Translations under genes and position numbers: made by a program
Part shown: piece by piece, positions 1 to 64,000 of the stretch
Position numbering within the stretch: position 1 is the first letter of the stretch
Layout: each line of letters begins with the position of its first letter
From: Parcubacteria group bacterium Gr01-1014_17
GTDB lineage: Bacteria > Patescibacteriota > Minisyncoccia > Phycocordibacterales > UBA10002
Assembly (NCBI GenBank): GCA_007376285.1
Contig: VMFZ01000001.1
Coordinates: 11,033 to 75,032 of the forward strand
Direction: 5' to 3'
Length of the DNA stretch: 64,000 nt
The notes under the pieces: generated by a model
Told to the model about the DNA's origin: nothing
The model's database searches: none
What the model saw: the letters and a program-made list of their open reading frames with translations, nothing else

Positions 1-20
1 TTATCTTAACATAATCTACT

Positions 21-293
21 ATGGCACATAAAAAAGCCGGCGGTTCGGCAAAAAATCTAACAAAACGAAACCCGCAATTCCTAGGCACGAAACTCTATGG
101 TGGCGAGGCGGCGCGTATTGGAAATATTATTGTGCGCCAGCGCGGCACGAAAATTATTCCGGGTAGGAACACCGGACTCGGCAAAGACCATACCATTTTT
201 GCATTGAAAGACGGCACGGTTGCATTCAAAGACAAACGCAAAACCCGCTACGACGGCAGTATTGTCGTCCGCAAAGTGGCCGAAGTTATTTAG
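21..293 (+). CDS. rpmA: 50S ribosomal protein L27
   Basis: 90 aa; N-terminal MAHKKAGGS...NLTKRN and GRD-type core typical of bL27. Confidence 0.93.
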
Positions 294-729
294 CGGTAAC
301 GACAACTGTACACGCACCTTTTGCATCTCCTGCAACAATTTCAATTGTGTGCTCGCCCACTGTTTTAATAGGATGCGCGGATTTAAGAAACTCTGGCGAT
401 ACGACGATGCCAGTTTTTTCTTTTATTGCCTTCGTGATTTCGCTTTCGTGAATAGCGGCAAAAAGGTGCCCTTGTTCATTTGCTTTTGCAGAAATCTCTA
501 CACGAACACCCTCAAGCGTTTTAAGATTTCTCGAGAGTGTTTCTGCGCTCGCGACTTTGTTTTCTTCGGAAAATTTGCGCGCCGCTTCGGCGCGCGTTAC
601 CGCGGAAGCCGTTGCGGCTTCTGCTAGGCGGCGCGGAATTAGGGAGTTCTGCGCAAAGCCGTCTGCGACATTTTTCACCTCCCATTTTTTCCCGACTTTC
701 GTGACATCTTGAAGTAAGATAACTTTCAT
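286..729 (-). CDS. rplI: 50S ribosomal protein L9
   Basis: 147 aa; [26 protein letters not shown]-domain motif of bL9. Confidence 0.9.
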
Positions 730-2000
730 AAATTCAGTAATTGTATCGCCTTATCCATCTGCGGGTCGCGACTTTTTTCTATATCCTCTTGCGTGAGCGC
801 AACTTCCACATCCGGCGTGAGCCCGTTTTTGGAAATAGAAACGCCGTTTGGAGTGAGCCATCGCGCAATTGTTACTTTAAGCGCCGTGTCAGGCGTTACA
901 TTCACCAGTTCTTGCACGCTCCCCTTCCCAAATGTCTTAACGCCAACGAGTTTTGCAATTCCATGCTCGCGCAAAGCACCGGCAAGAATTTCCGACGCTG
1001 ACGCTGAACCAGCATTCACTAGTATCGCCATTTTTAGATTTTTGTTGAATACATCATATCCATGGCTCCGATACACGCGATTCTCTCCATTGCCTCCATG
1101 GTCTTCCGTTACAATCGTCTCTCCGACAGGCAAAAAGAAACTGGCGAGGTCAACGGCAACTTCCAAAAAACCGCCTGGATTGCCACGCAAGTCAATTATG
1201 AGCTTCGTAGAGCGGCTTACGATGAAATCGCGGAGCGCATCGCGAAACATTTGCGGAGCCGCCGATGAGAAATTGTAGAGCTTGATGACAAACACACCGT
1301 TCTCGCGCAATCCGTTCCCTTGCGCAGTCGTGGTCGATGTATCTCCCGCTTTTTTCGGAGACGCCTTAAACTCTGTGTCAATTGTCGGAATCGTAATAAT
1401 ATCGCGCGTAACTGACACTTCGAACGGCGCGCGTTTGCCGTTTCGAATAATAGTTAGCCGCACGGCAGTGCCTTTCTTGCCGCGAATCAAGCGCACTGCT
1501 TGTTCCGTTTTAAGCCCTGCGGTTACCGTATCGTCAATTTTGATAATTTTGTCTCCCGGCTGGAGCCCCGCGGCGGCGGCCGGAGTGCCTTTCAGTGGTG
1601 CCACAATTACAATCACGCCATCGCGCGAATCAATTTCCATTCCGACGCCCTCAAAACTTCCGTTGATTTCGCTCTGAAACATTGCGGCTTCCTCTGGCGG
1701 CATAAACACGGTGTATGGGTCTTTAAGCGACGCGGCAAGACCTTCAATCGCTCCCCATACTTTTTCCTGCGATGTGGTAGTCGCATTCCCCACATACTTT
1801 TCATTCAAAACATTCCACGCTTTCCAAAACGGCGCGAAGTCGGTCTCGGCGGGTATTCCTTCTGTTTTGTTCGCAAGCTCAACCGCCTTTTCAATCGCCG
1901 GTCGGCGCGTCTCGCCAAACTTCGCTCCTGCAAAAAACAGCGCCGCCGCGAGCACGAGCGCAAACGCATACTGCGCCCCGCGATTCTTCTTTTGTTCCAT
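726..2000 (-). CDS. C-terminal processing (tail-specific) peptidase, S41 family, PDZ-containing
   Basis: PDZ-like GLQPGDKIIKID and S41 core LIIDLRGNPGGFL; N-terminal signal/TM segment. Confidence 0.85.
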   Translation of the reverse strand: MEQKKNRGAQYAFALVLAAALFFAGAKFGETRRPAIEKAVELANKTEGIPAETDFAPFWKAWNVLNEKYVGNATTTSQEKVWGAIEGLAASLKDPYTVFMPPEEAAMFQSEINGSFEGVGMEIDSRDGVIVIVAPLKGTPAAAAGLQPGDKIIKIDDTVTAGLKTEQAVRLIRGKKGTAVRLTIIRNGKRAPFEVSVTRDIITIPTIDTEFKASPKKAGDTSTTTAQGNGLRENGVFVIKLYNFSSAAPQMFRDALRDFIVSRSTKLIIDLRGNPGGFLEVAVDLASFFLPVGETIVTEDHGGNGENRVYRSHGYDVFNKNLKMAILVNAGSASASEILAGALREHGIAKLVGVKTFGKGSVQELVNVTPDTALKVTIARWLTPNGVSISKNGLTPDVEVALTQEDIEKSRDPQMDKAIQLLNL

Positions 2001-2041
2001 AGCGCTCTATTGTCGCAAAAAACCAAATGTAAGTCAAAAAA

Positions 2042-3247
2042 TTAATAGCTTTTCAATTTCTTCGCCTTATCGTGTTGTCGGATTTTTTCGTGCGCTTTCG
2101 CCTCAATTTGGCGAATGCGTTCGCGTGTGACGCCGAACTTTCCTCCAACCTCTTCTAAAGTGTGTGTGATGCCGTCGGTCAACCCATGCCGCATTTCCAA
2201 AATGCGGCGCTCTTTTTCCGATAATTCCCCCAAAATCTCGCGCACCTGGTCGCGCAAAATCCGACGCGATGACTCGTGGTCGGGCGAGAGAATTTTGTCA
2301 TCCGCCACAAAGTCGCCCAGGGTTGAGCGGTCGCTGTCACCGTCGTCGCCGACGGGCGTTTCCAGTGAGAGCGTGTCTTGGTCTATTTTTTCAATTTGGT
2401 ACACCTTCTCTGTTTCAATTCCCATTTCAGTCGCAATTTCTTCTGGCAACGGGTCGCGCCCTAAATCCATAGAAAGCCGGCGAAACACTTGCTTGTATTT
2501 TGAAATCGTTTCCACCATATGCACCGGCACGCGAATGGTGCGCGACTGGTCCGCAAGTGCGCGCGTAATCGCCTGCCGAATCCACCAGGTCGCGTAGGTG
2601 GAAAACTTATACCCTTTGGTCCAATCAAACTTTTCCACAGCCTTGAATAACCCTAGGTTACCTTCTTGAATCAAGTCAAGAAGCGTTAAATCAGGTGAGC
2701 GCCCAACATATTTTTTCGCAATAGAAACCACGAGCCGCAAGTTTGCTTTTGCAAGCAAGTTTTTCGCTTCAGTATCGCCGACCGCAATCCGCTTCGCCAA
2801 ATCCTTTTCTGCTTGTGCTCCGATAAGCGGGTACTGCCCGATTTCGCGGAGGTATATTTGAATTGAATCGTGCGATGAGCCGCTCTCTTCGTGCCTGCCG
2901 GCATACACAGGTTTTGCTGGAGCGCTTTCTGTCAAATTTAGCATTCCACCGCTTTCAAGCACATCCACGCCCGCCTGATGCAACCGTTCATACAGCGTAT
3001 CCAAAAAAAGAATATCTTCTTCTATATTAGGAAACTCGCGTAAAATCTCATCGTAGGTTACAAATCCGCGTTCCTTGCCCTTTGCCAAAAGGCGCTCCGC
3101 GCGCGCGCCACCATCTTTCTTGCGCGCCTGCGCTTTCGTCGGTGCCGAGCGCCGCCGCGCAGGCGTGCTCCTTTTTGCGTGCTTTCGTGTGGGGCGCGCC
3201 TTCTTTTTTAGGTGTTTTTTATTCGTCTTCTTCGCTTTTTTCATCAT
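2042..3247 (-). CDS. rpoD: RNA polymerase sigma-70 factor RpoD
   Basis: [13 protein letters not shown] region 2.4 motif, regions 3 and 4 present; directly downstream of dnaG (classic dnaG-rpoD pair). Confidence 0.95.
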
Positions 3248-3271
3248 AAAAAATGATTATAGCACAAACCA

Positions 3272-4993
3272 CTATGCCGATGAAGCACGCTTAATTTCCT
3301 CAATCCGCATACGAAGCGATTGAAGTTGCGTCAGAAGTTCCATTCGGCGCGCTTCGTCGGCAGTTCCTCGTTCCGTAACGGTAAGTTCGTTAAGTATTTT
3401 TGCGGATTTTCTTTCTAATTCTTCCTTTTCAATATGAAACAGTAGCACACGCACTTCTTTTTCAAGAGACGGCACCTCGGCGAATCGCGCTTCTGCTTCA
3501 AAAATATGCGTATCTCGCTCGTTTTCCCCGAGTGCCGAAAGCAATAATGAGAGTTTTCCTGAAATTGCGTTTATCTCTTCTTTTAATTTCTCCGTATCAA
3601 CTTTTCGCTCTCCCTCTGGAAGTTTCTCTTGCCAAAATATAATACCGGCAAGAAGACGAACTGCTTCTGGAACAGCGTTCCCGACTTTGTTTGTTGGGAG
3701 TTGGTTGTTGGGAGTTGGTTGTTGCACCGGCAAACGCTTCAAATCATCCCAAACCGCATCCTCGCGCACCTCAAGCGCTCCCGCAATTTCCTTCACAAAT
3801 TCCGCGCGCTCAATTGCGCTCTTGATGTCGCGTACAAACGGGAGCACTTCGTCGCGCAAAAGGCGCGCGCGCTCCCGCCCTGTTTTCGCGCGCGTAAGCG
3901 CGCGCTCAAAAAGAAACCGCACAAAATGCATACTGTTTTTAATCCCATGTGCAAAATCCGCCGGATTTTTCCAAATGATATCCGCTGGGTCTTTTCCGCC
4001 AGAGAGCGCCGCGATTTTCACCGCCATTCCCTTTTGCAGTGCCGCAGAAACCGCGCGGAGCGCTGCCTTTTCCCCAGCCGCATCCACATCGTATGCAAGC
4101 AGAAGATTTTCAGAAAACCGCCGCAGAAGATCTAAATGTTCGTGAGTCAGCGCTGTGCCGGATGCCGCGACTGCATTTTCAAACCCCGCCTGATGGCACA
4201 TAATCAAATCCACTTGACCTTCTACCAAAAGCGCGTAGCCGCGCTCGCGAATCTTGTGTTTTGCGCGGTGGATGCCGTAGAGCGCCGACGACTTGCGCCA
4301 CACTTCCGTCTCGGGCGAATTCACATATTTCGGAGTACCCTCTTCTTCTTTCCCAAAGATGCGCCCAGAGAACGCAATCACGCGACCTGCGGAATCAAAA
4401 ATCGGAAACATAATCCGATTGCGAAACACATCATATGGCTCGCCTTTTTTCTCAACCGACTGTTTAATAAGCCCCGCGCGAAAAAGCTCCTGCTCGGAAA
4501 ACTTTTTTGCAAGCAAATGCGCGCGAAGCGCGCGCCAAGAATCCGGCGCAAACCCAATGCGCCACATCTCTATAGTTTTAGGCAACACGCCGCGCTCAGT
4601 GAGATATTTGCGCGCGTCCGCGCGCAAAGCAAACTCTCCTTCAAAAAACCGTGTCGCTTCCTCAAGCGCTGCAAACAAACGGTCGCGGGCATCATTTTCT
4701 TGCGCGTGAAAGCGAGTAAGAGGCACACCAGCACGCTCGGCAAGAATTTTTAAGGCACCTTTGAAATCGACCCCCTCCATCTTTTCCACAAAAGAAAAGA
4801 TATCGCCTTTTTCCCCGCATCCAAAACAATAAAAAGAACCGCGCGATGTCGATACGAAAAACGACGCGGTCTTCTCGTGATGGAGCGGGCACTTTGCCTT
4901 CAAGTTCGCGCCAGCGCGCTCCAGCTTCAGATATGCTCCCACGACCTCTTCCGCTCCCAATCGCGCCTTTATTTCTTCAACAGGAGATGACAT
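3272..4993 (-). CDS. dnaG: DNA primase
   Basis: CHC2 zinc finger CPLHHEKTASF..FYCFGCGEKGD, TOPRIM core; 573 aa. Confidence 0.92.
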   Translation of the reverse strand: MSSPVEEIKARLGAEEVVGAYLKLERAGANLKAKCPLHHEKTASFFVSTSRGSFYCFGCGEKGDIFSFVEKMEGVDFKGALKILAERAGVPLTRFHAQENDARDRLFAALEEATRFFEGEFALRADARKYLTERGVLPKTIEMWRIGFAPDSWRALRAHLLAKKFSEQELFRAGLIKQSVEKKGEPYDVFRNRIMFPIFDSAGRVIAFSGRIFGKEEEGTPKYVNSPETEVWRKSSALYGIHRAKHKIRERGYALLVEGQVDLIMCHQAGFENAVAASGTALTHEHLDLLRRFSENLLLAYDVDAAGEKAALRAVSAALQKGMAVKIAALSGGKDPADIIWKNPADFAHGIKNSMHFVRFLFERALTRAKTGRERARLLRDEVLPFVRDIKSAIERAEFVKEIAGALEVREDAVWDDLKRLPVQQPTPNNQLPTNKVGNAVPEAVRLLAGIIFWQEKLPEGERKVDTEKLKEEINAISGKLSLLLSALGENERDTHIFEAEARFAEVPSLEKEVRVLLFHIEKEELERKSAKILNELTVTERGTADEARRMELLTQLQSLRMRIEEIKRASSA

Positions 4994-5011
4994 CGCACAT
5001 ACTATACCACT

Positions 5012-8000
5012 TTATTCTTTTTCTTCCACCGCCTCATACGCGGCTTCTTGCGCCGCGCGCCGCGCGGCGCGTTCGTTTTGCATCGCGGTAATGCGCGCGG
5101 TTTTGGGGCTGCCGGGAAAACCAGTGCCTGCGGGAATCAAACGGCCGATAATCACATTTTCCATAAGCCCCTGCAGGCGGTCCACGCTTCCGCGCGAAGC
5201 CGCGCTAATCAAGACGCGCGTCGTGTGCTGGAAAGACGCCGCGGCTAGGAAGTTGCGGCGTGAGAGCGACACTTCCGAAATACCCATCACTGCCGGTTCC
5301 GACTTTGCCTCACTTCCCCCACGCTTCACCACTTCCTCATTTTCCGCATCAAACTCGCGCTGGTCTACTATATCGTTTGCAGAGAAAGTCGTGTCGCCCG
5401 CGTCCTTCACCACAAGCCGCGAGAACATCTGACGGATAATCACTTCAATATGTTTGCGCGATACGCTCTCGCCCTGCAATTCGTACGGTTTTGAAATTTC
5501 CGCAATCAAATATTCCTGAGCGCGCTCCCTGCCTCCATATTTATACAGTTCGTCAATATCAGCTGAGCCGTCGGTCAATAAATCTCCACGCTTAACAATG
5601 CTCCCCACTTTCACTAAAGGCGTGCGACTCATACTGGTTTCATATTCCGCTACTTCGCTTTTTTTACCTTTTGCAGGTGCGTCGGGCATAAACACTATGA
5701 CACGATCTTTTCCGTCTTCTTTTATTTCAATTACCGTACCGTCCTCTGTAGCAATCACCGCTGGAATTTTTGGATGCCGCTTTTCAAACACTTCTTCAAC
5801 GCGCGGAAGCCCTTGCGTAATGTCGCCACCAACTGAGGCGGTACCGCCAGCATGGAAGGTGCGCATCGTCAGCTGGGTGCCCGGCTCGCCGATGGCTTGC
5901 GCCGCAATGGTCCCAACGGCTTCACCAAGAGCAATAATTCCGCCCTTGCCCAAATCCTCGCCGTAACAGCGCGCGCAAATACCGTGTCTTAGCGCACAAC
6001 GCAAGGGCGAGCGCACCCGAACTTCATTCACATGCGCTGCGTCCATAGAAAGGGCGTCTGACTTGGTAAGCAAATGCCCTTTTGAAAAAAGCTTTTCGCC
6101 GTCAGCACCTATAACATCAGCGGAAATCACTCGCCCTCGCGCGCTTTTTGCAAATGAAATCTCCATACCCGATGCGCCACCGCGGCTAATCACGATTGAT
6201 TCTTTGGTGCCACAATCCTCTTCGGTAATCACCGTGTCTTGCGCCACGACAAAAAGCTTGCGCGTCATATAGCCGGCCTTTGCGGTATTGAGCGCCGTGT
6301 CGGTCTGGCCTTTGCGCGCGCCGTGCGTCGTAATGAAATATTCAATCGGGGTGAGTCCTTGCTTCATAGACGACATAATCGGGATTTCAATCGTCTCCCC
6401 AGCCGTGTTCTGAATCAACCCCTTCATACCCACCATCTGCGTAATTTGCGAAAACGAACCGCGGGCGCCGGAATTTACCATGTCGTACACCGAGCCGTCT
6501 TTCGGCAAAGACGCGGGTATCAATTTTTCCACTTCATTTTTCGCCGCGTGCCATATTTCAATATTTTTCCGAATGCGTTCGCCTTCAGAAAGAAGCCCAT
6601 CGCCCCACTCCGAAAACACTCCGTCCGATTTCGCTTTTGCCTTTGCAATTACATCGCTCTTTTTCGCAGGCTCCAACACATCGTCAATACCCCAAGTTAC
6701 ACCCGACTTTGTCGCGTAGGAAAACCCGAACCCTTTTATCGCGTCCAATATTTCAGGGATGCGCGCACTTCCGTAACGCAAGATGAGGTCGTCCACCAGG
6801 GCTGCCATTCTCTTGCGGTCAACTCCTTCGTTAATAAACATATAGTCAGCAGGCAGTATTTCATTAAAGAAAATGCGTCCAGCGGTCGTCTCAAAAAATG
6901 CTCCAGTAAACGCCGCGTATTTCGGCCCTTCCTGCACACGAACTTTGATGGATGCGCGGTGGTCGATAATGTCGTGTTGGAGTGCGGCGATAACCTCTGT
7001 TGAATCGTTAAAATATAAACCGTTACCTCGTGCATTCGGTAATGCTTTTGTCACCCAATATACGCCGAGTATCATATCCAACCTATCTACTGATGCGACC
7101 ACATTACCACTTCCCGGCTTAAAGATATTTTTATCCGCCGCCATAAACTCGCGCGCCTCTAATTGCGCCTCATCCGACAAAGGCACATGCACCGCCATTT
7201 GGTCGCCGTCAAAGTCGGCATTAAACGCAGAACAGACGAGCGGATGTACTTGAATGGCGCTGCCTTCAATCAAGACCGGCTGAAACGCTTGAATGCCGAG
7301 CCTGTGCAAAGTCGGCGCGCGGTTCAATAGTACATATTTGCCGCGCGTGACTTCTTCCAAAATTGCCCACACTTCCGGAATTTGGTCTTCAATAAGCCGC
7401 CCCGCGCCGCGGATGTTGAACGCAAGTTCGCGCTTGATAAGCTCCGAGAGTACGAACGGGCGAAAGAGTTCCAGCGCCATATTTTTCGGCAAGCCGCACT
7501 GGTGGAGCTTGAGCTCCGGACCAACGACAATCACCGAGCGTCCAGAATAATCCACGCGTTTTCCCAAAAGATTTTGGCGGAAGAGACCGCGCTTCCCTTT
7601 CAAATTGTCGGCAAGCGACTTCAACTGGCGGCGCGCCGCCGGCCCTGTGCCGCCAGATGAGCTGTGTCGTATGGAATTATCTATGAGAGAATCAACCGCT
7701 TCCTGCAAAATGCGCTTTTCGTTGCGCAAAATAACTTCCGGCGCGTTTATTTCCTTCAATTTCTTCAAACGGTTGTTGCGGTTGATGACGCGGCGGTACA
7801 AATCGTTCACATCAGAAGTCGCATATCGGCCACCGTCCAAAGGCACCATCGGCCGTAGACCTGGCGGAATCACCGGAATGCGTGAAAGGAACATCCACTC
7901 GGGACGTATATCGGAAGCAATCATGCCACGCACGAGCGCCAAACGACGCGAAAGCCGCTCGCGCTCGCCGGCGCCGGCTTTTTCCTGCGCCGCTTCCAAT

Positions 8001-8710
8001 TCTACGCGAAGCGTTTCCAAATCAACATTTTTACACAAATTGTAAATCGCTTCCGCACCAATTTCCGCTTCAAAGCACGCACCGTATCGCATTGAGTAAC
8101 TATGGAACGACACCTCGTCCAACACGAGCCCGGGAACGATGCCGTCAATTTCGCGTTTCGCGCCAAGAAATCGCTCCTTGAGCGCTTCTTTTGTCTTCTC
8201 GTCGCCGAGCGACTTCACTTTTGTTTTGTATTCCGCATCAAGTTCTTTCAGAAGACGGCCGCGCTCCGCGTCGTTTACGCGCGTTACCAAGTATCCGGCA
8301 AAATAAATTACCCTTTCAACATCCAAAGAGGTCATACCGAGAAAAAGCGACAGTCGCGAAGGCAAACCGCGCAAAAACCAAATGTGGGACACCGGAGAGG
8401 CGAGGTCAATGTGCCCCATGCGTTCACGCCGTACGACCGCGCGCGTCAATTCCACGCCGCACTTTTCGCACACAATACCCTTGAAGCGGATGCCGCGGTA
8501 CTTTCCGCAATAGCATTCATAATCCTTTTCCGGACCAAAAATCTTTTCGTCAAAAAGCCCGTTGCGTTCGCTCCGTTGTGTGCGGTAGTTGATGGTCTCG
8601 GGCTTCGTTACCTCTCCTTGCGACCACTCTTTGATGCGCTCGGGTGAGGCAAGCCCGATGCGCACCGCGTCGAAGTCCAGAGGAATGCTTGATATTTGTG
8701 GACGGAACAT
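5012..8710 (-). CDS. rpoC: DNA-directed RNA polymerase subunit beta'
   Basis: 1232 aa; catalytic NADFDGDQMAVHVP motif, zinc-binding Cys clusters. Confidence 0.98.
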   Translation of the reverse strand: MFRPQISSIPLDFDAVRIGLASPERIKEWSQGEVTKPETINYRTQRSERNGLFDEKIFGPEKDYECYCGKYRGIRFKGIVCEKCGVELTRAVVRRERMGHIDLASPVSHIWFLRGLPSRLSLFLGMTSLDVERVIYFAGYLVTRVNDAERGRLLKELDAEYKTKVKSLGDEKTKEALKERFLGAKREIDGIVPGLVLDEVSFHSYSMRYGACFEAEIGAEAIYNLCKNVDLETLRVELEAAQEKAGAGERERLSRRLALVRGMIASDIRPEWMFLSRIPVIPPGLRPMVPLDGGRYATSDVNDLYRRVINRNNRLKKLKEINAPEVILRNEKRILQEAVDSLIDNSIRHSSSGGTGPAARRQLKSLADNLKGKRGLFRQNLLGKRVDYSGRSVIVVGPELKLHQCGLPKNMALELFRPFVLSELIKRELAFNIRGAGRLIEDQIPEVWAILEEVTRGKYVLLNRAPTLHRLGIQAFQPVLIEGSAIQVHPLVCSAFNADFDGDQMAVHVPLSDEAQLEAREFMAADKNIFKPGSGNVVASVDRLDMILGVYWVTKALPNARGNGLYFNDSTEVIAALQHDIIDHRASIKVRVQEGPKYAAFTGAFFETTAGRIFFNEILPADYMFINEGVDRKRMAALVDDLILRYGSARIPEILDAIKGFGFSYATKSGVTWGIDDVLEPAKKSDVIAKAKAKSDGVFSEWGDGLLSEGERIRKNIEIWHAAKNEVEKLIPASLPKDGSVYDMVNSGARGSFSQITQMVGMKGLIQNTAGETIEIPIMSSMKQGLTPIEYFITTHGARKGQTDTALNTAKAGYMTRKLFVVAQDTVITEEDCGTKESIVISRGGASGMEISFAKSARGRVISADVIGADGEKLFSKGHLLTKSDALSMDAAHVNEVRVRSPLRCALRHGICARCYGEDLGKGGIIALGEAVGTIAAQAIGEPGTQLTMRTFHAGGTASVGGDITQGLPRVEEVFEKRHPKIPAVIATEDGTVIEIKEDGKDRVIVFMPDAPAKGKKSEVAEYETSMSRTPLVKVGSIVKRGDLLTDGSADIDELYKYGGRERAQEYLIAEISKPYELQGESVSRKHIEVIIRQMFSRLVVKDAGDTTFSANDIVDQREFDAENEEVVKRGGSEAKSEPAVMGISEVSLSRRNFLAAASFQHTTRVLISAASRGSVDRLQGLMENVIIGRLIPAGTGFPGSPKTARITAMQNERAARRAAQEAAYEAVEEKE

Positions 8711-8740
8711 ATTTTTTAAATATTTAAATCTTTAAATTTC

Positions 8741-11700
8741 TTAAGAACGGGTGCGGGGACGGGAACGAGGACGCAAACCAGCATCATTGTCGCCTTTCTT
8801 ACCGCCCTGCAAATCAGCATCAAGCGCAAGCCCGCGCAAGTTGTTCAAAAGCACGCTGAAAGATGCCGGCACGCCGCTGTAGGAAATCGGCTCGCCTTTG
8901 ACAATTGAATCAAATGCCGCGGCGCGTCCCGGAATGTCGTCAGACTTGATGGTAAGCATCTCGCGCAAGGTGTACGCCGCGCCGTGCCCCAAAAGCGCCC
9001 ACACTTCCATTTCACCGAAACGCTGACCTCCGCCTTGCGCTTTGCCGCCGAGCGGCTGTTGGGTAATCATTGAATAAGGTCCTATGGAACGCATATGAAT
9101 TTTATCTTCCACCATATGGTGGAGCTTCATAATGTACATCGTGCCGACCGCGATGTCTTGCGCAAACGCCTCGCCCGTGCGGCCGTCGTGCAACTTCATT
9201 TTCCCGCTCCGCTGAAAACCCGCCTTCTCAAGTTCGTCTTTTATTTCTGCATCCGTCGCGCCAGCAAACGGCGGCACGATCGCTTGATAGCCGAGCGAGC
9301 CCGCGGCAAGCCCTAAGTGCAATTCCAAAATTTGCCCGAGGTTCATACGCGACGGAACGCCAAGCGGGGTAAGTATGAGGTCAATCGGAGTGCCATCTTC
9401 TGTAAACGGCATTTCCTCAACCGGCAGGATTTTTGAAATCACGCCTTTGTTGCCGTGCCGCCCCGCGAGCTTGTCGCCGACCGACACTTTCCGCAATTCC
9501 GCAACTTCAATATGAATGCGCTTCAAAATGCCGCTCTCCAATTTGTCGCCGTGCTCGCGCGAAAATACTTTCACGCTGATGATGCGTCCGCGCTTGCCAC
9601 CTTCCATACGCTTTGAAGTATCTTTCACATCGCGCGCTTTTTCTCCAAACAGCGAACGCAATAGCCGTTCTTCGGGCGTCAGCTGGGTTTCGCCTTTTGG
9701 CGTAATCTTGCCGACCAAAATATCTCCTGGGCGGACTTCTGCGCCGATGCATATCACACCGTCTTCATCAAGATTTTTGAGCTTCGCTTCTCCAACATTT
9801 GGAATATCGTGCGTCGTGATTTCGGGTCCGAGCTTAGTGTCGCGCACATTTACCACAAATTCTTCAATATGGATGGAGGTGAATTTACTCTCGCGCACTA
9901 ACCGTTCTGAAATGATAATTGCGTCTTCGTAGTTCGCACCTGCCCACGACATAAACGCAACAAGCACATTGTGTCCAAGCGCCATCTCTCCACCCTCGCT
10001 TGAAGAGGTATCTGCGAGAAGTCCTCCTTTCTTTACTTTGTCGCCTACGGACACCGCAGGCCTCTGATGAAACGCAGTAAAGCCGTTGGTCCGCTGGAAC
10101 GGCACAAGTGGGTACGAGCGTTCCTTTCCTTTCACATTTTTCACAGATACGCGCCGCGCGTCTACAAATGACACAACTCCTTCTTCTTCCGCAAGCACAA
10201 GGCGCCCGGTGTCGCGCGCCGCCTTGCCTTCAATGCCGGTAGCGACCAGAGGCGCCTCGGGCACGAGACATGGCGTCGCTTGCTTTTGCATGTTTGAACC
10301 CATCAGTGCGCGGTTCGCGTCATCGTGATTCAAAAACGGAATCATTGAGGTCGTAATGGAAAACGCCTGATTGGTCGCTACATCAATCAAATTCACATCA
10401 GTCGCACGCACCATCGCCGGCGCGCCGTTTACGCGCACTTCCAATTCTTGCTCAAGTAAGCGGCCGTGTTCGTCGCGGAGCGATGCCGCGTGCGCAATCT
10501 TGTGGCCCTCTTCTTCCGATGCGCCGAAATAAACAATCTCTTTAGTAATCACGCCATCTTTCACCCGCGCGTACGGTGTTTCAATCATACCGAACTCATT
10601 CAACCGCGCATAATTTGACAAACGCAAAATGAGTCCGATGCTTCCGCCCTCAGGTGTTTGGATGGGACACAACCGCCCGTAGTGCGATGGGTGCACATCG
10701 CGCACTTCAAACCCTGCGCGCTCGCGCGTCAGGCCTCCGGGTCCAAGAGCAGACACCGTACGCAAATGCTCAATTTCCGCGAGAATATTTTCCTGTTGCA
10801 TAAATTGCGACAACTGGTTGGTCGTGAAAAACTCACGAATCCGCGCCTGTAGGGGCTTTGGGGAAATGAACTGTGACGGGAGCGTTAGGTCGGATTCAAC
10901 TGTGGACATTCTGTCTTGCAAATTGCGCTTCATTTGCGTCATACCCACGCGCACTTTTTGCTCCAGAAGCTCGCCGACAAAGCGCACGCGCCGGCTTCCA
11001 AGGTGGTCAATATCGTCTTCCACAGCGCCCGGCGTGGTGGAAAGTTTTCCGACATGCGTAACGGCGGTTACCACATCATCAAGCGATAAAGTCATTCGTT
11101 CCGACTCTTTGTCGGTCATCAGTTTTTCGAACCGGCGATTAAAACGAAACCGCCCAACCTTGGAAAGGTTATACCGGTCAACATCAAAAATTGATTTCAC
11201 AAAAGTGCGCGCGGTATCTGGTGTGGCGATCTCGCCGTCGCGGAGACGCTTGTAAATTTCCAGATACGCTTGCGATACTTCTTTTGCGTGGTCTTTCGCA
11301 AGCGTGGCCGTGATAAAGGACTCCACTGCAGTGCCGGCAAAAAGCGCCTTGATTGCATCGTCGGTTTCCGCACCCAAAATACGGAATAAAGAAGAGAGCG
11401 GGAACTTGCGCTTGCGGTCAATGCGCACATAGATGGCTCCGTCAGGGTCGGTGTCTATCTCAATCCACGCGCCGCGCGCGGGCATAATCTTTGCGCCAAA
11501 ATATTTTTTACCCTTCGCTTCTTCCGCAGTAAAAAAGACACCGAACGAGCGCGCGAGTTGCGGCACGATGACGCGTTCAACACCGGAAATAACAAAAGTC
11601 CCATGGTTGGTCATTAGCGGCACATCCGACATAAAAATCTCCTGCTCTTTTTCGGTACCCGCGAGTTTGTTTTTCAACCGCACGACAGCTTTGATAGATG

Positions 11701-12001
11701 CCTCATACGAGAGCTTGTTCGATTTTGCGGAATGTTCATCGCATTTCGGCTCCGAGATTGTAATACCGGAAAATTCTAGTTCAAACTTTTTGCTAGAATA
11801 ATCGCGTATCGGAGAAAACTCCTTAAACACTGACTTTAGACCCTTTTCCAAAAACCAGCGGAATGAATCCAGTTGGGGTTCAACAAAGTTTGGGTATTTC
11901 GCGAGCGGCTCGCGAAAATTCCCGAAATACTTCTTAGGACGCTTTGCAACGCCCGCGACATCAATGGCAATTCCCATATAATTGGAACGCAATAAAAACA
12001 A
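8741..12001 (-). CDS. rpoB: DNA-directed RNA polymerase subunit beta
   Basis: 1086 aa; conserved rpoB blocks (GRHGNKGV, NMQRQA-like); immediately upstream of rpoC. Confidence 0.98.
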   Translation of the reverse strand: MFLLRSNYMGIAIDVAGVAKRPKKYFGNFREPLAKYPNFVEPQLDSFRWFLEKGLKSVFKEFSPIRDYSSKKFELEFSGITISEPKCDEHSAKSNKLSYEASIKAVVRLKNKLAGTEKEQEIFMSDVPLMTNHGTFVISGVERVIVPQLARSFGVFFTAEEAKGKKYFGAKIMPARGAWIEIDTDPDGAIYVRIDRKRKFPLSSLFRILGAETDDAIKALFAGTAVESFITATLAKDHAKEVSQAYLEIYKRLRDGEIATPDTARTFVKSIFDVDRYNLSKVGRFRFNRRFEKLMTDKESERMTLSLDDVVTAVTHVGKLSTTPGAVEDDIDHLGSRRVRFVGELLEQKVRVGMTQMKRNLQDRMSTVESDLTLPSQFISPKPLQARIREFFTTNQLSQFMQQENILAEIEHLRTVSALGPGGLTRERAGFEVRDVHPSHYGRLCPIQTPEGGSIGLILRLSNYARLNEFGMIETPYARVKDGVITKEIVYFGASEEEGHKIAHAASLRDEHGRLLEQELEVRVNGAPAMVRATDVNLIDVATNQAFSITTSMIPFLNHDDANRALMGSNMQKQATPCLVPEAPLVATGIEGKAARDTGRLVLAEEEGVVSFVDARRVSVKNVKGKERSYPLVPFQRTNGFTAFHQRPAVSVGDKVKKGGLLADTSSSEGGEMALGHNVLVAFMSWAGANYEDAIIISERLVRESKFTSIHIEEFVVNVRDTKLGPEITTHDIPNVGEAKLKNLDEDGVICIGAEVRPGDILVGKITPKGETQLTPEERLLRSLFGEKARDVKDTSKRMEGGKRGRIISVKVFSREHGDKLESGILKRIHIEVAELRKVSVGDKLAGRHGNKGVISKILPVEEMPFTEDGTPIDLILTPLGVPSRMNLGQILELHLGLAAGSLGYQAIVPPFAGATDAEIKDELEKAGFQRSGKMKLHDGRTGEAFAQDIAVGTMYIMKLHHMVEDKIHMRSIGPYSMITQQPLGGKAQGGGQRFGEMEVWALLGHGAAYTLREMLTIKSDDIPGRAAAFDSIVKGEPISYSGVPASFSVLLNNLRGLALDADLQGGKKGDNDAGLRPRSRPRTRS

Positions 12002-12263
12002 AAGAAAACAAAAGCCCTCGCCAAGGCCTTTGTGGTGTGCTGCTAATTGTTATTTAGTTGTTCGAACGCAAAATGGCGCTCTATTGCTTACTAAAAAGCG
12101 TCCCGCGGAACTCAATCGTGTATATATCAAATGTACTCGGGCAGTATATACCCACTCATATTTTCTGTCAAATGCAAGTTTGGAGGGTGTGGATAACTCC
12201 CCCACTCGCAAAAACAGCCGAGTGCGCGGTCGGTTGTTTTTTTGTTCTTTCCCGCATCCGTCT

Positions 12264-12291
12264 ATACAGACATTTTGCAAAATGTCTGTAT
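12264..12291. promoter_or_regulatory. perfect 28-bp palindrome ATACAGACATTTTGCAAAATGTCTGTAT, copy 1, between arsR stop and the rpoB leader
   Basis: exact inverted repeat read in the sequence; identical copy at 12625-12652. Confidence 0.5.
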
Positions 12292-12325
12292 GACAAATGG
12301 CGATAAATGTTCTGTAATTAAACAA

Positions 12326-12604
12326 TTAGTTTTCCGACAGTTCTTTGCAGAAAGAGAGCACCGCTTCCGCCCGCTCGGTTATCTTGTGCCGCACCTCTTT
12401 TCCTTGATACCGTTTCAACACCAAACCCGCAATCGCAAGTTTTCGGATGTGGTCGGAAGTATTTTCATAATTTGAATCAAACGCTCTCGCAATTTCTATA
12501 ACGGACAGTTCCGGTTTTTTCTTAAGCAATGCCAAAATTGCTAATCGCCGATGGTTTGCAAAGCCCTTGATAATTCGCTCCAGTGGTCGCCCTTCAATAC
12601 TCAT
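12326..12604 (-). CDS. ArsR/SmtB-family winged-HTH transcriptional regulator
   Basis: 92 aa; HANHRRLAILALL..LSVIEIARAF..NTSDHIRKL HTH signature. Confidence 0.8.
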   Translation of the reverse strand: MSIEGRPLERIIKGFANHRRLAILALLKKKPELSVIEIARAFDSNYENTSDHIRKLAIAGLVLKRYQGKEVRHKITERAEAVLSFCKELSEN

Positions 12605-12624
12605 GTTGTCTTTATCTTACTCTT

Positions 12625-12652
12625 ATACAGACATTTTGCAAAATGTCTGTAT
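12625..12652. promoter_or_regulatory. perfect 28-bp palindrome, copy 2, 21-48 bp upstream of the arsR start (candidate autoregulatory operator)
   Basis: identical to 12264-12291; 12-2-12 architecture typical of ArsR-family operators. Confidence 0.5.
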
Positions 12653-12661
12653 ATACCACAG

Positions 12662-12728
12662 ACACCCGATGTTTGCCGCCTATTCCGCCTCATCGGCGGA
12701 TCGCCGAAAAGGAGACAACATTGGGTGT
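12662..12728. repeat. GC-rich nested palindromic element (family H: ACACCCGATGTTTGCC..CGCCTCATCGGCGG.TCGCCGA..GACAACAT.GGGTGT)
   Basis: long hairpin; family members at 21924, 23229, 31789, 32761, 35328, 37280, 46531, 54121. Confidence 0.7.
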
Positions 12729-12887
12729 TGGGTGGTTTTGAGTTATCAACACCCGGTTGTAATTTTCATGTAGACAGTATATACTGTTTGCGTGTCTGCG
12801 GGACGTCAGTCCTATCTAGCCATATTCTGCGCTGGAGACAGGCACACTAAAGGACACCGCTTATCGCGGTGTTTTTTAGTACCTCTT

Positions 12888-14372
12888 CTACTTCGGTCGC
12901 AAAGTCGGAAAAAAAATCACATCCCGAATATTATGAGAATCAGTGAGAAGCATCACGAGGCGTTCAACGCCGATGCCGACACCGCCGGCGGGCGGCATAC
13001 CGTATTCAAGCGCTTCCAGAAATGATTCATCGGATGGTTCGGCTTCCGCGTCCCCCGCTTTGCGCCTGCGTTCTTGCTCTTCAAATCGCGCGCGCTGTTC
13101 TATGGGGTCATTCAATTCTGAAAACGCTTTAACAAGCTCAACACCTCCTGCATAGAGTTGGAATGCATCAACGAGTGCTGGGTTTTCTTCTTTGTTTTTT
13201 GCAAGCGGGAGCATATCTTTCGGATAATCAATTACAAATGTCGGCTGAATGAGCTTTGGCCGCACCGTGCGCTTAAAAAGCGCGTCAAGAATTTTTTCGC
13301 GCGTATCCCCTTCTTTTACTGAAGCGCCAAGCCGCTTTCCGGCAAGCAGAAGCGCATCGGAAGATGCTCCGGCTGGATTTGGAATAAGCGCATAGCGTTC
13401 AATCAATTCAAAGTAGGAGGCAGTTGCAAATGGTTTGCTAAAATCAATCTCAACTCCTTCGTGTGATATTTTTGTTTTTCCAAGCGCCACCTTCACCACC
13501 GTTTTCAATACTTCCTCGACAAACGCGCGCTGGCGCGCGGCATCGCTATACGCTTCGTACCATTCCACAGTGGTAAATTCTGGATTGTGCGTAACATCAA
13601 TACCCTCGTTTCTGAAGCTCCTGCCGATTTCAAACACTTTCGGAAACCCTCCGATAAGCAACTTTTTCAAATCAAGCTCTGGCGCAATGCGTAAAAACAA
13701 GCCGACGCCCAAAGCATTATGATGCGTCTTAAATGGCTCTGCGTTGGCGCCTCCAGGAATTGGCTGAAGCATTGAGGTTTCAACTTCCAAAAACCCGTCA
13801 TCGTTTAAAGAGCGCCGCAATTCCGACACAATGCGCGAACGCAAAATAAATCGCGTGCGCGATTCTTCATTCATTAAAGTATCAAGATAACGCTTGCGGA
13901 ACTGTTCTTCCGTATCGGTAAGCCCAGCCCATTTTTCTGGAAGCGGGCGAAGCGCTTTCGCAAGCATCCGCCATGATGCAACTTGCAGTGTTTCTTCCCC
14001 GCTTTTTGTTTTGAAGAGAGTACCGCTCGCTTCTACAAAATCCCCAATATCTACCACTTCATTCCACAGTTCAAACGCTTCTGTTATATCGTCTTTTTTA
14101 AGCAATCCTTGGAAATTACCCGTGCCGTCATTAAAGTCAAAGAAAATTAGCGCGCCCTGCGCGCGCATCCCCATCACGCGCCCAGCAAGTGTTACGGACT
14201 TTTTCTTCGCCAGCGCCGCGAATTTTTTGCGCGCGTCCACAAGCGCGCAGTCAGGACGCGCGGAAATTGGATACGGCGAAACTCCGCGCTCGCGGAGCAA
14301 CTGCAATTTTTTCAGGCGCACTGCGCGCAATTCTTCAAATGAAGACATAGATAATTTATTAAAATTATTCAA
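12888..14372 (-). CDS. lysS: lysine--tRNA ligase (class II)
   Basis: 494 aa; N-terminal OB anticodon-binding domain and class II catalytic motifs. Confidence 0.93.
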   Translation of the reverse strand: MNNFNKLSMSSFEELRAVRLKKLQLLRERGVSPYPISARPDCALVDARKKFAALAKKKSVTLAGRVMGMRAQGALIFFDFNDGTGNFQGLLKKDDITEAFELWNEVVDIGDFVEASGTLFKTKSGEETLQVASWRMLAKALRPLPEKWAGLTDTEEQFRKRYLDTLMNEESRTRFILRSRIVSELRRSLNDDGFLEVETSMLQPIPGGANAEPFKTHHNALGVGLFLRIAPELDLKKLLIGGFPKVFEIGRSFRNEGIDVTHNPEFTTVEWYEAYSDAARQRAFVEEVLKTVVKVALGKTKISHEGVEIDFSKPFATASYFELIERYALIPNPAGASSDALLLAGKRLGASVKEGDTREKILDALFKRTVRPKLIQPTFVIDYPKDMLPLAKNKEENPALVDAFQLYAGGVELVKAFSELNDPIEQRARFEEQERRRKAGDAEAEPSDESFLEALEYGMPPAGGVGIGVERLVMLLTDSHNIRDVIFFPTLRPK

Positions 14373-14835
14373 CGCTTATTATCTCATATTCGCTCTCGCC
14401 TGTCGGGGTCTTTACGGAAAATGCATCGCCAGCTTTTTTTCCCACCATTGCCTGCGCGAGCGGAGAATCAAGAGACACGCTCCCTCCCGCCACATCGCCT
14501 TCTTCCGAACCCACAATTCTATATGAAAGCTCTTTCCCGTCTTTTCCGCGCTTCAAAAACACTTGCGAGCCGATGCCGACGGTATCTCCCTGCGCGCGCT
14601 TTTCAAGAATGCATGCGCTTTTAAGCAAGTAATCCAGCTTTGCAATCCGGTCTTCCAACTGCGCCTGCGCCGCGCGCGCTTCGTGATACTCGGCATTTTC
14701 AGACAAATCGCCGAGCGATTTCGCATACTCAAGATTTTCCGCAACCTCCTTGCGGCGCGCGGTTTTGAGCGACTGAAGCTCTTCCGAAAGCTCGTCAAAC
14801 TTTTCTTTTGTCAGACGGACGGTGGTGTCAGTCAT
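14365..14835 (-). CDS. greA: transcription elongation factor GreA
   Basis: 156 aa; N-terminal coiled coil with DLSENAEY, C-terminal FKBP-like domain. Confidence 0.9.
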   Translation of the reverse strand: MTDTTVRLTKEKFDELSEELQSLKTARRKEVAENLEYAKSLGDLSENAEYHEARAAQAQLEDRIAKLDYLLKSACILEKRAQGDTVGIGSQVFLKRGKDGKELSYRIVGSEEGDVAGGSVSLDSPLAQAMVGKKAGDAFSVKTPTGESEYEIISVE

Positions 14836-14902
14836 AAAAATTAAAAAACAGATTTTTAATAACCCTATAGTACCCCAAGAACAAATAAAATAACAGGCAC
14901 GA

Positions 14903-16609
14903 CTATTTCAAATACTCCGGTGCGTTGAGAAAGAGCCACTCAAAAAACTGTTTCATTACATACACACCACCGACAGTGTTCTCGCGCGGACCTTTTTCCA
15001 ATAAGACGACAAATGCATAGCGCGGCGCTTCGTATGGGAAAAATCCGACCACCCACGAATGCACGCGCTTTTTTGCAATTCCCACTTCAGCGGTCCCTGT
15101 TTTTGCCGCAACTGATAAGAACGGAAAATAGAGCCCGCTCGCCGTGCCTTCGGTTACCGCAAGCCGCATTCCCTCGCGCACCACGCGTAAATTCTTTTCC
15201 AACACTGGCACGCTCTGTTCGTCCGCTTTTTCTCCTGCAATCAGAGTCGGCTGAAGCAATCTACCTCCGTTTGCAACCGCAGAAACAGCGCGAAGCATTT
15301 GCAATGGCGTTACTAACATTCCGTATTGCCCGATAGAAGTGTTATAGGTATCGCCGATTCTCCATTGGTCGTCCGGAAACTCAATTTTTTTCCAATCCGG
15401 ACCCGGAATCGTGCCAATTGCGCCGCCCAAAAGAGGGTCTGCGAGCATCTCACCCATTCCGAACAAACGCAGATATTTTTCCATGCGCGCAATGCCAAGT
15501 CCTTTCTGATTTTCAAACCCGCCTCCGATTTCATAAAAATATACATCAGACGACACCGCGAGCGCCTGTCGCATATCCACCCATCCATGCGCTTTCCAAT
15601 CGTTAAATACGGATGTGCGTTTCGGGTCGTATGGGTTCGGAATTGAAATAGAGCCGGTGCTCAAGATTTTCTGTTCCGGAGAAATTACTTTTTCTTCAAG
15701 CGCTGCGGCTGCTAAAAGCGGCTTCACAATAGAACCGGGCGCATAGAGCCCAGCAGTAGCGCGGTCCAAAAATGGTTTCTTCGTGTCGTTCACAAAACTC
15801 GCAATGCGCGACGCGGGAGCGCCATCCGAGAGAATCTGCGGGGCATATTCGGGCGCGCTCGTCAGTGCAATCACTTCTCCGTTTGACACATCCATAAGCG
15901 CCGCCGCTCCACCTTCAAACCCTACTGCACGCATACGCTCCATAAGCAATCCGTAAAGTATTTCGTTCAAACGCGCATCAATTGAAAGCTGTAAATCATT
16001 ACCTTTGCGCGGCAAGTTCACAACACTTTCAGACACTACCGTGCCGCGGACATCTAGTTCAAGAGTTCGTACGCCGTTCTCGCCAGCAAGCGCTTCATTG
16101 TATACACTCTCAGCACCAGCGACTCCTTTGAAATCGTCTCTCACATAAAAACCACTAGAATCCTTGCTAGGATATTTAAGAAAACCAATAGTATGCGCAG
16201 AGCCGGAGCGCGGCGCGTAGCGCCGCGCTAAAAATTCTGAATGCGCTACATCAGGCACATTCCACGCCAGTGGCTCTCCGTTTCGGTCAAGCAGTCGCCC
16301 GCGCTCCGCAAACAATGGAGTTGTCTTGAGCGTATTATCACGACTCCTTTCTGCATATTGTTTCCCTTCTGCAATCTGAATCTGCCAGAGGCGCGCGCCA
16401 AATAGAACGACTATAAATGTAAAAAAAACACCGAGTGCGAGCGCGGAGCCGGCGCCAAGCGGCCTCTCAATACGCCCTTCAAATTGTGATTTATCAAACG
16501 CGGGCAGGTTGACATCGTCAAGAAAAATCTCGTCGGGAGAGATTTCTACGCCAAATTTCTTTTTTTTTAATTTCTGGAATACCATCGCAGTGATTTTTTT
16601 AACCGCCAT
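14903..16609 (-). CDS. mrdA: penicillin-binding protein 2 (peptidoglycan D,D-transpeptidase)
   Basis: SxxK-containing SIVKPLLAAAAL, SIGQYG, KTG(T) motifs; downstream of mreBCD. Confidence 0.85.
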   Translation of the reverse strand: MAVKKITAMVFQKLKKKKFGVEISPDEIFLDDVNLPAFDKSQFEGRIERPLGAGSALALGVFFTFIVVLFGARLWQIQIAEGKQYAERSRDNTLKTTPLFAERGRLLDRNGEPLAWNVPDVAHSEFLARRYAPRSGSAHTIGFLKYPSKDSSGFYVRDDFKGVAGAESVYNEALAGENGVRTLELDVRGTVVSESVVNLPRKGNDLQLSIDARLNEILYGLLMERMRAVGFEGGAAALMDVSNGEVIALTSAPEYAPQILSDGAPASRIASFVNDTKKPFLDRATAGLYAPGSIVKPLLAAAALEEKVISPEQKILSTGSISIPNPYDPKRTSVFNDWKAHGWVDMRQALAVSSDVYFYEIGGGFENQKGLGIARMEKYLRLFGMGEMLADPLLGGAIGTIPGPDWKKIEFPDDQWRIGDTYNTSIGQYGMLVTPLQMLRAVSAVANGGRLLQPTLIAGEKADEQSVPVLEKNLRVVREGMRLAVTEGTASGLYFPFLSVAAKTGTAEVGIAKKRVHSWVVGFFPYEAPRYAFVVLLEKGPRENTVGGVYVMKQFFEWLFLNAPEYLK

Positions 16610-16842
16610 ACCGCTAGTAAAGATGCCGCTATTAGAACTGTATATACAAACTGAAACCCAAACCAGCGCGGCTCAGGTGTGGCGTAAAGCGCATCCAATA
16701 CAACACCAATGACAACCGCTTCCCAAAACCGCGGAAAGAAAAAAGCCGCTCCGACCGCCGCTGCGGCGATTGCGGCCTGCGGCGCAACCGCCGCTCCGAT
16801 GAGAAGTGCAACAACGGCCAGTATCCTATAAAAACGCATCAT
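16567..16842 (-). CDS. mreD: rod shape-determining protein MreD-like small polytopic membrane protein
   Basis: 91 aa, hydrophobic, positioned between mreC and pbp2. Confidence 0.55.
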   Translation of the reverse strand: MMRFYRILAVVALLIGAAVAPQAAIAAAAVGAAFFFPRFWEAVVIGVVLDALYATPEPRWFGFQFVYTVLIAASLLAVWRLKKSLRWYSRN

Positions 16843-17669
16843 AAATTTAAATCACCCACCTCCACCATTCGCAACTCAAAGATATTCACAGGCAGGCGGA
16901 GATACAATTTAGATACTCCTTCGCCTGCTTCCATTATCGCGTCCACAATCGCAAACAATTTCGGAGAAATGCTTACAGCAAAGGCCCCGTCTCCCACCGA
17001 TATCGGAATATCTTTCGCTATTTCCGCCTCAAAGGTCCCGCCTCCATTACCTACAAGTTCAACAGGAAACTTTCCAGAAATCTGCGTAATTGTTTTCTTG
17101 CCTGCGGTTGAATAGAGCGAAACAAGCGAAGTAGCGCCGCGTACTTCCGCAACCTCTCCAATCACAAATCCAAACGTGGATACCGGCATACCGATATGTA
17201 CACCATCGTCATACCCTGCGCCGATAATAAGCGTGTCGTACACGCTCCAGCGCGGCCGCGACAACACAGCTGCCACCAGAACCACATTCGTGCTCGGTTG
17301 CTGTAATATTTCATCAGGCACTGCGGAAATGGACCTTAAAAACTCATTCTCGGACTTTACGCGCGCGAGATCTTCCTCAAGCGCCGCGATTTCATCGGAA
17401 AGCGCGGCACGCGAACTAAAAAACGCACCAATAGGAGCAGATGCGGTGAGCGCGCTATCGCGCGCGTAAAACAGGGGTTCTGCAATCCCGGATGCAATTG
17501 GTGAGGAAATATTGGGCGCGAGCCATTGCAATACAAAAATTGTGAGCGCGAAAACAGCTGCGCCGGTGAATGCGTGGAAGTACGCGGCGCGGGATTTTTT
17601 ACGCTGGAGGAGGAAGTTCATTGGAATCAGGTTCAACAAGTAAATCCGAAAACTCGTCAAGCCGTTCAA
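16839..17669 (-). CDS. mreC: rod shape-determining protein MreC
   Basis: N-terminal TM and coiled coil, C-terminal beta domain. The likelier start is Met17 at 17621 (ATGAACTTCCTC), which overlaps the mreB stop by 23 nt. Confidence 0.75.
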   Translation of the reverse strand: MNGLTSFRIYLLNLIPMNFLLQRKKSRAAYFHAFTGAAVFALTIFVLQWLAPNISSPIASGIAEPLFYARDSALTASAPIGAFFSSRAALSDEIAALEEDLARVKSENEFLRSISAVPDEILQQPSTNVVLVAAVLSRPRWSVYDTLIIGAGYDDGVHIGMPVSTFGFVIGEVAEVRGATSLVSLYSTAGKKTITQISGKFPVELVGNGGGTFEAEIAKDIPISVGDGAFAVSISPKLFAIVDAIMEAGEGVSKLYLRLPVNIFELRMVEVGDLNL

Positions 17670-18666
17670 GAATCACGCCTGCGCCGCGCGCGACTGCGGT
17701 CAAGGGCTCCTCGCCAATATGCACCGGAATCTTCATATGCTCTTCAATCAATGCATCAAGTCCGCGGAGAAGCGCCCCACCACCGACTAAGTACATGCCG
17801 CGGTGCATAATGTCTGCGACGAGTTCCGGCGGGGTCGTTTCCAGCACCCCGCGGATTGATTCAAGTAAAATATCAAGCGATGGCGCGAGCGCGTCGCGCA
17901 CATCCGAATCTGTAATGACGGCTTCGCGCGGAAGTCCGGTGATAATGTCGCGCCCGCGCACGGCGGTTTGCAAAAGTTCCCGCTGGGGCATTGCCGAACC
18001 GATTGCAATTTTAAGTCCTTCCGCGGTCTTCTCACCGATAAGCACTTTGTATTCGCTCCGCACGAAACTGATGATGTCATTGTTGAAACGGTCTCCTGCG
18101 ATTTTCAAACCCTTTGAACGCACGACACCGCCCATAGATATCACGACGATATCGGATGTGCCGCCGCCAATATCCACCACCATAGTACCGACCGGTTCTT
18201 TGATGGGAAGACGCATCCCGACTGCGGCGGCAATCGCCTCGTCTACGAGAAACACTTCACGCGCGCCGCGGCTTTCGGTCGCGTCACGCACCGCGCGCGT
18301 TTCAACATTCGTAACGCCTGCAGGCACGCCGACAATCACGCGTGGCCCGAGCATGGCGCGCTGACCCCCTTCGGCGCGGCGCATCAAGTACGCGAGCATC
18401 TCTTCCGTTACTTCAAAATCGGAAATCACGCCGCCAACCATTGGCTTCACTGCTATGATGTGCGGCGGGGTGCGCCCGAGCATTTCCTTTGCCGCGGAGC
18501 CGACTGCGACCACTTGGTTTGTTTTTTGGTTCACGGCAACAACCGACGGCTCGTTAATAACGATGCCCCTGCCGCGCACATACACCAAAGTATTCGCGGT
18601 GCCGAGGTCAATCGCAATGTCGTTTGAAAACCGCCGCCTGAGTTTGTTCCAGTAGGTTTTGAACAT
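17599..18666 (-). CDS. mreB: rod shape-determining protein MreB (actin homologue)
   Basis: IAIDLGTANTLVYV phosphate-1 motif; start set at Met55 of the 409-aa ORF, the upstream extension has no homology. Confidence 0.93.
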   Translation of the reverse strand: MFKTYWNKLRRRFSNDIAIDLGTANTLVYVRGRGIVINEPSVVAVNQKTNQVVAVGSAAKEMLGRTPPHIIAVKPMVGGVISDFEVTEEMLAYLMRRAEGGQRAMLGPRVIVGVPAGVTNVETRAVRDATESRGAREVFLVDEAIAAAVGMRLPIKEPVGTMVVDIGGGTSDIVVISMGGVVRSKGLKIAGDRFNNDIISFVRSEYKVLIGEKTAEGLKIAIGSAMPQRELLQTAVRGRDIITGLPREAVITDSDVRDALAPSLDILLESIRGVLETTPPELVADIMHRGMYLVGGGALLRGLDALIEEHMKIPVHIGEEPLTAVARGAGVILERLDEFSDLLVEPDSNELPPPA

Positions 18667-18860
18667 AGGAGAATGGTGCAGACAGTATGCCTGTTTTTCC
18701 GACAAATGAAAACGCTTGACATAATTTAACTTAACCAATATACTTATATTCCGAAGCAAAAGTATCGCTAAATGCGCTCGACGCGCACGCCGCATGGTTC
18801 GCCCAGCGGCTTTTTTTATTCCCCCCAACCCATTTCTTTTTTTTATTCCTTCTTCTCCAA

Positions 18861-18898
18861 CTATTCCAACTACTTGCTATAGCAGATAAATGGAAGAG
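18861..18898. repeat. 38-bp imperfect palindrome CTATTCCAACTACTTGCTATAGCAG.TAA.TGGAA.AG, copy 1
   Basis: centre TTGCTATAGCAA is a perfect palindrome; copies at 19510-19549 and 37213-37250. Confidence 0.7.
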
Positions 18899-18901
18899 GT
18901 G

Positions 18902-19483
18902 TTATTTCTTGAGTTCAAAATGACGGAGCAACTCGGCTTCGTGAGAGATAGTAGAAAGCGTTGCATAACGGACAAAATACCGCACATTGAAAAATGTGGC
19001 AATAAAATCAATCTCGTCACGGCAAGGATACGGATGTACGAACACCGACTTTTGCCAATGATAAAAGTCCAAATCGTACAGTTTCAATCGAAGCGACTCG
19101 CGCGCGGTTTTCCAGCCCTCGGGAATATCAAAAAAAACCGCGTGCCATATCCCGTCCCATTGTGTTGGCTTCGCTATCTCCATTTTGTGCAGATGAAAGG
19201 TGAGCGCCCGCTTTTTTCCGCGTTCCAAAAGAACCACGGTTCGTGTTCCGCCTTCATCTTCTTCTATACTGACTAATTGTTCATCTTCAAATTCCCGAAT
19301 AATACGATAGAGATAGGCGCGGTTAATCTGTTTCCATTCTTTCGCCAACTCTTCAAAAATCCGAAACTGCCGTGGTAGGGTTCCGGCAAAACTAAGCGCC
19401 ACGCCCGCTTGCAGTAACAGAAGCACTTTCTGCTTGACGGGACTAGAGATGCGTCTTTTGCGTACAAAGATTGTTTTTCTCAT
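18902..19483 (-). CDS. PaaX-like regulator (N-terminal wHTH plus C-terminal Cas2-fold PaaX_C-like domain), flanked by inverted repeats
   Basis: 193 aa; C-terminal DGIWHAVFFDIPEGWKTARESLRLKLYDLDFYHWQKSVFVHPY resembles the PaaX C-domain. Confidence 0.5.
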   Translation of the reverse strand: MRKTIFVRKRRISSPVKQKVLLLLQAGVALSFAGTLPRQFRIFEELAKEWKQINRAYLYRIIREFEDEQLVSIEEDEGGTRTVVLLERGKKRALTFHLHKMEIAKPTQWDGIWHAVFFDIPEGWKTARESLRLKLYDLDFYHWQKSVFVHPYPCRDEIDFIATFFNVRYFVRYATLSTISHEAELLRHFELKK

Positions 19484-19509
19484 TTCTTTTATCTTATTTT
19501 ATTTTGATA

Positions 19510-19549
19510 CCTCTCCCAACTACTTGCTATAGCAAGTAACTGGAATAGG
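19510..19549. repeat. 38-40-bp imperfect palindrome, copy 2, 27 bp upstream of the PaaX-like start
   Basis: CCAACTACTTGCTATAGCAAGTAACTGG. Confidence 0.7.
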
Positions 19550-19571
19550 TCACCATTACACCAATAAGTTG

Positions 19572-20825
19572 TTACGGGAGGTGAAATGTTTTTAGAAATT
19601 CATTTACCGATACAATCCGCACAGTGTCGCTTGTTCGCTTTTTTATTTCAACCTTTCCAGCCGGCGTTTTCTCTGATATCACGGCGCGGAACGGAATGCC
19701 GATGAGGTCGGCATCCGCAAACTTTTCGCCGGCGCGCGCGTCGCGGTCGTCGTAAAGTGTTTCAATACCGGCTTTTTGAAGTTTTTCGTAAAGCGCATCC
19801 GCATCCTTCCCTGCTTTGCTCTTTCCTGCACCAGCGAGAGAAACAAGATGCACCGAAAATGGCGCGATACTCTCGGGCCACACAATTCCTTTTTCGTCTG
19901 AAAATAATTCAACGGCAACACCCATTGTCCGCCCCGGTCCAATACCGTAACTTCCCATAAACACGGACATCTCTTTCCCCGTCTCGTCGCGGTACTGCAA
20001 ACCAAGCGCATCGGAAAACCTCGTGCCTAGCGTAAAGATATTGCCAACTTCAACCGCCTTCTCGCGCGCAAACTGTGCGTTCCCGCACTGAGGGCATGCT
20101 GTTTGTTCTGTAATAATCTCGTCATTCACCGCAATGCGGCACTTTTCGCACAGATGTATCGCGTCTTCTCCTGCGGCGCAGATGGTCTGAAACTCGTGCG
20201 AATATTTACTAAATGAACCACCGGAGGCGAAGGTAAGAACTGTCTTTTCTCCAATCCCGATGCGCTTGAAAATAGCGTGATATGCTTTTTTTACCTGTTC
20301 GTAAAAAGGCATATGCTCGGCTTCGTTTTTGCTAAACGAATATAAGTCCTTCATCAAGAATTCTCTTCCTCGGATAATGCCGCTCCGTGCGCGCAGTTCG
20401 TTCCGAAACTTCACCTGAAATTGGTACGGATATTTCGGGAGGTCTTTATAAGAAGAAATATGGTCACGCATGAGCGCGGTCAGCGGCTCCTCGTGCGTAA
20501 ACGCAAGCCCTGTCTCCGCGCCTCCTTTGAGTTCGGTTTTGAACCACGAATCCACCGCGCGCTCGTCCCAGCGACCTGTCTTTTCCCACACCGCCTTGTC
20601 TTGCAGGGCGGAAAGAAAGAGTTCCTGTCCGCCAATCGCATTAATTTCTTCGCGAATAATTCCGATAATTTTATTCAGCACGCGAAATCCAAGCGGTAAA
20701 TATGAATACACGCCTGCCATTTCTTTATGAATAAACCCCGCGCGAATCAAAAGTTTCGCGTTTTGCGACACTTCGTCTTTCGGCGCATCACGCCGCGTCT
20801 TGGTAAAAAGAAATGATTGCTTCAT
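19572..20825 (-). CDS. proS: proline--tRNA ligase, short bacterial type lacking the INS editing domain
   Basis: 417 aa; class II motifs; a Cys4 insert (CEKC...CPQC) sits where the editing domain normally is. Confidence 0.88.
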   Translation of the reverse strand: MKQSFLFTKTRRDAPKDEVSQNAKLLIRAGFIHKEMAGVYSYLPLGFRVLNKIIGIIREEINAIGGQELFLSALQDKAVWEKTGRWDERAVDSWFKTELKGGAETGLAFTHEEPLTALMRDHISSYKDLPKYPYQFQVKFRNELRARSGIIRGREFLMKDLYSFSKNEAEHMPFYEQVKKAYHAIFKRIGIGEKTVLTFASGGSFSKYSHEFQTICAAGEDAIHLCEKCRIAVNDEIITEQTACPQCGNAQFAREKAVEVGNIFTLGTRFSDALGLQYRDETGKEMSVFMGSYGIGPGRTMGVAVELFSDEKGIVWPESIAPFSVHLVSLAGAGKSKAGKDADALYEKLQKAGIETLYDDRDARAGEKFADADLIGIPFRAVISEKTPAGKVEIKKRTSDTVRIVSVNEFLKTFHLP

Positions 20826-20846
20826 TTTTTACAGTATAACCTGTTT

Positions 20847-20917
20847 TGGACCATGGGAGAATCGGACTCCCGTCCCCCGGATGCAAACCGGGTGCACTAC
20901 CACTATGCTAATGGCCC
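20847..20917 (-). tRNA. tRNA-Ala (anticodon UGC)
   Basis: cloverleaf GGGCCAT..TTTGCAT anticodon loop..ATGGTCC with G3:U70 identity pair; T-loop reads TCCGATT (C at position 55); no encoded CCA. Confidence 0.7.
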
Positions 20918-20921
20918 TTAT

Positions 20922-21902
20922 TCACTTCCCCGCTACCGCCAAATCTAGCACATGTTCCAGAAACTCGGAAAGCGACGAACCGACGGCCGTAAGCGACTTC
21001 GGCAAGAGCGATTCGGGAGTGAGCCCAGGTAGCGTATTTACTTCAAGAAAATACATACCGCGGCGCTGGTGGAGTATAAAGTCAGAACGCGAATAATGGC
21101 GCAAACCGAGCGTTCGGTGGACATGCGCCGCCACCTTCTGCAATTCCGCGCTCTCTTCTGCCGTGAATCTTCCTGGGCAAATTTCTTGCGACTGTCCGCC
21201 GTACTTCGCATCATAATCAAAAAACTGCGAGCCCTCTGCCGGCACAATCTCAATCGGAAGCAAAGAATATAGTTCTTGTCCGCGGAATCCTTCCACCACG
21301 CCGACCGTCGCCTCTTTGCCAACAATATATTCCTCAACGAGCGCCGTGTCGGACACCGCGAACGCGCGCTCCAGCGCATCCGCAATTTCTTGTACGGTGC
21401 GCACGATTGATACGCCAACCGAGGAGCCAAGCCCCACTGGTTTTATAACCGAGGGCTGTGGAAACGAACGATGAAGCGCAACCGCGCTATCCCCCACTGT
21501 ATCTCCACGATACAAAACGCGCCACACTGGAGTTTTCACTCCATATTTCTCAAGCACTGATTTTGCAAACGATTTTTGCATCGCGAGGCGCGATGCAAAC
21601 CTACCCGAGCCGGTGTAGCGCGCGCCGAATGCGTCCAGTATCTCCTGCACACCGCCATCCTCTCCCCACTCCCCATGGAGAGCATTAAATGCAACACCGG
21701 CGTTGCGCAAAATCACTTCTGGTCGGCGCGCAAGCCCATTTTCATACCATACGCCAGCGCGGTCTATAAACACATCAAAGGGCTCAAAGCGCTCGCGCGG
21801 AATGTGCGCGAGCGCCGCGGCGCCGGTTTTAAGCGACACTTCGTATTCAGAAGACGGCCCGCCGCGCAGTACCGCGACGCGTATTTTCTCGCTCTCGTGC
21901 AT
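20922..21902 (-). CDS. ddl: D-alanine--D-alanine ligase
   Basis: IRVAVLRGGPSSEYEVS N-domain and ATP-grasp core; start set at Met21, the first 20 codons of the ORF are palindrome-derived. Confidence 0.88.
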   Translation of the reverse strand: MHESEKIRVAVLRGGPSSEYEVSLKTGAAALAHIPRERFEPFDVFIDRAGVWYENGLARRPEVILRNAGVAFNALHGEWGEDGGVQEILDAFGARYTGSGRFASRLAMQKSFAKSVLEKYGVKTPVWRVLYRGDTVGDSAVALHRSFPQPSVIKPVGLGSSVGVSIVRTVQEIADALERAFAVSDTALVEEYIVGKEATVGVVEGFRGQELYSLLPIEIVPAEGSQFFDYDAKYGGQSQEICPGRFTAEESAELQKVAAHVHRTLGLRHYSRSDFILHQRRGMYFLEVNTLPGLTPESLLPKSLTAVGSSLSEFLEHVLDLAVAGK

Positions 21903-21923
21903 AGCGCCATTATACAAGAAAAA

Positions 21924-21960
21924 GGCACCCGATGTTTGCCGCCTATCAACATCGGGTGCC
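21924..21960. repeat. family-H short palindrome GGCACCCGATGTTTGCCGCCTATCAACATCGGGTGCC in the ddl/MFS divergent region
   Basis: perfect inverted arms read in the sequence. Confidence 0.7.
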
Positions 21961-21984
21961 ATACCGCTATGCTACAATATATAC

Positions 21985-23151
21985 ATGCAGAACACAGTGA
22001 AAAAAGCGGGCGTGTTTTTTCCTTTCTATCTTTTGGCGTTCGTGTTTACGCTCCATGTCGCCTCCCCCGCCTATATCAATTCCACTTTTCTTTCCGGAAA
22101 AATCGGCCAGGGTTCAGTTGGTTTGATTTATGCTGGAGCATCCGCAGTAACTCTTATTGCATTTTTCTTTATCGGCTCGCTTCTCAAAAAGCGCGGCGAC
22201 TACGACTTGACGCTCACATTGATGGCGCTTGACTTTATGGCGACCATCGGGCTCGCCGCGCTCAAACACCCATACGCGATTATCGCCGCATTTGCCGTGA
22301 ACTTCATTACTATTTCCTTGATTGCCTTTGATTTTGATTTGCTTCTTGAGAGCTTTTCCAAAAACAGCCGCACGGGGACACTACGCGGCAACTACCTCAC
22401 GGTCGCAAACTTGGGATGGATCGCGGCTCCGGCGATTGCCGGACTCGCGCTTAAAAACGGCGATTATTGGCGCATCTATCTTATCTCTCTTATATTTTTG
22501 CTCGTCGCTTTCGTCATTTTCAGAAAATTCTTCAGGGGCTTTGAAGACCCCGAGTACAAAGCATTGCCATTTTTCGCTACTTTGCGCGCGATTGTGCGAA
22601 AGCGTAATATCCGGTTGATTTTCGGCGCCTCATTCGTCTTGCAATTTTTCTTCGCGCTTATGGTCATCTACACTCCACTCTACTTGCACGACTACATCGG
22701 CTTCGGCTGGCAAGACATTGGTATTATGTTTTCAATTATGCTTTTGCCCTTCCTTCTTTTGGAAGGGCCGCTCGGAAGAATTGCGGACAAGTGGCTCGGT
22801 GAGAAAGAATTCCTTGCCGCTGGGTTTGTAATCACCGCAGTCGCGACCGCGCTCATTGCATTTCTGCGTGAGCCCTCGTTTATCCTCTGGACGAGCGTGT
22901 TATTCGCGACGCGCGTCGGCGCATCAATGATAGAAGTGATGAGCGAGACCTACTTTTTCAAGAAAATAAGCGCGGGCGACGCGGATGTCGTCGCTTTCTT
23001 CCGCGCCGTGCGACCATCAGCGTATGTCGTCGCGCCTGCATTCGCGGCGCTCTTGCTCTCTTTTATTTCGCTCTCGCACCTATTCCTTGCGCTCGCCGTA
23101 ATCGTACTCGCCGGGCTTGCGTTTACGATTCCACTGAAAGATACTAAGTGA
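21985..23151 (+). CDS. MFS transporter
   Basis: about 12 TM segments. Extended -10 TGCTACAAT lies 7 nt upstream of the ATG, suggesting a leaderless mRNA. The 482-aa ORF upstream part is antisense to ddl. Confidence 0.78.
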   Translation: MQNTVKKAGVFFPFYLLAFVFTLHVASPAYINSTFLSGKIGQGSVGLIYAGASAVTLIAFFFIGSLLKKRGDYDLTLTLMALDFMATIGLAALKHPYAIIAAFAVNFITISLIAFDFDLLLESFSKNSRTGTLRGNYLTVANLGWIAAPAIAGLALKNGDYWRIYLISLIFLLVAFVIFRKFFRGFEDPEYKALPFFATLRAIVRKRNIRLIFGASFVLQFFFALMVIYTPLYLHDYIGFGWQDIGIMFSIMLLPFLLLEGPLGRIADKWLGEKEFLAAGFVITAVATALIAFLREPSFILWTSVLFATRVGASMIEVMSETYFFKKISAGDADVVAFFRAVRPSAYVVAPAFAALLLSFISLSHLFLALAVIVLAGLAFTIPLKDTK

Positions 23152-23228
23152 ACATTACTGCCACACCCCCTCTCCCCGACTATCGTCGGGGCTTCTCCCA
23201 CTTATCAAGGGGGAGATTAGGTCAGCCA

Positions 23229-23263
23229 GGCACCAGATGTCTGCAATTTAGACATCTGGTGCC
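23229..23263 (+). terminator. hairpin GGCACCAGATGTCTGCAATTTAGACATCTGGTGCC followed by TTTTAT (family-H variant) after the MFS gene
   Basis: perfect 14-bp arms plus T-run. Confidence 0.55.
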
Positions 23264-23381
23264 TTTTATGCAAAGTAATTGAAAAACACGAACGCTGCGG
23301 CAACTGCTACAACTATCGCGAGTCCGATTTCTAGAGTTTTCTTATTCATGGCTCTATTATCTGACAGTACGACGAAATGCG

Positions 23382-23951
23382 CTACTCGCGGGTGTTGATA
23401 ACAAAATTGTATTTCTTCAGCGACTGGCGGCGCGTGCGCCAATCGGGAATGAGTTGCTCCACTAGCGCCCAAAAGGCGGACGAATGGTTATGCTCTCTGC
23501 AGTGCGCCGTTTCGTGCGCAACAATATATTCAAACAACTCGTCCGGAAGCGCGCGCAAGGAGTCGCTAAACGATAACGCACCGCGGGCAGAGCAGCTCCC
23601 AAATCGGCTCCGCATAATTCGGACTTTAAATTGCGGGGTTGGTATGTTTAGCGACCGCGCGGCGCGCTCAACAGCGTCGGCAAGTTTCTTTTCTAAAAAA
23701 CCGCGTTCTGAATAGGTTGCGGCAGGCAATGCAATCGGTTTCGGTAAGCGCGAAAAATACGAGACCGCGCGCGCGATGCGGCGCGCTCTCTCCTTAAAAA
23801 ATGTCTCAACGGCGTTTTCCGAAAACCGCGCAGGCGCGGTAACAAAAATCTCTCCGCCTGCGCGTACCATAACAGAAATCCTCCGCGCCCGCGCCGTTCT
23901 CCGGAGCGCGTACGCAAATACTCCCGCACTCGTTTGAATTTCGTACTGCAT
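23382..23951 (-). CDS. YgjP-like metal-dependent hydrolase (DUF45/M48-like HExxH)
   Basis: YIVAHETAHCREHNHSSAFWALVEQLIPDW matches the DUF45 signature; start at Met20 because the ORF extension runs through a tRNA. Confidence 0.75.
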   Translation of the reverse strand: MQYEIQTSAGVFAYALRRTARARRISVMVRAGGEIFVTAPARFSENAVETFFKERARRIARAVSYFSRLPKPIALPAATYSERGFLEKKLADAVERAARSLNIPTPQFKVRIMRSRFGSCSARGALSFSDSLRALPDELFEYIVAHETAHCREHNHSSAFWALVEQLIPDWRTRRQSLKKYNFVINTRE

Positions 23952-24022
23952 TCGGGCTGCCGGGAATTGAACCCGGGTCTCATGACCCCCAGCCATGAAT
24001 AATACCATTATACGACAGCCCG
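23952..24022 (-). tRNA. tRNA-Pro (anticodon GGG)
   Basis: CGGGCTG acceptor with C1:G72, anticodon loop CTGGGGG, canonical T-loop TTCAATT. Its 3' end directly abuts the start codon of the downstream CDS. Confidence 0.75.
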
Positions 24023-24027
24023 ATAAT

Positions 24028-24894
24028 TTACCGCGAAGCGGATTTTATCCTTTCCACCGCCGATTTCAAGAGCGTTGATGGTAGGTAGCGGCTTTTCTCA
24101 TAACGAAACGGACCGGCGTTGATGCCTATCACTTCGCCTGTCAAATTTACCAAAACCGTTCCCGACAAAGACGAAGCCGCCTCGCGGTCAGTGTAAATCG
24201 CGGTAACGGATTTGTCTGGTGTTTCTTTTTGCGCCAGATTGGCGACAATGCCAGTCGCCACGGCGTTGTCTTTTTCTCCGCCGATGGAGATGACGGTCTG
24301 CCCGAGCTTCATTTTATCTGCATCGCCAAATTCCGCTGGCGTGATGTCCAGTGCCGTATTCGCAGGCGAAATTGCGGAAAAAAGCGAGATGCCGCTTTCT
24401 TCGTCAATGCCAATAAATTTAAGTTCAGCGACTGCACCGCCAGAAAGCATCGCCAAAAAACTGCGAGGAATCGCGCTCCCGTATGCGTCAAACTGCCGTT
24501 CCAGAACCCCTGCATCAGCCGCAATAAGCCCATCTTTTGAAATCACGATGCCGATTCCCACGAGCACTTCGTTGCGCTTGTCGCCGACACCCTCCACGCG
24601 CTTCACGCGTACGATGCTTTTCGCATTTTTCTCAATCGCGGCAACCGCAAGATCGTCGGAACGCACTATGACTGTTTCTTTAGTCACAATCGATGCCTTC
24701 TGGCTGTCGGCTGGAACCACGCGCTCTACCGTCTTTTCAATTACGCGATTAATGGTTTGCGTCATTGTCTTCGGCGCATCCTCCATAAGCGAAACCGTCA
24801 CGATGCCGGTCGCAATGGAAGTGACGAATGAAAGAAGAAGCGCAAGAAGTACGAGTTGCTGTTTAGTAAGACCTTCCATAATTGCATATATCAT
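24028..24894 (-). CDS. membrane-anchored trypsin-like (HtrA-like S1) peptidase-domain protein
   Basis: LVNLTGEVIGIN resembles the HtrA GNSGGxLVNxxGExIGIN block; the catalytic His is not evident (LIAADAGV). Confidence 0.45.
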   Translation of the reverse strand: MIYAIMEGLTKQQLVLLALLLSFVTSIATGIVTVSLMEDAPKTMTQTINRVIEKTVERVVPADSQKASIVTKETVIVRSDDLAVAAIEKNAKSIVRVKRVEGVGDKRNEVLVGIGIVISKDGLIAADAGVLERQFDAYGSAIPRSFLAMLSGGAVAELKFIGIDEESGISLFSAISPANTALDITPAEFGDADKMKLGQTVISIGGEKDNAVATGIVANLAQKETPDKSVTAIYTDREAASSLSGTVLVNLTGEVIGINAGPFRYEKSRYLPSTLLKSAVERIKSASR

Positions 24895-24921
24895 ACACTA
24901 TCGCCTTTTTTTCTGAAATGC

Positions 24922-24950
24922 TTGACGACTCATAAGTGCTATGCTATGCT
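24922..24950 (+). promoter_or_regulatory. sigma-70-type promoter TTGACG-N17-(TGC)TATGCT upstream of the REC gene
   Basis: -35/-10 hexamers with a TG-extended -10; same architecture recurs at 28434, 46593, 48065 and 50260. Confidence 0.45.
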
Positions 24951-24997
24951 TTGTCATAGAAAAACAACAGCTAACTGTTGGCTGTAGAAAGGTAAAA

Positions 24998-25384
24998 ATG
25001 TCCAAAAAAATCTTGATTATTGATGATGACCGAGAGCTTGCGGAATTGTTTGGAGGATTTTTGCAAACATTCGGCTATCCGCCTCCATGTTATGCTGGCG
25101 ACGGTCGCGAAGGATTGTTCCGCCTTGAAAGAGATGAAAGCATTTCACTGGTAATAACCGACCTTGAAATGCCAAATCTGAATGGTCAGGAGTTTATTAA
25201 CGCATGCCGGAACCTGTATCCAGATAAAAAGATCATCCTTATGAGCGGCGAGTTCTTTCCAGACGACGACCTTATCGCGACTGCAAAGCGATACAGTGCT
25301 GACGCCGTACTCCCAAAACCGTTCCTGCCGCACAAGGTCTTGGATGCGCTCACTATTGCGGGTGTTAGTCCAAAAATGTTTTAG
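24998..25384 (+). CDS. single-domain response regulator (CheY-like receiver)
   Basis: ILIIDDD..DLEMPNLNG..KPF receiver signature; 128 aa from ATG at 24998. Confidence 0.8.
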   Translation: MSKKILIIDDDRELAELFGGFLQTFGYPPPCYAGDGREGLFRLERDESISLVITDLEMPNLNGQEFINACRNLYPDKKIILMSGEFFPDDDLIATAKRYSADAVLPKPFLPHKVLDALTIAGVSPKMF

Positions 25385-25432
25385 TGAGCGTTCCAGTGCC
25401 GAAACCAGCCGATCTCACAATCGGCTGGTTTT

Positions 25433-26260
25433 TTATTTCAACTTCGCCTCGCGGAGCACGATTTGTATTTCATTCACAATTTCGTCAAGCGAAGCGGTCG
25501 CTTTGATTAAAAAGCGGTTTGCGCCGAGCTGTTTTCCTTTATCAATATCGCTTTTCTGTCCTAGATTGGAAAGAAGAATCACCGGAAGCGCCTTGGTTTC
25601 TGGTTTTGCGCGAATCTGCCGGAGCACTTCAAACCCGTCCTGACCGGGAAGGAGAATATCAAGAAGCACTATGTCAGATTTTTCATTCCGCAGGGATTCA
25701 AACGCCTCGCCACTGTCCGTTGCATGCAAAAGTTTCGCGCCAGCGCCCGAGAGCTTGCGCACCAAAATATCATGGAGGAACGCATCGTCCTCAACCACAA
25801 GCACGGCTTTGCCGGATAGACTGTCCCCTGCTGTTGTGTCCACTTTTTTCTCTTCACTATCTATTTCCACCGTATGGCTTGCGCCCGTGCGGTCAAGCTG
25901 AAGCCGGATTTTCGCGAGTACCTCTTCTGGGCTAAACTGCGCCTTAACGATGTAATCGCGCACGCCGAGTGACAGCGCGCGGTTAATCTCTACCGGTTGT
26001 CCGGAGTTGGAAATGATAATAGTCGGAATGGAAGCAATACCTGCGTCATTCACCTTTTCTTCCAGAATTTCGTACCCGCCCATGGTCGGAAGCACGATAT
26101 CTAAAAGAAGCAAATCGGGCTTCATTTCCCGGAGCTTTTTCAAGCCCTCGCCGCCGTCGCGCGTGAGCGCGACGGTGTACCCTTCGCCTTTGAGCTTCTG
26201 GACAAGCACATCGCCCAAAAACACATCGTCTTCAATAATCAAAATTCGTTGATTCGCCAT
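25433..26260 (-). CDS. response regulator with two tandem receiver domains
   Basis: two REC modules (ILIIEDD..LLLDIVLP and VLVVEDD..VLLDILLP), no output domain. Confidence 0.8.
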   Translation of the reverse strand: MANQRILIIEDDVFLGDVLVQKLKGEGYTVALTRDGGEGLKKLREMKPDLLLLDIVLPTMGGYEILEEKVNDAGIASIPTIIISNSGQPVEINRALSLGVRDYIVKAQFSPEEVLAKIRLQLDRTGASHTVEIDSEEKKVDTTAGDSLSGKAVLVVEDDAFLHDILVRKLSGAGAKLLHATDSGEAFESLRNEKSDIVLLDILLPGQDGFEVLRQIRAKPETKALPVILLSNLGQKSDIDKGKQLGANRFLIKATASLDEIVNEIQIVLREAKLK

Positions 26261-26274
26261 AATAAAAATAAGAA

Positions 26275-27147
26275 TTAATGTTTAGCGGTGTTTGAAAACG
26301 GAATCGTAAAATAAAACGAGCTTCCGTGCCCCGTACCTTCGCTTTCAAACCAAATCCTGCCGCCGTGTTTCTCTACAATCGTTTTTGCAATGAAAAGCCC
26401 GAGTCCCGAGCCGTTCGTTTCTGCCTTCACGGCATTCTTTGCGCGGAAAAGCCGGTTGAAAATATATGGCTGCTGCTCCTTCGGAATCCCGATGCCGTTG
26501 TCCGCAACCGTAAACTCAATTTCTTTTTCGCGCGCCTCAACCGCGAGGCGAATAAGGCCCCCTTCCATTGTATACGCGATAGCATTCTCCAGCAAATTCT
26601 GGAACACGACACGCATGCGCTCAGGGTCTGCGGAAACAGGCGGCAGTGTTGTCGGACGCTTTTCAAAACGTATCGCAAGCTTTTTTTTATTTGCCTGCGG
26701 AAGCACTTCGTAGAGCACCTTATCAAGGAGATCCAAAAGGTTTGTCGGCGTAAACATAAACAAGAACCGACCCGATTCAATGCGGTCCGCAGAAAGCATG
26801 TCATTGATAAGAAGAATCATGCGCTCGGTGCTCTCGTACGCTTTCATTAAAAATGTTTTCTGCTCATTGCCGAGTTTGCCAAGCTCGCCACTCACGAGCA
26901 TGTCAATCGCCCATTTAATTGCGGAAAGCGGCGTGCGAAGCTGGTGCGCCGCGACCGATACGAATTCGCTCTTCAGGCGGTCAAGCTCGCGGAGCTCTTC
27001 GTTTGCGAGCGACAGCTTAAAATCGCGCTGGACAAGGCCTTTGGCGATTTTGTCCAGCTCCGCGAGTGCCCCCTTCTGCGCTTCAAGCGCCGCACGGCAT
27101 TTCGCGAGTTCTCGCCGAAGCGTTTCGTTTTCTGAAGAAGCAGTCAT
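26275..27147 (-). CDS. cytoplasmic sensor histidine kinase (HisKA + HATPase_c)
   Basis: H-box AAHQLRTPLSAI; N, G1 and G2 boxes (GGRIWFESEGTGHGSSF); no TM segments. Confidence 0.85.
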   Translation of the reverse strand: MTASSENETLRRELAKCRAALEAQKGALAELDKIAKGLVQRDFKLSLANEELRELDRLKSEFVSVAAHQLRTPLSAIKWAIDMLVSGELGKLGNEQKTFLMKAYESTERMILLINDMLSADRIESGRFLFMFTPTNLLDLLDKVLYEVLPQANKKKLAIRFEKRPTTLPPVSADPERMRVVFQNLLENAIAYTMEGGLIRLAVEAREKEIEFTVADNGIGIPKEQQPYIFNRLFRAKNAVKAETNGSGLGLFIAKTIVEKHGGRIWFESEGTGHGSSFYFTIPFSNTAKH

Positions 27148-27149
27148 GT

Positions 27150-28340
27150 TTAATCACCCACGACGACAAGAGTCATTGTTTCGTTGTGGAAGTAAGCTGG
27201 TGTTCCTTTTTTACCGAGGAGCGGCCCCTGCTCGCCGTAGGTGTAAAAGCCGATCATAGGAACCTCGTTACCGATAATCGTATTCACAGCGTCGTTTTCT
27301 TCATGACAACGCACACCGAGCAACTTGTTGCGCGCCATACAGTTGAACATAAGGATGAACCGCGGAATCGCCCCTTCCAACTGCTCTTTCGCGCGCTCCG
27401 CCGCCCATTTAGCGGCACCAATCGCCTTTTCGCGGTCACCAATCATGAGGCGGATAGAAGAACCTTCCGGAATTTTTGCCGCAACCGTAATCTCGCCTTT
27501 CTCGTTAGCGACGACCGGATCGCGGATAAGGAATTCGTCACTCCCTTCAACCGCCATACCGAGAGGATAGGTGTATGCCATGCGCGCCAAGGGTTCCTTC
27601 ACGAGTTCGCTCGCCTCTTTGCCGAAATAACCTTCGTATACTGCGAGCGCCGGTTTTCCATCAATTTCTTTAATCACAGCCCCTTCCGCTTTCGTTACCT
27701 TAAGCGGCAAACCGACTGGCTCCCAACCGTGGCGTATGCCGAAGCCGTAGGAAAATTTCCCCGCCATACCAATGCCAACCACCGCATCCGTAAACACCTG
27801 GTCTCCGTAATACTCAAAGGTTTTTTTAAACAGGTAGTCGTCACCTGCCGAGCCGCCGATAATCGGAAAGTTCTCGCCTAACACCGACTGCGCGCCGCGC
27901 ACGATTTCTGCGCCATCTCCCGTCATGCCGTCCGGAATCATAAAAAAGAGTCCGATTTTCTCCTTGCCCGCGGCTTTGAGCACTGCTTTTGCCGCATCCG
28001 CCCCTGCTTTGGAACTGTTTTTTGACACTCCTTCGCCGTAGCCCGTGAAAAACCGCACGGACGGTGCAGCAGTAATTGCCATCGCATTTACTGCGTCAAA
28101 TTCGGTTGCCCATGAGGTAATTTCCCCTGCCGCGCTTCCGCCAACCACAAATGCGCCTCCCGCTGCCTTGTTCGCGCCCTTAAGCACTGCTTCTTGGTCG
28201 TATTTAATGGAAGAAAAAACAAACACAATATCCGGCTTCCGCTCCCCAAGTTTTGAAGCCGCTTCTGCGACAGCCTCGTAACCGGCATCAAAATGACTGC
28301 CGAGATTTTTTGACATGCCCACGCCTGCTTGTATTGACAT
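27150..28340 (-). CDS. FIST-domain signal-transduction sensor protein
   Basis: 396 aa with the FIST_N/FIST_C architecture; C-terminal GFYTYGE motif; immediately upstream of the HK. Confidence 0.7.
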   Translation of the reverse strand: MSIQAGVGMSKNLGSHFDAGYEAVAEAASKLGERKPDIVFVFSSIKYDQEAVLKGANKAAGGAFVVGGSAAGEITSWATEFDAVNAMAITAAPSVRFFTGYGEGVSKNSSKAGADAAKAVLKAAGKEKIGLFFMIPDGMTGDGAEIVRGAQSVLGENFPIIGGSAGDDYLFKKTFEYYGDQVFTDAVVGIGMAGKFSYGFGIRHGWEPVGLPLKVTKAEGAVIKEIDGKPALAVYEGYFGKEASELVKEPLARMAYTYPLGMAVEGSDEFLIRDPVVANEKGEITVAAKIPEGSSIRLMIGDREKAIGAAKWAAERAKEQLEGAIPRFILMFNCMARNKLLGVRCHEENDAVNTIIGNEVPMIGFYTYGEQGPLLGKKGTPAYFHNETMTLVVVGD

Positions 28341-28433
28341 AAAAGAATAGAGGGATTAGAGAATAAGCAGTAGTATAACAAAAAATGGGTACGCGGGCTA
28401 CAACCATTGTGCATAAACCAAAACACACCTCAT

Positions 28434-28471
28434 TTGCCAAACATTCGGCTTCTTTCTACAATAGAGCAATG
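28434..28471 (+). promoter_or_regulatory. promoter TTGCCA-N17-TACAAT ending 6 nt before the LOG ATG (leaderless-type start)
   Basis: hexamers read in the sequence. Confidence 0.4.
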
Positions 28472-29161
28472 ACAAACAATATAAATGAAAATGGACATTC
28501 CGTTTCGCCTCTTACAAAAGAAGACGCACAGCAAATTATTGACGCGCGAATTGAACATATAAATGCGGAATTTAAAGTCGCGTTTGAGTTGATTAAAAAT
28601 TATCCGCGTTCTGTATCCATATTCGGTTCTGCGCGAGTGGAAGAAGAGAATCCGCACTATGAACGGGCGCGGGCGCTTGCGGCGCGCATTGTGAAAGACC
28701 TCGGCTACGCGGTTATTACTGGAGGAGGCGGAGGTATTATGGAAGCAGCCAACCGTGGTGCGCGCGAGGTTGGCGGACAGTCAGTCGGGTTAAATATCCG
28801 GCTTCCGAAAGAACAGCAGAAAAACGACTATACGACCGACAGTATGGAATTTTCGTATTTTTTCGTGCGCAAAGTCGCGCTTTCGTTTGCCGCCGAAGCG
28901 TACATCTTTTTTCCAGGTGGTTTTGGAACCTTAGATGAGTTTTTCGAAATTCTGACACTCATACAAACGCACAAAATCAGACGCGTACCTATTATCCTTG
29001 TAGGCCGCGATTATTGGGAAGAACTGAACGATTTTCTTTTTAGAAATGCATACCGCACTGAACACGCGATTAGCAAAGAAGATATGGACCTCTACAAAAT
29101 CACCGACGACGATAACGAAATCATTGAAATAATCAAAAAAGTACCGATTAAACAAGGGTGA
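28469..29161 (+). CDS. LOG-family (TIGR00730) cytokinin riboside 5'-monophosphate phosphoribohydrolase-like protein
   Basis: SVSIFGSAR, GGGGGIMEAANRGA and PGGFGTLDE motifs; start at Met29 of the ORF. Confidence 0.85.
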   Translation: MTNNINENGHSVSPLTKEDAQQIIDARIEHINAEFKVAFELIKNYPRSVSIFGSARVEEENPHYERARALAARIVKDLGYAVITGGGGGIMEAANRGAREVGGQSVGLNIRLPKEQQKNDYTTDSMEFSYFFVRKVALSFAAEAYIFFPGGFGTLDEFFEILTLIQTHKIRRVPIILVGRDYWEELNDFLFRNAYRTEHAISKEDMDLYKITDDDNEIIEIIKKVPIKQG

Positions 29162-29164
29162 TAT

Positions 29165-30064
29165 TCAAAACTCCAGCGTCCGCAATACCTCTGCGTCCAC
29201 GACGGACCATTCTGCTTCGCGTATCGCTCCGTAAAAACGGACGATATCGCCCGCCACAAAGCGCTGGAGCGTCGTCTTTGCTTTATCCTTCCGCAGTATA
29301 AGCGTTTTCTCAGGAAGATATACCGTAAATTCTTTTCCATTCACCACTACTGCCGCAACAGTCGGGAGCGTAACGCTATCAAGCCGAGTGAGCTTTCCCT
29401 CAAAATTGCGTGACGAAAACTTTTGCTTATCTTGAAAGATTTTTACAGAGTCCGCAGAAAGGGAGCGGTCCAAATGGTTATACACACCAGTGGTTTCAAG
29501 AACGCGGTCGCCGAGCGCAATCGCAGAAGGTGGAATGGCTACGATTCCGCGAATGACGGTTGAGGTCGCTTTCGGTTTTATAAAGACCGTGCTCCCGTCT
29601 CCAATTTGTAAAATAAACGCGCCGCTTTGGTCGGGCGCAGACGCTACGGTTCCAGCAAACGAAGAACCTTCGGTGGATACCGACCAATTTTTTATGGATT
29701 TTGCGTCTACGCCAAGAGAATCAGAACTCCCGTTAAAAACCCCTTCAACACTGATAAAATGCCCGAGTGCAAATTGAGCAAGTACGATGGGGTTTCCAAA
29801 CCGATGCTTAAGCGATGTTTTAGCATCCGTGCGAATAATCCAGCGCACAGGAAGCATTCCCCAATGTTGAGAAGCAAAAATAGTTGAACCAGTAATTTGG
29901 GTGATGCGCGCGCCTTCCACAATCGTATCTCCGTTTTCTTCAATAGTGAGAGCAAGCGGCGCACCGACTGTTTTAGGTGATGGAATCTCCGGCGCAAGTG
30001 CATAGGCGCTGTATCCTACACAGAAAATAATCGCCAAAGCAAAAAGAAAACCGGCTATTTTCAT
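29165..30064 (-). CDS. secreted or lipoprotein-like hypothetical protein with repeated beta-rich modules
   Basis: signal peptide MKIAGFLFALAIIFCVGYSAYA; no recognised catalytic motif. Confidence 0.5.
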   Translation of the reverse strand: MKIAGFLFALAIIFCVGYSAYALAPEIPSPKTVGAPLALTIEENGDTIVEGARITQITGSTIFASQHWGMLPVRWIIRTDAKTSLKHRFGNPIVLAQFALGHFISVEGVFNGSSDSLGVDAKSIKNWSVSTEGSSFAGTVASAPDQSGAFILQIGDGSTVFIKPKATSTVIRGIVAIPPSAIALGDRVLETTGVYNHLDRSLSADSVKIFQDKQKFSSRNFEGKLTRLDSVTLPTVAAVVVNGKEFTVYLPEKTLILRKDKAKTTLQRFVAGDIVRFYGAIREAEWSVVDAEVLRTLEF

Positions 30065-30129
30065 ACAGAAAGGTATAGCACAGTGTAGAAAAAACACCAG
30101 AGGCGGGATACCACTCTGGTGTTAGTTGT

Positions 30130-30552
30130 TTATTGACGCGCCGACAAGAATTTTTCTGTCTTCAGTCGTAGCGAATTCATAAACACAGAAATTTCCGCAA
30201 TTTCTCTCGCGGAAATCTTTGGAGAATATTCTGGATTCTGTCCGTTGCGCCGAAGAATTGAAATATCACTATTCACGAGCGTGAACGAGAAACCTCCCTC
30301 GTTCCGCACACGAGGAATAAATTCAATTTCTTCAACAACAATTTTCTTACCGGCTTTTCCTTTCTCCCTATCGTACGATAATGTTCCTAAAGCATTCTCT
30401 ATAATCACGCCGAAACTTCCATCATTGGACAATGTGGAACATACCCCCTCGCGCATGTTCCCATCAAGGAACCTCAAAAGGTCTTTGAAAAACGGCTCCG
30501 GCTTAAAAAATGAAAAATGCTCCTGCAACCACAGCGCAATGCGACTATTCAT
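30130..30552 (-). CDS. hypothetical protein
   Basis: 140-aa ORF with correct spacing; no recognisable domain. Confidence 0.4.
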   Translation of the reverse strand: MNSRIALWLQEHFSFFKPEPFFKDLLRFLDGNMREGVCSTLSNDGSFGVIIENALGTLSYDREKGKAGKKIVVEEIEFIPRVRNEGGFSFTLVNSDISILRRNGQNPEYSPKISAREIAEISVFMNSLRLKTEKFLSARQ

Positions 30553-30628
30553 CTTTTTGTCCTTTCTTTATCAAACGAACAAACTGTTTTCCGCCACCTA
30601 TACTACGCCTGTTTTATAGAAAAATCAA

Positions 30629-30699
30629 CTGGGGGACTTGGAATCGAACCAAGATACTGGGCTTCAAAGGCCCATGTCCTACCGTTAGACGATCCCCCA
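30629..30699 (-). tRNA. tRNA-Gln (anticodon UUG)
   Basis: UGGGGGAUCG...anticodon loop CUUUGAA...UUCGAUU T-loop, U1:A72 and G73 as in bacterial tRNA-Gln; close match to E. coli tRNA-Gln. Confidence 0.85.
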
Positions 30700-30713
30700 A
30701 TACATCCAAAATA

Positions 30714-31766
30714 TCATTTATTTTGAGTATCGCAAAGTTTGATGATTGCCAATTCAATGGGAAGGTGTGGAAGGTGCGAGCGGCCGATGAGGTCATAGTA
30801 TTCAAGAAAAGTAAGAAGTGTCTGCGAAGTAAGCCCGCTTGCGGGAATCTTTTTCAGAAACGCAAAGTCGGCTTCGGAAAGTTCGCGCGAGATTTCTTTT
30901 TCCATATCCGGCGCGATGCGCAAGAGAAGCGCGAAGCGCATTTTTTGCAAAATAAGCTTCGCAAACACTTTCATATCGGTATGCGCCTCCGTCGCTTCTA
31001 CGACTGCCGACAACCCATCCTCCGCATTACGTTCAACAAGCGCCGCAATCACGCGGTTCGCAAGCTCACCTTTGGGCGCGCCGGTCACGCGAAGCACTTC
31101 TTCTTCTGAAATCTTTTTATCAGCAGAAATGGAAATTACTTTCTGCAAAATGCCGTACGCATCGCGGAACGAGCCGTCTCCCAAAAGCGCAATGAGTTCT
31201 GCTGACGCATGGCTCATCTCGTACCCTTCTCTCTTTCCGGCGCGGGCGATAATTTCGGCAAGCGTCTTCTGGCTCGGCTTCCGAAACGAGTGTAGCTCAC
31301 AGCGGGAAATAATGGTTTCCGGCACTTTATCAAGCTCGGTTGTTGCAAGAATAAAAACAACATGCGCGGGCGGCTCTTCCAATGTCTTGAGAAGCGCGTT
31401 AAACGCTTCTTTGGTAAGCATGTGCACTTCATCAAGAATGTAGACCTTGTAAGGCGATTCAAACGGAAGCGAGAGCACCGTCTCACGAAGCTCGCGCGCG
31501 TCTTCAATCTTGCGGCTGGACGCCGCGTCAATTTCTTGCAAATCAATATCGGCAGTTTTAAGAGAATGTGCGAGAATTCTTGCGACTGATGTTTTCCCAG
31601 TCCCGCGCGCGCCGGCAAACAGGTACGCGTGCGAAACTCTACCAAGCGCCAAAGCGCCAGTGAGCGCTTCCACTACATGCTCTTGCCCTACCACTTCGTT
31701 CCACTTTTGCGGACGGTATTTCCGATACAGCGCGGAAAATGATTCTTGCTTTTCTTTTGAATTCAT
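30714..31766 (-). CDS. dnaX: DNA polymerase III subunit gamma/tau
   Basis: YRKYRPQKWNEVVGQEHVV..GARGTGKTS Walker A, SRC motif; start at Met45 (ATGAATTCAAAAGAA). Confidence 0.9.
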   Translation of the reverse strand: MNSKEKQESFSALYRKYRPQKWNEVVGQEHVVEALTGALALGRVSHAYLFAGARGTGKTSVARILAHSLKTADIDLQEIDAASSRKIEDARELRETVLSLPFESPYKVYILDEVHMLTKEAFNALLKTLEEPPAHVVFILATTELDKVPETIISRCELHSFRKPSQKTLAEIIARAGKREGYEMSHASAELIALLGDGSFRDAYGILQKVISISADKKISEEEVLRVTGAPKGELANRVIAALVERNAEDGLSAVVEATEAHTDMKVFAKLILQKMRFALLLRIAPDMEKEISRELSEADFAFLKKIPASGLTSQTLLTFLEYYDLIGRSHLPHLPIELAIIKLCDTQNK

Positions 31767-31788
31767 ACAGAAAGAATAACACAGAAAA

Positions 31789-31856
31789 GACACCCGATGT
31801 CTGCCCGCCCGTACCGAATGGTACATTCGGGCGGGCAATTTAGACATCGGGTGTCG
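31789..31856. repeat. 68-bp palindrome ACACCCGATGTCTGCCCGCCCGTACCGAATGGTACATTCGGGCGGGCA..AGACATCGGGTGT in the dnaX upstream region
   Basis: nested inverted repeats read in the sequence. Confidence 0.7.
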
Positions 31857-31945
31857 GATTACCCCAAAACTTGACAGTGTATTTTTTGCATGTATCATCT
31901 GTAGTAGAACAGTAAAATAATATAGAAACGATGCGAAGGAGTATC

Positions 31946-32383
31946 ATGAGTAATCCGTTTGAGAAAATAAAAGAGAAAAACGCACAGTTTCCGCAAATTC
32001 GCAAACAAGCAGAAGCTCGTTATGACGAACTTGTAATGAGTGTGCTCCGCGAACTCCGAAATGCACTTTATCCTCATAGCCCCACAGTATCTAGTCCAGT
32101 AAGTGGGCTTTTGGGAGTTGGAGGGGATGTGGAGGTTTTTTCTGGATGGCACATTTGTGGATATTTTCCCCAACATCCTGACCCGAGCAAGCCGTGGGAG
32201 AACCCTCCCCGCGGTGTCAATACAGGCGTGTCTGTCTCTTTGATTTTTGACTCAAATAATTGCCCAACCAGCTTTTTGTGTACTATTTCGCAAGACTGGT
32301 TCTATGAACCATCAAAAAGTGGGCGGACGCGCGGTCTAACGCGCCACGAGTTGACTGAAGTTCTTGCACGAATGCATTCCTAG
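31946..32383 (+). CDS. hypothetical protein (145 aa)
   Basis: AGGAG Shine-Dalgarno 8 nt upstream of the ATG; Rho-independent terminator follows. Confidence 0.5.
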   Translation: MSNPFEKIKEKNAQFPQIRKQAEARYDELVMSVLRELRNALYPHSPTVSSPVSGLLGVGGDVEVFSGWHICGYFPQHPDPSKPWENPPRGVNTGVSVSLIFDSNNCPTSFLCTISQDWFYEPSKSGRTRGLTRHELTEVLARMHS

Positions 32384-32401
32384 CTGTGTCATTTAAATCT
32401 T

Positions 32402-32440
32402 CCCGCGACTTGAAATATAGTCGCGGGTTTTCTTTTTTTC
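32402..32440 (+). terminator. Rho-independent terminator CCCGCGACTTGAAATATAGTCGCGGG + TTTTCTTTTTTT
   Basis: perfect 8-bp stem plus T-run. Confidence 0.7.
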
Positions 32441-32830
32441 CGCTTTTATACAAACATTTTGCCCTCCTCATCGGCGGGCAAGCAAAATGACTGGATACAC
32501 TATCTTTGGCGGTCGCAAAGTTTAGTGTATATAGAAAGTTCTACCATACTACAAAGTATGAGAGAAGAAATTAGAGCGAACGAAACTCGTTGAGGCGCGC
32601 AGGTTTGCAAACATGGGTAAGGCACGAAGCGAAATGCTTTTTCAAAATGTCTGGAGCGAGTGGTCGCATTGCAGCGACCCGAGCGTTACCGAGGACTTTT
32701 GTAAAAAGCATTTTGCGGAGTGTCTTCCTTTCAATGCGCGCCGAGAAAGAGTTCTAAGAGACACCAGATGTTTGCCATCTATCCCGCCTCATCGGCGGGT
32801 CGCCGAGGAGGAGACAACATCTGGTGTCAA
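32440..32830. repeat. mosaic repeat island A with four modules: ATTTTGCC..GGCAAAAT hairpin (32456-32488), ACACTATCTTTGGCG..AGTGT (32497-32528), AGAGCGAACGAAACTCGTTGAGGCGCGCAGGTTTG (32573-32607), family-H palindrome (32761-32828)
   Basis: modules shared in the same order and orientation with island B (37100-37530) and partly with 59604-59660. Confidence 0.7.
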
Positions 32831-35316
32831 CTATGCAACTCCTCGGGCGAGAGTTCTACGCGCGAGCCGGGGCGGATTTCGCCGCGCAGGATCTTATCAG
32901 CAATCGCGCGCTCTACGCTGTCGTTTATAGCGCGTTGCATCGCGCGCGCGCCGAATTGCGGGTCGGCACCAGCTTCCGCCACAAAATCAACTAACCGTTG
33001 GGTCGGCACAAACATCACGCCGCGCTCGCTCAAGCGCTTCGCAAGTTTCTGGAGCATAAGAACTGCGACCGCGCGCAAGTTCTTGCCCGTAAGCGGTTGG
33101 AACAAAACCACTCCGTCAAAACGGTTCAGAAGCTCCGGCGTAAAGGACCCGCGTTCCACGAGCGCGTCAGTAATACGCTTCTTTTCGTCCGACAAATCAT
33201 TCCCTTGCCGCACCGCGTTCCAGATAAGGTCGCTCCCTGCGTTTGAAGTCGCGATAATTAAAAGATTCCGGCAATTCACGCGCTTGCCAGCAGCGTCCGT
33301 GAAAAACCCTTCGTCAAGCACCTGCAAAAACAAATGCCGGATTTCCACGGTCGTTTTCTCAAACTCATCCAGAAGCAAAACGCCGTAGGGTTTTTCGCGT
33401 AGAAGCGAAGCAAGCACACCCGGCTTCCCCGCCGTAAACGAACCAATGAGCCGTTCGAGCGCATCCGCGGTCTGGTATTCCGATAAATCAAGCCGATGCG
33501 TCGCATCTTCGCTTCCGAAAAATGAGGATGCGAGCGCTTTTGCGGTTTCTGTTTTGCCGACACCAGTCGGGCCCAAAAAGAGGAACGAGCCAAACGGGCG
33601 ATTCGGGTTCGCAATCCCAGAACGCGCGCGGCGCAAAGCCGCCGCGACAGTTGCAAGCGCCTCGTCTTGCCCAACCACGCGCGCGCGAAGCGCGCTTTCA
33701 AGCGTAAGGAGCGTCGCGCGTTCGGATTCCTTAAGCGCCCCGACTGGTACTCCCGTTCGCTTTTCAACCACCGACAAAACATCTGAAGGGAGTACCGCAA
33801 TCCGTTTCGCCTTTTTCACGGCGCTCGCGGCTTCGTACAATACATCAACTGCTTTATCCAAAAGCGATTCGCCCATAAAATATCGCGCGCTTGCTTTCAC
33901 CGCCGCTTCAACTGCCGGAAAGGTGAAAAACAATTTGCTTCCCGCCTCAATCCGCACCGCTTCGTCTTCAAGGTACGGCAACACTGCGCGTTCGTCTGGC
34001 GCCGGTACCAAAATCCGCTCAAAGCGCTTCATCAGTTCCGCATTTGGTTCAATGGTGCGATGAAAAGCGCCGGTCTCCGCAAGCGCAATGAGCTGAATGC
34101 GCGTGGATGCGAGAAACTCGTCCAAAAGGCGCCCAGCATCGCTCCCAAGTGTCGCTGCGCTTTCTAAAAACGCCGGAAAATCCGGAAGCACGACAATCAA
34201 ATTACCCGCCGATTCAATTTCTTTAAACAAACGGAGTAGCTCGCTTTCAAACGCAATTTTTGTCTTTGTTTCTGCGATAAAAGAATTTGTGTCAAAAAGT
34301 ATAAGCCGTTTATGCTCTAATTGCGGAAGCACGGAGCCATCCCGAATGCGTGAGAGAACAAACGCAATGGCAGCTTCGCGCGGAGAACCAGCATCACCCA
34401 CCAAAAGCGCGTTCGCCTCGCGTACGCGAGAAAGCACCGCTTCCGCTTGTTCTCCGGCGCCCGCCGCAAGGAGCGCTTCTGCGGAAGACACGCGCGCAAA
34501 CGCAGGGATTTGCGCAATATCCTTGCCGTAACGCGACAATCGCCACGCCGAGCCGTACGCCCAGTCCTTGCCGATGCCTTGAATCCTCCCCAGCCGTTCG
34601 CGACCCAATGCGCGTGCCCCGCGGCGCATATTTACCAAGCAGCGCTCCACCCACCCAGCTGCTTCGGCTGCGACTCCTGCAGATACGCTCTGTTCAGCAA
34701 GAAAAAGCGCAGCATCTTGGTCAACAGAAAAAATTGCCATTACGATGTCAGAAAGAGAAATGGGCGCGCCGTTCCGCGCTGAAACAGAAAGCGAATCCGA
34801 TGTAAGAGAGTGCCGCGGTTTATTTACAAACGCGCGCACTGCCGCACTGGAAATGCCGAGCCGCAAGAAAATCTGCTTGCCTAAAAAACTCTTGGAAAAG
34901 CTTCTGAATATATCCGCACCGGAAATCTCCGACACTGAAACAGCCGCGTCAAAAGAAATAAGAAGCGGTTCTCTTTTCCAAAACGGTTCGCGGAGCAAGA
35001 GCGGAAACCCGCGGCACGCGGAAGAGTAGTAGCAGGCATTCACAGAAAACAACGCAAGATACAGCGCAAGCGCAATATAAAATAAACCAGGAACGAACTG
35101 GAGCAGTGCGAGAAGTCCTGAGGAAACAGAAAGACGCTCCGCAAACGAGGGGCTCGCGGTGAAGATTGAAAATAGAAGTGCACCGCACAGAAAGATAACA
35201 ACAAGAAAGCCAAGTGAGCGCGCAAGCCGCAACCGTTTCGGCAAGGGCAGAAACCGTTCAATCAAAACCCCCAACTTAAAAACTGAAGTAGATTGTTGTA
35301 GTTCTTGAAATGTCAT
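32827..35316 (-). CDS. membrane-anchored ClpA/ClpB-family AAA+ ATPase with degenerate D1 and intact D2
   Basis: N-terminal about 100 aa with 2 TM helices; D1 keeps only its C-terminal half (no Walker A); D2 has Walker A GPTGVGKT, Walker B LLLDEFEK and a sensor-2 region. Family-H palindromes flank both ends of the gene. Confidence 0.7.
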   Translation of the reverse strand: MTFQELQQSTSVFKLGVLIERFLPLPKRLRLARSLGFLVVIFLCGALLFSIFTASPSFAERLSVSSGLLALLQFVPGLFYIALALYLALFSVNACYYSSACRGFPLLLREPFWKREPLLISFDAAVSVSEISGADIFRSFSKSFLGKQIFLRLGISSAAVRAFVNKPRHSLTSDSLSVSARNGAPISLSDIVMAIFSVDQDAALFLAEQSVSAGVAAEAAGWVERCLVNMRRGARALGRERLGRIQGIGKDWAYGSAWRLSRYGKDIAQIPAFARVSSAEALLAAGAGEQAEAVLSRVREANALLVGDAGSPREAAIAFVLSRIRDGSVLPQLEHKRLILFDTNSFIAETKTKIAFESELLRLFKEIESAGNLIVVLPDFPAFLESAATLGSDAGRLLDEFLASTRIQLIALAETGAFHRTIEPNAELMKRFERILVPAPDERAVLPYLEDEAVRIEAGSKLFFTFPAVEAAVKASARYFMGESLLDKAVDVLYEAASAVKKAKRIAVLPSDVLSVVEKRTGVPVGALKESERATLLTLESALRARVVGQDEALATVAAALRRARSGIANPNRPFGSFLFLGPTGVGKTETAKALASSFFGSEDATHRLDLSEYQTADALERLIGSFTAGKPGVLASLLREKPYGVLLLDEFEKTTVEIRHLFLQVLDEGFFTDAAGKRVNCRNLLIIATSNAGSDLIWNAVRQGNDLSDEKKRITDALVERGSFTPELLNRFDGVVLFQPLTGKNLRAVAVLMLQKLAKRLSERGVMFVPTQRLVDFVAEAGADPQFGARAMQRAINDSVERAIADKILRGEIRPGSRVELSPEELHS

Positions 35317-35327
35317 ATTTATTCTCT

Positions 35328-35396
35328 GGCGCCCGATGTTTGCCGCCTATCCCGCCTCATCGGCGGGTCGCCGAGGAGGAGACAACATCGGGTGCC
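35328..35396. repeat. family-H palindrome immediately upstream of the ClpA/B-like start codon
   Basis: GGCGCCCGATGTTTGCCGCCTATCCCGCCTCATCGGCGGGTCGCCGAGGAGGAGACAACATCGGGTGCC. Confidence 0.7.
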
Positions 35397-35398
35397 TC

Positions 35399-35764
35399 TT
35401 ACAATGCACGGACACCAATAATAATCAGAAACACAATCACGAACGGCAACACGAGCCACAGAAGAAGCACGACAAGCGCGGCTAGAAACGCCGCCGCAAA
35501 TGCGAACGCGGCGAGTGCGAATAGCGCGAGCCGCGCAACAATACCGATGGCGCGCATCGCAGCACCGACAATCATGCGCCCGACAAACGACCCTTGCGCT
35601 TCACCGAGCCGCTTCCACGGCACGAAAAATGAGCGCGCGAGAAGCTCTATGGAAAAGAAATGCCAGAGAAACCAAAAGAGATTTGAAACCGCGCGCGCTA
35701 AATCAACTAGCGCCGCGCTGTAGTGCCACAAAATGTACTGCGGCAAAAAAACAACAAAGTTCAT
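35399..35764 (-). CDS. hypothetical polytopic membrane protein
   Basis: hydrophobic 120-aa product; start set at Met33. Confidence 0.4.
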   Translation of the reverse strand: MNFVVFLPQYILWHYSAALVDLARAVSNLFWFLWHFFSIELLARSFFVPWKRLGEAQGSFVGRMIVGAAMRAIGIVARLALFALAAFAFAAAFLAALVVLLLWLVLPFVIVFLIIIGVRAL

Positions 35765-35786
35765 ACCAGAATTATACCACGCGGCG

Positions 35787-36608
35787 CTACCGGCGCTTAA
35801 ATACAACTTGGTCCTTAAAACGAACATCAAAATACTGGAGCGCTGGTGAGACGGAACCACCAGAGATTTTCAGATTCGCGGCAGCGAGTGTTGCCGGCAG
35901 TTCCAAAAAGAGCTCAGGTGTTTTCTGCGAGAGCACAAAGCGCGCTTCGGCGCTGTCTGCAAGCAAGAGCGCAAAATCATTCCCTTCTGCTCGCACCACT
36001 TTTTTAATTGCCAAACCAACTCTTTCTGCAGAGGAAATAATATTGCGAAGCAGAGCAAACTTCTCGAGCGGTAGGTAGCGCGCACCAGAGTCCGCGCCCC
36101 AACCCTCAAACACAAGACGAGACAGCGGCGGCGCATCGCCTTTTGCCTGCGCAAAACCGAAGCCGCTTTCGTCAATAAAAACGCACTCGCCGGCAGAGGG
36201 GCACCACTCCGCAAATGGCTTCCGTTCCGACACGGCGATAATTACCAGAGCACCGCCCCGCATCGCATCAACTGATGCGATGCGGGGCGAAGTTGATGCG
36301 ACCGCGCCTACAAGCACCGTTCGCGGATAAAGTAATTGGTGAGTAAAAGAAAACAAGCGCACACCGACATCAGTAAACGCGCGCGCAACCGCAGCTTCCG
36401 CGCGAAGTTCCTCCACGCGCGCGGAACTGTTTATGCCGACAATAGTAACTTTTCCAATTTGAAACGGCGTGTAAAACGAAAACAACGACAGACCGAAAAA
36501 GAGTAGCGCGAGCGCGGACATACCGAAAAACGCTCGCCACGCAAATCGTCGCATCTTGCTTGGACGGCGTTTGCGTCGTAACCCCTGCAATTCTGCTCGA
36601 TACGGCAT
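35787..36608 (-). CDS. FtsQ/DivIB-like cell-division protein (TM plus POTRA-like domain)
   Basis: single TM followed by IGKVTIVGINSSARVEELRA POTRA-like segment; start at Met49 (ATGCCGTATCGA). Confidence 0.5.
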   Translation of the reverse strand: MPYRAELQGLRRKRRPSKMRRFAWRAFFGMSALALLFFGLSLFSFYTPFQIGKVTIVGINSSARVEELRAEAAVARAFTDVGVRLFSFTHQLLYPRTVLVGAVASTSPRIASVDAMRGGALVIIAVSERKPFAEWCPSAGECVFIDESGFGFAQAKGDAPPLSRLVFEGWGADSGARYLPLEKFALLRNIISSAERVGLAIKKVVRAEGNDFALLLADSAEARFVLSQKTPELFLELPATLAAANLKISGGSVSPALQYFDVRFKDQVVFKRR

Positions 36609-36703
36609 AGAGATAGTATAATATAAAAATAGGAATACTAACGGACTATGGACATATTTATTATTTCGTGTATTATGATTTCTGGATATAAAGAAAGAAT
36701 TAC

Positions 36704-37045
36704 ATGAAAATACAAAGACCTCCGCGGAAAGAGTTTGTTGAGTATCTTGCATCAGAAAATCCTCAAGACATGGGTATTATCTCTCATGTTGGACTCACGC
36801 GTGAAAAAGCCTGTGAAATTTGTGAGTTGCTTTTACGCGAGGGCGAGTGGATGATTGAAGTCGGGCAACGCAGAGAAAAGTTTCTAGCATGGTTGCTAGA
36901 CAAGAAAACCAATGAAATCGTCTGGGTTACTCCACCGATTTTTGACTCGCGTAATCAAGCGAAAAATTATTTGGAAGAATATACCAGTTGGATACAAAAA
37001 GTATACCTTACAAATTGGGTCGCATCTGGTTGTCCCCGTCCTTGA
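36704..37045 (+). CDS. hypothetical protein (113 aa)
   Basis: ORF followed by terminator AAGCCGTTCGCAAGAACGGCTTTTTCTTTT (37058-37090). Confidence 0.45.
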   Translation: MKIQRPPRKEFVEYLASENPQDMGIISHVGLTREKACEICELLLREGEWMIEVGQRREKFLAWLLDKKTNEIVWVTPPIFDSRNQAKNYLEEYTSWIQKVYLTNWVASGCPRP

Positions 37046-37099
37046 GCACTCTTTACCAAGCCGTTCGCAAGAACGGCTTTTTCTTTTGTCTATTCTCTT

Positions 37100-37530
37100 A
37101 TTCTCACGAATTAGTCCATACAAGTATTTTGCCCGCCTCATCGGCGGACAGGCAAAATACTGAAATACACTATCTTTGGCGACCTCTAGAGATAGTATGG
37201 GTATTCGCCTGACTATTCCAACTACTTGCTATAGCAGTTAATTGGAATAGTGAATAGTAATAGTGATAAAAATCACGGAGGCACCAGATGTCTAAATTGC
37301 AGACATCTGGTGCCGAAAAAAGAGCGAGCAAACTCGTTGAGGCGCGCAGGTTTGAGACGCCCTTGCGCAATCTGAAAACACGAAAGCGAGGAAGTACCTA
37401 TGCCGAGACGGCGAGGAGGCGAACGGCCATGGACTCCCGAGCGAAGCGAGGGAGGAGTGAGCCGAGCGGATAAGGCAAAATTCCTCGGAGGGGAATTTTG
37501 CCGGTCTCGGCAGAGGTAGCTTCCGAGCGC
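37100..37530. repeat. mosaic repeat island B: ATTTTGCC hairpin (37126-37158), ACACTATCT element (37167-37197), PaaX-type palindrome copy 3 (37213-37250), GGCACCAGATGTCT hairpin (37280-37314), AGAGCGAGCAAACTCGTTGAGGCGCGCAGGTTTG (37321-37354), GGCAAAATTCCTCGGAGGGGAATTTTGCC hairpin (37474-37502)
   Basis: direct-repeat partner of island A. Confidence 0.7.
37288..37473 (+). CDS. putative 61-aa highly basic small protein (weak resemblance to the ribosomal protein S21 C-terminal half)
   Basis: GGAGG 8 nt upstream of an ATG that lies inside the hairpin arm; K/R-rich; a decayed fragment of the same ORF occurs in island A. Confidence 0.3.
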   Translation: MSKLQTSGAEKRASKLVEARRFETPLRNLKTRKRGSTYAETARRRTAMDSRAKRGRSEPSG

Positions 37531-38701
37531 TATTTTATTTCCCCCTTCCCCAAATACGGCACCAGCACGGGTGGAACGACGATACTTCCGTCTGCGCGCT
37601 GGTTGTTTTCCAACAAAGAAATCAGAAGGCGTGGCGTAGGCGCGGCGGTGCAATTCAGTGAATGCGCGAACTTTTGTTTTCCGTCCTTTTCTTTGTAACG
37701 AATGTTAAGTCGCCGCGTTTGAAAATCGTGGAAGTATGAGGCAGAACTTATTTCCCGATATCGCTTTTCTGATGGCACCCACAGGTTAATATCATATTTT
37801 TTCACTTGTCCGAGCCCGAGGTCTCCGCCGCAATTAGTAACCGTCTGGTACGGAATACCGAGCGCTTCCATAAACTCCTCTTCGTTGCGATTCATTTCTT
37901 CATGAAAGCGCACTGAGGTCTGGTGGCTCGCTTCGCAAAGCACTACTTGTTCACATTTAAAGAATTCATGCACGCGCATCAAGCCCTTCGTATCTTTGCC
38001 GTGGCTCCCCGCCTCACGCCGGAAACAAGGCGAGAACGCGATGAGCTTTTTTGGGAGTTCTTCCGCAGAAAACATGCTGTCCGCGAAATACGACATCACC
38101 GGCACTTCGGCAGTGCCTGCAAGATAATCGCCGTCCTGTGTTTTATACAAATCGTCTTCGCCCTGCGGAAGGTAACCGGTGCCGAGAAGCGCTTCGCGCC
38201 GAACGAGAGAAGGCGCCAGCATTGGCGAAAAACCTTTCTTCACAAAGAAATCAAAACAAAACTTCCAAAGCGCGAATGATAAAAGCGCGCCATCGTTTTT
38301 CAGAAAGTACCCGCGGAAACCAGATACCGCCGCGCCGCGCTCAAAATTCGCCATATCGTTTTTCAAAAGCAAATCAATATGGCTTTTCGGTTCAAAAGCA
38401 AACGCTGGCTTCTCGCCCCAACTTCGCACTTCGGCATTGTCCGCATCGCTTCCTCCTTCCGGTACGGAAATATCGGGCACATTCGGCACTTGGAGCATCA
38501 GTGTCTGCCATTGTTGCGTCGCTTTTTTCAGACGCCGCTTTTGCGATTCTGCTCCGCGCGCTTGTTTTCAACAACCGTGAGAAGTGCGCGGCGCTCGTCG
38601 TCTACGGCAATAAGTTCTTCCACTTTGAAATCGACGCACTTCTTCCGCGCCGCCTCGGCAACAAGTTCTTTGTTTTCTCGGATGAATTTTATATCCAACA
38701 T
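37530..38701 (-). pseudogene. serS: serine--tRNA ligase gene interrupted by a +1/-1 frameshift at an A6 tract (N-terminal 57 codons 38528-38701; catalytic part 37530-38498)
   Basis: N-fragment MLDIKFIRENKELV...AEQNRKSGV* matches the SerRS N-terminus, and the 322-aa ORF is the class II catalytic core starting near VPNVPD. Frames differ by 1 nt around GTCTGAAAAAAGCG. Confidence 0.8.
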
Positions 38702-38727
38702 ATTATGAATAATGATACCATAAAGAA

Positions 38728-39591
38728 GTGTCGTCCATTACCGTAATAAAACCGCCACAATTCCCGCGTCGATTGCGCGAAATACCAGACCCGCCGGAGA
38801 AACTCTGGGTGGAGGGGCCGCTTCCACCCGAAGAATATAAATGGCTCGCCGTGGTCGGCTCGCGCCGCTATTCGCAATACGGTCGCGAAGCGTGCGAGAA
38901 ACTAATTGCTGGATTGTACGGCCACCCCGTCGTTATCGTGTCGGGCCTTGCGCTCGGGATTGACTGCATTGCGCACCGCGCCGCGCTTGAAGCAAAATTA
39001 AAATGCGTCGCGGTGCCAGGCTCCGGCATCAGCCGAAAGGTCTTGCATCCGTCGGCAAACCGACCGCTGGCGGAAAAAATACTTGAGGACGGTGGCGCGC
39101 TCCTCTCGGAATTTCCTCCAGAGTTCCGCGCGACGCTCTATAGTTTCCCACAACGAAATCGCGTGATGGCAGGGCTCTCGGATGCCGTGCTTGTCATAGA
39201 AGCCGAGAAGAAATCCGGCACGCTCATCACCGCGCGGCTTGCCTCCGAATACAACCGCGATGTGCTCACCGTACCTGGCTCCATTTTCTCCGGCGCGACG
39301 GAAGGCCCTCACCTTTTGATGCGCCTCGGCGCAACACCAGTCAGAAATGCCGATGAACTTCTCGTGGCGCTTGGGTTTAAGGCGATATCCGACTCGGAAC
39401 GAAAAAATCGCAATTATTCTGATTGTTCGCCGGAAGAAATAAAAATCCTAGAACTTTTGACTGTTCCAATGGAGCGCGACGCGCTCATTGCCGCGGCGAA
39501 ACTTCCTGTAAGCAAAACCAACGCCGTCCTCTCGCTCCTTGAAATCAAGGGTTTTATTTCCGAGGGTATGGGCGAGATTCATTTAATCTGA
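38728..39591 (+). CDS. dprA: DNA processing protein DprA/Smf
   Basis: Rossmann-like core LAVVGSRRYSQYG..VIVSGLALGIDCIAHRAAL; GTG start only 26 bp from the divergent serS start. Confidence 0.85.
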   Translation: MSSITVIKPPQFPRRLREIPDPPEKLWVEGPLPPEEYKWLAVVGSRRYSQYGREACEKLIAGLYGHPVVIVSGLALGIDCIAHRAALEAKLKCVAVPGSGISRKVLHPSANRPLAEKILEDGGALLSEFPPEFRATLYSFPQRNRVMAGLSDAVLVIEAEKKSGTLITARLASEYNRDVLTVPGSIFSGATEGPHLLMRLGATPVRNADELLVALGFKAISDSERKNRNYSDCSPEEIKILELLTVPMERDALIAAAKLPVSKTNAVLSLLEIKGFISEGMGEIHLI

Positions 39592-39972
39592 TTTTTCTTT
39601 GTCTTTTCCGTTCTTGAAATCAAGCATCTGTTTTAAGAAAACCGACACCGAGCCGTTTCGAGGCGCGGTTGGCTCTTTGCCGCGGAGAAGCCGCGCCGCC
39701 TGCCGCATCTCTCGAATGCACCACTCAAAACCCCCCGTAATCGCCTCGCGCGCCGCCTCCCCCGCTTTCTTTATTGCCGGCTTTATATGAATGTGGTGCA
39801 CCTCCTTGCTCTTGCGCGCGAGCGTTTTCTTGCCACGCGAAAGGAGCTCGTCGCCGCGGCTTGAGAACGACGCGAGCGGCGTCTCCCTCCCGCCCATTTC
39901 AGAAAGCTTCAGCGCAAACAGCGCCACAAGCCCAACGATTGAAATAATGAAAATTGTAAGTGCGTGGAACAT
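39583..39972 (-). CDS. hypothetical membrane protein
   Basis: single TM; start set at Met29 to avoid overlap with tsf. Confidence 0.35.
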   Translation of the reverse strand: MFHALTIFIISIVGLVALFALKLSEMGGRETPLASFSSRGDELLSRGKKTLARKSKEVHHIHIKPAIKKAGEAAREAITGGFEWCIREMRQAARLLRGKEPTAPRNGSVSVFLKQMLDFKNGKDKEKSD

Positions 39973-39988
39973 AAGTAAGTAAAACGCC

Positions 39989-40438
39989 CTACGCCGCGAA
40001 GCGCGTGAAGTCGGCGACTTCAATGCGCTCGCCGAATTTTTGTATTGCTTTTTCAATCAGACCGCGCACCGTTTCATCCGGCGTTTTGATAAACGGTTGG
40101 TCTAACAGCGCACCCTTTTCCGGATTCATTGCCGCCACATGCATCGCAATGTCGCGCGCGAGCGCTTGGAACTCGGGGTTACGCGACACGAAGTCGGTCT
40201 CGGAAGAAAGCAAAACCAAAGCGCCTACCGTTGCGCCAGGGTGGATGTAGGACGCGACCGCGCCTGCCCCGAGCGCGCGTCCTGACTTTTTCGCCGCCGC
40301 CTCCGCACCGCGCTTTTTCAAAATGAGCAACGCTTTTTCGGCATCCCCGCCCGCCTCGGTGAGCGCCTTGCGGCACTGCATTACCGATACACCCGTCTTA
40401 TCGCGCAACGCTTTGATTTGGTCAGTAGTAATTTCCAT
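39989..40438 (-). CDS. tsf: elongation factor Ts, short form (149 aa)
   Basis: N-terminal UBA-like ITTDQIKALRDKTGVSVMQCRKALTEAGGDAEKAL; downstream of rpsB. Confidence 0.85.
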   Translation of the reverse strand: MEITTDQIKALRDKTGVSVMQCRKALTEAGGDAEKALLILKKRGAEAAAKKSGRALGAGAVASYIHPGATVGALVLLSSETDFVSRNPEFQALARDIAMHVAAMNPEKGALLDQPFIKTPDETVRGLIEKAIQKFGERIEVADFTRFAA

Positions 40439-40439
40439 A

Positions 40440-41156
40440 TTAAACCTTCGCTGTCGTTATTTTCCCTTCATTATACGCCTTCACAATTTCATTCACAAAA
40501 TGCCGGATGCTCCCCATAGACGAATCATTCGCGATAATCGGATGCGCAATATCGGAAATATCGCAATCCGAACTCGCGAGCGCGACCACCGGAATTTTAA
40601 GCCGCTTCGCTTCGCTCGCGGCGGTCTTCTCTTCTTTCGGGTCAACGATAAAAAGCGCGGCGGGAAGCGCTTTCATACCCACCAACCCGCCAAATAATTC
40701 TTCCAGCTTTTCAATGTCGCGGCTAATCAAGAGCTGTTCTTTCTTTGTATATTTCGCCAAATCGCCCTGTTCACGCTTTGCCTTAAGGTCAAGAAGCATA
40801 TCCACGCGCGAGCGGATTTGCGCGAAGTTGGTCAGCGTGCCGCCGATCCAGCGCCCAGACACATTGGGCATACCTATTTCCATCGCGCCCTGCCGCACCG
40901 CGTCCGCGGCTTCGTGCTTGCCGCCGACAAAGAGGATTATTTTGCCTTCCGCACCGAGTGTTTTTACAAACACTTTCGCCGCTTCCAAGAGTTCCTTGGT
41001 TTGTTCCAAATTGATAATTTCTACGCGGTTTTTCAAGCCCAAAATATAGGACGCGGTGGAGGGGTGGCGGCGCGTCTTTGCGTAGCCGTAATGCGCTCCA
41101 ACCTTAAACAGCGCGTCAATAACTGGGTCGCTCGCTGGTTCCTTTGTCTCTGTCAT
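40440..41156 (-). CDS. rpsB: 30S ribosomal protein S2
   Basis: LFKVGAHYGYAKTRRHP..VEIINLEQT bS2 N-terminal signature; start at Met28. Confidence 0.92.
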   Translation of the reverse strand: MTETKEPASDPVIDALFKVGAHYGYAKTRRHPSTASYILGLKNRVEIINLEQTKELLEAAKVFVKTLGAEGKIILFVGGKHEAADAVRQGAMEIGMPNVSGRWIGGTLTNFAQIRSRVDMLLDLKAKREQGDLAKYTKKEQLLISRDIEKLEELFGGLVGMKALPAALFIVDPKEEKTAASEAKRLKIPVVALASSDCDISDIAHPIIANDSSMGSIRHFVNEIVKAYNEGKITTAKV

Positions 41157-41178
41157 AAAATAAAGTGTAACAAGTTTT

Positions 41179-42144
41179 TTACGAGGAAGCAACCGCTTCT
41201 TTTTCCGCCTGTTCCAACGCTTCAACAATCTCCTCAAGGCCGCCGGCTAAAATGGCGGGAATATTGTGCCATGATTCCTTGATACGGTGGTCGGTAATGC
41301 GATCTTGCAGAATGTTGTAGGTGCGGATTTTCTCGCTCCGGTCGCCGGTGCCGATTTGCGCGCGCCGCGTATCGGCGCTTTTCTTCGCCGCCGCCTCAAT
41401 GGAAAGAACTTCAAGTTTTGCGGAGAGAATCTGGAGCGCTTTCTCGCGATTACGGCTCTGGCTGCGCTCCGCGGTAGAGCGCACCACGAGGCCTGTCGGC
41501 TTATGGAAAATTCGCACTGCGGTCTCTACTTTGTTTACATTCTGCCCGCCCTTCCCGCCGGCGCGCGAAAACTCCACTTCAAGGTCGGCAGGGTTCACCT
41601 CAAAGCGCGTCCCCGAGCGGATGGGCATAATCGCGACGGAAGCGGTTGAAGTATGCACGCGACCCATCTTTTCCGTCTCGGGCACGCGTTGGATGCGGTG
41701 CACGCCGGTTTCAAACCGCAGAAGTTTGTAACAACCCTTCCCTTTAATTTCAAACGACGCTTCTTTGTACCCGCCGATGCCGTTTTCGGAAATATCAACT
41801 GCCGACCACGACCATCCGCGATGCTCCGCAAACGCGTGGTACATATCGGAAATCTCGCGCGCAAAAAGCGCTGCTTCATCGCCACCAACCCCTGCGCGCA
41901 CTTCCAAAATAAGTTCGTTCGGAAACGCCTCTTCCTCTTTCGCCGCTTCCGCAACACCATGCATCTGTGCTAAGAGCGCCGCTTTTTGTTCAACAAACGA
42001 TGCGAGTTCTTTGTCAGCCATTTCTTTCATTGCAGAGTCGCGCTCCGTGAGCGCGCGTAATTCCGTTTCCTCTTTTTCAATTCGCTCAAACGACTGCGCA
42101 AGATGCGCTGTCCGCGGATTTTTTTTGTACACGCTCAAATCCAT
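41179..42144 (-). CDS. prfA: peptide chain release factor 1
   Basis: GGQ motif ([14 protein letters not shown]) and PET tripeptide ([14 protein letters not shown]) of the RF1 type. Confidence 0.85.
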
Positions 42145-42416
42145 TTACTTTTTCCGCCTCCTCGGCGGGTCGCCTTTGAGGCGATTTTGCGCGGCTTTGC
42201 GGCGGTTTTCGCCATTTTTGTCTTAAAGCGCTCCACGCGGCCCGCCGTGTCTACAATCTTTTCGGCACCCGTATAGAATGGGTGGCAGTTGCCGCAAATT
42301 TCAACTTGTAATTCCGGCTGTGTTGAGCCCACAGCAAAAACCGCGCCGCAGGCGCACGAAACCTTCGCTGACGGATAGTATTTTGGGTGGATTTCTTTTT
42401 TCACGAATAAAATCAT
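42135..42416 (-). CDS. rpmE: 50S ribosomal protein L31 with a repeat-encoded C-terminal extension
   Basis: [24 protein letters not shown] zinc-ribbon bL31 core. The last about 25 aa include palindrome 42154-42183 translated in frame; the stop overlaps the prfA start. Confidence 0.85.
42154..42183. repeat. palindrome CCGCCTCCTCGGCGGGTCGCCTTTGAGGCG inside the rpmE 3' coding region (encodes ..[11 protein letters not shown]..)
   Basis: same CGCCTCATCGGCGGGTCGCCGA..GGCG core as copies at 46663, 50324 and 56879. Confidence 0.7.
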
Positions 42417-42497
42417 AGCAGAAACGCCCAAAAACAGCAAACCAAGCAAAAAGAAAAGGTTTGCCGTCTTGCGACAGCAAACCTTTTGTGAGCCAAC

Positions 42498-43130
42498 CTA
42501 GTTGGCGGCGATGTACTCCATAATTTCGTCCTTTTTCTCCTGCGGAATCTTCTTCTCGCGAACGAAAAAGTCCAGCATTTCGCCAAGCCGCGCTACTGCG
42601 CAAACCTTTCGACCTGTGCGGTTGAGTTCCTCAAGCCCACCCTGCTCGCGGTCGTACAACACTAGTGTGCCTACTACCTCAAGCCCATTTTCCTCAACCG
42701 ACTGAATTGCCTCCCGTTTGGTGTCCGCCTTGGTAATCAAGTCATCAACCAACACAACTTTCTTTCCTTTTTCAAACTGGTCCAGAATGTTGGAGGTGAT
42801 TTTGCGCCCGTCTTGCCCTTCAATCTTCTCGATCCGAAGTAGTGGTTTATTGACGGCTTTTGCAAACGCGCGTCCGATCGGCTCGCCGGCTTTCGGAATC
42901 CCGATGACATAGTCAAAATCGGGAATATTTTCCAGAACAACCAAGTCGTGGAGTATGTCACCAGCAAGGGTATATACCCACTCCGGCAACTCCCGAATAT
43001 TGAGGTATATCGGCGACAAGGGAGCGTCAGGATTTTTCTCGTGAAGTTTCAGCTTGAATGCCCCAAACTTGATTTTTCTAAGATCAAATAAACTCGCGTG
43101 GAAATGTTCTATTTTGTTTTTTGTTTTCAT
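42498..43130 (-). CDS. type I phosphoribosyltransferase, orotate PRTase-like
   Basis: LRKIKFGAFKLKLHEK..PIYLN N-terminus and VVLVDDLITKADTKREAI PRPP-binding loop; 210 aa from Met204 of the ORF, the upstream 203 codons are antisense to polX. Confidence 0.7.
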   Translation of the reverse strand: MKTKNKIEHFHASLFDLRKIKFGAFKLKLHEKNPDAPLSPIYLNIRELPEWVYTLAGDILHDLVVLENIPDFDYVIGIPKAGEPIGRAFAKAVNKPLLRIEKIEGQDGRKITSNILDQFEKGKKVVLVDDLITKADTKREAIQSVEENGLEVVGTLVLYDREQGGLEELNRTGRKVCAVARLGEMLDFFVREKKIPQEKKDEIMEYIAAN

Positions 43131-43226
43131 TATCAATCTCCATTTTCTATATCTATGAAGGATACTACTGTCGCATAAGAAAAAAGCAAGTTTTCCAATC
43201 GCCAAACCCATGCGATACTGTTTAAT

Positions 43227-44897
43227 ATGAAATCCCTTTCCAACGCGCGGATTGCGGAACTGCTTGGTGAAACGGCGGCGCTGTATGAAATAGAAAACGA
43301 GCCGTTTAAGCCGCGCGCCTACGAGCGCGCGGCGCTTGCGATTGAAGCGCGCGAGGAGCCGCTCTACGAAACAATGGCGCGCGGCGGACCTAAAGCGCTT
43401 CAAGAAATCCCCGGCATCGGGGCAGGCATTGCGGCACACCTTGCGGAGCTCCTCGCGCGCGGCACCTTTGCGGAATACGAACGGCTCAAAAAAAAGACGC
43501 CAGTTGCCGTTGGCGAACTTGTTGCCGTGGAAGGCATCGGACCGAAAACCGTTAAAACGCTTTGGGAGAAATTGAAAATAAAAAATCTGGACGAACTGGA
43601 GGCAGCGGCGCGCGGAGGCAAGCTCCGCGCGCTCGCGGGCTTCGGGGAAAAAAGCGAGGAAAAAATCCTCAAAGGTATTGCGTTCCGGCGCACCGTTGGC
43701 GGGAGAATGATTTTGGGCGCAGTGCTTCCAGTGGCGCATGCGTTAGAAAATAAACTTCGCGCATTCCAAGAAGTAAAAAACGCGATTGTCGCGGGCTCCA
43801 TCCGCAGGATGAAAGAAACCGTGGGTGATATTGACTTACTCGTCGTATCAGAAAAACCAGAAGAGACAATGAAAAAAATTGCGGGGCTTCCCGAAATAGA
43901 GCATGTCAATGTGCACATCGTCCAGCCAGAGTCGTGGGGCGCAGCGCTTAATTATTTTACTGGTTCAAAAGCGCATAACATCGCACTTCGCGAGATTGCG
44001 ATTAAAAAAGGGTGGGAATTAAATGAGTATGGATTACTTAAAACAGAAAAAGAACTTTATGAAAAACTTGGGCTTAAATACATTGAACCGGAATTACGCG
44101 AAATGACTGGGGAAATTGAGGCAAGTAAGAATGGGAAACTCCCACATCTTGTCGGTTACAACGACTTAAAAGGCGACCTACAGGCGCACTCAACTTGGAC
44201 TGACGGCACGCGTTCTATTGAAGAAATGGCGCGTGCCGCGGCAGAGCTTGGCTTGGAATACATTGCAATGACCGACCACACGCAAGGGCTTGCGATGACC
44301 GGCGGAATGAACGAAAAAGAATTTGCGGAACAAGCGAAGGAAATTGACGCGCTTAATGATAGATTCAAGAAACAAGAAACACGATTCAAGATACTAAAGA
44401 GCGCGGAAGTTAATATAAAAAAAGACGGCTCGCTTGACCTTGCGGACGAAGCGCTCGCGCAAATGGACTTTGCCGGCGCGTCCGTGCACAGCCACTTTGA
44501 ACTTTCGGTTAAAGAACAGACGAAACGGCTTATTAAGGCGATTGAACATCCGCTTATTGACATCATCTTCCACCCAACAGCGCGCCTCTTAAACAAGCGG
44601 CCTGGAATTTCTGCGGATTGGAGCGAGGTGATTGCCGCGGCAAAAGAAAACGTCACCGCGCTTGAGATTGACGCAGCGCCGGAGCGCCTTGACCTGCACG
44701 ACGAGCTCATACGGCAGTGCGTAAACGCGGGAGTGATGCTCTCTATTGGATCTGACGCTCACTCGCCCGATGGGTTTAGGGCGCTCAAACTCGGCATTGC
44801 GCAAGCCCGCCGCGGCTGGGCGGAAAAGAAAAATATCGTGAATGTGCTACCGGTAGAGAAGATGCTTAAAATGCTAAAGAGGAATCGAGAAAAATAA
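43227..44897 (+). CDS. DNA polymerase X family protein (Pol beta-like core plus C-terminal PHP phosphoesterase domain)
   Basis: helix-hairpin-helix IPGIGAGIA, nucleotidyltransferase GDIDLLV, PHP motifs HTQGLAMTGG / HSHF. Confidence 0.88.
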   Translation: MKSLSNARIAELLGETAALYEIENEPFKPRAYERAALAIEAREEPLYETMARGGPKALQEIPGIGAGIAAHLAELLARGTFAEYERLKKKTPVAVGELVAVEGIGPKTVKTLWEKLKIKNLDELEAAARGGKLRALAGFGEKSEEKILKGIAFRRTVGGRMILGAVLPVAHALENKLRAFQEVKNAIVAGSIRRMKETVGDIDLLVVSEKPEETMKKIAGLPEIEHVNVHIVQPESWGAALNYFTGSKAHNIALREIAIKKGWELNEYGLLKTEKELYEKLGLKYIEPELREMTGEIEASKNGKLPHLVGYNDLKGDLQAHSTWTDGTRSIEEMARAAAELGLEYIAMTDHTQGLAMTGGMNEKEFAEQAKEIDALNDRFKKQETRFKILKSAEVNIKKDGSLDLADEALAQMDFAGASVHSHFELSVKEQTKRLIKAIEHPLIDIIFHPTARLLNKRPGISADWSEVIAAAKENVTALEIDAAPERLDLHDELIRQCVNAGVMLSIGSDAHSPDGFRALKLGIAQARRGWAEKKNIVNVLPVEKMLKMLKRNREK

Positions 44898-44899
44898 AT

Positions 44900-44950
44900 C
44901 ACCCCCTCACCCTACCCTCTCCCCCTTATGAAAAGGGCGAGAGGGGTTTT
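44900..44950 (+). terminator. GC-rich hairpin CCCTCTCCCCCTTATGAAAAGGGCGAGAGGGG + TTTTTCTTTTTTT; a second hairpin CCCT..AGGG follows (bidirectional)
   Basis: stem plus T-run after the polX stop. Confidence 0.65.
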
Positions 44951-45000
44951 TCTTTTTTTACCCTGCCCTTAACCTAAGGGGAGGGAAAGGAAGGGGTGTA

Positions 45001-45339
45001 TTATACGGCAACCCGCCGCACATTGAACAAGCGCGAGACGCGCGTTAAGTCGCGCACGGCAAACACGGAGAGAACTGCGAGCGCGAGTGAGAGCGCTTGA
45101 ACAGTGAGTTCGGTATTAAGAAACGCTGAGAGCACAAATTTGCCGAATGCCGCAAACTCTGCCGGAGACGGCATATTGCCGAACACATTTTGCACCGACA
45201 CAAACGCAGTCGCGACAAGCGCGAGCGCCGCGACCGAGCCCATTTTCAAAAGAAACGGCTTCACCACTTTACGCAAAAAGAAGACCACATACACGCGCCG
45301 CATCACATCGCGCCTTACTGATTGAATATATTCAGCCAT
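45001..45339 (-). CDS. putative anti-sigma factor-like membrane protein
   Basis: 112 aa with 2 TM helices; 2 nt downstream of the ECF sigma gene in the same operon. Confidence 0.35.
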   Translation of the reverse strand: MAEYIQSVRRDVMRRVYVVFFLRKVVKPFLLKMGSVAALALVATAFVSVQNVFGNMPSPAEFAAFGKFVLSAFLNTELTVQALSLALAVLSVFAVRDLTRVSRLFNVRRVAV

Positions 45340-45341
45340 AG

Positions 45342-45749
45342 TTATTGTGAAATAAGTATTTTCTTCATTGCCTGCTTGGCGCGGTGCACCCGCGCCCGCA
45401 CCGCCCCCTCTGAAATCCCCACTGCGCGGGCGACTTCACGCTGAGGCTTGCCTTCAAGAAAATGCAACTCCACAACCCGTACCAATGTTACGGGCAATTT
45501 GGACATAAGCGAAACAATTGTGTCTCTGTCAAAGCGCGCTTCGCGCTCTATTTCTGCGCCTGCGTCGCGCACGAGCTCCATCAATTCCGGGTCTAGAAGC
45601 GAATTAAACTCTCTATCACGCTTTCCTTTTTTCCACGCGGTAAAACAGAGGTTCACGAGCACCTTGTACATCCACGACTTGACGGACGCGCCCGGCATCG
45701 GCTGGTAGCGCGCCGCGTTCAAGTAGATTTTTACAAACGCATCTTGCAC
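45342..45749 (-). CDS. ECF-type sigma-70 family factor (short region 2 plus region 4)
   Basis: DAFVKIYLNAARYQP..SWMYKVLVNLCFTAWKK region 2; VRVVELHFLEGKPQREVARAVGISEGAVRARV region 4 HTH; GTG start, with an upstream in-frame TGA limiting any N-terminal extension. Confidence 0.7.
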   Translation of the reverse strand: MQDAFVKIYLNAARYQPMPGASVKSWMYKVLVNLCFTAWKKGKRDREFNSLLDPELMELVRDAGAEIEREARFDRDTIVSLMSKLPVTLVRVVELHFLEGKPQREVARAVGISEGAVRARVHRAKQAMKKILISQ

Positions 45750-45869
45750 TACATCGAGCGCTTTTTCGTCGTCTTTCAGAATATAGCGCGCCTTGCGACA
45801 TCATCTAAAAACATAATGGGGTTTATAATAACACAAAATCTGTTTTTCCAAAAGAAAACCCACCCTCGA

Positions 45870-46160
45870 CTACTGTCGGGGTGGGTCATGCGGATTCGTC
45901 TTCGGATTCAGAAGGTTCGGGAGGAGGCGTCCCATTATTGTTGTTGAGAACCGCCTCCAAATACCCGACGACCGTGGACACTTTAATCCCGTGCCGCGGT
46001 TGCCGGCGATTCCATTCAAGAGATAACCAAGAATCAGAACAGCATCTGAATGCCTCAGTTCCGTATCGCTGTTGGCGATACCCGGAACCCACTTTCCTAT
46101 ATCTATCATCGCAGACATCACCTGCATCCGAATCCATCCGCGCGTGTATTTAGGTGTCAT
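45870..46160 (-). CDS. hypothetical protein (96 aa)
   Basis: AGGAG 8 nt upstream of the ATG; terminator hairpin AACCCACCCTCGACTACTGTCGGGGTGGGT + T-run spans the stop. Confidence 0.45.
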   Translation of the reverse strand: MTPKYTRGWIRMQVMSAMIDIGKWVPGIANSDTELRHSDAVLILGYLLNGIAGNRGTGLKCPRSSGIWRRFSTTIMGRLLPNLLNPKTNPHDPPRQ

Positions 46161-46338
46161 AAGACACTCCTTTCTTTTTGCGTATTTTTGATGTTTTTCA
46201 ACACAAAAACAATTCTGCCCGTACCCTATATCTAACCCATAAAAATGTCAACTATCCACATCTACCCTTGCGCGCCAATGAACAAACCATGCGATAATAG
46301 TGATGTCGCTTTTTTTATAAATAACTCTCATTACGCGT

Positions 46339-46512
46339 ATGTTTGAACAAGGACACAAAGGGCATTTGAGCATTATTCCCCTCTTAATGCTCCTCTTCGC
46401 GCTTGTATTTCTCTTTGATGCGCTTGGTTACATCTCGCCTGACACGACGGCGGTCGTCTGGCCGGTGATTGTGGGCGTGGCGGCAATCCTCAAGTTGGTT
46501 GGGGGAAGATAA
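46339..46512 (+). CDS. possible 57-aa two-TM membrane peptide
   Basis: ATG..TAA ORF that is hydrophobic throughout; below the ORF-track cutoff. Confidence 0.25.
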   Translation: MFEQGHKGHLSIIPLLMLLFALVFLFDALGYISPDTTAVVWPVIVGVAAILKLVGGR

Positions 46513-46592
46513 GCAAAAAGTGAAAAACCTCCCCGATGTTGATAGGCGGCAAACATCGGGGAGGTTTTTTCTTGGGCTAGAAAAAGGCGCGC

Positions 46593-46621
46593 TTGACTCC
46601 AAGCGCGCTTTGTGCTATGTT
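46593..46621 (+). promoter_or_regulatory. promoter A: TTGACT-N17-(TGC)TATGTT upstream of SPFH-A
   Basis: paralogous promoters at 48065 and 50260 with a conserved downstream leader TCyACACAGArrrTyA..yTTGACAAaAA. Confidence 0.5.
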
Positions 46622-46662
46622 TCTACACAGAAAGTCAGCGTTGGTTCGTTGACAAAAAAACA

Positions 46663-46695
46663 GTCGCCTCATCGGCGGGTCGCCGAAGAGGCGAC
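46663..46695. repeat. palindrome GTCGCCTCATCGGCGGGTCGCCGAAGAGGCGAC in the SPFH-A 5' UTR
   Basis: same family as 42154, 50324 and 56879. Confidence 0.7.
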
Positions 46696-46713
46696 AACAG
46701 AAAGGTGTAGAGT

Positions 46714-48003
46714 ATGTTTCCTATTATTGTGCTCCTCGCGGAGCTTGCATTTCTCGTTATTGCAACGCTTTTGCAGGGTATCCTTGCAGGTGTCGCAATG
46801 CTATTCGCCATCGGTCTTACCATCGTCTTCTTCTACTACGCCGCCAAGAACAAACAACAGGCGTCGTTTGTAAAGCAAGGCACGATCGAGTTTGTGGTTG
46901 CGGGTGAGACGCTTATCGATGTTTTGGAAAACATTGATGGTTGGCACTACCAAAAAAAGTCCGGCTGGTTCCCTTATCAAAAAAGAACAGGAAGAATGAA
47001 CCCTGATGGCACGCCGGAATTAATAGACGCATGGATAAAAGTTGAAGACGGCATAGTGCCAGACCAAAAAGGACCAACCACAACTCCGCCAACGAAGCCA
47101 AACGGAAAAAGTAGGGGTTCATTCCTTAAACGCAAATTCGGATTCTTCTGGGTAAGCGCTCTGTATCCGCTACGAAGGATTTACATCTTTCCTGTTACAC
47201 ATTTGCGACTGAAATCCGAAACTGCAATACCGCAAGACGCTAAACTGGAGGAATGGCTAGAAAGTTCTGTAAAAGACGCAAACGGTCAAACAATGAACAG
47301 CGACACCACTGAAGAAAAATTCCTCCTATGGAGGTTCCCGCGCCCCGTACTCGTTCGGAATGTGAAGTTCACCGACTTATTTGAAGTGAATATCCTCATT
47401 CTCGCCTATTTCCAGATCGTCAGCACGCGGCCGCTTGTGTTTGAGTACCGGGAAAAGTTCTTCCTGTTGCTCGAAAAAGCACTGCAGGCTGCGGCCATTG
47501 ACTATCTGCGAAAAAAAGAATACCAAAAATTCATCACTTCGGGCACGACTGGACATCAATCAGAGTTTTTCTGGGACGCCTTGGAAAAAATCAACTGGGT
47601 GGGAACTACCGCTGAATCAGGACGCGGGTTGGTCAAAGAGTTCGGCGTGTACTTGCAGAATGCCTGGGTTGTGCAAATTGAACTATCCAGACAAGACGAC
47701 AAAGCAAGAACCGCACTTAAGGCGCAAGAAATCGCGCGGTTAGAAGGAGAAGCGACGAAAACTACGGCAAAGGCGCAAGCAGAGGCAATTAAAACTGTTG
47801 CCGAAGCAGATGCTGAAGCACTTGAAAAACAAAAGACCGCTTCAAGCGAAGCGATACTCATTGCTAAATTACGCAAGGAGGCACTCTTGGGTACTAAACT
47901 CAGTACGCTTGTGGAAGGAGGAGGGAGCAGTAGAGTTACGGTGTCAACACCACCGCCTCCAACACCTCCACCACCTCCGACACCACCTACATCATCACCA
48001 TAG
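46714..48003 (+). CDS. SPFH/band-7 domain membrane protein A (divergent, with insertion; Pro-rich C-terminal tail)
   Basis: N-terminal TM helices; SPFH-like blocks FVKQGTIEFVVAGETLIDV / KFGFFWVSALYPLRRIYIFP; A/E/K-rich coiled coil; C-terminus STPPPPTPPPPPTPPTSSP. Confidence 0.55.
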   Translation: MFPIIVLLAELAFLVIATLLQGILAGVAMLFAIGLTIVFFYYAAKNKQQASFVKQGTIEFVVAGETLIDVLENIDGWHYQKKSGWFPYQKRTGRMNPDGTPELIDAWIKVEDGIVPDQKGPTTTPPTKPNGKSRGSFLKRKFGFFWVSALYPLRRIYIFPVTHLRLKSETAIPQDAKLEEWLESSVKDANGQTMNSDTTEEKFLLWRFPRPVLVRNVKFTDLFEVNILILAYFQIVSTRPLVFEYREKFFLLLEKALQAAAIDYLRKKEYQKFITSGTTGHQSEFFWDALEKINWVGTTAESGRGLVKEFGVYLQNAWVVQIELSRQDDKARTALKAQEIARLEGEATKTTAKAQAEAIKTVAEADAEALEKQKTASSEAILIAKLRKEALLGTKLSTLVEGGGSSRVTVSTPPPPTPPPPPTPPTSSP

Positions 48004-48064
48004 ACGGAGAATTGCGGAATTGTTCTTTAGAAACACACAACCAACCGGCGCTCCAAAGCGTCGG

Positions 48065-48093
48065 TTGACTTTTTATTACAGCTATGCTATATT
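48065..48093 (+). promoter_or_regulatory. promoter B: TTGACT-N17-(TGC)TATATT upstream of SPFH-B; overlaps the SPFH-A terminator hairpin
   Basis: hexamers plus extended -10 TG. Confidence 0.5.
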
Positions 48094-48160
48094 TCCACAC
48101 AGAAAATCAAGGATGAACCTTGACAATAAAAACGCAGAGAAACTTGAAAGGAATTGAGGT

Positions 48161-49402
48161 ATGAAGAAATGGTTGAAATCTATATACAGGAAAATCAAAC
48201 CCGCAAGAACATTCTGGACCACTGTTGCAATTGTCTATTTAACAGCGTTGTTTGTGATTATTATGACAAACAGCGACATGAAATTGCTGGGTACAGAACT
48301 ATCGTGGAATTGGGGACGAGCAACTTTCTGGACTTTGTGCTTTTACACATTGCTCAGTTTGCGCGTTGTGAAGGAAGATGAGGTTGGTGCACGGTTATTT
48401 TTCAGAAGACCGTTGCACAACCTTTCTTCCGGGCTTGTTTTCATTCCCCTTGGCTTTTGCCAAATCGTAAAAGAAACACGACTCATCATGCAGGACGAAC
48501 TGCCTGCGCCGCCGGAAAAAATCTGGCGAACTAAAAAAGGCAAGCGCGGCGAAGCATCACCAGAAGCAGATGTGGTGCCTGCCGATAAAGCAAAGGAGGG
48601 GTACAAACCTCCTATTAGGATAACATTCGGAGCACCGAATGTGGAATTACCAGAAAATACTACCGACAAGGTAGAACAAGAACAGAATATTGAAATCAAC
48701 AAACACATTAAGAAAATCAGGGAGGCGCAACAGGGAGAAAATGGTGTGCGTGACCCTTTTGATTTTCGAATGACCGCGGAAGTGTTTCTTATTATTCGGT
48801 GGAGAATAGACGACTTTGTTAGATTTATCTCCACTATCGGCACAATAGATAAAGCGCGGACTCAAATTGAGGATACGGCAACCGCAGCGGTTACTCGGGC
48901 TTTTGCAAAAATCAGCCCAGCAGTGGCGCTCGCGCATTTGGGGACTCAAAGCAAGTATTTACGCGCAGAAATTGAAGAGCGGATAAGCGGAAAGGGTGAG
49001 GAAAAAAAGAGGTTGCCGTGGGGAATAAAAATGGAAACAGCACAAATTAAGCTCATCAATTTCAGCCATGAGTTTAACGATGCGGTACAGGAACGAGCTG
49101 AGGCGGAAGCAATCGCACAAGTGAAAGCTACGGAAGGAAAGGGCGAGGGAGACAAAGAAAAACGGATACTGACTGGAAGGGCGGATGGGTTGAAGCATAT
49201 GGCGAAAGAACTCGGTGTATCATCAGCAGCAGTGCTTGCGTCTGAAACGGCGCGAGCCATTACGCAAAATCCCGGTCAGAAGACAATCATTGCCGGTTCG
49301 GGGGGCCTTGCAGATCTAATGGGAGTTGTTACGGCGTTAGGACAGACACTCGGCGGTGATAAAAACAAAACACAAGAAAAGAAAGGAGATACAAATGTTT
49401 GA
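48161..49402 (+). CDS. SPFH/band-7 (stomatin/HflK/C-like) membrane protein B
   Basis: VKEDEVGARLFFRRP..GLVFIPLGFCQIVK..TRLIMQDE canonical band-7 N-terminal blocks; AEAEAIAQVKATEG coiled coil. Confidence 0.8.
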   Translation: MKKWLKSIYRKIKPARTFWTTVAIVYLTALFVIIMTNSDMKLLGTELSWNWGRATFWTLCFYTLLSLRVVKEDEVGARLFFRRPLHNLSSGLVFIPLGFCQIVKETRLIMQDELPAPPEKIWRTKKGKRGEASPEADVVPADKAKEGYKPPIRITFGAPNVELPENTTDKVEQEQNIEINKHIKKIREAQQGENGVRDPFDFRMTAEVFLIIRWRIDDFVRFISTIGTIDKARTQIEDTATAAVTRAFAKISPAVALAHLGTQSKYLRAEIEERISGKGEEKKRLPWGIKMETAQIKLINFSHEFNDAVQERAEAEAIAQVKATEGKGEGDKEKRILTGRADGLKHMAKELGVSSAAVLASETARAITQNPGQKTIIAGSGGLADLMGVVTALGQTLGGDKNKTQEKKGDTNV

Positions 49403-50183
49403 ATTCATCATTCCAGCATTACTTGCGGCGGTTGTTTGGGCGGTATGGTTAAAGCCCACCACGACCAGTAGTGCAATCGCGGGTACAGAAGGACCACCCA
49501 CACCATCTGTTTCGTTGGATACTAAAGTTAAAACGATTGTGAAATGGGCGGTTGGAGTGCTTGGCGGATTGCTCATTATCTACGGCGTGTGGAGCGGGAA
49601 TTGGCGTGCATGGTGGAATGGTTCCGTCACTTATGTTGCAGACACATTGGGGCTATTTGGCCACTATTGGCTCATCGTGCTCGGTGCGGTCGTCTTGCTT
49701 CTTCTGCTTTGTTACGCGGGAGCAAGAGACGGCAAAACCGCTGGCGAGCGAATTGAAAAAGCAATGAAAATTGGTTTCTCCTTCGCAGTCCTTGCGGCGC
49801 TTCTCGCCGTTACCGCAGTGTTCGGCATAATCATTGTCGGACCGCGGTACTTCTGGGGCGAGCCGAGTGTGATTCAGGTTCAGCAACCGGCGACGCAAAG
49901 GCAAGCACAAACGCAGACTTCGTCGCGATCCTTCACCACAACAGCACATCCTGGCGATCCGCAAGACCCGCGCGCTCCGTGGAGCGCGTCAGTTGTCGTA
50001 AATGGCAGGCGTTTCAGCGCCGATGTGGTCGGCGCACAAAGCACGGTACCGATGGCGGTACTTGCAGATGGAGTGGTTCACATAATCGCTCCAGGATTGC
50101 GGCCGCACATTGGTGCGCCGCAAGAAATCCGGTTTCTATCGCTCACCAACTTTCCGCTTCATATAATCGGTACGATTGAGTGA
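49395..50183 (+). CDS. SPFH-associated 3-TM membrane protein D1 (NfeD-like by position only)
   Basis: 8-nt overlap with the SPFH-B stop (ATGTTTGA); paralogue of 51459-52145 (shared GPRYFWGEPSVIQVQQ, FLSLTN). Confidence 0.55.
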   Translation: MFEFIIPALLAAVVWAVWLKPTTTSSAIAGTEGPPTPSVSLDTKVKTIVKWAVGVLGGLLIIYGVWSGNWRAWWNGSVTYVADTLGLFGHYWLIVLGAVVLLLLLCYAGARDGKTAGERIEKAMKIGFSFAVLAALLAVTAVFGIIIVGPRYFWGEPSVIQVQQPATQRQAQTQTSSRSFTTTAHPGDPQDPRAPWSASVVVNGRRFSADVVGAQSTVPMAVLADGVVHIIAPGLRPHIGAPQEIRFLSLTNFPLHIIGTIE

Positions 50184-50204
50184 GTAAACACACAGGCGTT
50201 CGCT

Positions 50205-50235
50205 GAAAAGCGAACGCCTGATTTTTTATCCGCCT
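50205..50235 (+). terminator. Rho-independent terminator CAGGCGTTCGCTGAAAAGCGAACGCCTG + ATTTTTT (second weaker hairpin ATCCGC..GCGGATTTTT follows)
   Basis: perfect 10-bp stem plus T-run. Confidence 0.7.
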
Positions 50236-50259
50236 CGCATCTATAGAGCGGATTTTTAC

Positions 50260-50288
50260 TTGATAAAAAGCCCCGACTATGCTAATTT
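50260..50288 (+). promoter_or_regulatory. promoter C: TTGATA-N17-(TGC)TAATTT upstream of SPFH-C
   Basis: paralogous to promoters A and B; leader contains palindrome 50324-50356. Confidence 0.45.
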
Positions 50289-50385
50289 CCTACACAGAGT
50301 TAGACCTTTGACAAAAGACAACTGTCGCCTCATCGGCGACCCGCCGAAGAGGCGGGAACAAAACTGAAAGAACGGAAAAATTGTT

Positions 50386-51459
50386 ATGAAAATACCGAGA
50401 TTCTTGAAACGATCAACAAACATTTTACTTCTAATTCTTGCAAACCTGCTCGCAGTCCTGTTTGCACAAATCATTCTTCGGAGCGCCTTTGAACCTTCGT
50501 GGTTTCTGACACTTGTTATCAGCACGGTAATTATTCCCATACTGACAACTTCGGGACTCGTGGAAATCCCGATTCAACACGCAGGCGTACCGCTCATATT
50601 CGGAAAACGACAGAAAAACTGGCTTCTTGACGAAGGGCTTAACTGGATTCTTCCTACGCCGTTCATGGGGGTAGAAATTGTTGATGTGCAGGAAAAAACA
50701 ATCCGGATTCCAGCGTCAGAAATTGAAGAAGACGCAAGGCCTCTCATTATTCCCGCAATCAGAGGACTACCTGCTCTTTCAAAAGATGGCAAAGCGGAAG
50801 AAACAACTCTCAACGAAGAAATATGGGGAAAAATCAGGTTCGTGCAGATGAAAGTGCGGCTGGCAATCCGGTATCGGGTGGTTCATCCATACCAGTTTCT
50901 GAGCCAAGAACCCAGCGTGGTGGAACGAGGACTCGGCGATTTGACTATCAAAACGCTCCGACAGAAAGGTTCGGAGATGAGCGACATACAACTCATCCGG
51001 CTCAAAGACACCTTTGAGGCGGACATCATCAAAGAAATGAAAAAAGAACAAGCGTATGAAGGAAGTAAAAAGACAACAGAGGAAAGCCCTTTAGAAAGAT
51101 GGGGCGTTGTTGTTCATAATGTATTCATTCCGCGAATCCTCCACGCCGACCCGGAAATGACAAAAATGTACGAAGCCGCAATGCGTGAAGAACAACAGTG
51201 CACCTCAGAAAACATTGAACAAGAGTTCCTTACCGCAAGTATTGAACGATTGGTCAAAAAAGGACTCACAGCACAAGAGGCACTGCTTGCGATTCAAGCA
51301 GAACGCGGAAAGCTCACGCGGCGTGAAGTGATAATCACGAGCACAGGCGGAGGAGCTGTTGGAGACATTGCCAAAGCAGTTGCGACATACGCAGGACTAC
51401 TTGGCGACCAACCAAAAACAGAACAAAATGAGAATCAAAATCAGAAAGGAGATAACTAA
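50386..51459 (+). CDS. SPFH/band-7 membrane protein C
   Basis: IQHAGVPLIFGKRQKNWLLDEGLNWILPTPFMGVEIVDVQEKTIRIP band-7 N-terminal block; 357 aa. Confidence 0.75.
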   Translation: MKIPRFLKRSTNILLLILANLLAVLFAQIILRSAFEPSWFLTLVISTVIIPILTTSGLVEIPIQHAGVPLIFGKRQKNWLLDEGLNWILPTPFMGVEIVDVQEKTIRIPASEIEEDARPLIIPAIRGLPALSKDGKAEETTLNEEIWGKIRFVQMKVRLAIRYRVVHPYQFLSQEPSVVERGLGDLTIKTLRQKGSEMSDIQLIRLKDTFEADIIKEMKKEQAYEGSKKTTEESPLERWGVVVHNVFIPRILHADPEMTKMYEAAMREEQQCTSENIEQEFLTASIERLVKKGLTAQEALLAIQAERGKLTRREVIITSTGGGAVGDIAKAVATYAGLLGDQPKTEQNENQNQKGDN

Positions 51460-52145
51460 TGACCTTTGCAATCGATAAATGGAAAAAGAATGTGTGGAAA
51501 ATCGCTCTATGGAGCGCGTTTGGTCTTTTGGCAATTAAGTTTGCTATTTGGCCATTACTTCAGGGCACATACGACAAAGTCCGTTCGGTTGGAAAAAAAG
51601 AAATCGGGATTGTTGAATGGTTGCCGAACTTAGGTCCCTATTGGCTCGTAGCACTTGGTGCAGTCGTTTTGTTTCTCCTGCTCATATATGCAGGAGCGAA
51701 AGACGGCAAGACCGCAAGCGAGCGGCTCCAAAAAGCAATCAAGATTGGTTTTGCATTTGCTGGACTTGCGGCGCTTCTCGCCTTTACCGCGTTTCTCGGC
51801 ATTTTCATTGTCGGGCCGCGGTACTTCTGGGGCGAACCGAGCGTCATTCAGGTTCAACAACAGCCGGCGGCGCAGGTGCGGGCATCGGAATTTCCAAAAG
51901 AGTTCCGCGTGTCTGCGCTTCCGGGAAACCCGCAAGACCCAAACGCGCCGTGGAGCGCGCCGATACGGTTTGCAGGGCGGCGCGGAAGTTTCCAACTTGC
52001 GGGCGATTCTGCGCCAATCGCCGTAAAAACAGAAGTGGGCATCCACATAATTACAGTAGGGATGCCCCACCTGGGCACACCAGAGCGATTGCAGTTTCTA
52101 TCACTCACCAACCGCTCCCTTGAAATCACGGGGAGAGTTGAATGA
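51459..52145 (+). CDS. SPFH-associated 3-TM membrane protein D2 (paralogue of D1)
   Basis: start overlaps the SPFH-C stop; shared motifs with D1. Confidence 0.55.
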   Translation: MTFAIDKWKKNVWKIALWSAFGLLAIKFAIWPLLQGTYDKVRSVGKKEIGIVEWLPNLGPYWLVALGAVVLFLLLIYAGAKDGKTASERLQKAIKIGFAFAGLAALLAFTAFLGIFIVGPRYFWGEPSVIQVQQQPAAQVRASEFPKEFRVSALPGNPQDPNAPWSAPIRFAGRRGSFQLAGDSAPIAVKTEVGIHIITVGMPHLGTPERLQFLSLTNRSLEITGRVE

Positions 52146-52190
52146 GAAACACGACAGCCACGACGAAAGTGTCGGGGCTGTTTTTTGTTA

Positions 52191-52448
52191 TCAAAACGGA
52201 CACGCAACTCCTATTGTCCCGCAAATCACCCGCACAATACCTTTCGCTCCGAGCATCACTGCCATCCCGAGTACTCCCCAGAGCATTACCCATCCGCCTT
52301 TTTTGCGCTCCTCCTCGCTATCCAAGTGCGCCAAGAACATATACACCCCCCACGCGAAGGTGAGAGACGCGACCCCGAACATAAGATAAATCAGGGGGTT
52401 CAGAATATTCTCCCCGATTTTGTTGATGAAGGTGTTAATTGCAGCCAT
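52191..52448 (-). CDS. VirB2/TrbC-like small two-helix membrane protein P6 (divergent)
   Basis: two hydrophobic helices separated by DSEEERKKGG. Confidence 0.45.
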   Translation of the reverse strand: MAAINTFINKIGENILNPLIYLMFGVASLTFAWGVYMFLAHLDSEEERKKGGWVMLWGVLGMAVMLGAKGIVRVICGTIGVACPF

Positions 52449-52451
52449 TAA

Positions 52452-52808
52452 CTAAAAATTGAGCAAACCTGGAACATTCGGTAAGTTTTGACCAGCCCCC
52501 TGACCACCTCCGGTAAATGTGTTTTGCAAAAGCTTTACAAGACCAAAGATTGAAAAAGCAACGAACATACCGATAACCGCGTAAATCATAGTATTACGCG
52601 CTGAAGTTCGCTTTTCTTCATCTCCGCCAGAATTGACATATCCAATCACACCAACAAAGAAATAAATAAGCAAAAGTCCCCCTACAATAGGAATAACGAG
52701 GTTAATGATTTGTCCAACTGTCGTTGCCAAACCTCCTAGATTTCCCGTTTGCGCCAACGCCACAAATGGCACTGCATACAACGCCGCACTGACTAATACT
52801 TTTTTCAT
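52452..52808 (-). CDS. VirB2/TrbC-like pilin-family protein P5
   Basis: signal peptide + helix + SGGDEEKRTSARNTMIYAVIGMF + helix. Confidence 0.55.
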   Translation of the reverse strand: MKKVLVSAALYAVPFVALAQTGNLGGLATTVGQIINLVIPIVGGLLLIYFFVGVIGYVNSGGDEEKRTSARNTMIYAVIGMFVAFSIFGLVKLLQNTFTGGGQGAGQNLPNVPGLLNF

Positions 52809-52993
52809 AATATCCTTTTTAATAAACTAATAAATAATTATGACCTTTTTTTAATGACCGCTTTATATTATATACCATCCAAAAGACCTGCAACAGAGAT
52901 GCTGTGGACAACACCACTCCGCCTCGCTTCGCTCGGCACCCCTCCTCAGTTGAGGAGGGGAAAGGGGTGGTGGTGTTTGATATCGTGGACAAA

Positions 52994-53395
52994 TCAGGGA
53001 AGCCTCGGCACGATTGGGATATCGCCAGGGTTTAGGTGAATAAATGGACTACCGGGTAAGAAAAAGGTGTTGCGCACAAGATTTACTAACCCCCAAACGC
53101 TAAACATCACAAACATACCGATAACGGCATAAATCATATAACTGCGCGCCGCCGCCTGTTTTTCTTCATTGTCGGCTTTGAGGACATACTGGATAATTCC
53201 CCAGAAGAACCAAATGAGCGCCAAAGCGCCGACGATAAAACTGACTAAACTCAGAAGGTCTAGCAATATAAGAACAATGTTGCCGAGCGGGGTTCGCGCC
53301 GCAGGGTTGAGCAAGAGTTGAGTGCGAAGCGGTTGCGCGAATACAAAGAGAGGTAGAATAAATAACAAAAAAGAAGAAAAGATAAATTTTTTCAT
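52994..53395 (-). CDS. VirB2/TrbC-like pilin-family protein P4
   Basis: KADNEEKQAAARSYMIYAVIGMF loop between two helices; start at MKKFIF. Confidence 0.55.
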   Translation of the reverse strand: MKKFIFSSFLLFILPLFVFAQPLRTQLLLNPAARTPLGNIVLILLDLLSLVSFIVGALALIWFFWGIIQYVLKADNEEKQAAARSYMIYAVIGMFVMFSVWGLVNLVRNTFFLPGSPFIHLNPGDIPIVPRLP

Positions 53396-53399
53396 ATAT

Positions 53400-53720
53400 T
53401 TAATTGCAGTTGCCGGGGCCAAGCAAGCTTAAACAAATAATTTTGGCTGCGCCCCAATACACCAATAACGCCGCAAGACCGAGAACTCCGAAAAGCGCCG
53501 TTTGTTTGAACGCGCTCATTTTTTTCTCATCTCCACCGCCTCCCGCTCCGATATATCCGGCTATTTTTGCAAATACGACAAACCAAGCAAGAATGAGAAT
53601 GGCAAAAAGCGCCACATTAATATGGTCCAGCGTTAAATTAATCAACCCTTTAAAATCGGTTGGTGCGGCGAGGGCAAAAGATGGGGCAAATGCAAGAAGT
53701 GTTGGAAATAATTTCTTCAT
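53400..53720 (-). CDS. VirB2/TrbC-like pilin-family protein P3
   Basis: signal peptide MKKLFPTLLAFAPSFALA; GAGGGGDEKKMSAFKQTALFGVLG. Confidence 0.55.
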   Translation of the reverse strand: MKKLFPTLLAFAPSFALAAPTDFKGLINLTLDHINVALFAILILAWFVVFAKIAGYIGAGGGGDEKKMSAFKQTALFGVLGLAALLVYWGAAKIICLSLLGPGNCN

Positions 53721-53721
53721 T

Positions 53722-54102
53722 TTATTTCAACGAATTGATAGTGGTTTCCAAGATTGTTGCAAGCGCTTGCGCACCAAGCAATATCGCCGTGCCGATGACT
53801 GCGTATAAAATCGCTTTTTTTGCATCTTTGTGCTTTTCTTCGTTGCCGCCAGCGGTCACAAACAAAAATCCAGCGTAAATAATGAAAAATACTGCGACCA
53901 CGCCACCTATATCGGAAACAATCACGAGTATCTTCGCCGCAAGCGCTTGAAAGGTTGTGGTTGCACCGAGTGGGTTTGGTAAGGTGGTTAAACCCCCACC
54001 GGTAACTCCAGTACCTCCTCCGGTAACGCCTGTGTGTTGTGTAGCGGACGCCTCTCCAGCGGAAAGCAGAAACCCTATTATTACCCAAAATGTCTTTTGC
54101 AT
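53722..54102 (-). CDS. VirB2/TrbC-like pilin-family protein P2 (Gly/Thr-rich N-region)
   Basis: TAGGNEEKHKDAKKAILYAVIGTA loop motif; start at Met58; family-H palindrome 54121-54158 in the 5' UTR. Confidence 0.55.
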   Translation of the reverse strand: MQKTFWVIIGFLLSAGEASATQHTGVTGGGTGVTGGGLTTLPNPLGATTTFQALAAKILVIVSDIGGVVAVFFIIYAGFLFVTAGGNEEKHKDAKKAILYAVIGTAILLGAQALATILETTINSLK

Positions 54103-54176
54103 AGTGTTAAGTATATCACGAGGAGGCACCAGATGTTTGCCGCCTATCAACATCTGGTGCCACTTCCCTACCACAA

Positions 54177-54578
54177 TCAACCCCCAAGAAAAGAGAAGGC
54201 ACTTGGAACACCGAGTCCAATCAAAATCAATTTGACAATAAGCCATGCAGAAAGCATCCAGACAAAACCCCATACGACTGGCATAAACATTCCGCGTCCT
54301 TTTTCCATTTTGGATTCATTGCCCCCTGCGGTCAAAATGAGAAACCCGGCATAGGCAAACACCAGCGCGGCAATTGAACCGCCAATCATAATCAGAAAGT
54401 TAATGATATTATTGATGCCGATGATGAAGTGGCGAAATTCGCAGGGGTTTGAGATCTCTTCGTACGAACCAGTCGCACCAGTTACAGTCCGTGTCTCCGT
54501 TCCGCACGGCACGATTGGGGCGGCGTGGGCAAAGATAGGTAAAATCACAAAAATAGAAATTAGTGCGAGTATATACAT
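54177..54578 (-). CDS. VirB2/TrbC-like pilin-family protein P1
   Basis: TAGGNESKMEKGRGMF loop motif between helices; start at Met32, because the ORF's N-terminal 31 aa are a translation of repeat R1. Confidence 0.55.
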   Translation of the reverse strand: MYILALISIFVILPIFAHAAPIVPCGTETRTVTGATGSYEEISNPCEFRHFIIGINNIINFLIMIGGSIAALVFAYAGFLILTAGGNESKMEKGRGMFMPVVWGFVWMLSAWLIVKLILIGLGVPSAFSFLGG

Positions 54579-54660
54579 CCTCCGTCTCCCTACGGGAGAC
54601 ACCTCCCTCAAGGGAGGATTTTCTTTACTCCCCCTTTGAAGGGGGGTTGGGGGGATGTGA
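54578..54660. repeat. triple-hairpin GC repeat R1 (GTCTCCC..GGGAGAC / CCTCCCTCAAGGGAGG / CCCCCTTTGAAGGGGGG + TTGGGGGGATGT)
   Basis: about 85 nt; near-identical copies R2 (63303-63385) and R3 (63760-63850, inside a CDS). Confidence 0.75.
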
Positions 54661-54667
54661 TTTTTAT

Positions 54668-55948
54668 TCATCTTAATAATCTCTCTAACCCGCTCCGCAG
54701 GTCGCCGACGCCATTAGTAAGCTGTCCTCTACCGCCGGTAATATCTTCAACGACCGACTGGAATAATTTGGTCGTTTCGGTCGGATTCGGGTCAAGGAAA
54801 CTCCGCGCCTGTAAGGCCGCTTCGTAAAACACCGATTTCGCCGCGCTCTCTTGCTTGCGCTCTAAAAGCGCGCGGAGCGGCGGCACGGTGCCGAGTGCAT
54901 TGGCTAAGGTAACCGACCTTTGAGAATCCGCGAGTGCAAACCCGAGTCGTATCGCTCCGCCCGGATTTTTTCCGGTTTTCAGCGCAGCCAACCCCCATGT
55001 TTTGCCGAACGAAACCGTGAGCTTTGAATCCCGCGTCTGCGGAAACGGCGTTGCCGACATATTCAAATGCGGATTTTTCTCGCGAAGCCCTGCATATTCC
55101 GACGCAAAGCCGAAATAAAGCGCGAGGTCTCCAGACGCAAACATATTGTGCGATTGTGGAAGCCCGCGGTTCCAGGTGTAAAGCTTTTTTACTGGGTTCG
55201 CAAACTCCGTGAAAAACCCGAGTGCGCTTCCAGCATTTGCCCAGTCCTCAAGCGAAACCGCGAATCCTTCCGTTCCGCCCGCCTGTACGGGCAGGCGCGA
55301 AACAAGCTTGCCGCCGCTTTGGAAAAAGAGCGCCGAGAGAATCTCTTTTGCATTGGTAATGTTCCGAAATTCTCCAAGCGACACCGCCGCGCTCTGAATT
55401 TGCCCCAGCCGGTTGCGCACGACAAGCCGCGGCGTACCGGTAATCAATTCATCCCAATAGCGCGGCGGTCGCGCAATGTTTGCCGCACCAAACCGGTCGC
55501 GATTCCAATATGCGACCAGCGGGTCTACCGTAAGAGGGACCGCGATGGCTCCAGTTGTGCTCAAAAACACTTCTGCAGCTTCTACAAACGAGTCCTTAAA
55601 CTTCCGCTCCGAAAGCGTATCTAAAGGAATCGGCACAATTTTGTCGCCATGCCGCACCACGAGGTCGGATGGTAAAATAATTGCATCAGGACCTCTCCCT
55701 GCCGCGAGCGCTTCTATAAACTCCTGCTCAAACTTGTCTGCGCGAATCTCAGTGTATGTAAGCTTAAAATCATCTCCAGAAAAATCTGCTGTCGCGGTGG
55801 AAAACGCAGAACTCGGAAACGAGCCCCATACATCAAGCACCGCTGGTCCGCCACCCGCGGGCGTGCCTTTGAAAAGAGAAAAAGCAACCAGACCGCCAAT
55901 GGCGGCTATCACAAAAACAGCGAGCAAAATTATTTGAAATGGTCTCAT
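54668..55948 (-). CDS. membrane-anchored extracellular solute-binding protein (ABC-type SBP family 1-like)
   Basis: N-terminal TM anchor, 426 aa, two-lobe SBP-like composition; no specific substrate assignable. Confidence 0.55.
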   Translation of the reverse strand: MRPFQIILLAVFVIAAIGGLVAFSLFKGTPAGGGPAVLDVWGSFPSSAFSTATADFSGDDFKLTYTEIRADKFEQEFIEALAAGRGPDAIILPSDLVVRHGDKIVPIPLDTLSERKFKDSFVEAAEVFLSTTGAIAVPLTVDPLVAYWNRDRFGAANIARPPRYWDELITGTPRLVVRNRLGQIQSAAVSLGEFRNITNAKEILSALFFQSGGKLVSRLPVQAGGTEGFAVSLEDWANAGSALGFFTEFANPVKKLYTWNRGLPQSHNMFASGDLALYFGFASEYAGLREKNPHLNMSATPFPQTRDSKLTVSFGKTWGLAALKTGKNPGGAIRLGFALADSQRSVTLANALGTVPPLRALLERKQESAAKSVFYEAALQARSFLDPNPTETTKLFQSVVEDITGGRGQLTNGVGDLRSGLERLLR

Positions 55949-56472
55949 GGCTTACGGAAAATTATAGCATAATGATTAGAACCAGCCGCAATCTCTCTTT
56001 CAAACGCCAGACCCGCGCTCTCAAAAACCTCTTGCGCTTTTTGTTTGGAAACCACTGCAGAAGGCGCTGGCCCCGCACCGCCAAATGAGCCCGACCAATC
56101 AACCACGAGCGCTCTACCTCGCGGCTTTATAATGCGCGCGGCTTCGCGCGCAAGCCCTGTCTTGTCAAGCGCTTGAAACAAAATGTTCGCAATAATCGCG
56201 GCATCGCACGCGCCGCTAGCCAAGTGCGTCCCGTTTTCTTGCTCCGCATCGCCCCATACTGCTTCTATATTGTGCACGCTTTTTGAGCGCGCTTCGCGTT
56301 CAAGTCGCGACAAAAGTTCTTTCTGCACTTCCACAGCAAACACTTTGCCGTGCTCGCCAACTGCCTTTGCCGCGGCAAGCGCATACGCGCCACTCCCCGC
56401 GCCCACATCCGCCACACGCGAGCCGGATTGCAGGTCTAGTTGAGAAATGATTTTTTGTGGATTACTGAACAT
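55945..56472 (-). CDS. class I SAM-dependent methyltransferase
   Basis: motif I VADVGAGSGAYA, motif II, post-I acidic residue. Confidence 0.75.
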   Translation of the reverse strand: MFSNPQKIISQLDLQSGSRVADVGAGSGAYALAAAKAVGEHGKVFAVEVQKELLSRLEREARSKSVHNIEAVWGDAEQENGTHLASGACDAAIIANILFQALDKTGLAREAARIIKPRGRALVVDWSGSFGGAGPAPSAVVSKQKAQEVFESAGLAFEREIAAGSNHYAIIFRKP

Positions 56473-56567
56473 AAAGCTTTCGCTTTGCGCACCAGAAATT
56501 TCGTCCGCTTTACCCTCTCTACGGGGGTCCTACGCGATACGAAATTTCTGGTGCGCTTCGCTCAAGA

Positions 56568-59075
56568 TTATAGCACCGTCACCGACGCAATAGCATCGCC
56601 TTCGCGCAGTTTCATTATTCTAACACCTTGCGTTGCCCGCCCGAGGCGCGGAATTTCCGAAGCCGCAATCCGAATCACTTGGCTCTTCTTGGAAATCGCA
56701 ATTACTTCGTCCGTTTCTCCTTCGGAAAGCACGCGCGCGGCGATTACCCTGCCGGTCTTTGTTGTTACTTTTGCGGTCTTGATACCCGAGCCGCCGCGCT
56801 TTTGTGTTTTATACTCTTTAAAGTAGGTCGCCTTGCCGTACCCATTTTCAGACAGTATGAAAAGAGATGCTTGTCTTTCCGCCTCATCGGCGGATCGCCG
56901 AAGAGGCGATTTGACGACCACAACGCCCGCCACCGAATCGCCTTTTTTACCAAGCTTAATGGCGCGCACGCCACCGGCGCCGCGCCCCATCGCACGAATA
57001 TCGGACTCTCTAAATCGGATGGACTGTCCTGCTTCAGATACAACAGCGCATTCGTCGCCTTTTTCCACAAACGATGCGGAAATAAGCTCATCGCCGGCTT
57101 TCAGCGAAATCGCAATCAAGCCGCTTCGGCGCACATCATGGAAGCTCTCTGCCGCGATTTTCTTTCCGACTCCGTTTTTCGTCACCATCATCAACGCGAG
57201 CCCGGCGAGAGCTTTCGCCGCTTTTGGCATCGGCAAAATTGAAGTTACGCGTTCTTCGGATGAAAGCGAAAGAAAATTGGCGATGGATTTGCCGCGCGTC
57301 GCGCGTTTGCCTTCGGGAATTTCGTACATTTTCACCTTATACACCTTGCCGCGGTCGGTGAAAAACAAAAGGTCGCTGTGTGTCGTCGTGGAAAGCGTGC
57401 TCATTACAAAATCCTCTTCTTTCGTGTCCAAATCAACAACACCGACCCCGCCGCGCCGCTGCCGTTTATACTCATCGGGAGCGGTGCGCTTCACATAGCC
57501 GCCGCGCGTAAATACCAACACGCTTTCGTTGTCCGGAATCAAATCCTCGTCGGAAAGCTCGGCAACACCACCCTTAACAATTCTCGTGCGGCGTTCGTCT
57601 CCATACTTCTCGCCCACTTCCAACAGTTCTTTTTTAATAAGCGCGAGAATCTTTTTTGGGTGCGCGAGCAAATCAACAAGCTCGCCGATAAGCGTCTGCA
57701 CAGAAAGCAATTCATCTTCAATTTTCTTACGCTCCAAGCCCGCAAGCTTCTGCAGGCGCATTTCCAAAATCGCGTTCGCTTGTATTTCGGAAAGCTTGAA
57801 CGATTTCATCAAACCAGCGCGCGCCTCGTCTACATCCTTCGCATTCTTAATCAACTTCACAATCGCGTCAATGTTTTTGAGAGCAATCGTGAGCCCGAGC
57901 AAAATGTGCTCGCGCTCGCGGGCTCGCGCGAGGTCAAATTCGCTCCGGCGGCGCACCACTTCCTTGCGGTGCCCGATAAATGCTTCAAGAAACGCTTTAA
58001 GCGAAAGGGTTTCCGGCACGCCGCCGACAAGCGCGACACAATTGTAATGGAACGATTCCTCCAGTTGTGTATGCTTGTAGAGCGCATTTAGAATCTTTTC
58101 TGGGTACGCGCCTTGTTTTAGTTCAACCACCACCCGAATGTCTTTGGTTGATTCATCGCGGAGTCCCCGAATGCCTTCAAGTTTTTTGTCGCGCACCAAG
58201 TCCGCAATTCGCATAATAAGCTCTGCTTTGTTTACGCGATACGGAATGGAAGTAATGATAATCTGAAAGTGCCCCGCTTTTTCCTCAACTATTTCCGCCT
58301 CGCCTCGCACAACTACTGGCCCTTTGCCGGTTGCATACGCGTGCGCGATAGCTTTCGCGCCATAGGCAACGCCGCCAGTCGGAAAGTCAGGGCCTTTTAC
58401 GAATTGCAAGAGGTCTTCGGTGGTTGCGCTCGGATTTTCAATCAAATGCGCTGTTGCGCCCACGACTTCAGTTAAATTGTGCGGCGGAATGTTGGTCGCC
58501 ATACCGACGGCAATGCCGAGCGTGCCGTTCAACACCAAATTTGGCACCGCAGTCGGCAGAACGACTGGTTCTTTCCGCGTCGCATCATAGTTCGGTCGAA
58601 AATCAACCGTTCCTTTTTCAATGTCCCGCAACATATCCCCTGCGATACGCGACATTTTCGCCTCCGTGTACCGGTACGCCGCGGGAGCGTCGCCGTCTTG
58701 CGAACCAAAATTTCCTTGACCAATCACAAGCGTGTAGCGAAACGAAAATGTCTGCGCCATTTTGACCATTGCATCATAGACGGACACATCGCCGTGTGGG
58801 TGATACTTGCCGAGCACATCACCAACAACCGTCGCCGATTTTCTGGTCTTTGCGGCGGCCGTAAGCCCCATTTCGTGCATAGAAAAAAGAATGCGGCGAT
58901 GCACGGGCTTCAGCCCGTCGCGCACATCCGGAAGCGCGCGCGAGGTAATAACCGACATCGCATAGTCAAGATACGACTCGCGCATCTCCTTCACAATTTC
59001 GCGTCCCACCAGCTTTCCGCCAACCGGCACACCAGCTGGAAGTGGCCCACCTTTTGCCTTTTTAGCGTCTGACAT
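56568..59075 (-). CDS. gyrA: DNA gyrase subunit A
   Basis: [25 protein letters not shown] active-site region (Tyr-containing), GyrA-box beta-pinwheel C-terminal domain; 835 aa. Confidence 0.97.
56879..56908. repeat. palindrome CCGCCTCATCGGCGGATCGCCGAAGAGGCG inserted in frame in the gyrA C-terminal domain (encodes ..[11 protein letters not shown]..)
   Basis: same element as in the rpmE tail and the SPFH 5' UTRs. Confidence 0.75.
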
Positions 59076-59189
59076 ACCTGTTTATTATAGCATAAAAACA
59101 AAGCGGAAACACCAAGCATTTTTCTCCTTCTATTCTGGGACTTGACGGATTATTGACATAATGCTATTCTTCCTCATAGAAAACAGGAA

Positions 59190-59555
59190 GTGCACAAGAT
59201 ATGCAATATGCAAAACGAACAAAATGAGAAAATCAAGGCGGAATTGTCCTTTAGAAAAACATCCGACGGTTACGAAACAACTGTAATTCATATACCTGTG
59301 GAAAATACTTGCCGCGGAGATGAAATCAAAGGGATGTTTGTGACGCATCCTAGGGTTGTGGTTTCTTTTGAAATCTCCGGAACAAGCTATTCCCGAAGGA
59401 AAATTGAAGATCTTTCCAAGCCAGATATGGTGGAAAGACTGCTGGTGGCGGGACCAGTAGTAATTCGTATATCTCATACGCCAGGTGCACCAATACCAAA
59501 ACTATCTTGGTTTACAAGATTGTGGATCAAATTCTGGTTGAAGTGCAGCCGCTGA
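59190..59555 (+). CDS. hypothetical protein
   Basis: ORF followed by terminator GACCCGTAAGTACTTTTGTACTGCGGGTC + TGTTTTTT; start uncertain (Met1 or Met7). Confidence 0.4.
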   Translation: MHKICNMQNEQNEKIKAELSFRKTSDGYETTVIHIPVENTCRGDEIKGMFVTHPRVVVSFEISGTSYSRRKIEDLSKPDMVERLLVAGPVVIRISHTPGAPIPKLSWFTRLWIKFWLKCSR

Positions 59556-59730
59556 AAACCGACTCGCGACCCGTAAGTACTTTTGTACTGCGGGTCTGTT
59601 TTTTATACAGCTATTTTGCAAAATACTGAAATACACTATCTATGGCGACCGCAAAAGTTAGTGTGCACGCATTTAGCATTAAGATACGGCCGTAGCTTAT
59701 TGCTACAAAATCCTACCCCAACCCCCTCCT

Positions 59731-60099
59731 TTATAAAGGAGGGGGAAATTCAAAGGGAGTGGATTTTATATCTTCCTCCTGCCTCTGAAATTCCACGGGT
59801 TTGCCGAAATCAAATCCTTTCCACAAGTCCCCGATTTTGCGCACTTGACTGGCGAGAAATATCGCCGCATCTGCCATCTCCGCTCTGAAATTTGAAAGTG
59901 GCCCGGCGACATCATCTGCCGGCACGCTTGAGGTTGCTTGCACGGTCTCGGCTATGCGCGGAGTATCACCAGACGGACTTCCCGAAAAATAAAACCACGC
60001 GCCTCCGATCGCTCCAGTCAAAAGAAGTGCGACAACAAACGCAATGCGCTCGTGGTGAGCGTTCTCGGGGTCGTTGAGTTTTTCAAACAATCCAAACAT
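59731..60099 (-). CDS. hypothetical membrane protein
   Basis: 122 aa with one TM; the 3' end runs into the perfect palindrome CCCCCTCCTTTATAAAGGAGGGGG (59715-59745). Confidence 0.4.
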   Translation of the reverse strand: MFGLFEKLNDPENAHHERIAFVVALLLTGAIGGAWFYFSGSPSGDTPRIAETVQATSSVPADDVAGPLSNFRAEMADAAIFLASQVRKIGDLWKGFDFGKPVEFQRQEEDIKSTPFEFPPPL

Positions 60100-60747
60100 T
60101 TAGCTTATTTTCAAAACAACGACTTCGCCATCTTTGCCTTCCACATCCTTTTTCTTGAGGGTCAGTTTTTCAACTGGCGCTGTTTTTTCCGCGCCGCATT
60201 CCTTCAAAAAATGCGTCAGTTCCTTATTTCCGCCTGTGGTGAGCACAGTCGAACCATAATGCATCGGCACGATAAGCGCGGGTTCCAGTGCGACCGAGAG
60301 CTTGTACGCTTGTTCTGCATTCAGCACCCCGTCGCCGCCAACTGGTATAAAAAGCACATCCGCGCCTTCCAACGCCGATTTTGTTGTAGGTGGAAGCGCG
60401 CCATCCGAAAGCGCGCCCAAAAACACAAGCGTCATTCCCTCCAAAGAAACTTTATAGACCGTATTATTTCGTTTTTCTCCTCCGTAACGAGTGTCGGTCA
60501 CAAATCCCCGTGCCGTAATGCCCTTAAGTTCATATTCGCCAGCGCTTTGTATCACAAACGGCTTGCGCTCGCCGAAAGAAACGCTTTCAACTCCGTTCAA
60601 GTCAGGGTGTGCGGCGGAAACAAACGCCACATCAGCGCCAAACTTCGGCGCTTTGTGTGCCGAAGTTTTTCCTGGAGGATTGAACGCGAGCACCAAATCG
60701 CCAAACTGGATTTTGAAACACTCTAAACCGTAATAAGTGATGACCAT
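60100..60747 (-). CDS. MBL-fold metal-dependent hydrolase (COG2220-like)
   Basis: 216 aa from Met19; GADVLFIPVGGD and HYGST-type metal-ligand blocks. Confidence 0.65.
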   Translation of the reverse strand: MVITYYGLECFKIQFGDLVLAFNPPGKTSAHKAPKFGADVAFVSAAHPDLNGVESVSFGERKPFVIQSAGEYELKGITARGFVTDTRYGGEKRNNTVYKVSLEGMTLVFLGALSDGALPPTTKSALEGADVLFIPVGGDGVLNAEQAYKLSVALEPALIVPMHYGSTVLTTGGNKELTHFLKECGAEKTAPVEKLTLKKKDVEGKDGEVVVLKIS

Positions 60748-60769
60748 ACAACCATCGTAACATTTCTTA

Positions 60770-61159
60770 TTATTTCGTGCATCCGCCCTGCGTACATACA
60801 ATAGTCACAGTGGGAGTCTCACCTGTCGCATTTATGGAAAAACTGCCATCTGCTGCACTGGTATCTTGACCTCCACTTCCGTATGTCCAACCAGAAGGCA
60901 AAGCACCGTATTTCGTTAAACTACCGTCGCCACTTGCGCATATTGATGCGTTTACCACTGGTGAAGCTAAGTCAATTCCATCATTTGCGCACAACTGCAT
61001 TGCGGTAAGCATATTGCGCATACTGGACTGCGCCGCCGCAATGCGTGCGTTTTTCCGCTGTGGTCCAAGCGCCGCGAGCACGACCGTCGCCAACAAGCCG
61101 ATAATCGCAATGACCACCAAAAGTTCAATAAGTGTAAAACCTTTACGCATTCTTTTCAT
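60770..61159 (-). CDS. type IV pilin / pseudopilin (prepilin with class III leader)
   Basis: MKRMRKG|FTLIELLVVIAIIGLLA prepilin peptidase cleavage and N-methylation motif with Glu+5. Confidence 0.8.
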   Translation of the reverse strand: MKRMRKGFTLIELLVVIAIIGLLATVVLAALGPQRKNARIAAAQSSMRNMLTAMQLCANDGIDLASPVVNASICASGDGSLTKYGALPSGWTYGSGGQDTSAADGSFSINATGETPTVTIVCTQGGCTK

Positions 61160-61189
61160 ATATGTTTTTAAAAAGATAATAAACAATTA

Positions 61190-61396
61190 TTAGAAACTAC
61201 CAAGTCCTATCCGCGCGATAATCGTGGTAACAATCAAAACGCCAATAAGCACAATTATCAAAACTTGATTCGCCTGCTTTTCGTCAGCGGCAAATCCATG
61301 CTTGATTAACCACCCTGTCAAACCTTGCGCTGTGCCGCTACTGGACACTGTCTCGCGGCGCATCCGCTCTTCTTCATTAAAATCAACTTGGACCAC
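61190..61396 (-). CDS. small hypothetical membrane protein
   Basis: 68 aa with a C-terminal TM; just upstream of the pilin gene. Confidence 0.3.
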   Translation of the reverse strand: MVQVDFNEEERMRRETVSSSGTAQGLTGWLIKHGFAADEKQANQVLIIVLIGVLIVTTIIARIGLGSF

Positions 61397-61450
61397 AGCG
61401 GTATTCTAACACCCGATGTTCCAGGACTGCAAACATTGGGTGTTTATAAC

Positions 61451-62419
61451 TCAAACTATTAGATTCGGCGGTGTTTTACCTTCAAAAAACGAAATAAGAT
61501 TGCGTGCGGCGAGCTCAGCCATCTCTTTGCGCGCCAACTCGGTTGCTGAGGCGATGTGAGGAGTGAGTACAACATTCGGGAGTTTCGCCAGCCCTTTTGC
61601 GAGCTTCGGTTCAAATTCAAACACATCAAGCCCAGCGCCAGCTATCACTCCTCGCCGAAGCGCCTCCACGAGCGCGCACTCGTCAACTACGGGCCCGCGC
61701 GAAGTGTTTATAAGATAAGCGGTCTTTTTCATAATCGCCAATCTCTCTTTGTTCATCAGATGCCGTGTCGCGTCAGACAAAGGAACATGAAGCGAGACCA
61801 CATCGGCGACCCGGAGTACTTCTTCAACGGTCTGGTAAAACACGGCTCCGAAGTCCTTTTCAAGTTTTTCGTTGCGCACGATATCGTAATACGCCACCTC
61901 CATCATAAATCCATTTCTTGCCCGATGCGCCACATCAGCCCCGATGCGCCCCGTACCGATAATGCCGAGTGTTTTTCCGGCAAGATTCGTGCCGTGCAAA
62001 AGCATCGGGTCCCAACCCTTATACTTTCCTTTCTTTATATAGACATCCCCCTCCACGATACGGCAGGTGAGCGCAAGAATAAGCCCCCACGCATGCTCCG
62101 CTACTCGCTCTGCACCGCCACCTGGCGTGTTGGTAAGCGTAACGCCCCGCGCCTTCGCCGCCGCGAGGTCAAAATTGTTAAAGCCGATTGCATAATTCGC
62201 AAAAATCTTCACCGACGGCGCTGCATCCATCACCTCAGCGTCAATCGCATCAGTCAAAAGCGAGAGCACGCTGTCGTAGTTTCCTTTTCGGAGCACTTTA
62301 ATAAGCTCTCGTTTAGTGAGCGGACGATTTTTAGAAGACACATCAACCGCAAAGTCATTCTCGCGAAGCAGAGCGAGTCCGTTTTCCGGAATCCTGCGCG
62401 TGACGAAAATCTTTTTCAT
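61451..62419 (-). CDS. D-isomer-specific 2-hydroxyacid dehydrogenase (glycerate/hydroxypyruvate reductase-like)
   Basis: NAD-binding GIIGTGRIG, catalytic RG..H/E residues; 322 aa. Confidence 0.85.
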   Translation of the reverse strand: MKKIFVTRRIPENGLALLRENDFAVDVSSKNRPLTKRELIKVLRKGNYDSVLSLLTDAIDAEVMDAAPSVKIFANYAIGFNNFDLAAAKARGVTLTNTPGGGAERVAEHAWGLILALTCRIVEGDVYIKKGKYKGWDPMLLHGTNLAGKTLGIIGTGRIGADVAHRARNGFMMEVAYYDIVRNEKLEKDFGAVFYQTVEEVLRVADVVSLHVPLSDATRHLMNKERLAIMKKTAYLINTSRGPVVDECALVEALRRGVIAGAGLDVFEFEPKLAKGLAKLPNVVLTPHIASATELARKEMAELAARNLISFFEGKTPPNLIV

Positions 62420-63279
62420 GTGTTAAATATCTTTAGTTTTTCCTCAACTACCTTTACTACAGAGTGCATCGGCTCTTTGAGATATTTATACGGCGCAAGT
62501 TCGTCTTGATTTTCTTCCAAACCGCGCACGAGCCCTTTGCGATATGCCGCCCTCAACTCCGTGTTTATATGCACGACCGCGACCCCTGCCGCAATTGCCG
62601 CGCGAATATCTTCCGCACTGTTACCAGACGCGCCGTGAAGCACAAGCGGAACGCCAGCCGCTTCGCGAATCGCGCGGATGCGCGCGATGTCAAGCGCTGG
62701 GTCTGCGCCGCCCTCTAACATCCCGTGAATATTGCCTACCGCAGGAGCGAATAAATCCACTCCAGTTTCTTGCGCAAACCGCGCTGCATCCTCTGGTGCC
62801 GTTAAATATTCTGGAGATATTTTTACTCCATCAGGAATTTTCTTAAGTATCTGTGATGCTTTTCCGATAAACCCAAGCTCGCCCTCAACTACCACATCGC
62901 GCCCTGACGCGCGCGCATACGCGACACATTCTTTCGCCATAGCGGCATTTTCTGCAAACGGCAATCCAGCGCCATCTACAATAACAGCGTCAAACCCAAC
63001 ATCTACCGCCTCTTTTACTTTTTCAAAAGAATAGGAATGGTCTGCGTTTAAAAATATTGGGTGGCCGTATTCATCGCGGAAACTTCGCACGAGCGCAACG
63101 GCCTGTGCGAGCCCAACAAAACTGCGCTCGCCTTCGGACAAACCAACAATGACAGGCACACCGACCGCTCGCGCTGATTGAACGATAGCGCGTAGAGTTT
63201 CTAAATTGGAAAAATTGAAATGTCCAATGGCGCGTTTTGCCACCTCCGCTTCTGCGATACATTCCCGCAAGGTTTGCAT
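62416..63279 (-). CDS. fba: class II fructose-bisphosphate aldolase (FbaA/TBP aldolase family)
   Basis: HFNFSNLE..VPVIVGLSEGE..DHSYSFE Zn-ligand blocks; strong similarity to the short Gram-positive FbaA type. Confidence 0.85.
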   Translation of the reverse strand: MQTLRECIAEAEVAKRAIGHFNFSNLETLRAIVQSARAVGVPVIVGLSEGERSFVGLAQAVALVRSFRDEYGHPIFLNADHSYSFEKVKEAVDVGFDAVIVDGAGLPFAENAAMAKECVAYARASGRDVVVEGELGFIGKASQILKKIPDGVKISPEYLTAPEDAARFAQETGVDLFAPAVGNIHGMLEGGADPALDIARIRAIREAAGVPLVLHGASGNSAEDIRAAIAAGVAVVHINTELRAAYRKGLVRGLEENQDELAPYKYLKEPMHSVVKVVEEKLKIFNT

Positions 63280-63302
63280 GAGATATAGTATAGCACAATT
63301 AC

Positions 63303-63385
63303 ATCCCTCCCTCCGCCTACTGGCGGAGTACTCCCCTCAAGGGGAGATTTTCTGAATCCCCCTTGGAAGGGGGTTGGGGGGATGT
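63303..63385. repeat. triple-hairpin GC repeat R2 in the fba/pfkB divergent region, ending GGGGGGATGT + TATAAT 7 nt before the pfkB ATG
   Basis: copy of R1/R3 lacking the first hairpin. Confidence 0.7.
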
Positions 63386-63397
63386 TATAATCCTCTT

Positions 63398-64000
63398 ATG
63401 CAACCATTGAAAAAAGAAAAAGTAAATACGGAATTCATAACCGCACACAAGAATGCAAAAACAAATTACCACTTCGTGCTTTGGTACGGCGCCGAGCGCA
63501 CGATTCTTGTTAAACACGAGCCCTATCAATACGCTCTACCAACCTTGCCGCCCGCTCGCTGGCTCTACCTTTCCTCAATCGGAAGCGGTACCGAAAAATA
63601 TCACGAGGATATTGCCGATTATCTTGCGAAAAACCCGTCCGTAAAATTCGCATTCCAGCCGGGAACATTCCAGATTAAACTTGGCACAGAAAAACTGAAG
63701 GGTCTGTACGAGCGCGCGGAGGTGTTGTTTGTAAATCGTGAGGAAGCGGAAAGAATCACATCCTCCGTCTCCCTTCGGGAGACACCTCCCTCAAGGGAGG
63801 AATTAAAATCCCCCTTTCAAGGGGGTGCCCGAAGGGCGGGGGATGTAAAAACCCTCCTCACAAACCTCCACGCGCTCGGACCAAAAATCGTATGCGTTAC
63901 TGACGGACCGAAAGGCGCATATATGGCGGATGAAAGAGGCGCATACTTTATGCCTCCCTACCCCGACCCCAAGCCGCCTGTTGAGCGCACCGGGGCAGGT
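63398..64000 (+). CDS. PfkB-family carbohydrate/ribokinase-like kinase (partial, runs off the window) with an in-frame 30-codon repeat insertion
   Basis: ALPTLPPARWLYLSS..LGPKIVCVTDGPKGAY..VERTGAGD (DTxGAGD anion-hole motif). Absent from the ORF track because it has no stop in the window; 603 nt = 201 complete codons. Confidence 0.75.
   Translation, partial: MQPLKKEKVNTEFITAHKNAKTNYHFVLWYGAERTILVKHEPYQYALPTLPPARWLYLSSIGSGTEKYHEDIADYLAKNPSVKFAFQPGTFQIKLGTEKLKGLYERAEVLFVNREEAERITSSVSLRETPPSREELKSPFQGGARRAGDVKTLLTNLHALGPKIVCVTDGPKGAYMADERGAYFMPPYPDPKPPVERTGAG
63760..63850. repeat. repeat R3 translated in frame inside pfkB (..TSSVSLRETPPSREELKSPFQGGARRAGDVKT..)
   Basis: near-identical to R1; exactly 90 nt. 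Confidence 0.75.

Follow-up and report, generated by a model that had tools for sequence, protein, structure and literature searches.

Three GC-rich multi-hairpin repeats (R1, R2, and R3) occur in the window, the whole 64,000-nt stretch of Parcubacteria group bacterium Gr01-1014_17 DNA analyzed here. With slightly better than even confidence, we read them as miniature copies of a small palindromic mobile element; these copies are non-autonomous and have no gene, whereas a DUF559 gene is present in the full-length form. They resemble MITEs and REPINs and are probably acted on by the DUF559 nuclease, an action that we infer from the evidence taken together. Few features of bacterial genomes are as poorly explained as small palindromic repeats such as REP, BoxC, RPE, and many unnamed families. 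The DUF559/YcjD proteins form a very common family, of solved structure and no known role.

Structure of the window elements

The three repeats were confirmed as real, complete elements with the following parts.

54575-54658, + strand: R1, complete miniature element of 84 nt (covariance model 89.8 bits)
54575-54583, + strand: R1 left end, ACATCCTCC
54584-54600, + strand: R1 HP1, GTCTCCC-TAC-GGGAGAC
54602-54617, + strand: R1 HP2, CCTCCC-TCAA-GGGAGG
54618-54629, + strand: R1 A/T spacer, ATTTTCTTTACT
54630-54646, + strand: R1 HP3, CCCCC-TTTGAA-GGGGGG
54649-54658, + strand: R1 right end, GGGGGGATGT
63301-63385, + strand: R2, complete miniature element of 85 nt between the divergent fba and pfkB starts (covariance model 92 bits)
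63311-63328 and 63331-63346, + strand: R2 HP1 and HP2
63347-63357, + strand: R2 spacer, ATTTTCTGAAT
63358-63373 and 63374-63385, + strand: R2 HP3 and right end
63758-63846, + strand: R3, complete miniature element of 89 nt with four hairpins, in frame within pfkB
63767-63783 and 63785-63800, + strand: R3 HP1 and HP2
63801-63809, + strand: R3 spacer, AATTAAAAT
63810-63825 and 63827-63837, + strand: R3 HP3 and HP4
63838-63846, + strand: R3 right end, GGGGGATGT

All three share one orientation and measure 84 to 89 nt. Their ends form a 9-10 nt terminal inverted repeat, ACATCC(Y)CC / GGGGGGATGT, which closes the whole structure around three hairpins in R1 and R2 and four in R3, and in every hairpin the 5′ arm is rich in C and the 3′ arm in G. 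Each element is laid out as two arms, ACATCC(Y)CC-HP1-HP2 and HP3-(HP4)-GGGGGGATGT, that are inverted repeats of each other; in R3 they match at 32 of 44 positions (score 30 vs -8.8 ± 7.1 for shuffles). The R2 hairpins are compensated variants (CTCCGCC-TACT-GGCGGAG and CTCCCCTCAAGGGGAG), and the fourth hairpin of R3 is GCCCGAAGGGC, R3 having no TTGG. The pattern CCCTCAAGGGN{20,50}GGGGATGT matched exactly three times in the window, at R1, R2, and R3, against 0.00 matches expected from 100 shuffles, so that the three copies described in the first-pass annotation are borne out. That annotation had placed R1 at 54578-54660, which is the right element with bounds 2-3 nt off, and had quoted hairpin sequences that are correct for R1 and R3 and wrong for R2. 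It had also allowed that the copies might be alignable only in low-complexity G/C runs; they align well past such runs, with 74-80% column identity over 85-98 columns, loops and spacers included. Complete elements scored 90-97 bits against the covariance model (R1 89.8).

The structure prediction suggested in the same annotation also held up. Predicted folds of R1-R3 were far better than those of shuffled sequences on both strands (z -4.4 to -6.8, with 0 of 200 shuffles as good). Across 12 elements from four phyla, RNAalifold recovered an outer stem of 8 bp and 6 bp each for HP2 and HP3; the stems keep pairing through two-sided changes, with five pairs changed on both sides (CG to UA in 3, 4, and 5 sequences) and no one-sided changes in HP2. 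As single-stranded or cruciform DNA, the element could fold into a closed bundle of hairpins. Three of the six reading frames are open in each element. Neither a GGATG (FokI-type) site in the element ends nor deamination of TCGA to TTGA/TCAA in the loops was supported as an explanation.

Three other places in the window had been listed as related single hairpins, and the relationship proved to be of two kinds.

52909-52975, - strand: related element with a different outer stem, CACCACCACCCC...GGAGTGGTG (16.6 bits, E 0.18)
44897-45001, - strand: composite GC palindrome of the same design, exactly filling the gap between two convergent genes
59706-59768, - strand: single-hairpin element of the same design, AAAATCC...CCCCCTCCTTTATAAAGGAGGGGG...GGATTTT

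The first has two modules, HP3-like and HP4-like (CCCCTCCTCAACTGAGGAGGGG and TGCCGAGCGAAGCGAGGCGG), which recur in the right arm of DUF559 units (L002 match). The other two, with weak covariance-model scores of 16-19 bits, have the design alone in common with R1-R3. The 3′ part of 44897-45001, GGGGGAGAGGGTAGGGTGAGGGGG, is nearly equal to the repeat adjoining ycjD in Escherichia coli, and a near-copy of 59706-59768 lies at about 17265 on L048, another contig of the same species.

Gene-bearing units, insertion sites, and host genes

The same species carries a unit of about 0.5 kb with R1-R3-type ends and hairpins plus a gene for a DUF559 protein (PD-(D/E)xK, Vsr-like). In this case, the gene and an A/T-rich promoter-like stretch occupy the place of the 9-12 nt A/T spacer of R1-R3. 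The L048 unit reads ACATCCTCC-HP1-CCTCCCTCAAGGGAGG-ATTTTTTGAGATAAT...ATG-DUF559 on its left side and, after the gene, TAA-TTCCCCCCTGAGGGGGG-TGACGAGG..CGAGGCGG-GGGATGT on its right, a layout that L002 and L022 repeat. Full-length units from this species and its relatives measure 474-517 nt, and the DUF559 product of the form in this species is 117 aa long. The protein of the L048 unit (P0124) is recorded under Parcubacteria bacterium Gr01-1014_17, the same MAG as the pfkB product P0001. The encoded nuclease is no recognized transposase, and we know of no transposase that is a PD-(D/E)xK nuclease alone. The flanked gene belongs to Pfam families PF04480 and PF18741, its closest solved structure is 3hrl (E 7e-14), and P0124 has a weak match to the homing endonuclease I-Bth0305I (3r3p, E 0.08). 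DUF559 and the Vsr-like (EDxHD) homing endonucleases are placed in one nuclease clade (PMC3424549).

The copies are dispersed, and orthologous sites exist both empty and filled. Three further complete elements lie on L048, which brings the complete copies to six within 83 kb of sequence from the species. The fba-pfkB spacer is an empty 17 nt in L003, holds R2 in the window, and holds R2, a DUF559 unit, and more elements in L002; an identical R2 copy is present in the independent assembly L001. Compared with L004, L048 has an extra stretch of 1.2 kb that includes the DUF559 unit, and in L062 a DUF559 unit sits between the gene at the pilN position and pilO. At the insertion site within pfkB, the insert measures 0 nt in L004, 20 nt in L002, 26 nt in L003, and 89 nt in the window. 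An outer stem that pre-existed in pfkB as a target (L002 has only ACATCCTCGGCGGGAGATGT) is the less likely account of this series. Some of HP4 (GCGAAGCGAGGCGGGAGATGT) survives in L003, as would be expected if an old pfkB insertion had undergone internal deletion. Contigs with the solute-binding gene next to R1 come from the same strain as the window and are uninformative on an empty R1 site.

R2 and L048:3611-3710 have the internal junction ATTTTCTGAAT in common, and L022 and L002 have a near variant of it. One junction common to copies at unrelated loci shows that the miniature form itself multiplies. A search for target-site duplications, which the first-pass annotation had proposed, found no direct repeat of at least 2 nt at the flanks of 15 elements. 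The elements are thus inserted without target duplication, and a classical cut-and-paste MITE mechanism is not supported. The first-pass view of a distinct, mobile-looking repeat class is supported by alignable copies, two-sided stem changes, empty orthologous sites in relatives, and additional copies within the species. What had gone unseen in that annotation were the terminal inverted repeat, the lack of target duplications, the gene-bearing full-length relative, and the spread across phyla.

Genes around the elements, and a putative promoter, are as follows.

54177-54578, - strand: T4SS_pilin gene, likely ATG at 54578-54576 within the R1 left end (GGAGGATGT on the minus strand)
54668-55948, - strand: solute-binding protein gene, stop codon 9 nt from the R1 right end
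62416-63279, - strand: class II fructose-bisphosphate aldolase gene (fba), start 21 nt from the R2 left end
63363-63391, + strand: promoter-like site, half R2 and half flanking DNA (TTGGAA in the HP3 loop, 17 nt, TG, TATAAT)
63398-64000, + strand: pfkB-family kinase gene, running off the window and hosting R3 (whole protein P0001, 264 aa)

R3 is the one coding copy that had been reported, and it is read in frame within pfkB without a stop (..EEAERI-TSSVSLRETPPSREELKSPFQGGARRAGDV-KTLL..). It adds about 23-30 residues to the product, in a loop without counterpart in relatives. In the AlphaFold model the pLDDT is 48-58 at residues 121-150 and above 90 in the flanking segments, consistent with an insert at a tolerated position. 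The window pfkB allele lacks 87 N-terminal codons found in L001. A second in-frame copy, in the same frame as R3, lies within a DUF192 gene on L048. For a copy within a gene, survival would require a surface loop and an open frame. When further in-frame copies were sought through the encoded peptide, an exhaustive HMMER search gave one spurious repeat protein, and a word-index search with a 68-aa peptide concatenate gave no match.

Some copies may also have been co-opted, with R2 supplying the -35 element and TG of a pfkB promoter and R1 supplying the pilin ATG. The candidate R2/pfkB promoter has 10 of 12 consensus matches with TG present and ends 6 nt before the pfkB ATG at 63398; a promoter function is suggested by its sequence. 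A terminal ATGT had been described beside the start codon or -10 box in R1 and R2. This is correct for R2 (GGGGGGATGT/TATAAT, then 6 nt, then ATG) and half right for R1, where the opposite end of the element (GGATGT on the minus strand) holds the pilin ATG. A longer pilin ORF starts at 54671, overlaps the stop codon of the upstream gene as ATGA, and is free of stops through the whole of R1. Exaptation of single copies is compatible with a mobile-element origin.

DUF559 genes and repeats in other lineages

Close relatives of the elements were found in Gammaproteobacteria, Deltaproteobacteria, and Bacteroidota. A strict pattern applied to GTDB genomes and JGI metagenomes returned 41 loci, about half of them chance matches in coding DNA, and the same pattern gave no match on viral contigs. 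Of the pattern-derived loci, roughly 13 were true, and at three of these a DUF559 gene lies beside the elements. When DUF559 genes were retrieved through the protein alone, in about 10 further lineages and with E. coli ycjD among them, each proved to have flanking repeats of this design that are specific to its lineage, with hairpins at most 200 nt from the gene ends at every locus and a density of about 4 per kb vs 0-0.7 per kb elsewhere. DUF559 genes are thus consistently flanked by such repeats in all of the 13 or so lineages sampled, a small sample from one subfamily. Outside the candidate phyla radiation the gene lies between two complete elements and not inside one, which counts against our main reading. 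The DUF559 subfamily is rare on plasmids and phages, and these were therefore rejected as vehicles.

The flanking repeats are dispersed families in their own right, with 31-39 places per replicon in Sinorhizobium, 8 on a Pseudanabaena plasmid, and a median of 15 in E. coli. In E. coli, ycjD is present as a single copy in 3378 of 5426 genomes, and the repeat adjoining it, which we take to be BoxC, occurs in 5416; the repeats therefore persist without the gene, a point against our main reading. The literature search found no paper linking a DUF559 nuclease with such hairpin repeats and no link between ycjD and BoxC, and searching by raw sequence words gave unrelated primer matches only.

If R1-R3 are gene-less copies of the DUF559 unit, the nuclease would recognize and nick the folded or terminal palindrome. 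Nicking would drive copying of both miniature and full-length forms in trans, as RAYT does for REP/REPIN, and host repair or replication would complete the insertion. A broader proposal, which we offer tentatively, is that YcjD-like, Vsr-fold DUF559 proteins are the cognate enzymes of pan-bacterial GC-rich composite palindromes, a second REP/RAYT-like partnership in which PD-(D/E)xK replaces the tyrosine transposase. If true, this would account for BoxC-type repeats in E. coli, for intergenic palindromes in rhizobia and cyanobacteria, and for in-frame hairpin insertions in genes of the candidate phyla radiation. In the latter bacteria, the elements explain odd extra loops in otherwise conserved enzymes and contig breaks around these genes, and where the space between genes is very short they can provide start codons and parts of promoters. 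The consistent physical link gives both the nuclease family and the repeats a testable function, either in E. coli (ycjD and BoxC) or with the purified 117-aa protein and the 85-nt DNA.

Alternative explanations and known systems

The repeats may instead be an independent, older class, and DUF559 a free-standing, homing-type selfish nuclease that targets them. R1-R3 would then be intact empty targets instead of deletion derivatives, the gene-bearing units would be invaded copies, and the repeats would be spread by something else, or by nothing any longer. We judge this unlikely, although several observations fit it. The gene is always central to, or between, palindromic elements; in the L048 unit, the first 12 nt to follow HP2 match the R2 spacer ATTTTCTGAAT, which makes a clean insertion just before HP3 an equally good reading of the gene cassette; and E. 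coli genomes without ycjD keep the repeats. Vsr-like domains do act as homing endonucleases that cut pseudo-palindromic sites (PMC3239194; compare the 3r3p match). However, homing leaves unexplained the spread of miniature copies with one common junction at unrelated loci, and the single copy of ycjD in E. coli speaks against it. Furthermore, a matching DUF559 gene, flanked by the repeats, goes with each lineage-specific repeat family, and opportunistic invasion is a poorer fit to this than a cognate pair.

It is improbable that the elements are instead functional cis-acting modules (terminators, insulators, mRNA stabilizers, or promoter parts) kept for regulation and not selfish. HP2 followed by ATTTTCT looks like a terminator in R1 and R2, R2 completes the promoter match, whose -10 is extended, immediately ahead of the pfkB ATG, several copies in relatives have ...GGATGT/(T)ATAAT as their end with a start codon close downstream, and 44897-45001 exactly fills its intergenic gap, yet the contexts are inconsistent. 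R1 lies between co-directional genes and is misoriented as a terminator for the upstream gene, R2 lies between divergent starts, and R3 and one L048 copy are within coding sequence, so an intrinsic terminator was rejected even though HP2 fits the pattern. Orthologous genes also work in relatives without any element, and near-identical elements stand beside unrelated genes in unrelated phyla.

Structured small RNA genes with a cloverleaf-like three- or four-way junction, the copies being paralogous RNA genes, are a very improbable reading. It would account for the strong predicted folds and the compensatory pair changes, but both strands fold equally well, as a DNA palindrome should. One copy is translated within an ORF, and none is equipped with a promoter and terminator of its own in consistent orientation. 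In gathering mode, Rfam returned three tRNAs only for the whole window and no family at the elements, its E-value mode gave only chance-level matches on 63250-63900, and ARAGORN made no tRNA-like or tmRNA call at the elements. Chance likeness of low-complexity G/C runs can be set aside, given three pattern matches vs 0.00 expected, 74-80% column identity, and scores of 90-97 bits. C runs and G runs are abundant in this sequence, the one observation in its favor.

Among known systems, the GC clusters and double-hairpin elements of fungal mitochondria are likewise GC-rich hairpin modules spreading in a compact genome, sometimes in frame in coding sequence; they are organellar, and we know of no associated DUF559-family nuclease gene. 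E. coli BoxC is also a dispersed family of GC-rich imperfect palindromes with C-rich and then G-rich arms. The copy adjoining ycjD, presumably BoxC, has a 22-nt near-identical stretch in common with 44897-45001. BoxC is nevertheless a sequence family other than R1-R3, and its origin and function are not established. It measures 56 bp and is present in about 32 copies (PMC2267715).

Vsr-like (EDxHD) homing endonucleases such as I-Bth0305I, to which DUF559 is linked by fold relationship, have a similar selfish-gene lifestyle and a preference for pseudo-palindromic targets (PMC3239194, PMC2677866). Unlike the DUF559 genes described here, which stand alone and are embedded in repeats, those enzymes reside in introns or inteins and have additional DNA-binding domains. 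Rickettsia palindromic elements (RPE) are palindromes in frame in unrelated housekeeping genes of a reduced genome (PMC10969869), and they too add a stop-free peptide segment at a tolerated position, as seen here in pfkB and the DUF192 gene. RPEs differ in being about 150 bp long and without an associated gene, whereas the copies described here are mostly intergenic and have a candidate cognate gene, and no sequence relationship was seen.

MITEs (Correia/NEMIS, ERIC, and Nezha; PMC10969869) resemble the elements in being shorter than 100 nt, with terminal inverted repeats, many copies, and presence or absence between relatives. In both, a longer relative shares the ends and bears a gene, and fusions to promoters or ORFs occur now and then. 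In contrast to MITEs, the elements here lack target-site duplications, and their gene-bearing relative encodes no recognized transposase.

The REP/REPIN-RAYT system (PMC3116915, PMC3337134) also consists of dispersed, mostly intergenic palindromic hairpins in which two inverted arms form the mobile unit, with a small nuclease-type gene flanked by repeats, single copy in E. coli, and no target duplication. Here, however, the flanked gene encodes a Vsr-like PD-(D/E)xK DUF559 protein instead of an HUH/Y1 transposase. None of the elements was seen to adjoin a Y1 transposase, in a window screened in part for one. The elements have no GTAG head, starting with ACATCC and ending with GGATGT. They also consist of two to four hairpins bundled within an outer stem and occur in frame in genes. 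Unlike REPs, they are found in near-identical forms across phyla, which suggests horizontal spread.

R1-R3 and their gene context

Three GC-rich multi-hairpin repeats were delimited by reading 54300-54900 and 63200-64000 and with a repeat finder (families D12 and D15):

54575-54658, plus strand: R1
63301-63385, plus strand: R2
63758-63846, plus strand: R3

A gapped pattern for their shared core matched at these three sites only (0.00 expected from shuffles), and column identity in the R1/R2/R3 alignment is 74%, flanks counted in, which bears out the first-pass annotation's claim that they are copies of one element. The three hairpins it listed are found in R1 and R3, but R2 carries compensated variants of hairpins 1 and 2, and R3 has an extra fourth hairpin. 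The RNA structure prediction it called for supports a folded element, as both strands of each copy fold far better than dinucleotide shuffles (z -4.4 to -6.8). An inverted repeat at the element ends, ACATCC(Y)CC / GGGGGGATGT, which the first-pass annotation had missed, closes the whole structure. The arms of R3 are inverted repeats of one another (32 of 44 positions match; score 30 versus -8.8 +/- 7.1), and three of the six frames are stop-free in each element. No Rfam family or tRNA-like call fell over R1-R3.

The neighbouring genes were assigned with Pfam:

54177-54578, minus strand: T4SS_pilin gene, one neighbour of R1
54668-55948, minus strand: solute-binding protein gene, other neighbour of R1
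62416-63279, minus strand: class II aldolase gene, its start divergent from pfkB, with R2 between
ATG at 63398, plus strand: pfkB-family kinase gene, with R2 upstream and R3 inside

The pilin ATG is likely that of GGATGT at the left end of R1 on the minus strand, and R1 may have been co-opted as a start codon; an alternative longer pilin ORF overlaps the upstream stop as ATGA and passes through the entire element. Small T4SS_pilin paralogues lie in a row at about 52450-54580 (minus strand), with GC-hairpin elements between some of them, and L046, a contig identical to the window, has five pilin genes with PF18895 matches. TATAAT directly adjoins the right end of R2, where a promoter-like sequence (TTGGAA in the hairpin 3 loop, 17 nt, terminal TG, TATAAT) ends 6 nt before the pfkB ATG and matches 10/12 positions, as a consensus match only. 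R2 may serve as a co-opted promoter part.

Insertion is polymorphic in the aldolase-kinase spacer. R2 is present with the same sequence in the window and in an independent assembly (L001); L002 has an R2 orthologue, further elements and a small gene; L004 has unrelated GC hairpins; and in L003 the spacer is just 17 nt. Judged from these spacers, R2 is an insertion.

R3, the copy inside pfkB that the first-pass annotation called coding, is read through in frame. The window kinase is 100% identical to a Parcubacteria group bacterium Gr01-1014_17 protein, and in an alignment with 12 homologues, which mostly have a short linker at the R3 site, it is about 23 residues longer. The DNA at this site measures 89 nt in the window, 26 nt in L003 (ACATCGCGAAGCGAGGCGGGAGATGT, retaining part of hairpin 4) and 20 nt in L002 (ACATCCTCGGCGGGAGATGT), and the element is absent from L004. 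We read this series as an old insertion, internally trimmed in some lineages. Different GC-hairpin-like inserts occupy this loop in other homologues, and it seems to be a place where inserts repeatedly land or are tolerated; two homologues have such an insert elsewhere. Among Paceibacteria kinases (P0007 and P0011; also P0004, P0008 and P0009 in the alignment), inserts with a hairpin-encoded look read QIPARPNEFGRSGG at a second site and ..GPRRSPRREGEAAEIF.. and PSPLPPPRGG at the R3 site. In the AlphaFold model, insert residues 121-150 have pLDDT 48-58 and both adjoining segments exceed 90, which fits a tolerated surface excursion.

The 5' end of the window pfkB (63398-63425) lacks 261 nt (87 codons) after ATGCAAC (junction ATGCAAC|CATTG) relative to L001 298-1 (minus strand), which comes from another assembly and is otherwise identical there. 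The frame is kept and the N-terminal part of the fold is removed; residues 1-45 of the AlphaFold model have pLDDT below 50. Allele decay, population variation or an assembly artefact could account for the shortened gene.

Other repeats were also observed in the window. Family H has a short form (21923-21961, 54124-54162) with one hairpin, AGGCACC(C/A)GATGTTTGCCGCCTATCAACATC(G/T)GGTGCC, and a long form (12660-12728, 32759-32827, 35327-35395) with two added hairpins (CCGCCTCATCGGCGG and a GTCGCC...GGAGAC type) within the same outer stem. The nesting logic is the same here, and of the two inner hairpins of the long form the first is similar to R2 hairpin 1. Two AT-rich families, ACTATTCCAACTACTTGCTATAGCAG... 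(18831-18928, 19481-19550, 37183-37280) and GCAAAATACTGAAATACACTATCTTTGGCG (32482-32529, 37152-37199, 59618-59665), bear no relation to the GC hairpins and are possibly shared promoter or regulatory regions. A 240-nt direct repeat of 79% identity (49656-49895 and 51630-51869, 1974 nt apart) is accompanied by another, shorter pair (49944 and 51915), a pattern suggestive of tandem gene duplication.

The gene-bearing unit and the miniature form

The small gene in the L002 spacer encodes a DUF559 protein. The DUF559 protein of the elements matches Pfam PF04480 (DUF559) and PF18741; among solved structures it is nearest to 3hrl, a Neisseria "endonuclease-like protein" that is uncharacterised. Vsr, DUF559 and DUF2726 form one PD-(D/E)xK clade (PMC3424549), and a Vsr-like domain can work as a homing endonuclease on a pseudo-palindromic site (PMC3239194). 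By tblastn, DUF559 genes adjoin elements in L002, L022 (Taylorbacteria), L006 (Aquimarina, Flavobacteria) and twice in L005 (Arenicellales). A profile search with the DUF559 proteins of element loci returned P0124 (117 aa), named as from the window's own MAG; its contig, L048, shares a sample with contigs identical to the window. The unit there runs ACATCCTCC, hairpin 1, CCTCCCTCAAGGGAGG, ATTTTTTGAGATAATAAATAATATTT, ATG...DUF559...TAA, TTCCCCCCTGAGGGGGG, TGACGAGG..CGAGGCGG, GGGATGT, and the 474-517 nt units of L002 and L022 have the same layout. From this layout, R1-R3 are structurally the two arms of the full-length unit, joined by a 9-12 nt A/T spacer at the gene position. The 1.2 kb holding the L048 unit is absent between orthologous genes in L004.

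Copies have also multiplied, as L048 contains three further complete miniatures. One (about 617-725) survives in frame in a DUF192 gene, between signal anchor and domain, and is read in the frame of R3 (TSPVSLRETPPSK... versus TSSVSLRETPPSR...). A second provides the final ~22 codons and the stop of that gene. The third follows a ribonucleotide reductase gene; its internal junction, ATTTTCTGAAT, is that of R2, and its fourth hairpin is the reverse complement of R1 hairpin 1. The recurrence of one junction at unrelated loci points to propagation of the miniature form itself. Target-site duplications, which the first-pass annotation had suggested looking for, did not appear: none of 15 elements has a flanking duplication of at least 2 nt. 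Between tandem elements lie A-rich spacers 8-9 nt long.

Relatives in other phyla

Scanning species-representative genomes and metagenomes with a strict pattern gave 41 loci, and roughly half of these were rejected as chance matches in coding DNA. The remainder, from Gammaproteobacteria, Deltaproteobacteria, Bacteroidales, Flavobacteria and candidate-phyla-radiation genomes, have the design and much sequence in common (ACATCCCCC..CCCCCCTCAAGGGGGG..CCCCCCTTGAGGGGGG..GGGGGATGT). RNAalifold on 12 elements recovered the outer stem and hairpins 2 and 3, with two-sided changes in five pairs and no one-sided change in hairpin 2. Over all loci the C-rich arm comes first in 75 hairpins versus 18 with the G-rich arm first, and loops are nearly always TCAA, TTGA or TGGA. 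A covariance model trained on five elements found several per locus in many fetched loci.

The association with DUF559 holds when loci are chosen by protein. All protein-fetched loci (a lineage with a TonB-receptor neighbour, Aminicenantes, a Hyphomicrobiales MAG, and a 4.8 Mb genome with the gene between a pilN-position gene and pilO) have C-arm/G-arm hairpins within 200 nt of the gene ends, at about 4 per kb versus 0-0.7 per kb elsewhere. In the last of these (L062, 1001-1405), the DUF559 gene and hairpins thereby lie inside the normally contiguous pilMNOPQ cluster. Five of five isolates picked by tblastn (Pseudanabaena, Picosynechococcus PCC 7002, Neisseria gonorrhoeae, Sinorhizobium, Azospirillum) have DUF559 flanked by composite palindromes, an outer stem with two inner hairpins; the flanking element is dispersed at 31-39 places per replicon in Sinorhizobium and at 8 places on a Pseudanabaena plasmid. 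In N. gonorrhoeae (L066, 2005-2700), the pair CTCTCTCCCTGTGGGAGAGAG / CCCTCCCCCAC(A/G)GGGGAGGG occurs three times 3' of the gene with a 281-nt period.

In E. coli K-12, a GC palindrome lies about 220 nt downstream of ycjD and has a median of 15 places per genome (5416 E. coli genomes). The gene, always single copy, is present in just 3378 of 5426 complete genomes (62%), so the repeats persist without it. A preprint on the eefABC locus (10.1101/2024.08.01.606150) reportedly mentions ycjD nine times, and the region may therefore be a variable locus. We take the repeat beside ycjD to be BoxC. The BoxC family is 56 bp with 32 copies (PMC2267715). Despite the phylogenetic distance, window 44897-45001 and the 3' half of the ycjD repeat (L063, 1351150-1351240) have GGGG(G)AGAGGGT(T)AGGGTGAGGGG almost exactly in common.

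Mechanism and comparison with known systems

We favour reading R1-R3 as REPIN/MITE-like non-autonomous elements with the DUF559 nuclease as cognate enzyme. The nuclease would recognise and nick the folded or terminal palindrome, and host replication or repair would complete insertion. In the main rival reading the repeats stand on their own and are invaded by DUF559 as a homing-type gene; the junction sequence fits this and fits the opposite direction equally. The mixed contexts speak against a purely regulatory role, and RNA genes fit neither the strand symmetry nor the translated copies.

If true, the link to a Vsr-fold nuclease, the breadth across phyla and the E. coli ycjD tie would surprise specialists, and they are directly testable. 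Our search found no literature linking the DUF559/ycjD family to repeats, which is no proof of novelty since subscription journals lay mostly outside it. Palindromic insertions in frame are known in Rickettsia (PMC10969869), and R3 and the L048 DUF192 copy are likewise placed in frame. REP/RAYT (PMC3116915) is a precedent for repeats that flank a cognate gene; here the flanked gene encodes a Vsr-fold nuclease.

What the first reader, a model, noticed from the sequence alone, without database searches (positions are those of the whole stretch)
56879..56908. Palindromic repeats are inserted in frame inside essential genes
Four different genes carry members of the intergenic GC-rich palindrome families inside their coding frames without breaking the ORFs.
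- gyrA carries CGCCTCATCGGCGGATCGCCGAAGAGGCG (56879-56908), read through as [11 protein letters not shown] between beta-pinwheel blades.
- rpmE (L31) ends with a roughly 25-aa extension containing the same element (42154-42183); its stop overlaps the prfA start.
- The PfkB kinase contains a 90-nt, 30-codon copy of the triple-hairpin repeat (63760-63850).
- ddl has the family-H palindrome at its annotated 5' end.
This matches the behaviour of Rickettsia palindromic elements (RPEs), which insert into ORFs and are tolerated as peptide insertions. I am not aware of it being described for this kind of genome.
Basis: partly seen in the sequence, partly recalled or inferred. Interest (0 to 1): 0.78.

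Follow-up and report, generated by a model that had tools for sequence, protein, structure and literature searches.

The report
Pan-CPR hairpin repeat written into genes
A 33-base GC-rich double-hairpin repeat, found almost unchanged across many lineages of ultra-small (CPR) bacteria, sits in frame inside this genome's gyrase A gene and in the tail of ribosomal protein L31. It adds 11 amino acids there, and elsewhere the same repeat marks the front end of a tiny nuclease gene cassette parked at tRNA genes.

Summary
The window comes from Parcubacteria bacterium Gr01-1014_17.

**What holds up**
- The core observation is real. A 33-nt element (56878-56910) is read through in gyrA as [11 protein letters not shown].
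- All 59 aligned GyrA homologues lack it. It lies in a low-confidence turn between two beta-strands, and a second assembly is identical.

**What needs correcting**
- L31: the Lys-rich tail is ancestral, and only 11 codons come from the element.
- PfkB: the 89-nt multi-hairpin insert is real and absent from orthologues, but the gene has lost about 86 N-terminal residues.
- ddl: the palindrome is intergenic, and the annotated start is an over-extension.

**New findings**
- The element is not specific to this genome. Eighty copies with near-invariant stems occur in many CPR classes, in frame in RNase R, SMC, GyrB, UvrD-like and PIF1 helicases and DHODH.
- Covariation supports two adjacent hairpins.
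- 47 of 63 loci of an 85-90-aa GIY-YIG nuclease carry the element just upstream. 64 of 75 have a tRNA gene immediately downstream.

**Closest known**
Intragenic REPs/RPEs and Ssn nuclease-hairpin repeat systems. I rate it a new variant of a known kind.

The parts
56878..56910 (-). 33-nt double-hairpin element inside gyrA. On the coding (minus) strand it reads ATCGCC-TCTTC-GGCGAT-CCGCC-GATGA-GGCGGA and is translated as [11 protein letters not shown] (residues 723-733).
   Evidence: It is absent from the 59 other homologues aligned. DNA alignment with L001 and L004 shows it as an insertion. It lies in a coil of pLDDT <50 between strands 715-721 and 737-742.
56568..59075 (-). gyrA, 835 aa. It is the host gene of the insertion.
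   Evidence: 100% identical to the deposited GyrA of Parcubacteria bacterium Gr01-1014_17, with Pfam PF00521 and PF03989.
42153..42185 (-). Diverged copy of the same element in the 3' tail of rpmE, read as [11 protein letters not shown]. Its GGAGG lies 12 nt before the prfA ATG.
   Evidence: The insertion is shared with P0121/L052 and P0124 and is absent from L202 and L203.
42135..42404 (-). rpmE (L31), probably with a GTG start (MKKEIHPKY). A 1-nt deletion after the element removes the TAA stop seen in L052, so the ORF runs 3 codons further and overlaps prfA.
41179..42144 (-). prfA. Its start overlaps the rpmE stop.
12684..12716 (+). Intergenic copy of the 33-nt element. It is nested in the loop of a family-H palindrome, and the composite spans 12660-12728.
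32783..32815 (+). Intergenic copy nested in a family-H palindrome. The composite spans 32759-32827 and abuts the stop of the 32827-35316(-) gene.
35351..35383 (+). Intergenic copy nested in a family-H palindrome. The composite spans 35327-35395.
46663..46695 (+). Intergenic copy lying between divergent genes.
50324..50356 (-). Intergenic copy in the opposite orientation, in a stretch where the flanking genes are on the + strand. Its orientation relative to local transcription therefore matches the other copies.
63758..63846 (+). 89-nt multi-hairpin ('triple-hairpin') element in frame inside the PfkB-family kinase, roughly TSSVSLRETPPSREELKSPFQGGARRAG.
   Evidence: It is absent from the closest orthologue P0243 and from most others. 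L004 has a different palindromic insert at the same loop.
63301..63385 (+). Second copy of the multi-hairpin family. It sits exactly where the N-terminal ~86 codons of PfkB are missing.
54575..54658 (+). Third copy of the multi-hairpin family. It lies between the SBP gene and the probable true start of a pilin-like ORF (54177-54671, minus strand).
63398..64000 (+). PfkB-family kinase gene, 5'-truncated relative to its orthologues. The deposited protein is 264 aa against about 330 aa. The gene runs off the window.
21924..21960 (.). Family-H palindrome in the 82-nt divergent intergenic region between ddl (true start 21902, minus strand) and an MFS gene (ATG at 21985, plus strand). It is not coding.

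Best explanation
The gyrA and L31 inserts are copies of a dispersed, non-autonomous 33-nt GC-rich element of REP/RPE type. The element folds, as a single strand, into two adjacent 5-6-bp hairpins with conserved pentaloops (sense form RTCGCC-TCWTC-GGCGAY-CCGCC-GAWGA-GGCGGR).

**Why in-gene copies are tolerated**
- The element is exactly 11 codons long.
- It is open in five of six frames.
- It encodes small or charged residues (S, P, R, A, G, D, E).
- Copies that land at A-rich sites in permissive parts of proteins survive and are translated. Examples are a beta-turn of the GyrA C-terminal domain and the Lys-rich L31 tail. (Translation is inferred, not shown.)

**Distribution**
The element is shared across many CPR classes. 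In those genomes it is the 5' border of a cassette with this layout: tRNA 5' fragment, element, an 85-90-aa single-domain GIY-YIG nuclease gene, then an intact tRNA.

**Proposed mechanism (inferred, not shown)**
The GIY-YIG nuclease recognises the folded element on single-stranded DNA, as Ssn nucleases recognise their hairpin repeats. It would be responsible in trans for keeping the element's sequence conserved and for spreading it.

**Other palindromes in the window**
The multi-hairpin family and family H are separate, lineage-restricted repeat families that behave similarly.
For: **Shown: the insertion is real.**
- Seven copies in 64 kb against 0 expected.
- The gyrA insertion is absent from the 59 other homologues aligned, including ones 81-89% identical.
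- An independent contig is 100% identical over 13.8 kb.
- The insert is a coil of pLDDT <50 between well-modelled strands. The equivalent turns in neighbouring repeats are 4-6 aa.
- The same loop carries unrelated larger inserts in other lineages.

**Shown: the same element is widespread.**
- Eighty copies with near-invariant stems occur in Nomura-, Doudna-, Shapiro-, Gottesman-, Kuenen- and Falkowbacteria and Paceibacterota.
- In-frame copies lie in RNase R, a UvrD-like helicase (two copies), SMC, GyrB (two genomes), PIF1, DHODH, a methyltransferase and a carbamoyltransferase tail.
- Orthologues show presence/absence differences.
- All three sense frames are used, giving VASSATRRRGG, SPLRRPADEAG and SRLIGDPPMRR. 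The conserved entity is therefore the nucleic acid, not a peptide.

**Shown: structure and orientation.**
- For the two-hairpin fold, 99.5% of cells pair, 7 of 11 pairs show compensatory changes, and 0 of 500 shuffles reach this.
- The single long hairpin does no better than shuffles.
- Orientation is biased: 23 versus 7 inside ORFs and 11 versus 4 between co-directional genes.
- Flanks are T/A-rich.

**Shown: the GIY-YIG link.**
- GIY-YIG is the only neighbouring protein family that recurs in more than three element loci; it is found in 7.
- Starting from the protein, 47 of 63 loci have the element within 140 nt upstream, against 1 hit in 134 kb elsewhere in the same loci.
- 64 of 75 loci have a same-strand tRNA at the end of the ORF, and 50 of these are tRNA-Gln.
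- The protein consists of a GIY-YIG domain only.

**Precedent.**
- Ssn nucleases with their hairpin repeats (PMC11893778).
- Intragenic REPs (PMC3733652).
Against: - No GIY-YIG gene is present in this 64-kb window. Whether this genome has one is unknown.
- No transposition intermediates, target-site duplications or clean empty/filled pairs were seen. Two-nucleotide flank identity (31 of 80) is explained by T-richness.
- In gyrA the net gain is 7-8 codons, not 11, so the event was not a clean insertion.
- Near-identity of the element across classes could reflect purifying selection for a host function rather than mobility.
- In the GIY-YIG loci the background density of the element is low (1 per 134 kb). 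This window has 1 per 9 kb. Expansion is therefore genome-specific and unexplained.
- Translation of the insert has not been demonstrated.
Confidence: 0.62

Rival explanations
1. The element is primarily a host-beneficial cis-signal. It would be a single-stranded DNA (or RNA) recognition site for a conserved CPR factor such as the Ssn-like GIY-YIG nuclease, for example to police incoming transforming DNA or to stabilise or process transcripts. Copies are kept by selection, and in-gene copies are placed wherever proteins can bear them, as with DUS/USS in coding regions.
For: - Stems and loops are nearly invariant across CPR classes and show compensatory changes.
- Orientation relative to transcription is strongly biased.
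- In-gene copies keep intact hairpins.
- The L31 copy supplies a GGAGG 12 nt before the prfA ATG.
- Ssn/NTS modulates natural transformation in Neisseria (PMC11893778).
Against: - Density is low and uneven: 1 per 9 kb here and about 1 per 134 kb in other CPR loci.
- Presence/absence scatter among orthologues looks like sporadic insertion.
- Several window copies have a decayed hairpin (12684, 32783, 35351).
- No function was tested.
Confidence: 0.22
2. The in-gene copies are not translated. The hairpins are excised from the mRNA or bypassed by the ribosome, as in T4 gene 60, so the proteins are unaltered.
For: - The element forms a very stable structure, -26 kcal/mol.
- CPR genomes are rich in introns (PMC13011429).
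- A mobile-element-encoded translational bypass exists in phage (bioRxiv 10.1101/2022.08.31.505936; title and abstract only).
Against: - Every Pfam-confirmed in-gene copy keeps the frame and is free of stops in the frame used.
- Insertions sit only in loops, linkers and tails. That restriction would not be needed if the RNA were removed.
- No Rfam intron or other family matches the element.
Confidence: 0.05
3. The inserts are assembly or binning artefacts, that is, repeat-induced chimeras.
For: Short GC-rich repeats can mislead assemblers. One contig (L121) ends in the repeat-rich region near 60.3 kb.
Against: - Two assemblies agree base for base over 13.8 kb, including gyrA and two intergenic copies.
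- The same in-frame element occurs in orthologous sites of independent MAGs. Examples are GyrB in L110 and L113, and L31 in the window, L052 and P0124.
- Reading frames are preserved throughout.
Confidence: 0.02
4. The inserted peptides are adaptive protein features selected at the amino-acid level, and the DNA palindrome is incidental.
For: The peptides are hydrophilic and lie in surface positions.
Against: The same DNA is read in three different frames in different genes, giving unrelated peptides. It also occurs in intergenic DNA. Covariation is at the level of base pairs.
Confidence: 0.03

Closest known systems
Rickettsia palindromic elements (RPEs; Ogata et al. 2000, as summarised in PMC10969869 and PMC3733652)
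   Same: Both are palindromic repeats in a reduced genome of a host-dependent bacterium. Both are inserted in frame in unrelated housekeeping genes, read through as extra peptides, and located where the protein tolerates them.
   Different: - RPE-1-type elements are about 100-150 bp and encode a family-specific peptide. This element is 33 nt and is read in three frames.
- RPEs are confined to Rickettsia. This element is nearly identical across many CPR classes and is tied to a GIY-YIG/tRNA cassette.
GTAG-/CGTC-tagged REPs, including intragenic REPs in DNA replication and repair genes (PMC3733652)
   Same: - Both are 20-40-nt GC-rich hairpins, mostly intergenic and transcribed.
- A minority lie in frame inside genes, often replication or repair genes.
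- N-terminal 'intragenic' cases are often misannotated starts, exactly as for ddl here.
   Different: - This element has no consistent GTAG or CGTC tag on the solo copies.
- It is a fixed pair of hairpins with conserved pentaloops.
- No RAYT was seen.
- REP families are species- or genus-specific, whereas this one spans a superphylum.
Ssn single-domain GIY-YIG ssDNA nucleases with their NTS/SRM hairpin repeats (PMC11893778)
   Same: - Both have a GIY-YIG-only protein of about 90 aa.
- In both, the nuclease gene is flanked by a hairpin repeat that is also dispersed in the genome.
- The repeat is directional.
- Both are enriched in symbionts, including Rickettsia and Wolbachia.
   Different: - The published SRM degenerate motif has no match to this element or anywhere in the window.
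- The CPR gene has the element mainly on its 5' side and a tRNA on its 3' side.
- NTS is rarely intragenic (2%), whereas this element often is.
- The closest solved relatives of the CPR protein are UPF0213 proteins and SLX1.
- Membership of the cd10448 clade could not be tested.
Free-standing GIY-YIG homing endonucleases in tRNA gene regions (e.g. T4 SegB, PMC2330249)
   Same: In both, a GIY-YIG gene sits next to tRNA genes. The duplicated tRNA 5' segment in the CPR cassette suggests insertion into a tRNA gene.
   Different: Seg-type enzymes carry a C-terminal DNA-binding domain. The CPR proteins are a nuclease domain only. No hairpin repeat family is associated with Seg genes.
DNA uptake sequences (DUS/USS) in coding regions
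   Same: Both are short conserved DNA motifs tolerated inside genes for genome-maintenance proteins.
   Different: DUS/USS are 10-12-nt motifs present about once per kb and recognised as duplex DNA. Here the density is about 1 per 9 kb or lower, and the covariation points to a folded single strand.

Membership tests
Rickettsia palindromic elements (RPE) | Palindromic repeat predicted to form a stable hairpin | tested here: met
   dG is -26 kcal/mol, z-score -4 to -7. Covariation supports two hairpins.
Rickettsia palindromic elements (RPE) | Inserted in frame in ORFs and absent from orthologues | tested here: met
   Met for gyrA, the L31 tail, and RNase R, SMC and GyrB in other CPR genomes. Not met for ddl.
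Rickettsia palindromic elements (RPE) | Insert lies in a surface-exposed, structurally permissive segment | tested here: met
   In the AF2 GyrA model, residues 724-733 have pLDDT <50 and form a coil between strands 715-721 and 737-742. The model is only moderate overall (mean pLDDT 64.9).
Rickettsia palindromic elements (RPE) | Length of about 100-150 bp with a family-specific encoded peptide (RPE-1 type) | tested here: not met
   The element is 33 nt and is read in three frames.
Rickettsia palindromic elements (RPE) | Sequence homology to the RPE-1..10 consensus sequences | not tested
   No RPE consensus sequences were available in the tools. The host is CPR, not Rickettsia.
REP / RAYT (REPtron) | 20-40-nt imperfect palindrome in many copies, mainly intergenic | tested here: met
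   Seven copies in the window, five of them intergenic. Eighty copies in other genomes.
REP / RAYT (REPtron) | Conserved GTAG or CGTC tetranucleotide at one end | tested here: inconclusive
   GTAG abuts the element where it sits in a tRNA D-loop (GGTAG|TCGCC). The gyrA, L31 and many other solo copies have AAA or TA instead.
REP / RAYT (REPtron) | A Y1 (HUH) RAYT transposase gene flanked by the repeats | tested here: inconclusive
   A regex for the HUH and Y motifs over the six-frame translations of the window and about 117 loci gave no hit. This is a weak test and whole genomes were not searched.
Ssn nuclease / SRM repeat system | Single-domain GIY-YIG protein of about 90 aa | tested here: met
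   The proteins are 85-91 aa and match Pfam PF01541 over the whole length.
Ssn nuclease / SRM repeat system | Nuclease gene flanked by the hairpin repeat | tested here: met
   47 of 63 loci have it upstream, 12 of 63 downstream and 8 on both sides. Elsewhere there is 1 hit in 134 kb.
Ssn nuclease / SRM repeat system | Repeat matches the published SRM degenerate motif HGTCWYN(0-2)YYVSBRHN(0-5)WNVSBRGN(0-2)RNCYNB | tested here: not met
   There are 0 matches in the window, in the cassette consensus, or in the gyrA and L31 copies.
Ssn nuclease / SRM repeat system | Protein belongs to the CDD cd10448 clade | not testable with these tools
   No CDD library and no SsnA sequence were available. The nearest solved chains are UPF0213 proteins (1zg2, 1ywl) and SLX1.
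Ssn nuclease / SRM repeat system | Site-specific cleavage of ssDNA only | not testable with these tools
   This needs biochemistry.
MITE | Terminal inverted repeats plus target-site duplication, typically more than 50 bp | tested here: not met
   The element is 33 nt. No TSD was found: 3-nt flank identity in 10 of 80 copies and 4-nt in 0 of 80.
GIY-YIG homing endonuclease (Seg / I-TevI type) | Nuclease domain joined to a C-terminal DNA-binding domain | tested here: not met
   The CPR proteins are 85-91 aa and consist of the GIY-YIG domain only. The match to TIGR01453 is far below its cut-off.

The most novel reading that the evidence does not exclude
The 33-nt double hairpin and the minimal GIY-YIG nuclease form a superphylum-wide nuclease-repeat system of Ssn/REPtron type.
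- The nuclease gene rides in tRNA genes, restoring the tRNA with its own copy of the 5' segment.
- Its cognate hairpin is copied around CPR genomes on single-stranded DNA.
- In element-rich genomes such as this one, the hairpin is written as 11-residue peptides into essential proteins (GyrA, GyrB, SMC, RNase R, L31).

If the element is also a cleavage signal on incoming ssDNA, it would be a shared signal governing DNA exchange among CPR bacteria.
Probability: 0.3. Interest if true: 0.85.

Novelty: new variant of a known kind. Interest (0 to 1): 0.66.

Why it matters
CPR/Patescibacteria have tiny, streamlined genomes, and selfish or repeat DNA inside their essential genes is not what one expects.

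**What the data show**
- One 33-nt structured element is shared almost unchanged by very distant CPR classes.
- It is repeatedly tolerated inside core replication, chromosome-maintenance and translation proteins.
- It is physically tied to a minimal GIY-YIG nuclease cassette at tRNA genes.

**What becomes testable**
- How short hairpin repeats (REPs, RPEs, SRMs) spread.
- Whether Ssn-type ssDNA nucleases are their drivers.

**Practical consequences**
- Annotation: over-extended starts and 'insertions' in marker genes such as gyrA and gyrB affect alignments and phylogenies.
- Biotechnology: the system may provide a new nuclease/recognition-hairpin pair for ssDNA tools.

Tried and rejected
- **Known RNA families.** Rfam gave only tRNAs, plus one group I intron in L118, and nothing at the element.
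- **Phage carriage.** There is no exact match to the 31-nt pattern in IMG/VR.
- **RAYT/IS200-type transposase.** The HUH/Y regex gave no hit. This is a weak negative.
- **Single 13-bp long hairpin or cruciform as the selected fold.** Rejected, because covariation is no better than shuffles. My first attempt at this structure string was misregistered.
- **SRM motif of the Ssn paper.** No match.
- **Target-site duplication.** None was detectable.
- **The L31 'extension' being created by the element.** Rejected, because the Lys-rich tail is ancestral.
- **ddl in-frame insertion.** Rejected.
- **Family-H loop TTTGCCGCCTAT as a remnant of a GIY-YIG gene (IGGK).** Dropped as a probable chance 12-mer match.
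- **The tRNA-like 5' fragment plus element as a complete odd tRNA.** Rejected. ARAGORN and Rfam find only the downstream tRNA, and the 3' half is missing.
- **Extending the locus beyond the window to see the rest of PfkB.** The look-up by GyrA returned another, shorter contig. The deposited 264-aa protein was recovered instead.
- **Literature.** Six full-text searches found no description of this element or cassette in CPR.
Full report
**Source and observation**

The window is from Parcubacteria group bacterium Gr01-1014_17, a CPR/Patescibacteria MAG near Candidatus Taylorbacteria. Its 835-aa GyrA (56568-59075, minus strand) is 100% identical to the deposited protein.

The 29-mer CGCCTCATCGGCGGRTCGCCGAAGAGGCG has 7 matches at up to 3 mismatches in 64 kb, against 0.00 expected from shuffles. 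The gyrA copy is at 56880-56908, and the full 33-nt unit is 56878-56910. It folds stably, at -26 kcal/mol with z about -4 to -5. The window also holds several other palindrome families.

**gyrA**

The coding strand reads AAA|TCGCCTCTTCGGCGATCCGCCGATGAGGCGGAA|AGA, which gives [13 protein letters not shown].

- In an alignment of the window protein with its 59 best homologues, including ten at 81-89% identity, none of the homologues has these residues. They have KKSAEKAA-type turns instead.
- DNA alignment with two syntenic relatives (L001, L004) shows the element as extra DNA. The net gain is 7-8 codons, so the event was not a perfectly clean insertion.
- The same turn carries unrelated, larger inserts in other lineages (P0015, P0022, P0036, P0045). 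It is therefore a permissive site.
- An AlphaFold2 model was built from a 58-sequence alignment and is of moderate quality overall (mean pLDDT 64.9). It places the insert in a coil (722-736) with pLDDT <50 for residues 724-733, between well-modelled strands 715-721 and 737-742. The corresponding turns in neighbouring repeats of the beta-pinwheel are 4-6 residues.
- A second public assembly (ENA MEGAHIT contig, L121) is 100% identical to the window over 13.8 kb, including this insert. This argues against an assembly artefact.

**L31 (rpmE)**

The Lys-rich C-terminal tail of about 20 residues is present in all 50 homologues examined, so the 'extension' is ancestral.

- The element accounts for 11 codons (42153-42185, [11 protein letters not shown]).
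- Two relatives share the insertion: P0121/L052 (VASSATRRRGGKK) and P0124.
- Comparison with element-free loci (L202, L203) and with L052 shows the layout ...CGC AAA [33 nt] AAA AAG TAA ATG.
- The window has a further 1-nt deletion that removes the TAA stop, so rpmE runs 3 codons into prfA.
- The diverged loop creates a GGAGG 12 nt before the prfA ATG.

**PfkB kinase**

The 89-nt multi-hairpin unit at 63758-63846 is in frame. It belongs to a three-member family together with 63301-63385 and 54575-54658.

- The closest orthologue (P0243, 71% identity) and most of 57 others have a 6-8-residue linker at this position. The insertion is therefore real, and this loop too is a hotspot for other inserts.
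- The syntenic orthologue in L004 carries a different, longer palindromic insert at the same position.
- The window gene starts at the position equivalent to residue 85 of the orthologue.
- A median of 88 N-terminal residues present in orthologues are missing here. These include the region that aligns with the N-terminal sugar-kinase block in solved structures. No N-terminal fragment is found elsewhere in the window.
- A second copy of the same repeat lies exactly at the truncation point.

This gene is probably defective, so it is not good evidence for 'tolerated' insertion, and it is not an essential gene.

**ddl**

The deposited annotation (TSC85163.1, 346 aa) does begin inside the family-H palindrome. 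However, homology to solved Ddl structures begins at residue 25-28, matching residues 2-5 of the solved chains. A second ATG gives the canonical MHESEKIRVAVLRGG N-terminus. The palindrome (21924-21960) therefore lies in the 82-nt divergent spacer between ddl and an MFS transporter gene. This is the misannotation pattern already described for 'N-terminal intragenic' REPs (PMC3733652).

**The element is pan-CPR**

- About a third are high-GC genomes that match only the 20-mer.
- The rest carry the whole 33-nt unit in AT-rich flanks. They include MAGs named Nomura-, Doudna-, Shapiro-, Gottesman-, Kuenen- and Falkowbacteria and Paceibacterota, plus several generically or perhaps wrongly labelled MAGs.
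- Across 80 copies the stems are almost invariant. 76 copies are exactly 33 nt. The flanks are T/A-rich, and there is no detectable target-site duplication.

Many copies lie in frame in Pfam-confirmed genes:

| Gene | Locus |
|---|---|
| RNase R | L016 |
| UvrD/AddA-like helicase-nuclease, two copies | L069 |
| SMC | L077 |
| GyrB | L110, L113 |
| PIF1 helicase | L071 |
| DHODH | L096 |
| Methyltransferase | L060 |
| Carbamoyltransferase, last codons | L119 |

Orthologue pairs show presence/absence differences. SMC in L077 and L030 carry the element at different sites. RNase R has it in L016 but not in L008. GyrB has it in L110 and L113 but not in L049. Three sense frames are used, giving unrelated peptides. 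What is conserved is therefore the nucleic acid.

Orientation is biased. The mRNA-sense strand usually carries RTCGCC-TCWTC-GGCGAY-CCGCC-GAWGA-GGCGGR: 23 versus 7 inside ORFs and 11 versus 4 between co-directional genes. The assignable window copies follow the same rule.

**Link to a GIY-YIG/tRNA cassette**

I clustered the ORFs lying next to the element. Only one protein family recurred in more than three loci: an 85-91-aa GIY-YIG-domain-only protein, found in 7 loci.

In each of those loci the order is as follows:

1. the 5' segment of a tRNA, ending ...GGTAG
2. the element
3. a spacer of about 10-25 nt
4. the GIY-YIG ORF
5. an intact tRNA gene whose 5' end overlaps or abuts the end of the ORF

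I then tested the link starting from the protein, using 80 metagenomic loci of homologues.

- 47 of 63 evaluable loci have a sense-oriented double hairpin within 140 nt upstream, and 12 of 63 have one within 300 nt downstream. Elsewhere in the same loci there is 1 hit in 134 kb.
- 64 of 75 loci have a same-strand tRNA starting within -40 to +60 nt of the end of the ORF. Fifty of these are tRNA-Gln, and the rest are Gly, Ser, Pro, Ile and Leu.

In these cassette copies the stems vary in a compensatory way while the loops and closing pairs are fixed.

- For two adjacent hairpins, 99.5% of cells pair, 7 of 11 pairs show double changes, and 0 of 500 shuffles reach the observed covariation.
- The alternative single long hairpin does no better than shuffles.
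- One caveat applies. The 34 sequences were picked with a filter allowing at most one mismatch per helix, which favours the two-hairpin model. Even so, only 2 of 374 cells are unpaired.

No GIY-YIG gene lies in the window itself.

**Interpretation**

The best-supported reading is that the gyrA and L31 inserts are copies of a dispersed, non-autonomous double-hairpin element of REP/RPE type. They persist in genes because the element is 11 codons long, nearly stop-free, and encodes loop-compatible residues.

Three parts of this reading have different standing:

- That the copies are translated is inferred. The evidence is frame conservation and their restriction to loops, linkers and tails.
- That the element is selected as a folded single strand is shown by the covariation.
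- That the GIY-YIG nuclease recognises and propagates it is inferred, from the tight gene-element linkage and from precedent.

The precedent is the Ssn family: single-domain GIY-YIG nucleases of about 94 aa. They bind hairpin repeats (NTS/SRM) flanking their own genes and cut ssDNA next to them. They are enriched in symbionts, including Rickettsia and Wolbachia (PMC11893778).

The CPR element is not an SRM by the published degenerate motif, which has 0 matches. The nearest solved relatives of the CPR protein are UPF0213 proteins and SLX1. I therefore claim that it works like Ssn/SRM, not that it is a member of that family.

The main rival is that the element is a host-beneficial recognition signal maintained by selection. 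This is not excluded and is compatible with the same nuclease.

**Novelty**

In-frame palindromic repeats are known. RPEs are one case, and short GTAG/CGTC REPs inside replication and repair genes of several phyla are another (PMC3733652, PMC10969869). Nuclease-hairpin repeat pairs are also known (PMC11893778).

As far as my searches of the held library show, three things have not been described:

- a single 33-nt structured element conserved across CPR classes
- its frequent residence in essential genes there
- the tRNA-fragment/element/GIY-YIG/tRNA cassette

I rate this as a new variant of a known kind.

Noticed in passing
L022, L026, L033, L051, L073, L076, L094; L122-L201: There is a conserved cassette: tRNA 5' segment (ending GGTAG), the 33-nt double hairpin, an 85-91-aa GIY-YIG-only ORF, then an intact tRNA (mostly tRNA-Gln). 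In some loci (L129, L140, L174) the upstream pseudo-tRNA continues after the hairpins with GGACA plus the anticodon stem. In those cases the hairpins sit inside the D-loop of a 5' tRNA remnant.
   Followed up: partly
L086:1660-1716, L023:6718-6770, L118, L025, L084, L095: A tRNA 5'-fragment plus the element lies directly upstream of an intact tRNA gene, with no GIY-YIG ORF. These may be decayed cassettes.
   Followed up: partly
window 12660-12728, 32759-32827, 35327-35395: There are three roughly 87%-identical composite repeats. In each, a diverged 33-nt element is nested in the loop of a family-H palindrome (CACCNGATGTT...AACATNGGGTG). The composite has evidently been copied as a unit.
   Followed up: partly
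window 63280-63398 and 63398-64000: The PfkB-family kinase lacks about 86 N-terminal residues that its orthologues have. A multi-hairpin repeat occupies the truncation point, which suggests a repeat-associated deletion.
   Followed up: yes
window 54575-54658: A third copy of the multi-hairpin family lies between the SBP gene and a pilin-like ORF. The longest ORF (54177-54671) reads through it. The likely true start is the signal-peptide Met about 31 codons downstream.
   Followed up: partly
window 63301-63385: The multi-hairpin repeat has an outer stem (ACATCC.../...GGGGATGT) enclosing three hairpins, giving a cloverleaf-like four-way junction. It is not recognised as a tRNA by Rfam.
   Followed up: no
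window 21903-21922: A perfect TATAAT lies 7 nt upstream of the probable ddl start codon, with no Shine-Dalgarno sequence. The ddl mRNA may be leaderless.
   Followed up: no
window 36254-36289: A perfect 16-bp-stem palindrome (CGCCCCGCATCGCATC-AACT-GATGCGATGCGGGGCG) lies inside a 321-aa ORF (35787-36752, minus strand) that has no Pfam match.
   Followed up: no
P0002, P0040, P0058, P0071, P0110 (GyrA homologues); L069: Several CPR GyrA homologues are about 1210-1220 aa and carry an intein (PF14890). The UvrD-like gene in L069 has both an intein and two copies of the hairpin element.
   Followed up: no
L004:247-283: A family-H palindrome, itself flanked by another inverted repeat (CCGACGGCT...AGCCGTCGG), lies inside a called 584-aa gene of a related genome.
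   Followed up: no
L010, L048, L082 (Desantisbacteria CG1_02_49_89); L011, L018, L031, L051, L069, L084 ('Gammaproteobacteria' TPA MAGs); L033, L061 ('Bdellovibrionales'): Full copies of the element occur in MAGs not labelled as CPR. Either the element reaches beyond CPR or these bins or labels are wrong.
   Followed up: no
L118:1417-1628: A group I intron (Rfam RF00028, 63 bits) lies about 0.8 kb from a tRNA-fragment/element/tRNA-Met arrangement.
   Followed up: no
window 49656-49895 and 51630-51869; genes 48161-49402 and 50386-51459: Paralogous Band_7/SPFH genes share a 240-nt direct repeat at 79% identity. This block is partly absent from the syntenic relative L002.
   Followed up: no
P0245 (PfkB orthologue): The insert in the same PfkB loop reads ...RRSPRREGEAD..., which resembles the SPxRRxADEA frame of the 33-nt element. 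It may be an independent insertion of that element at the same hotspot.
   Followed up: no
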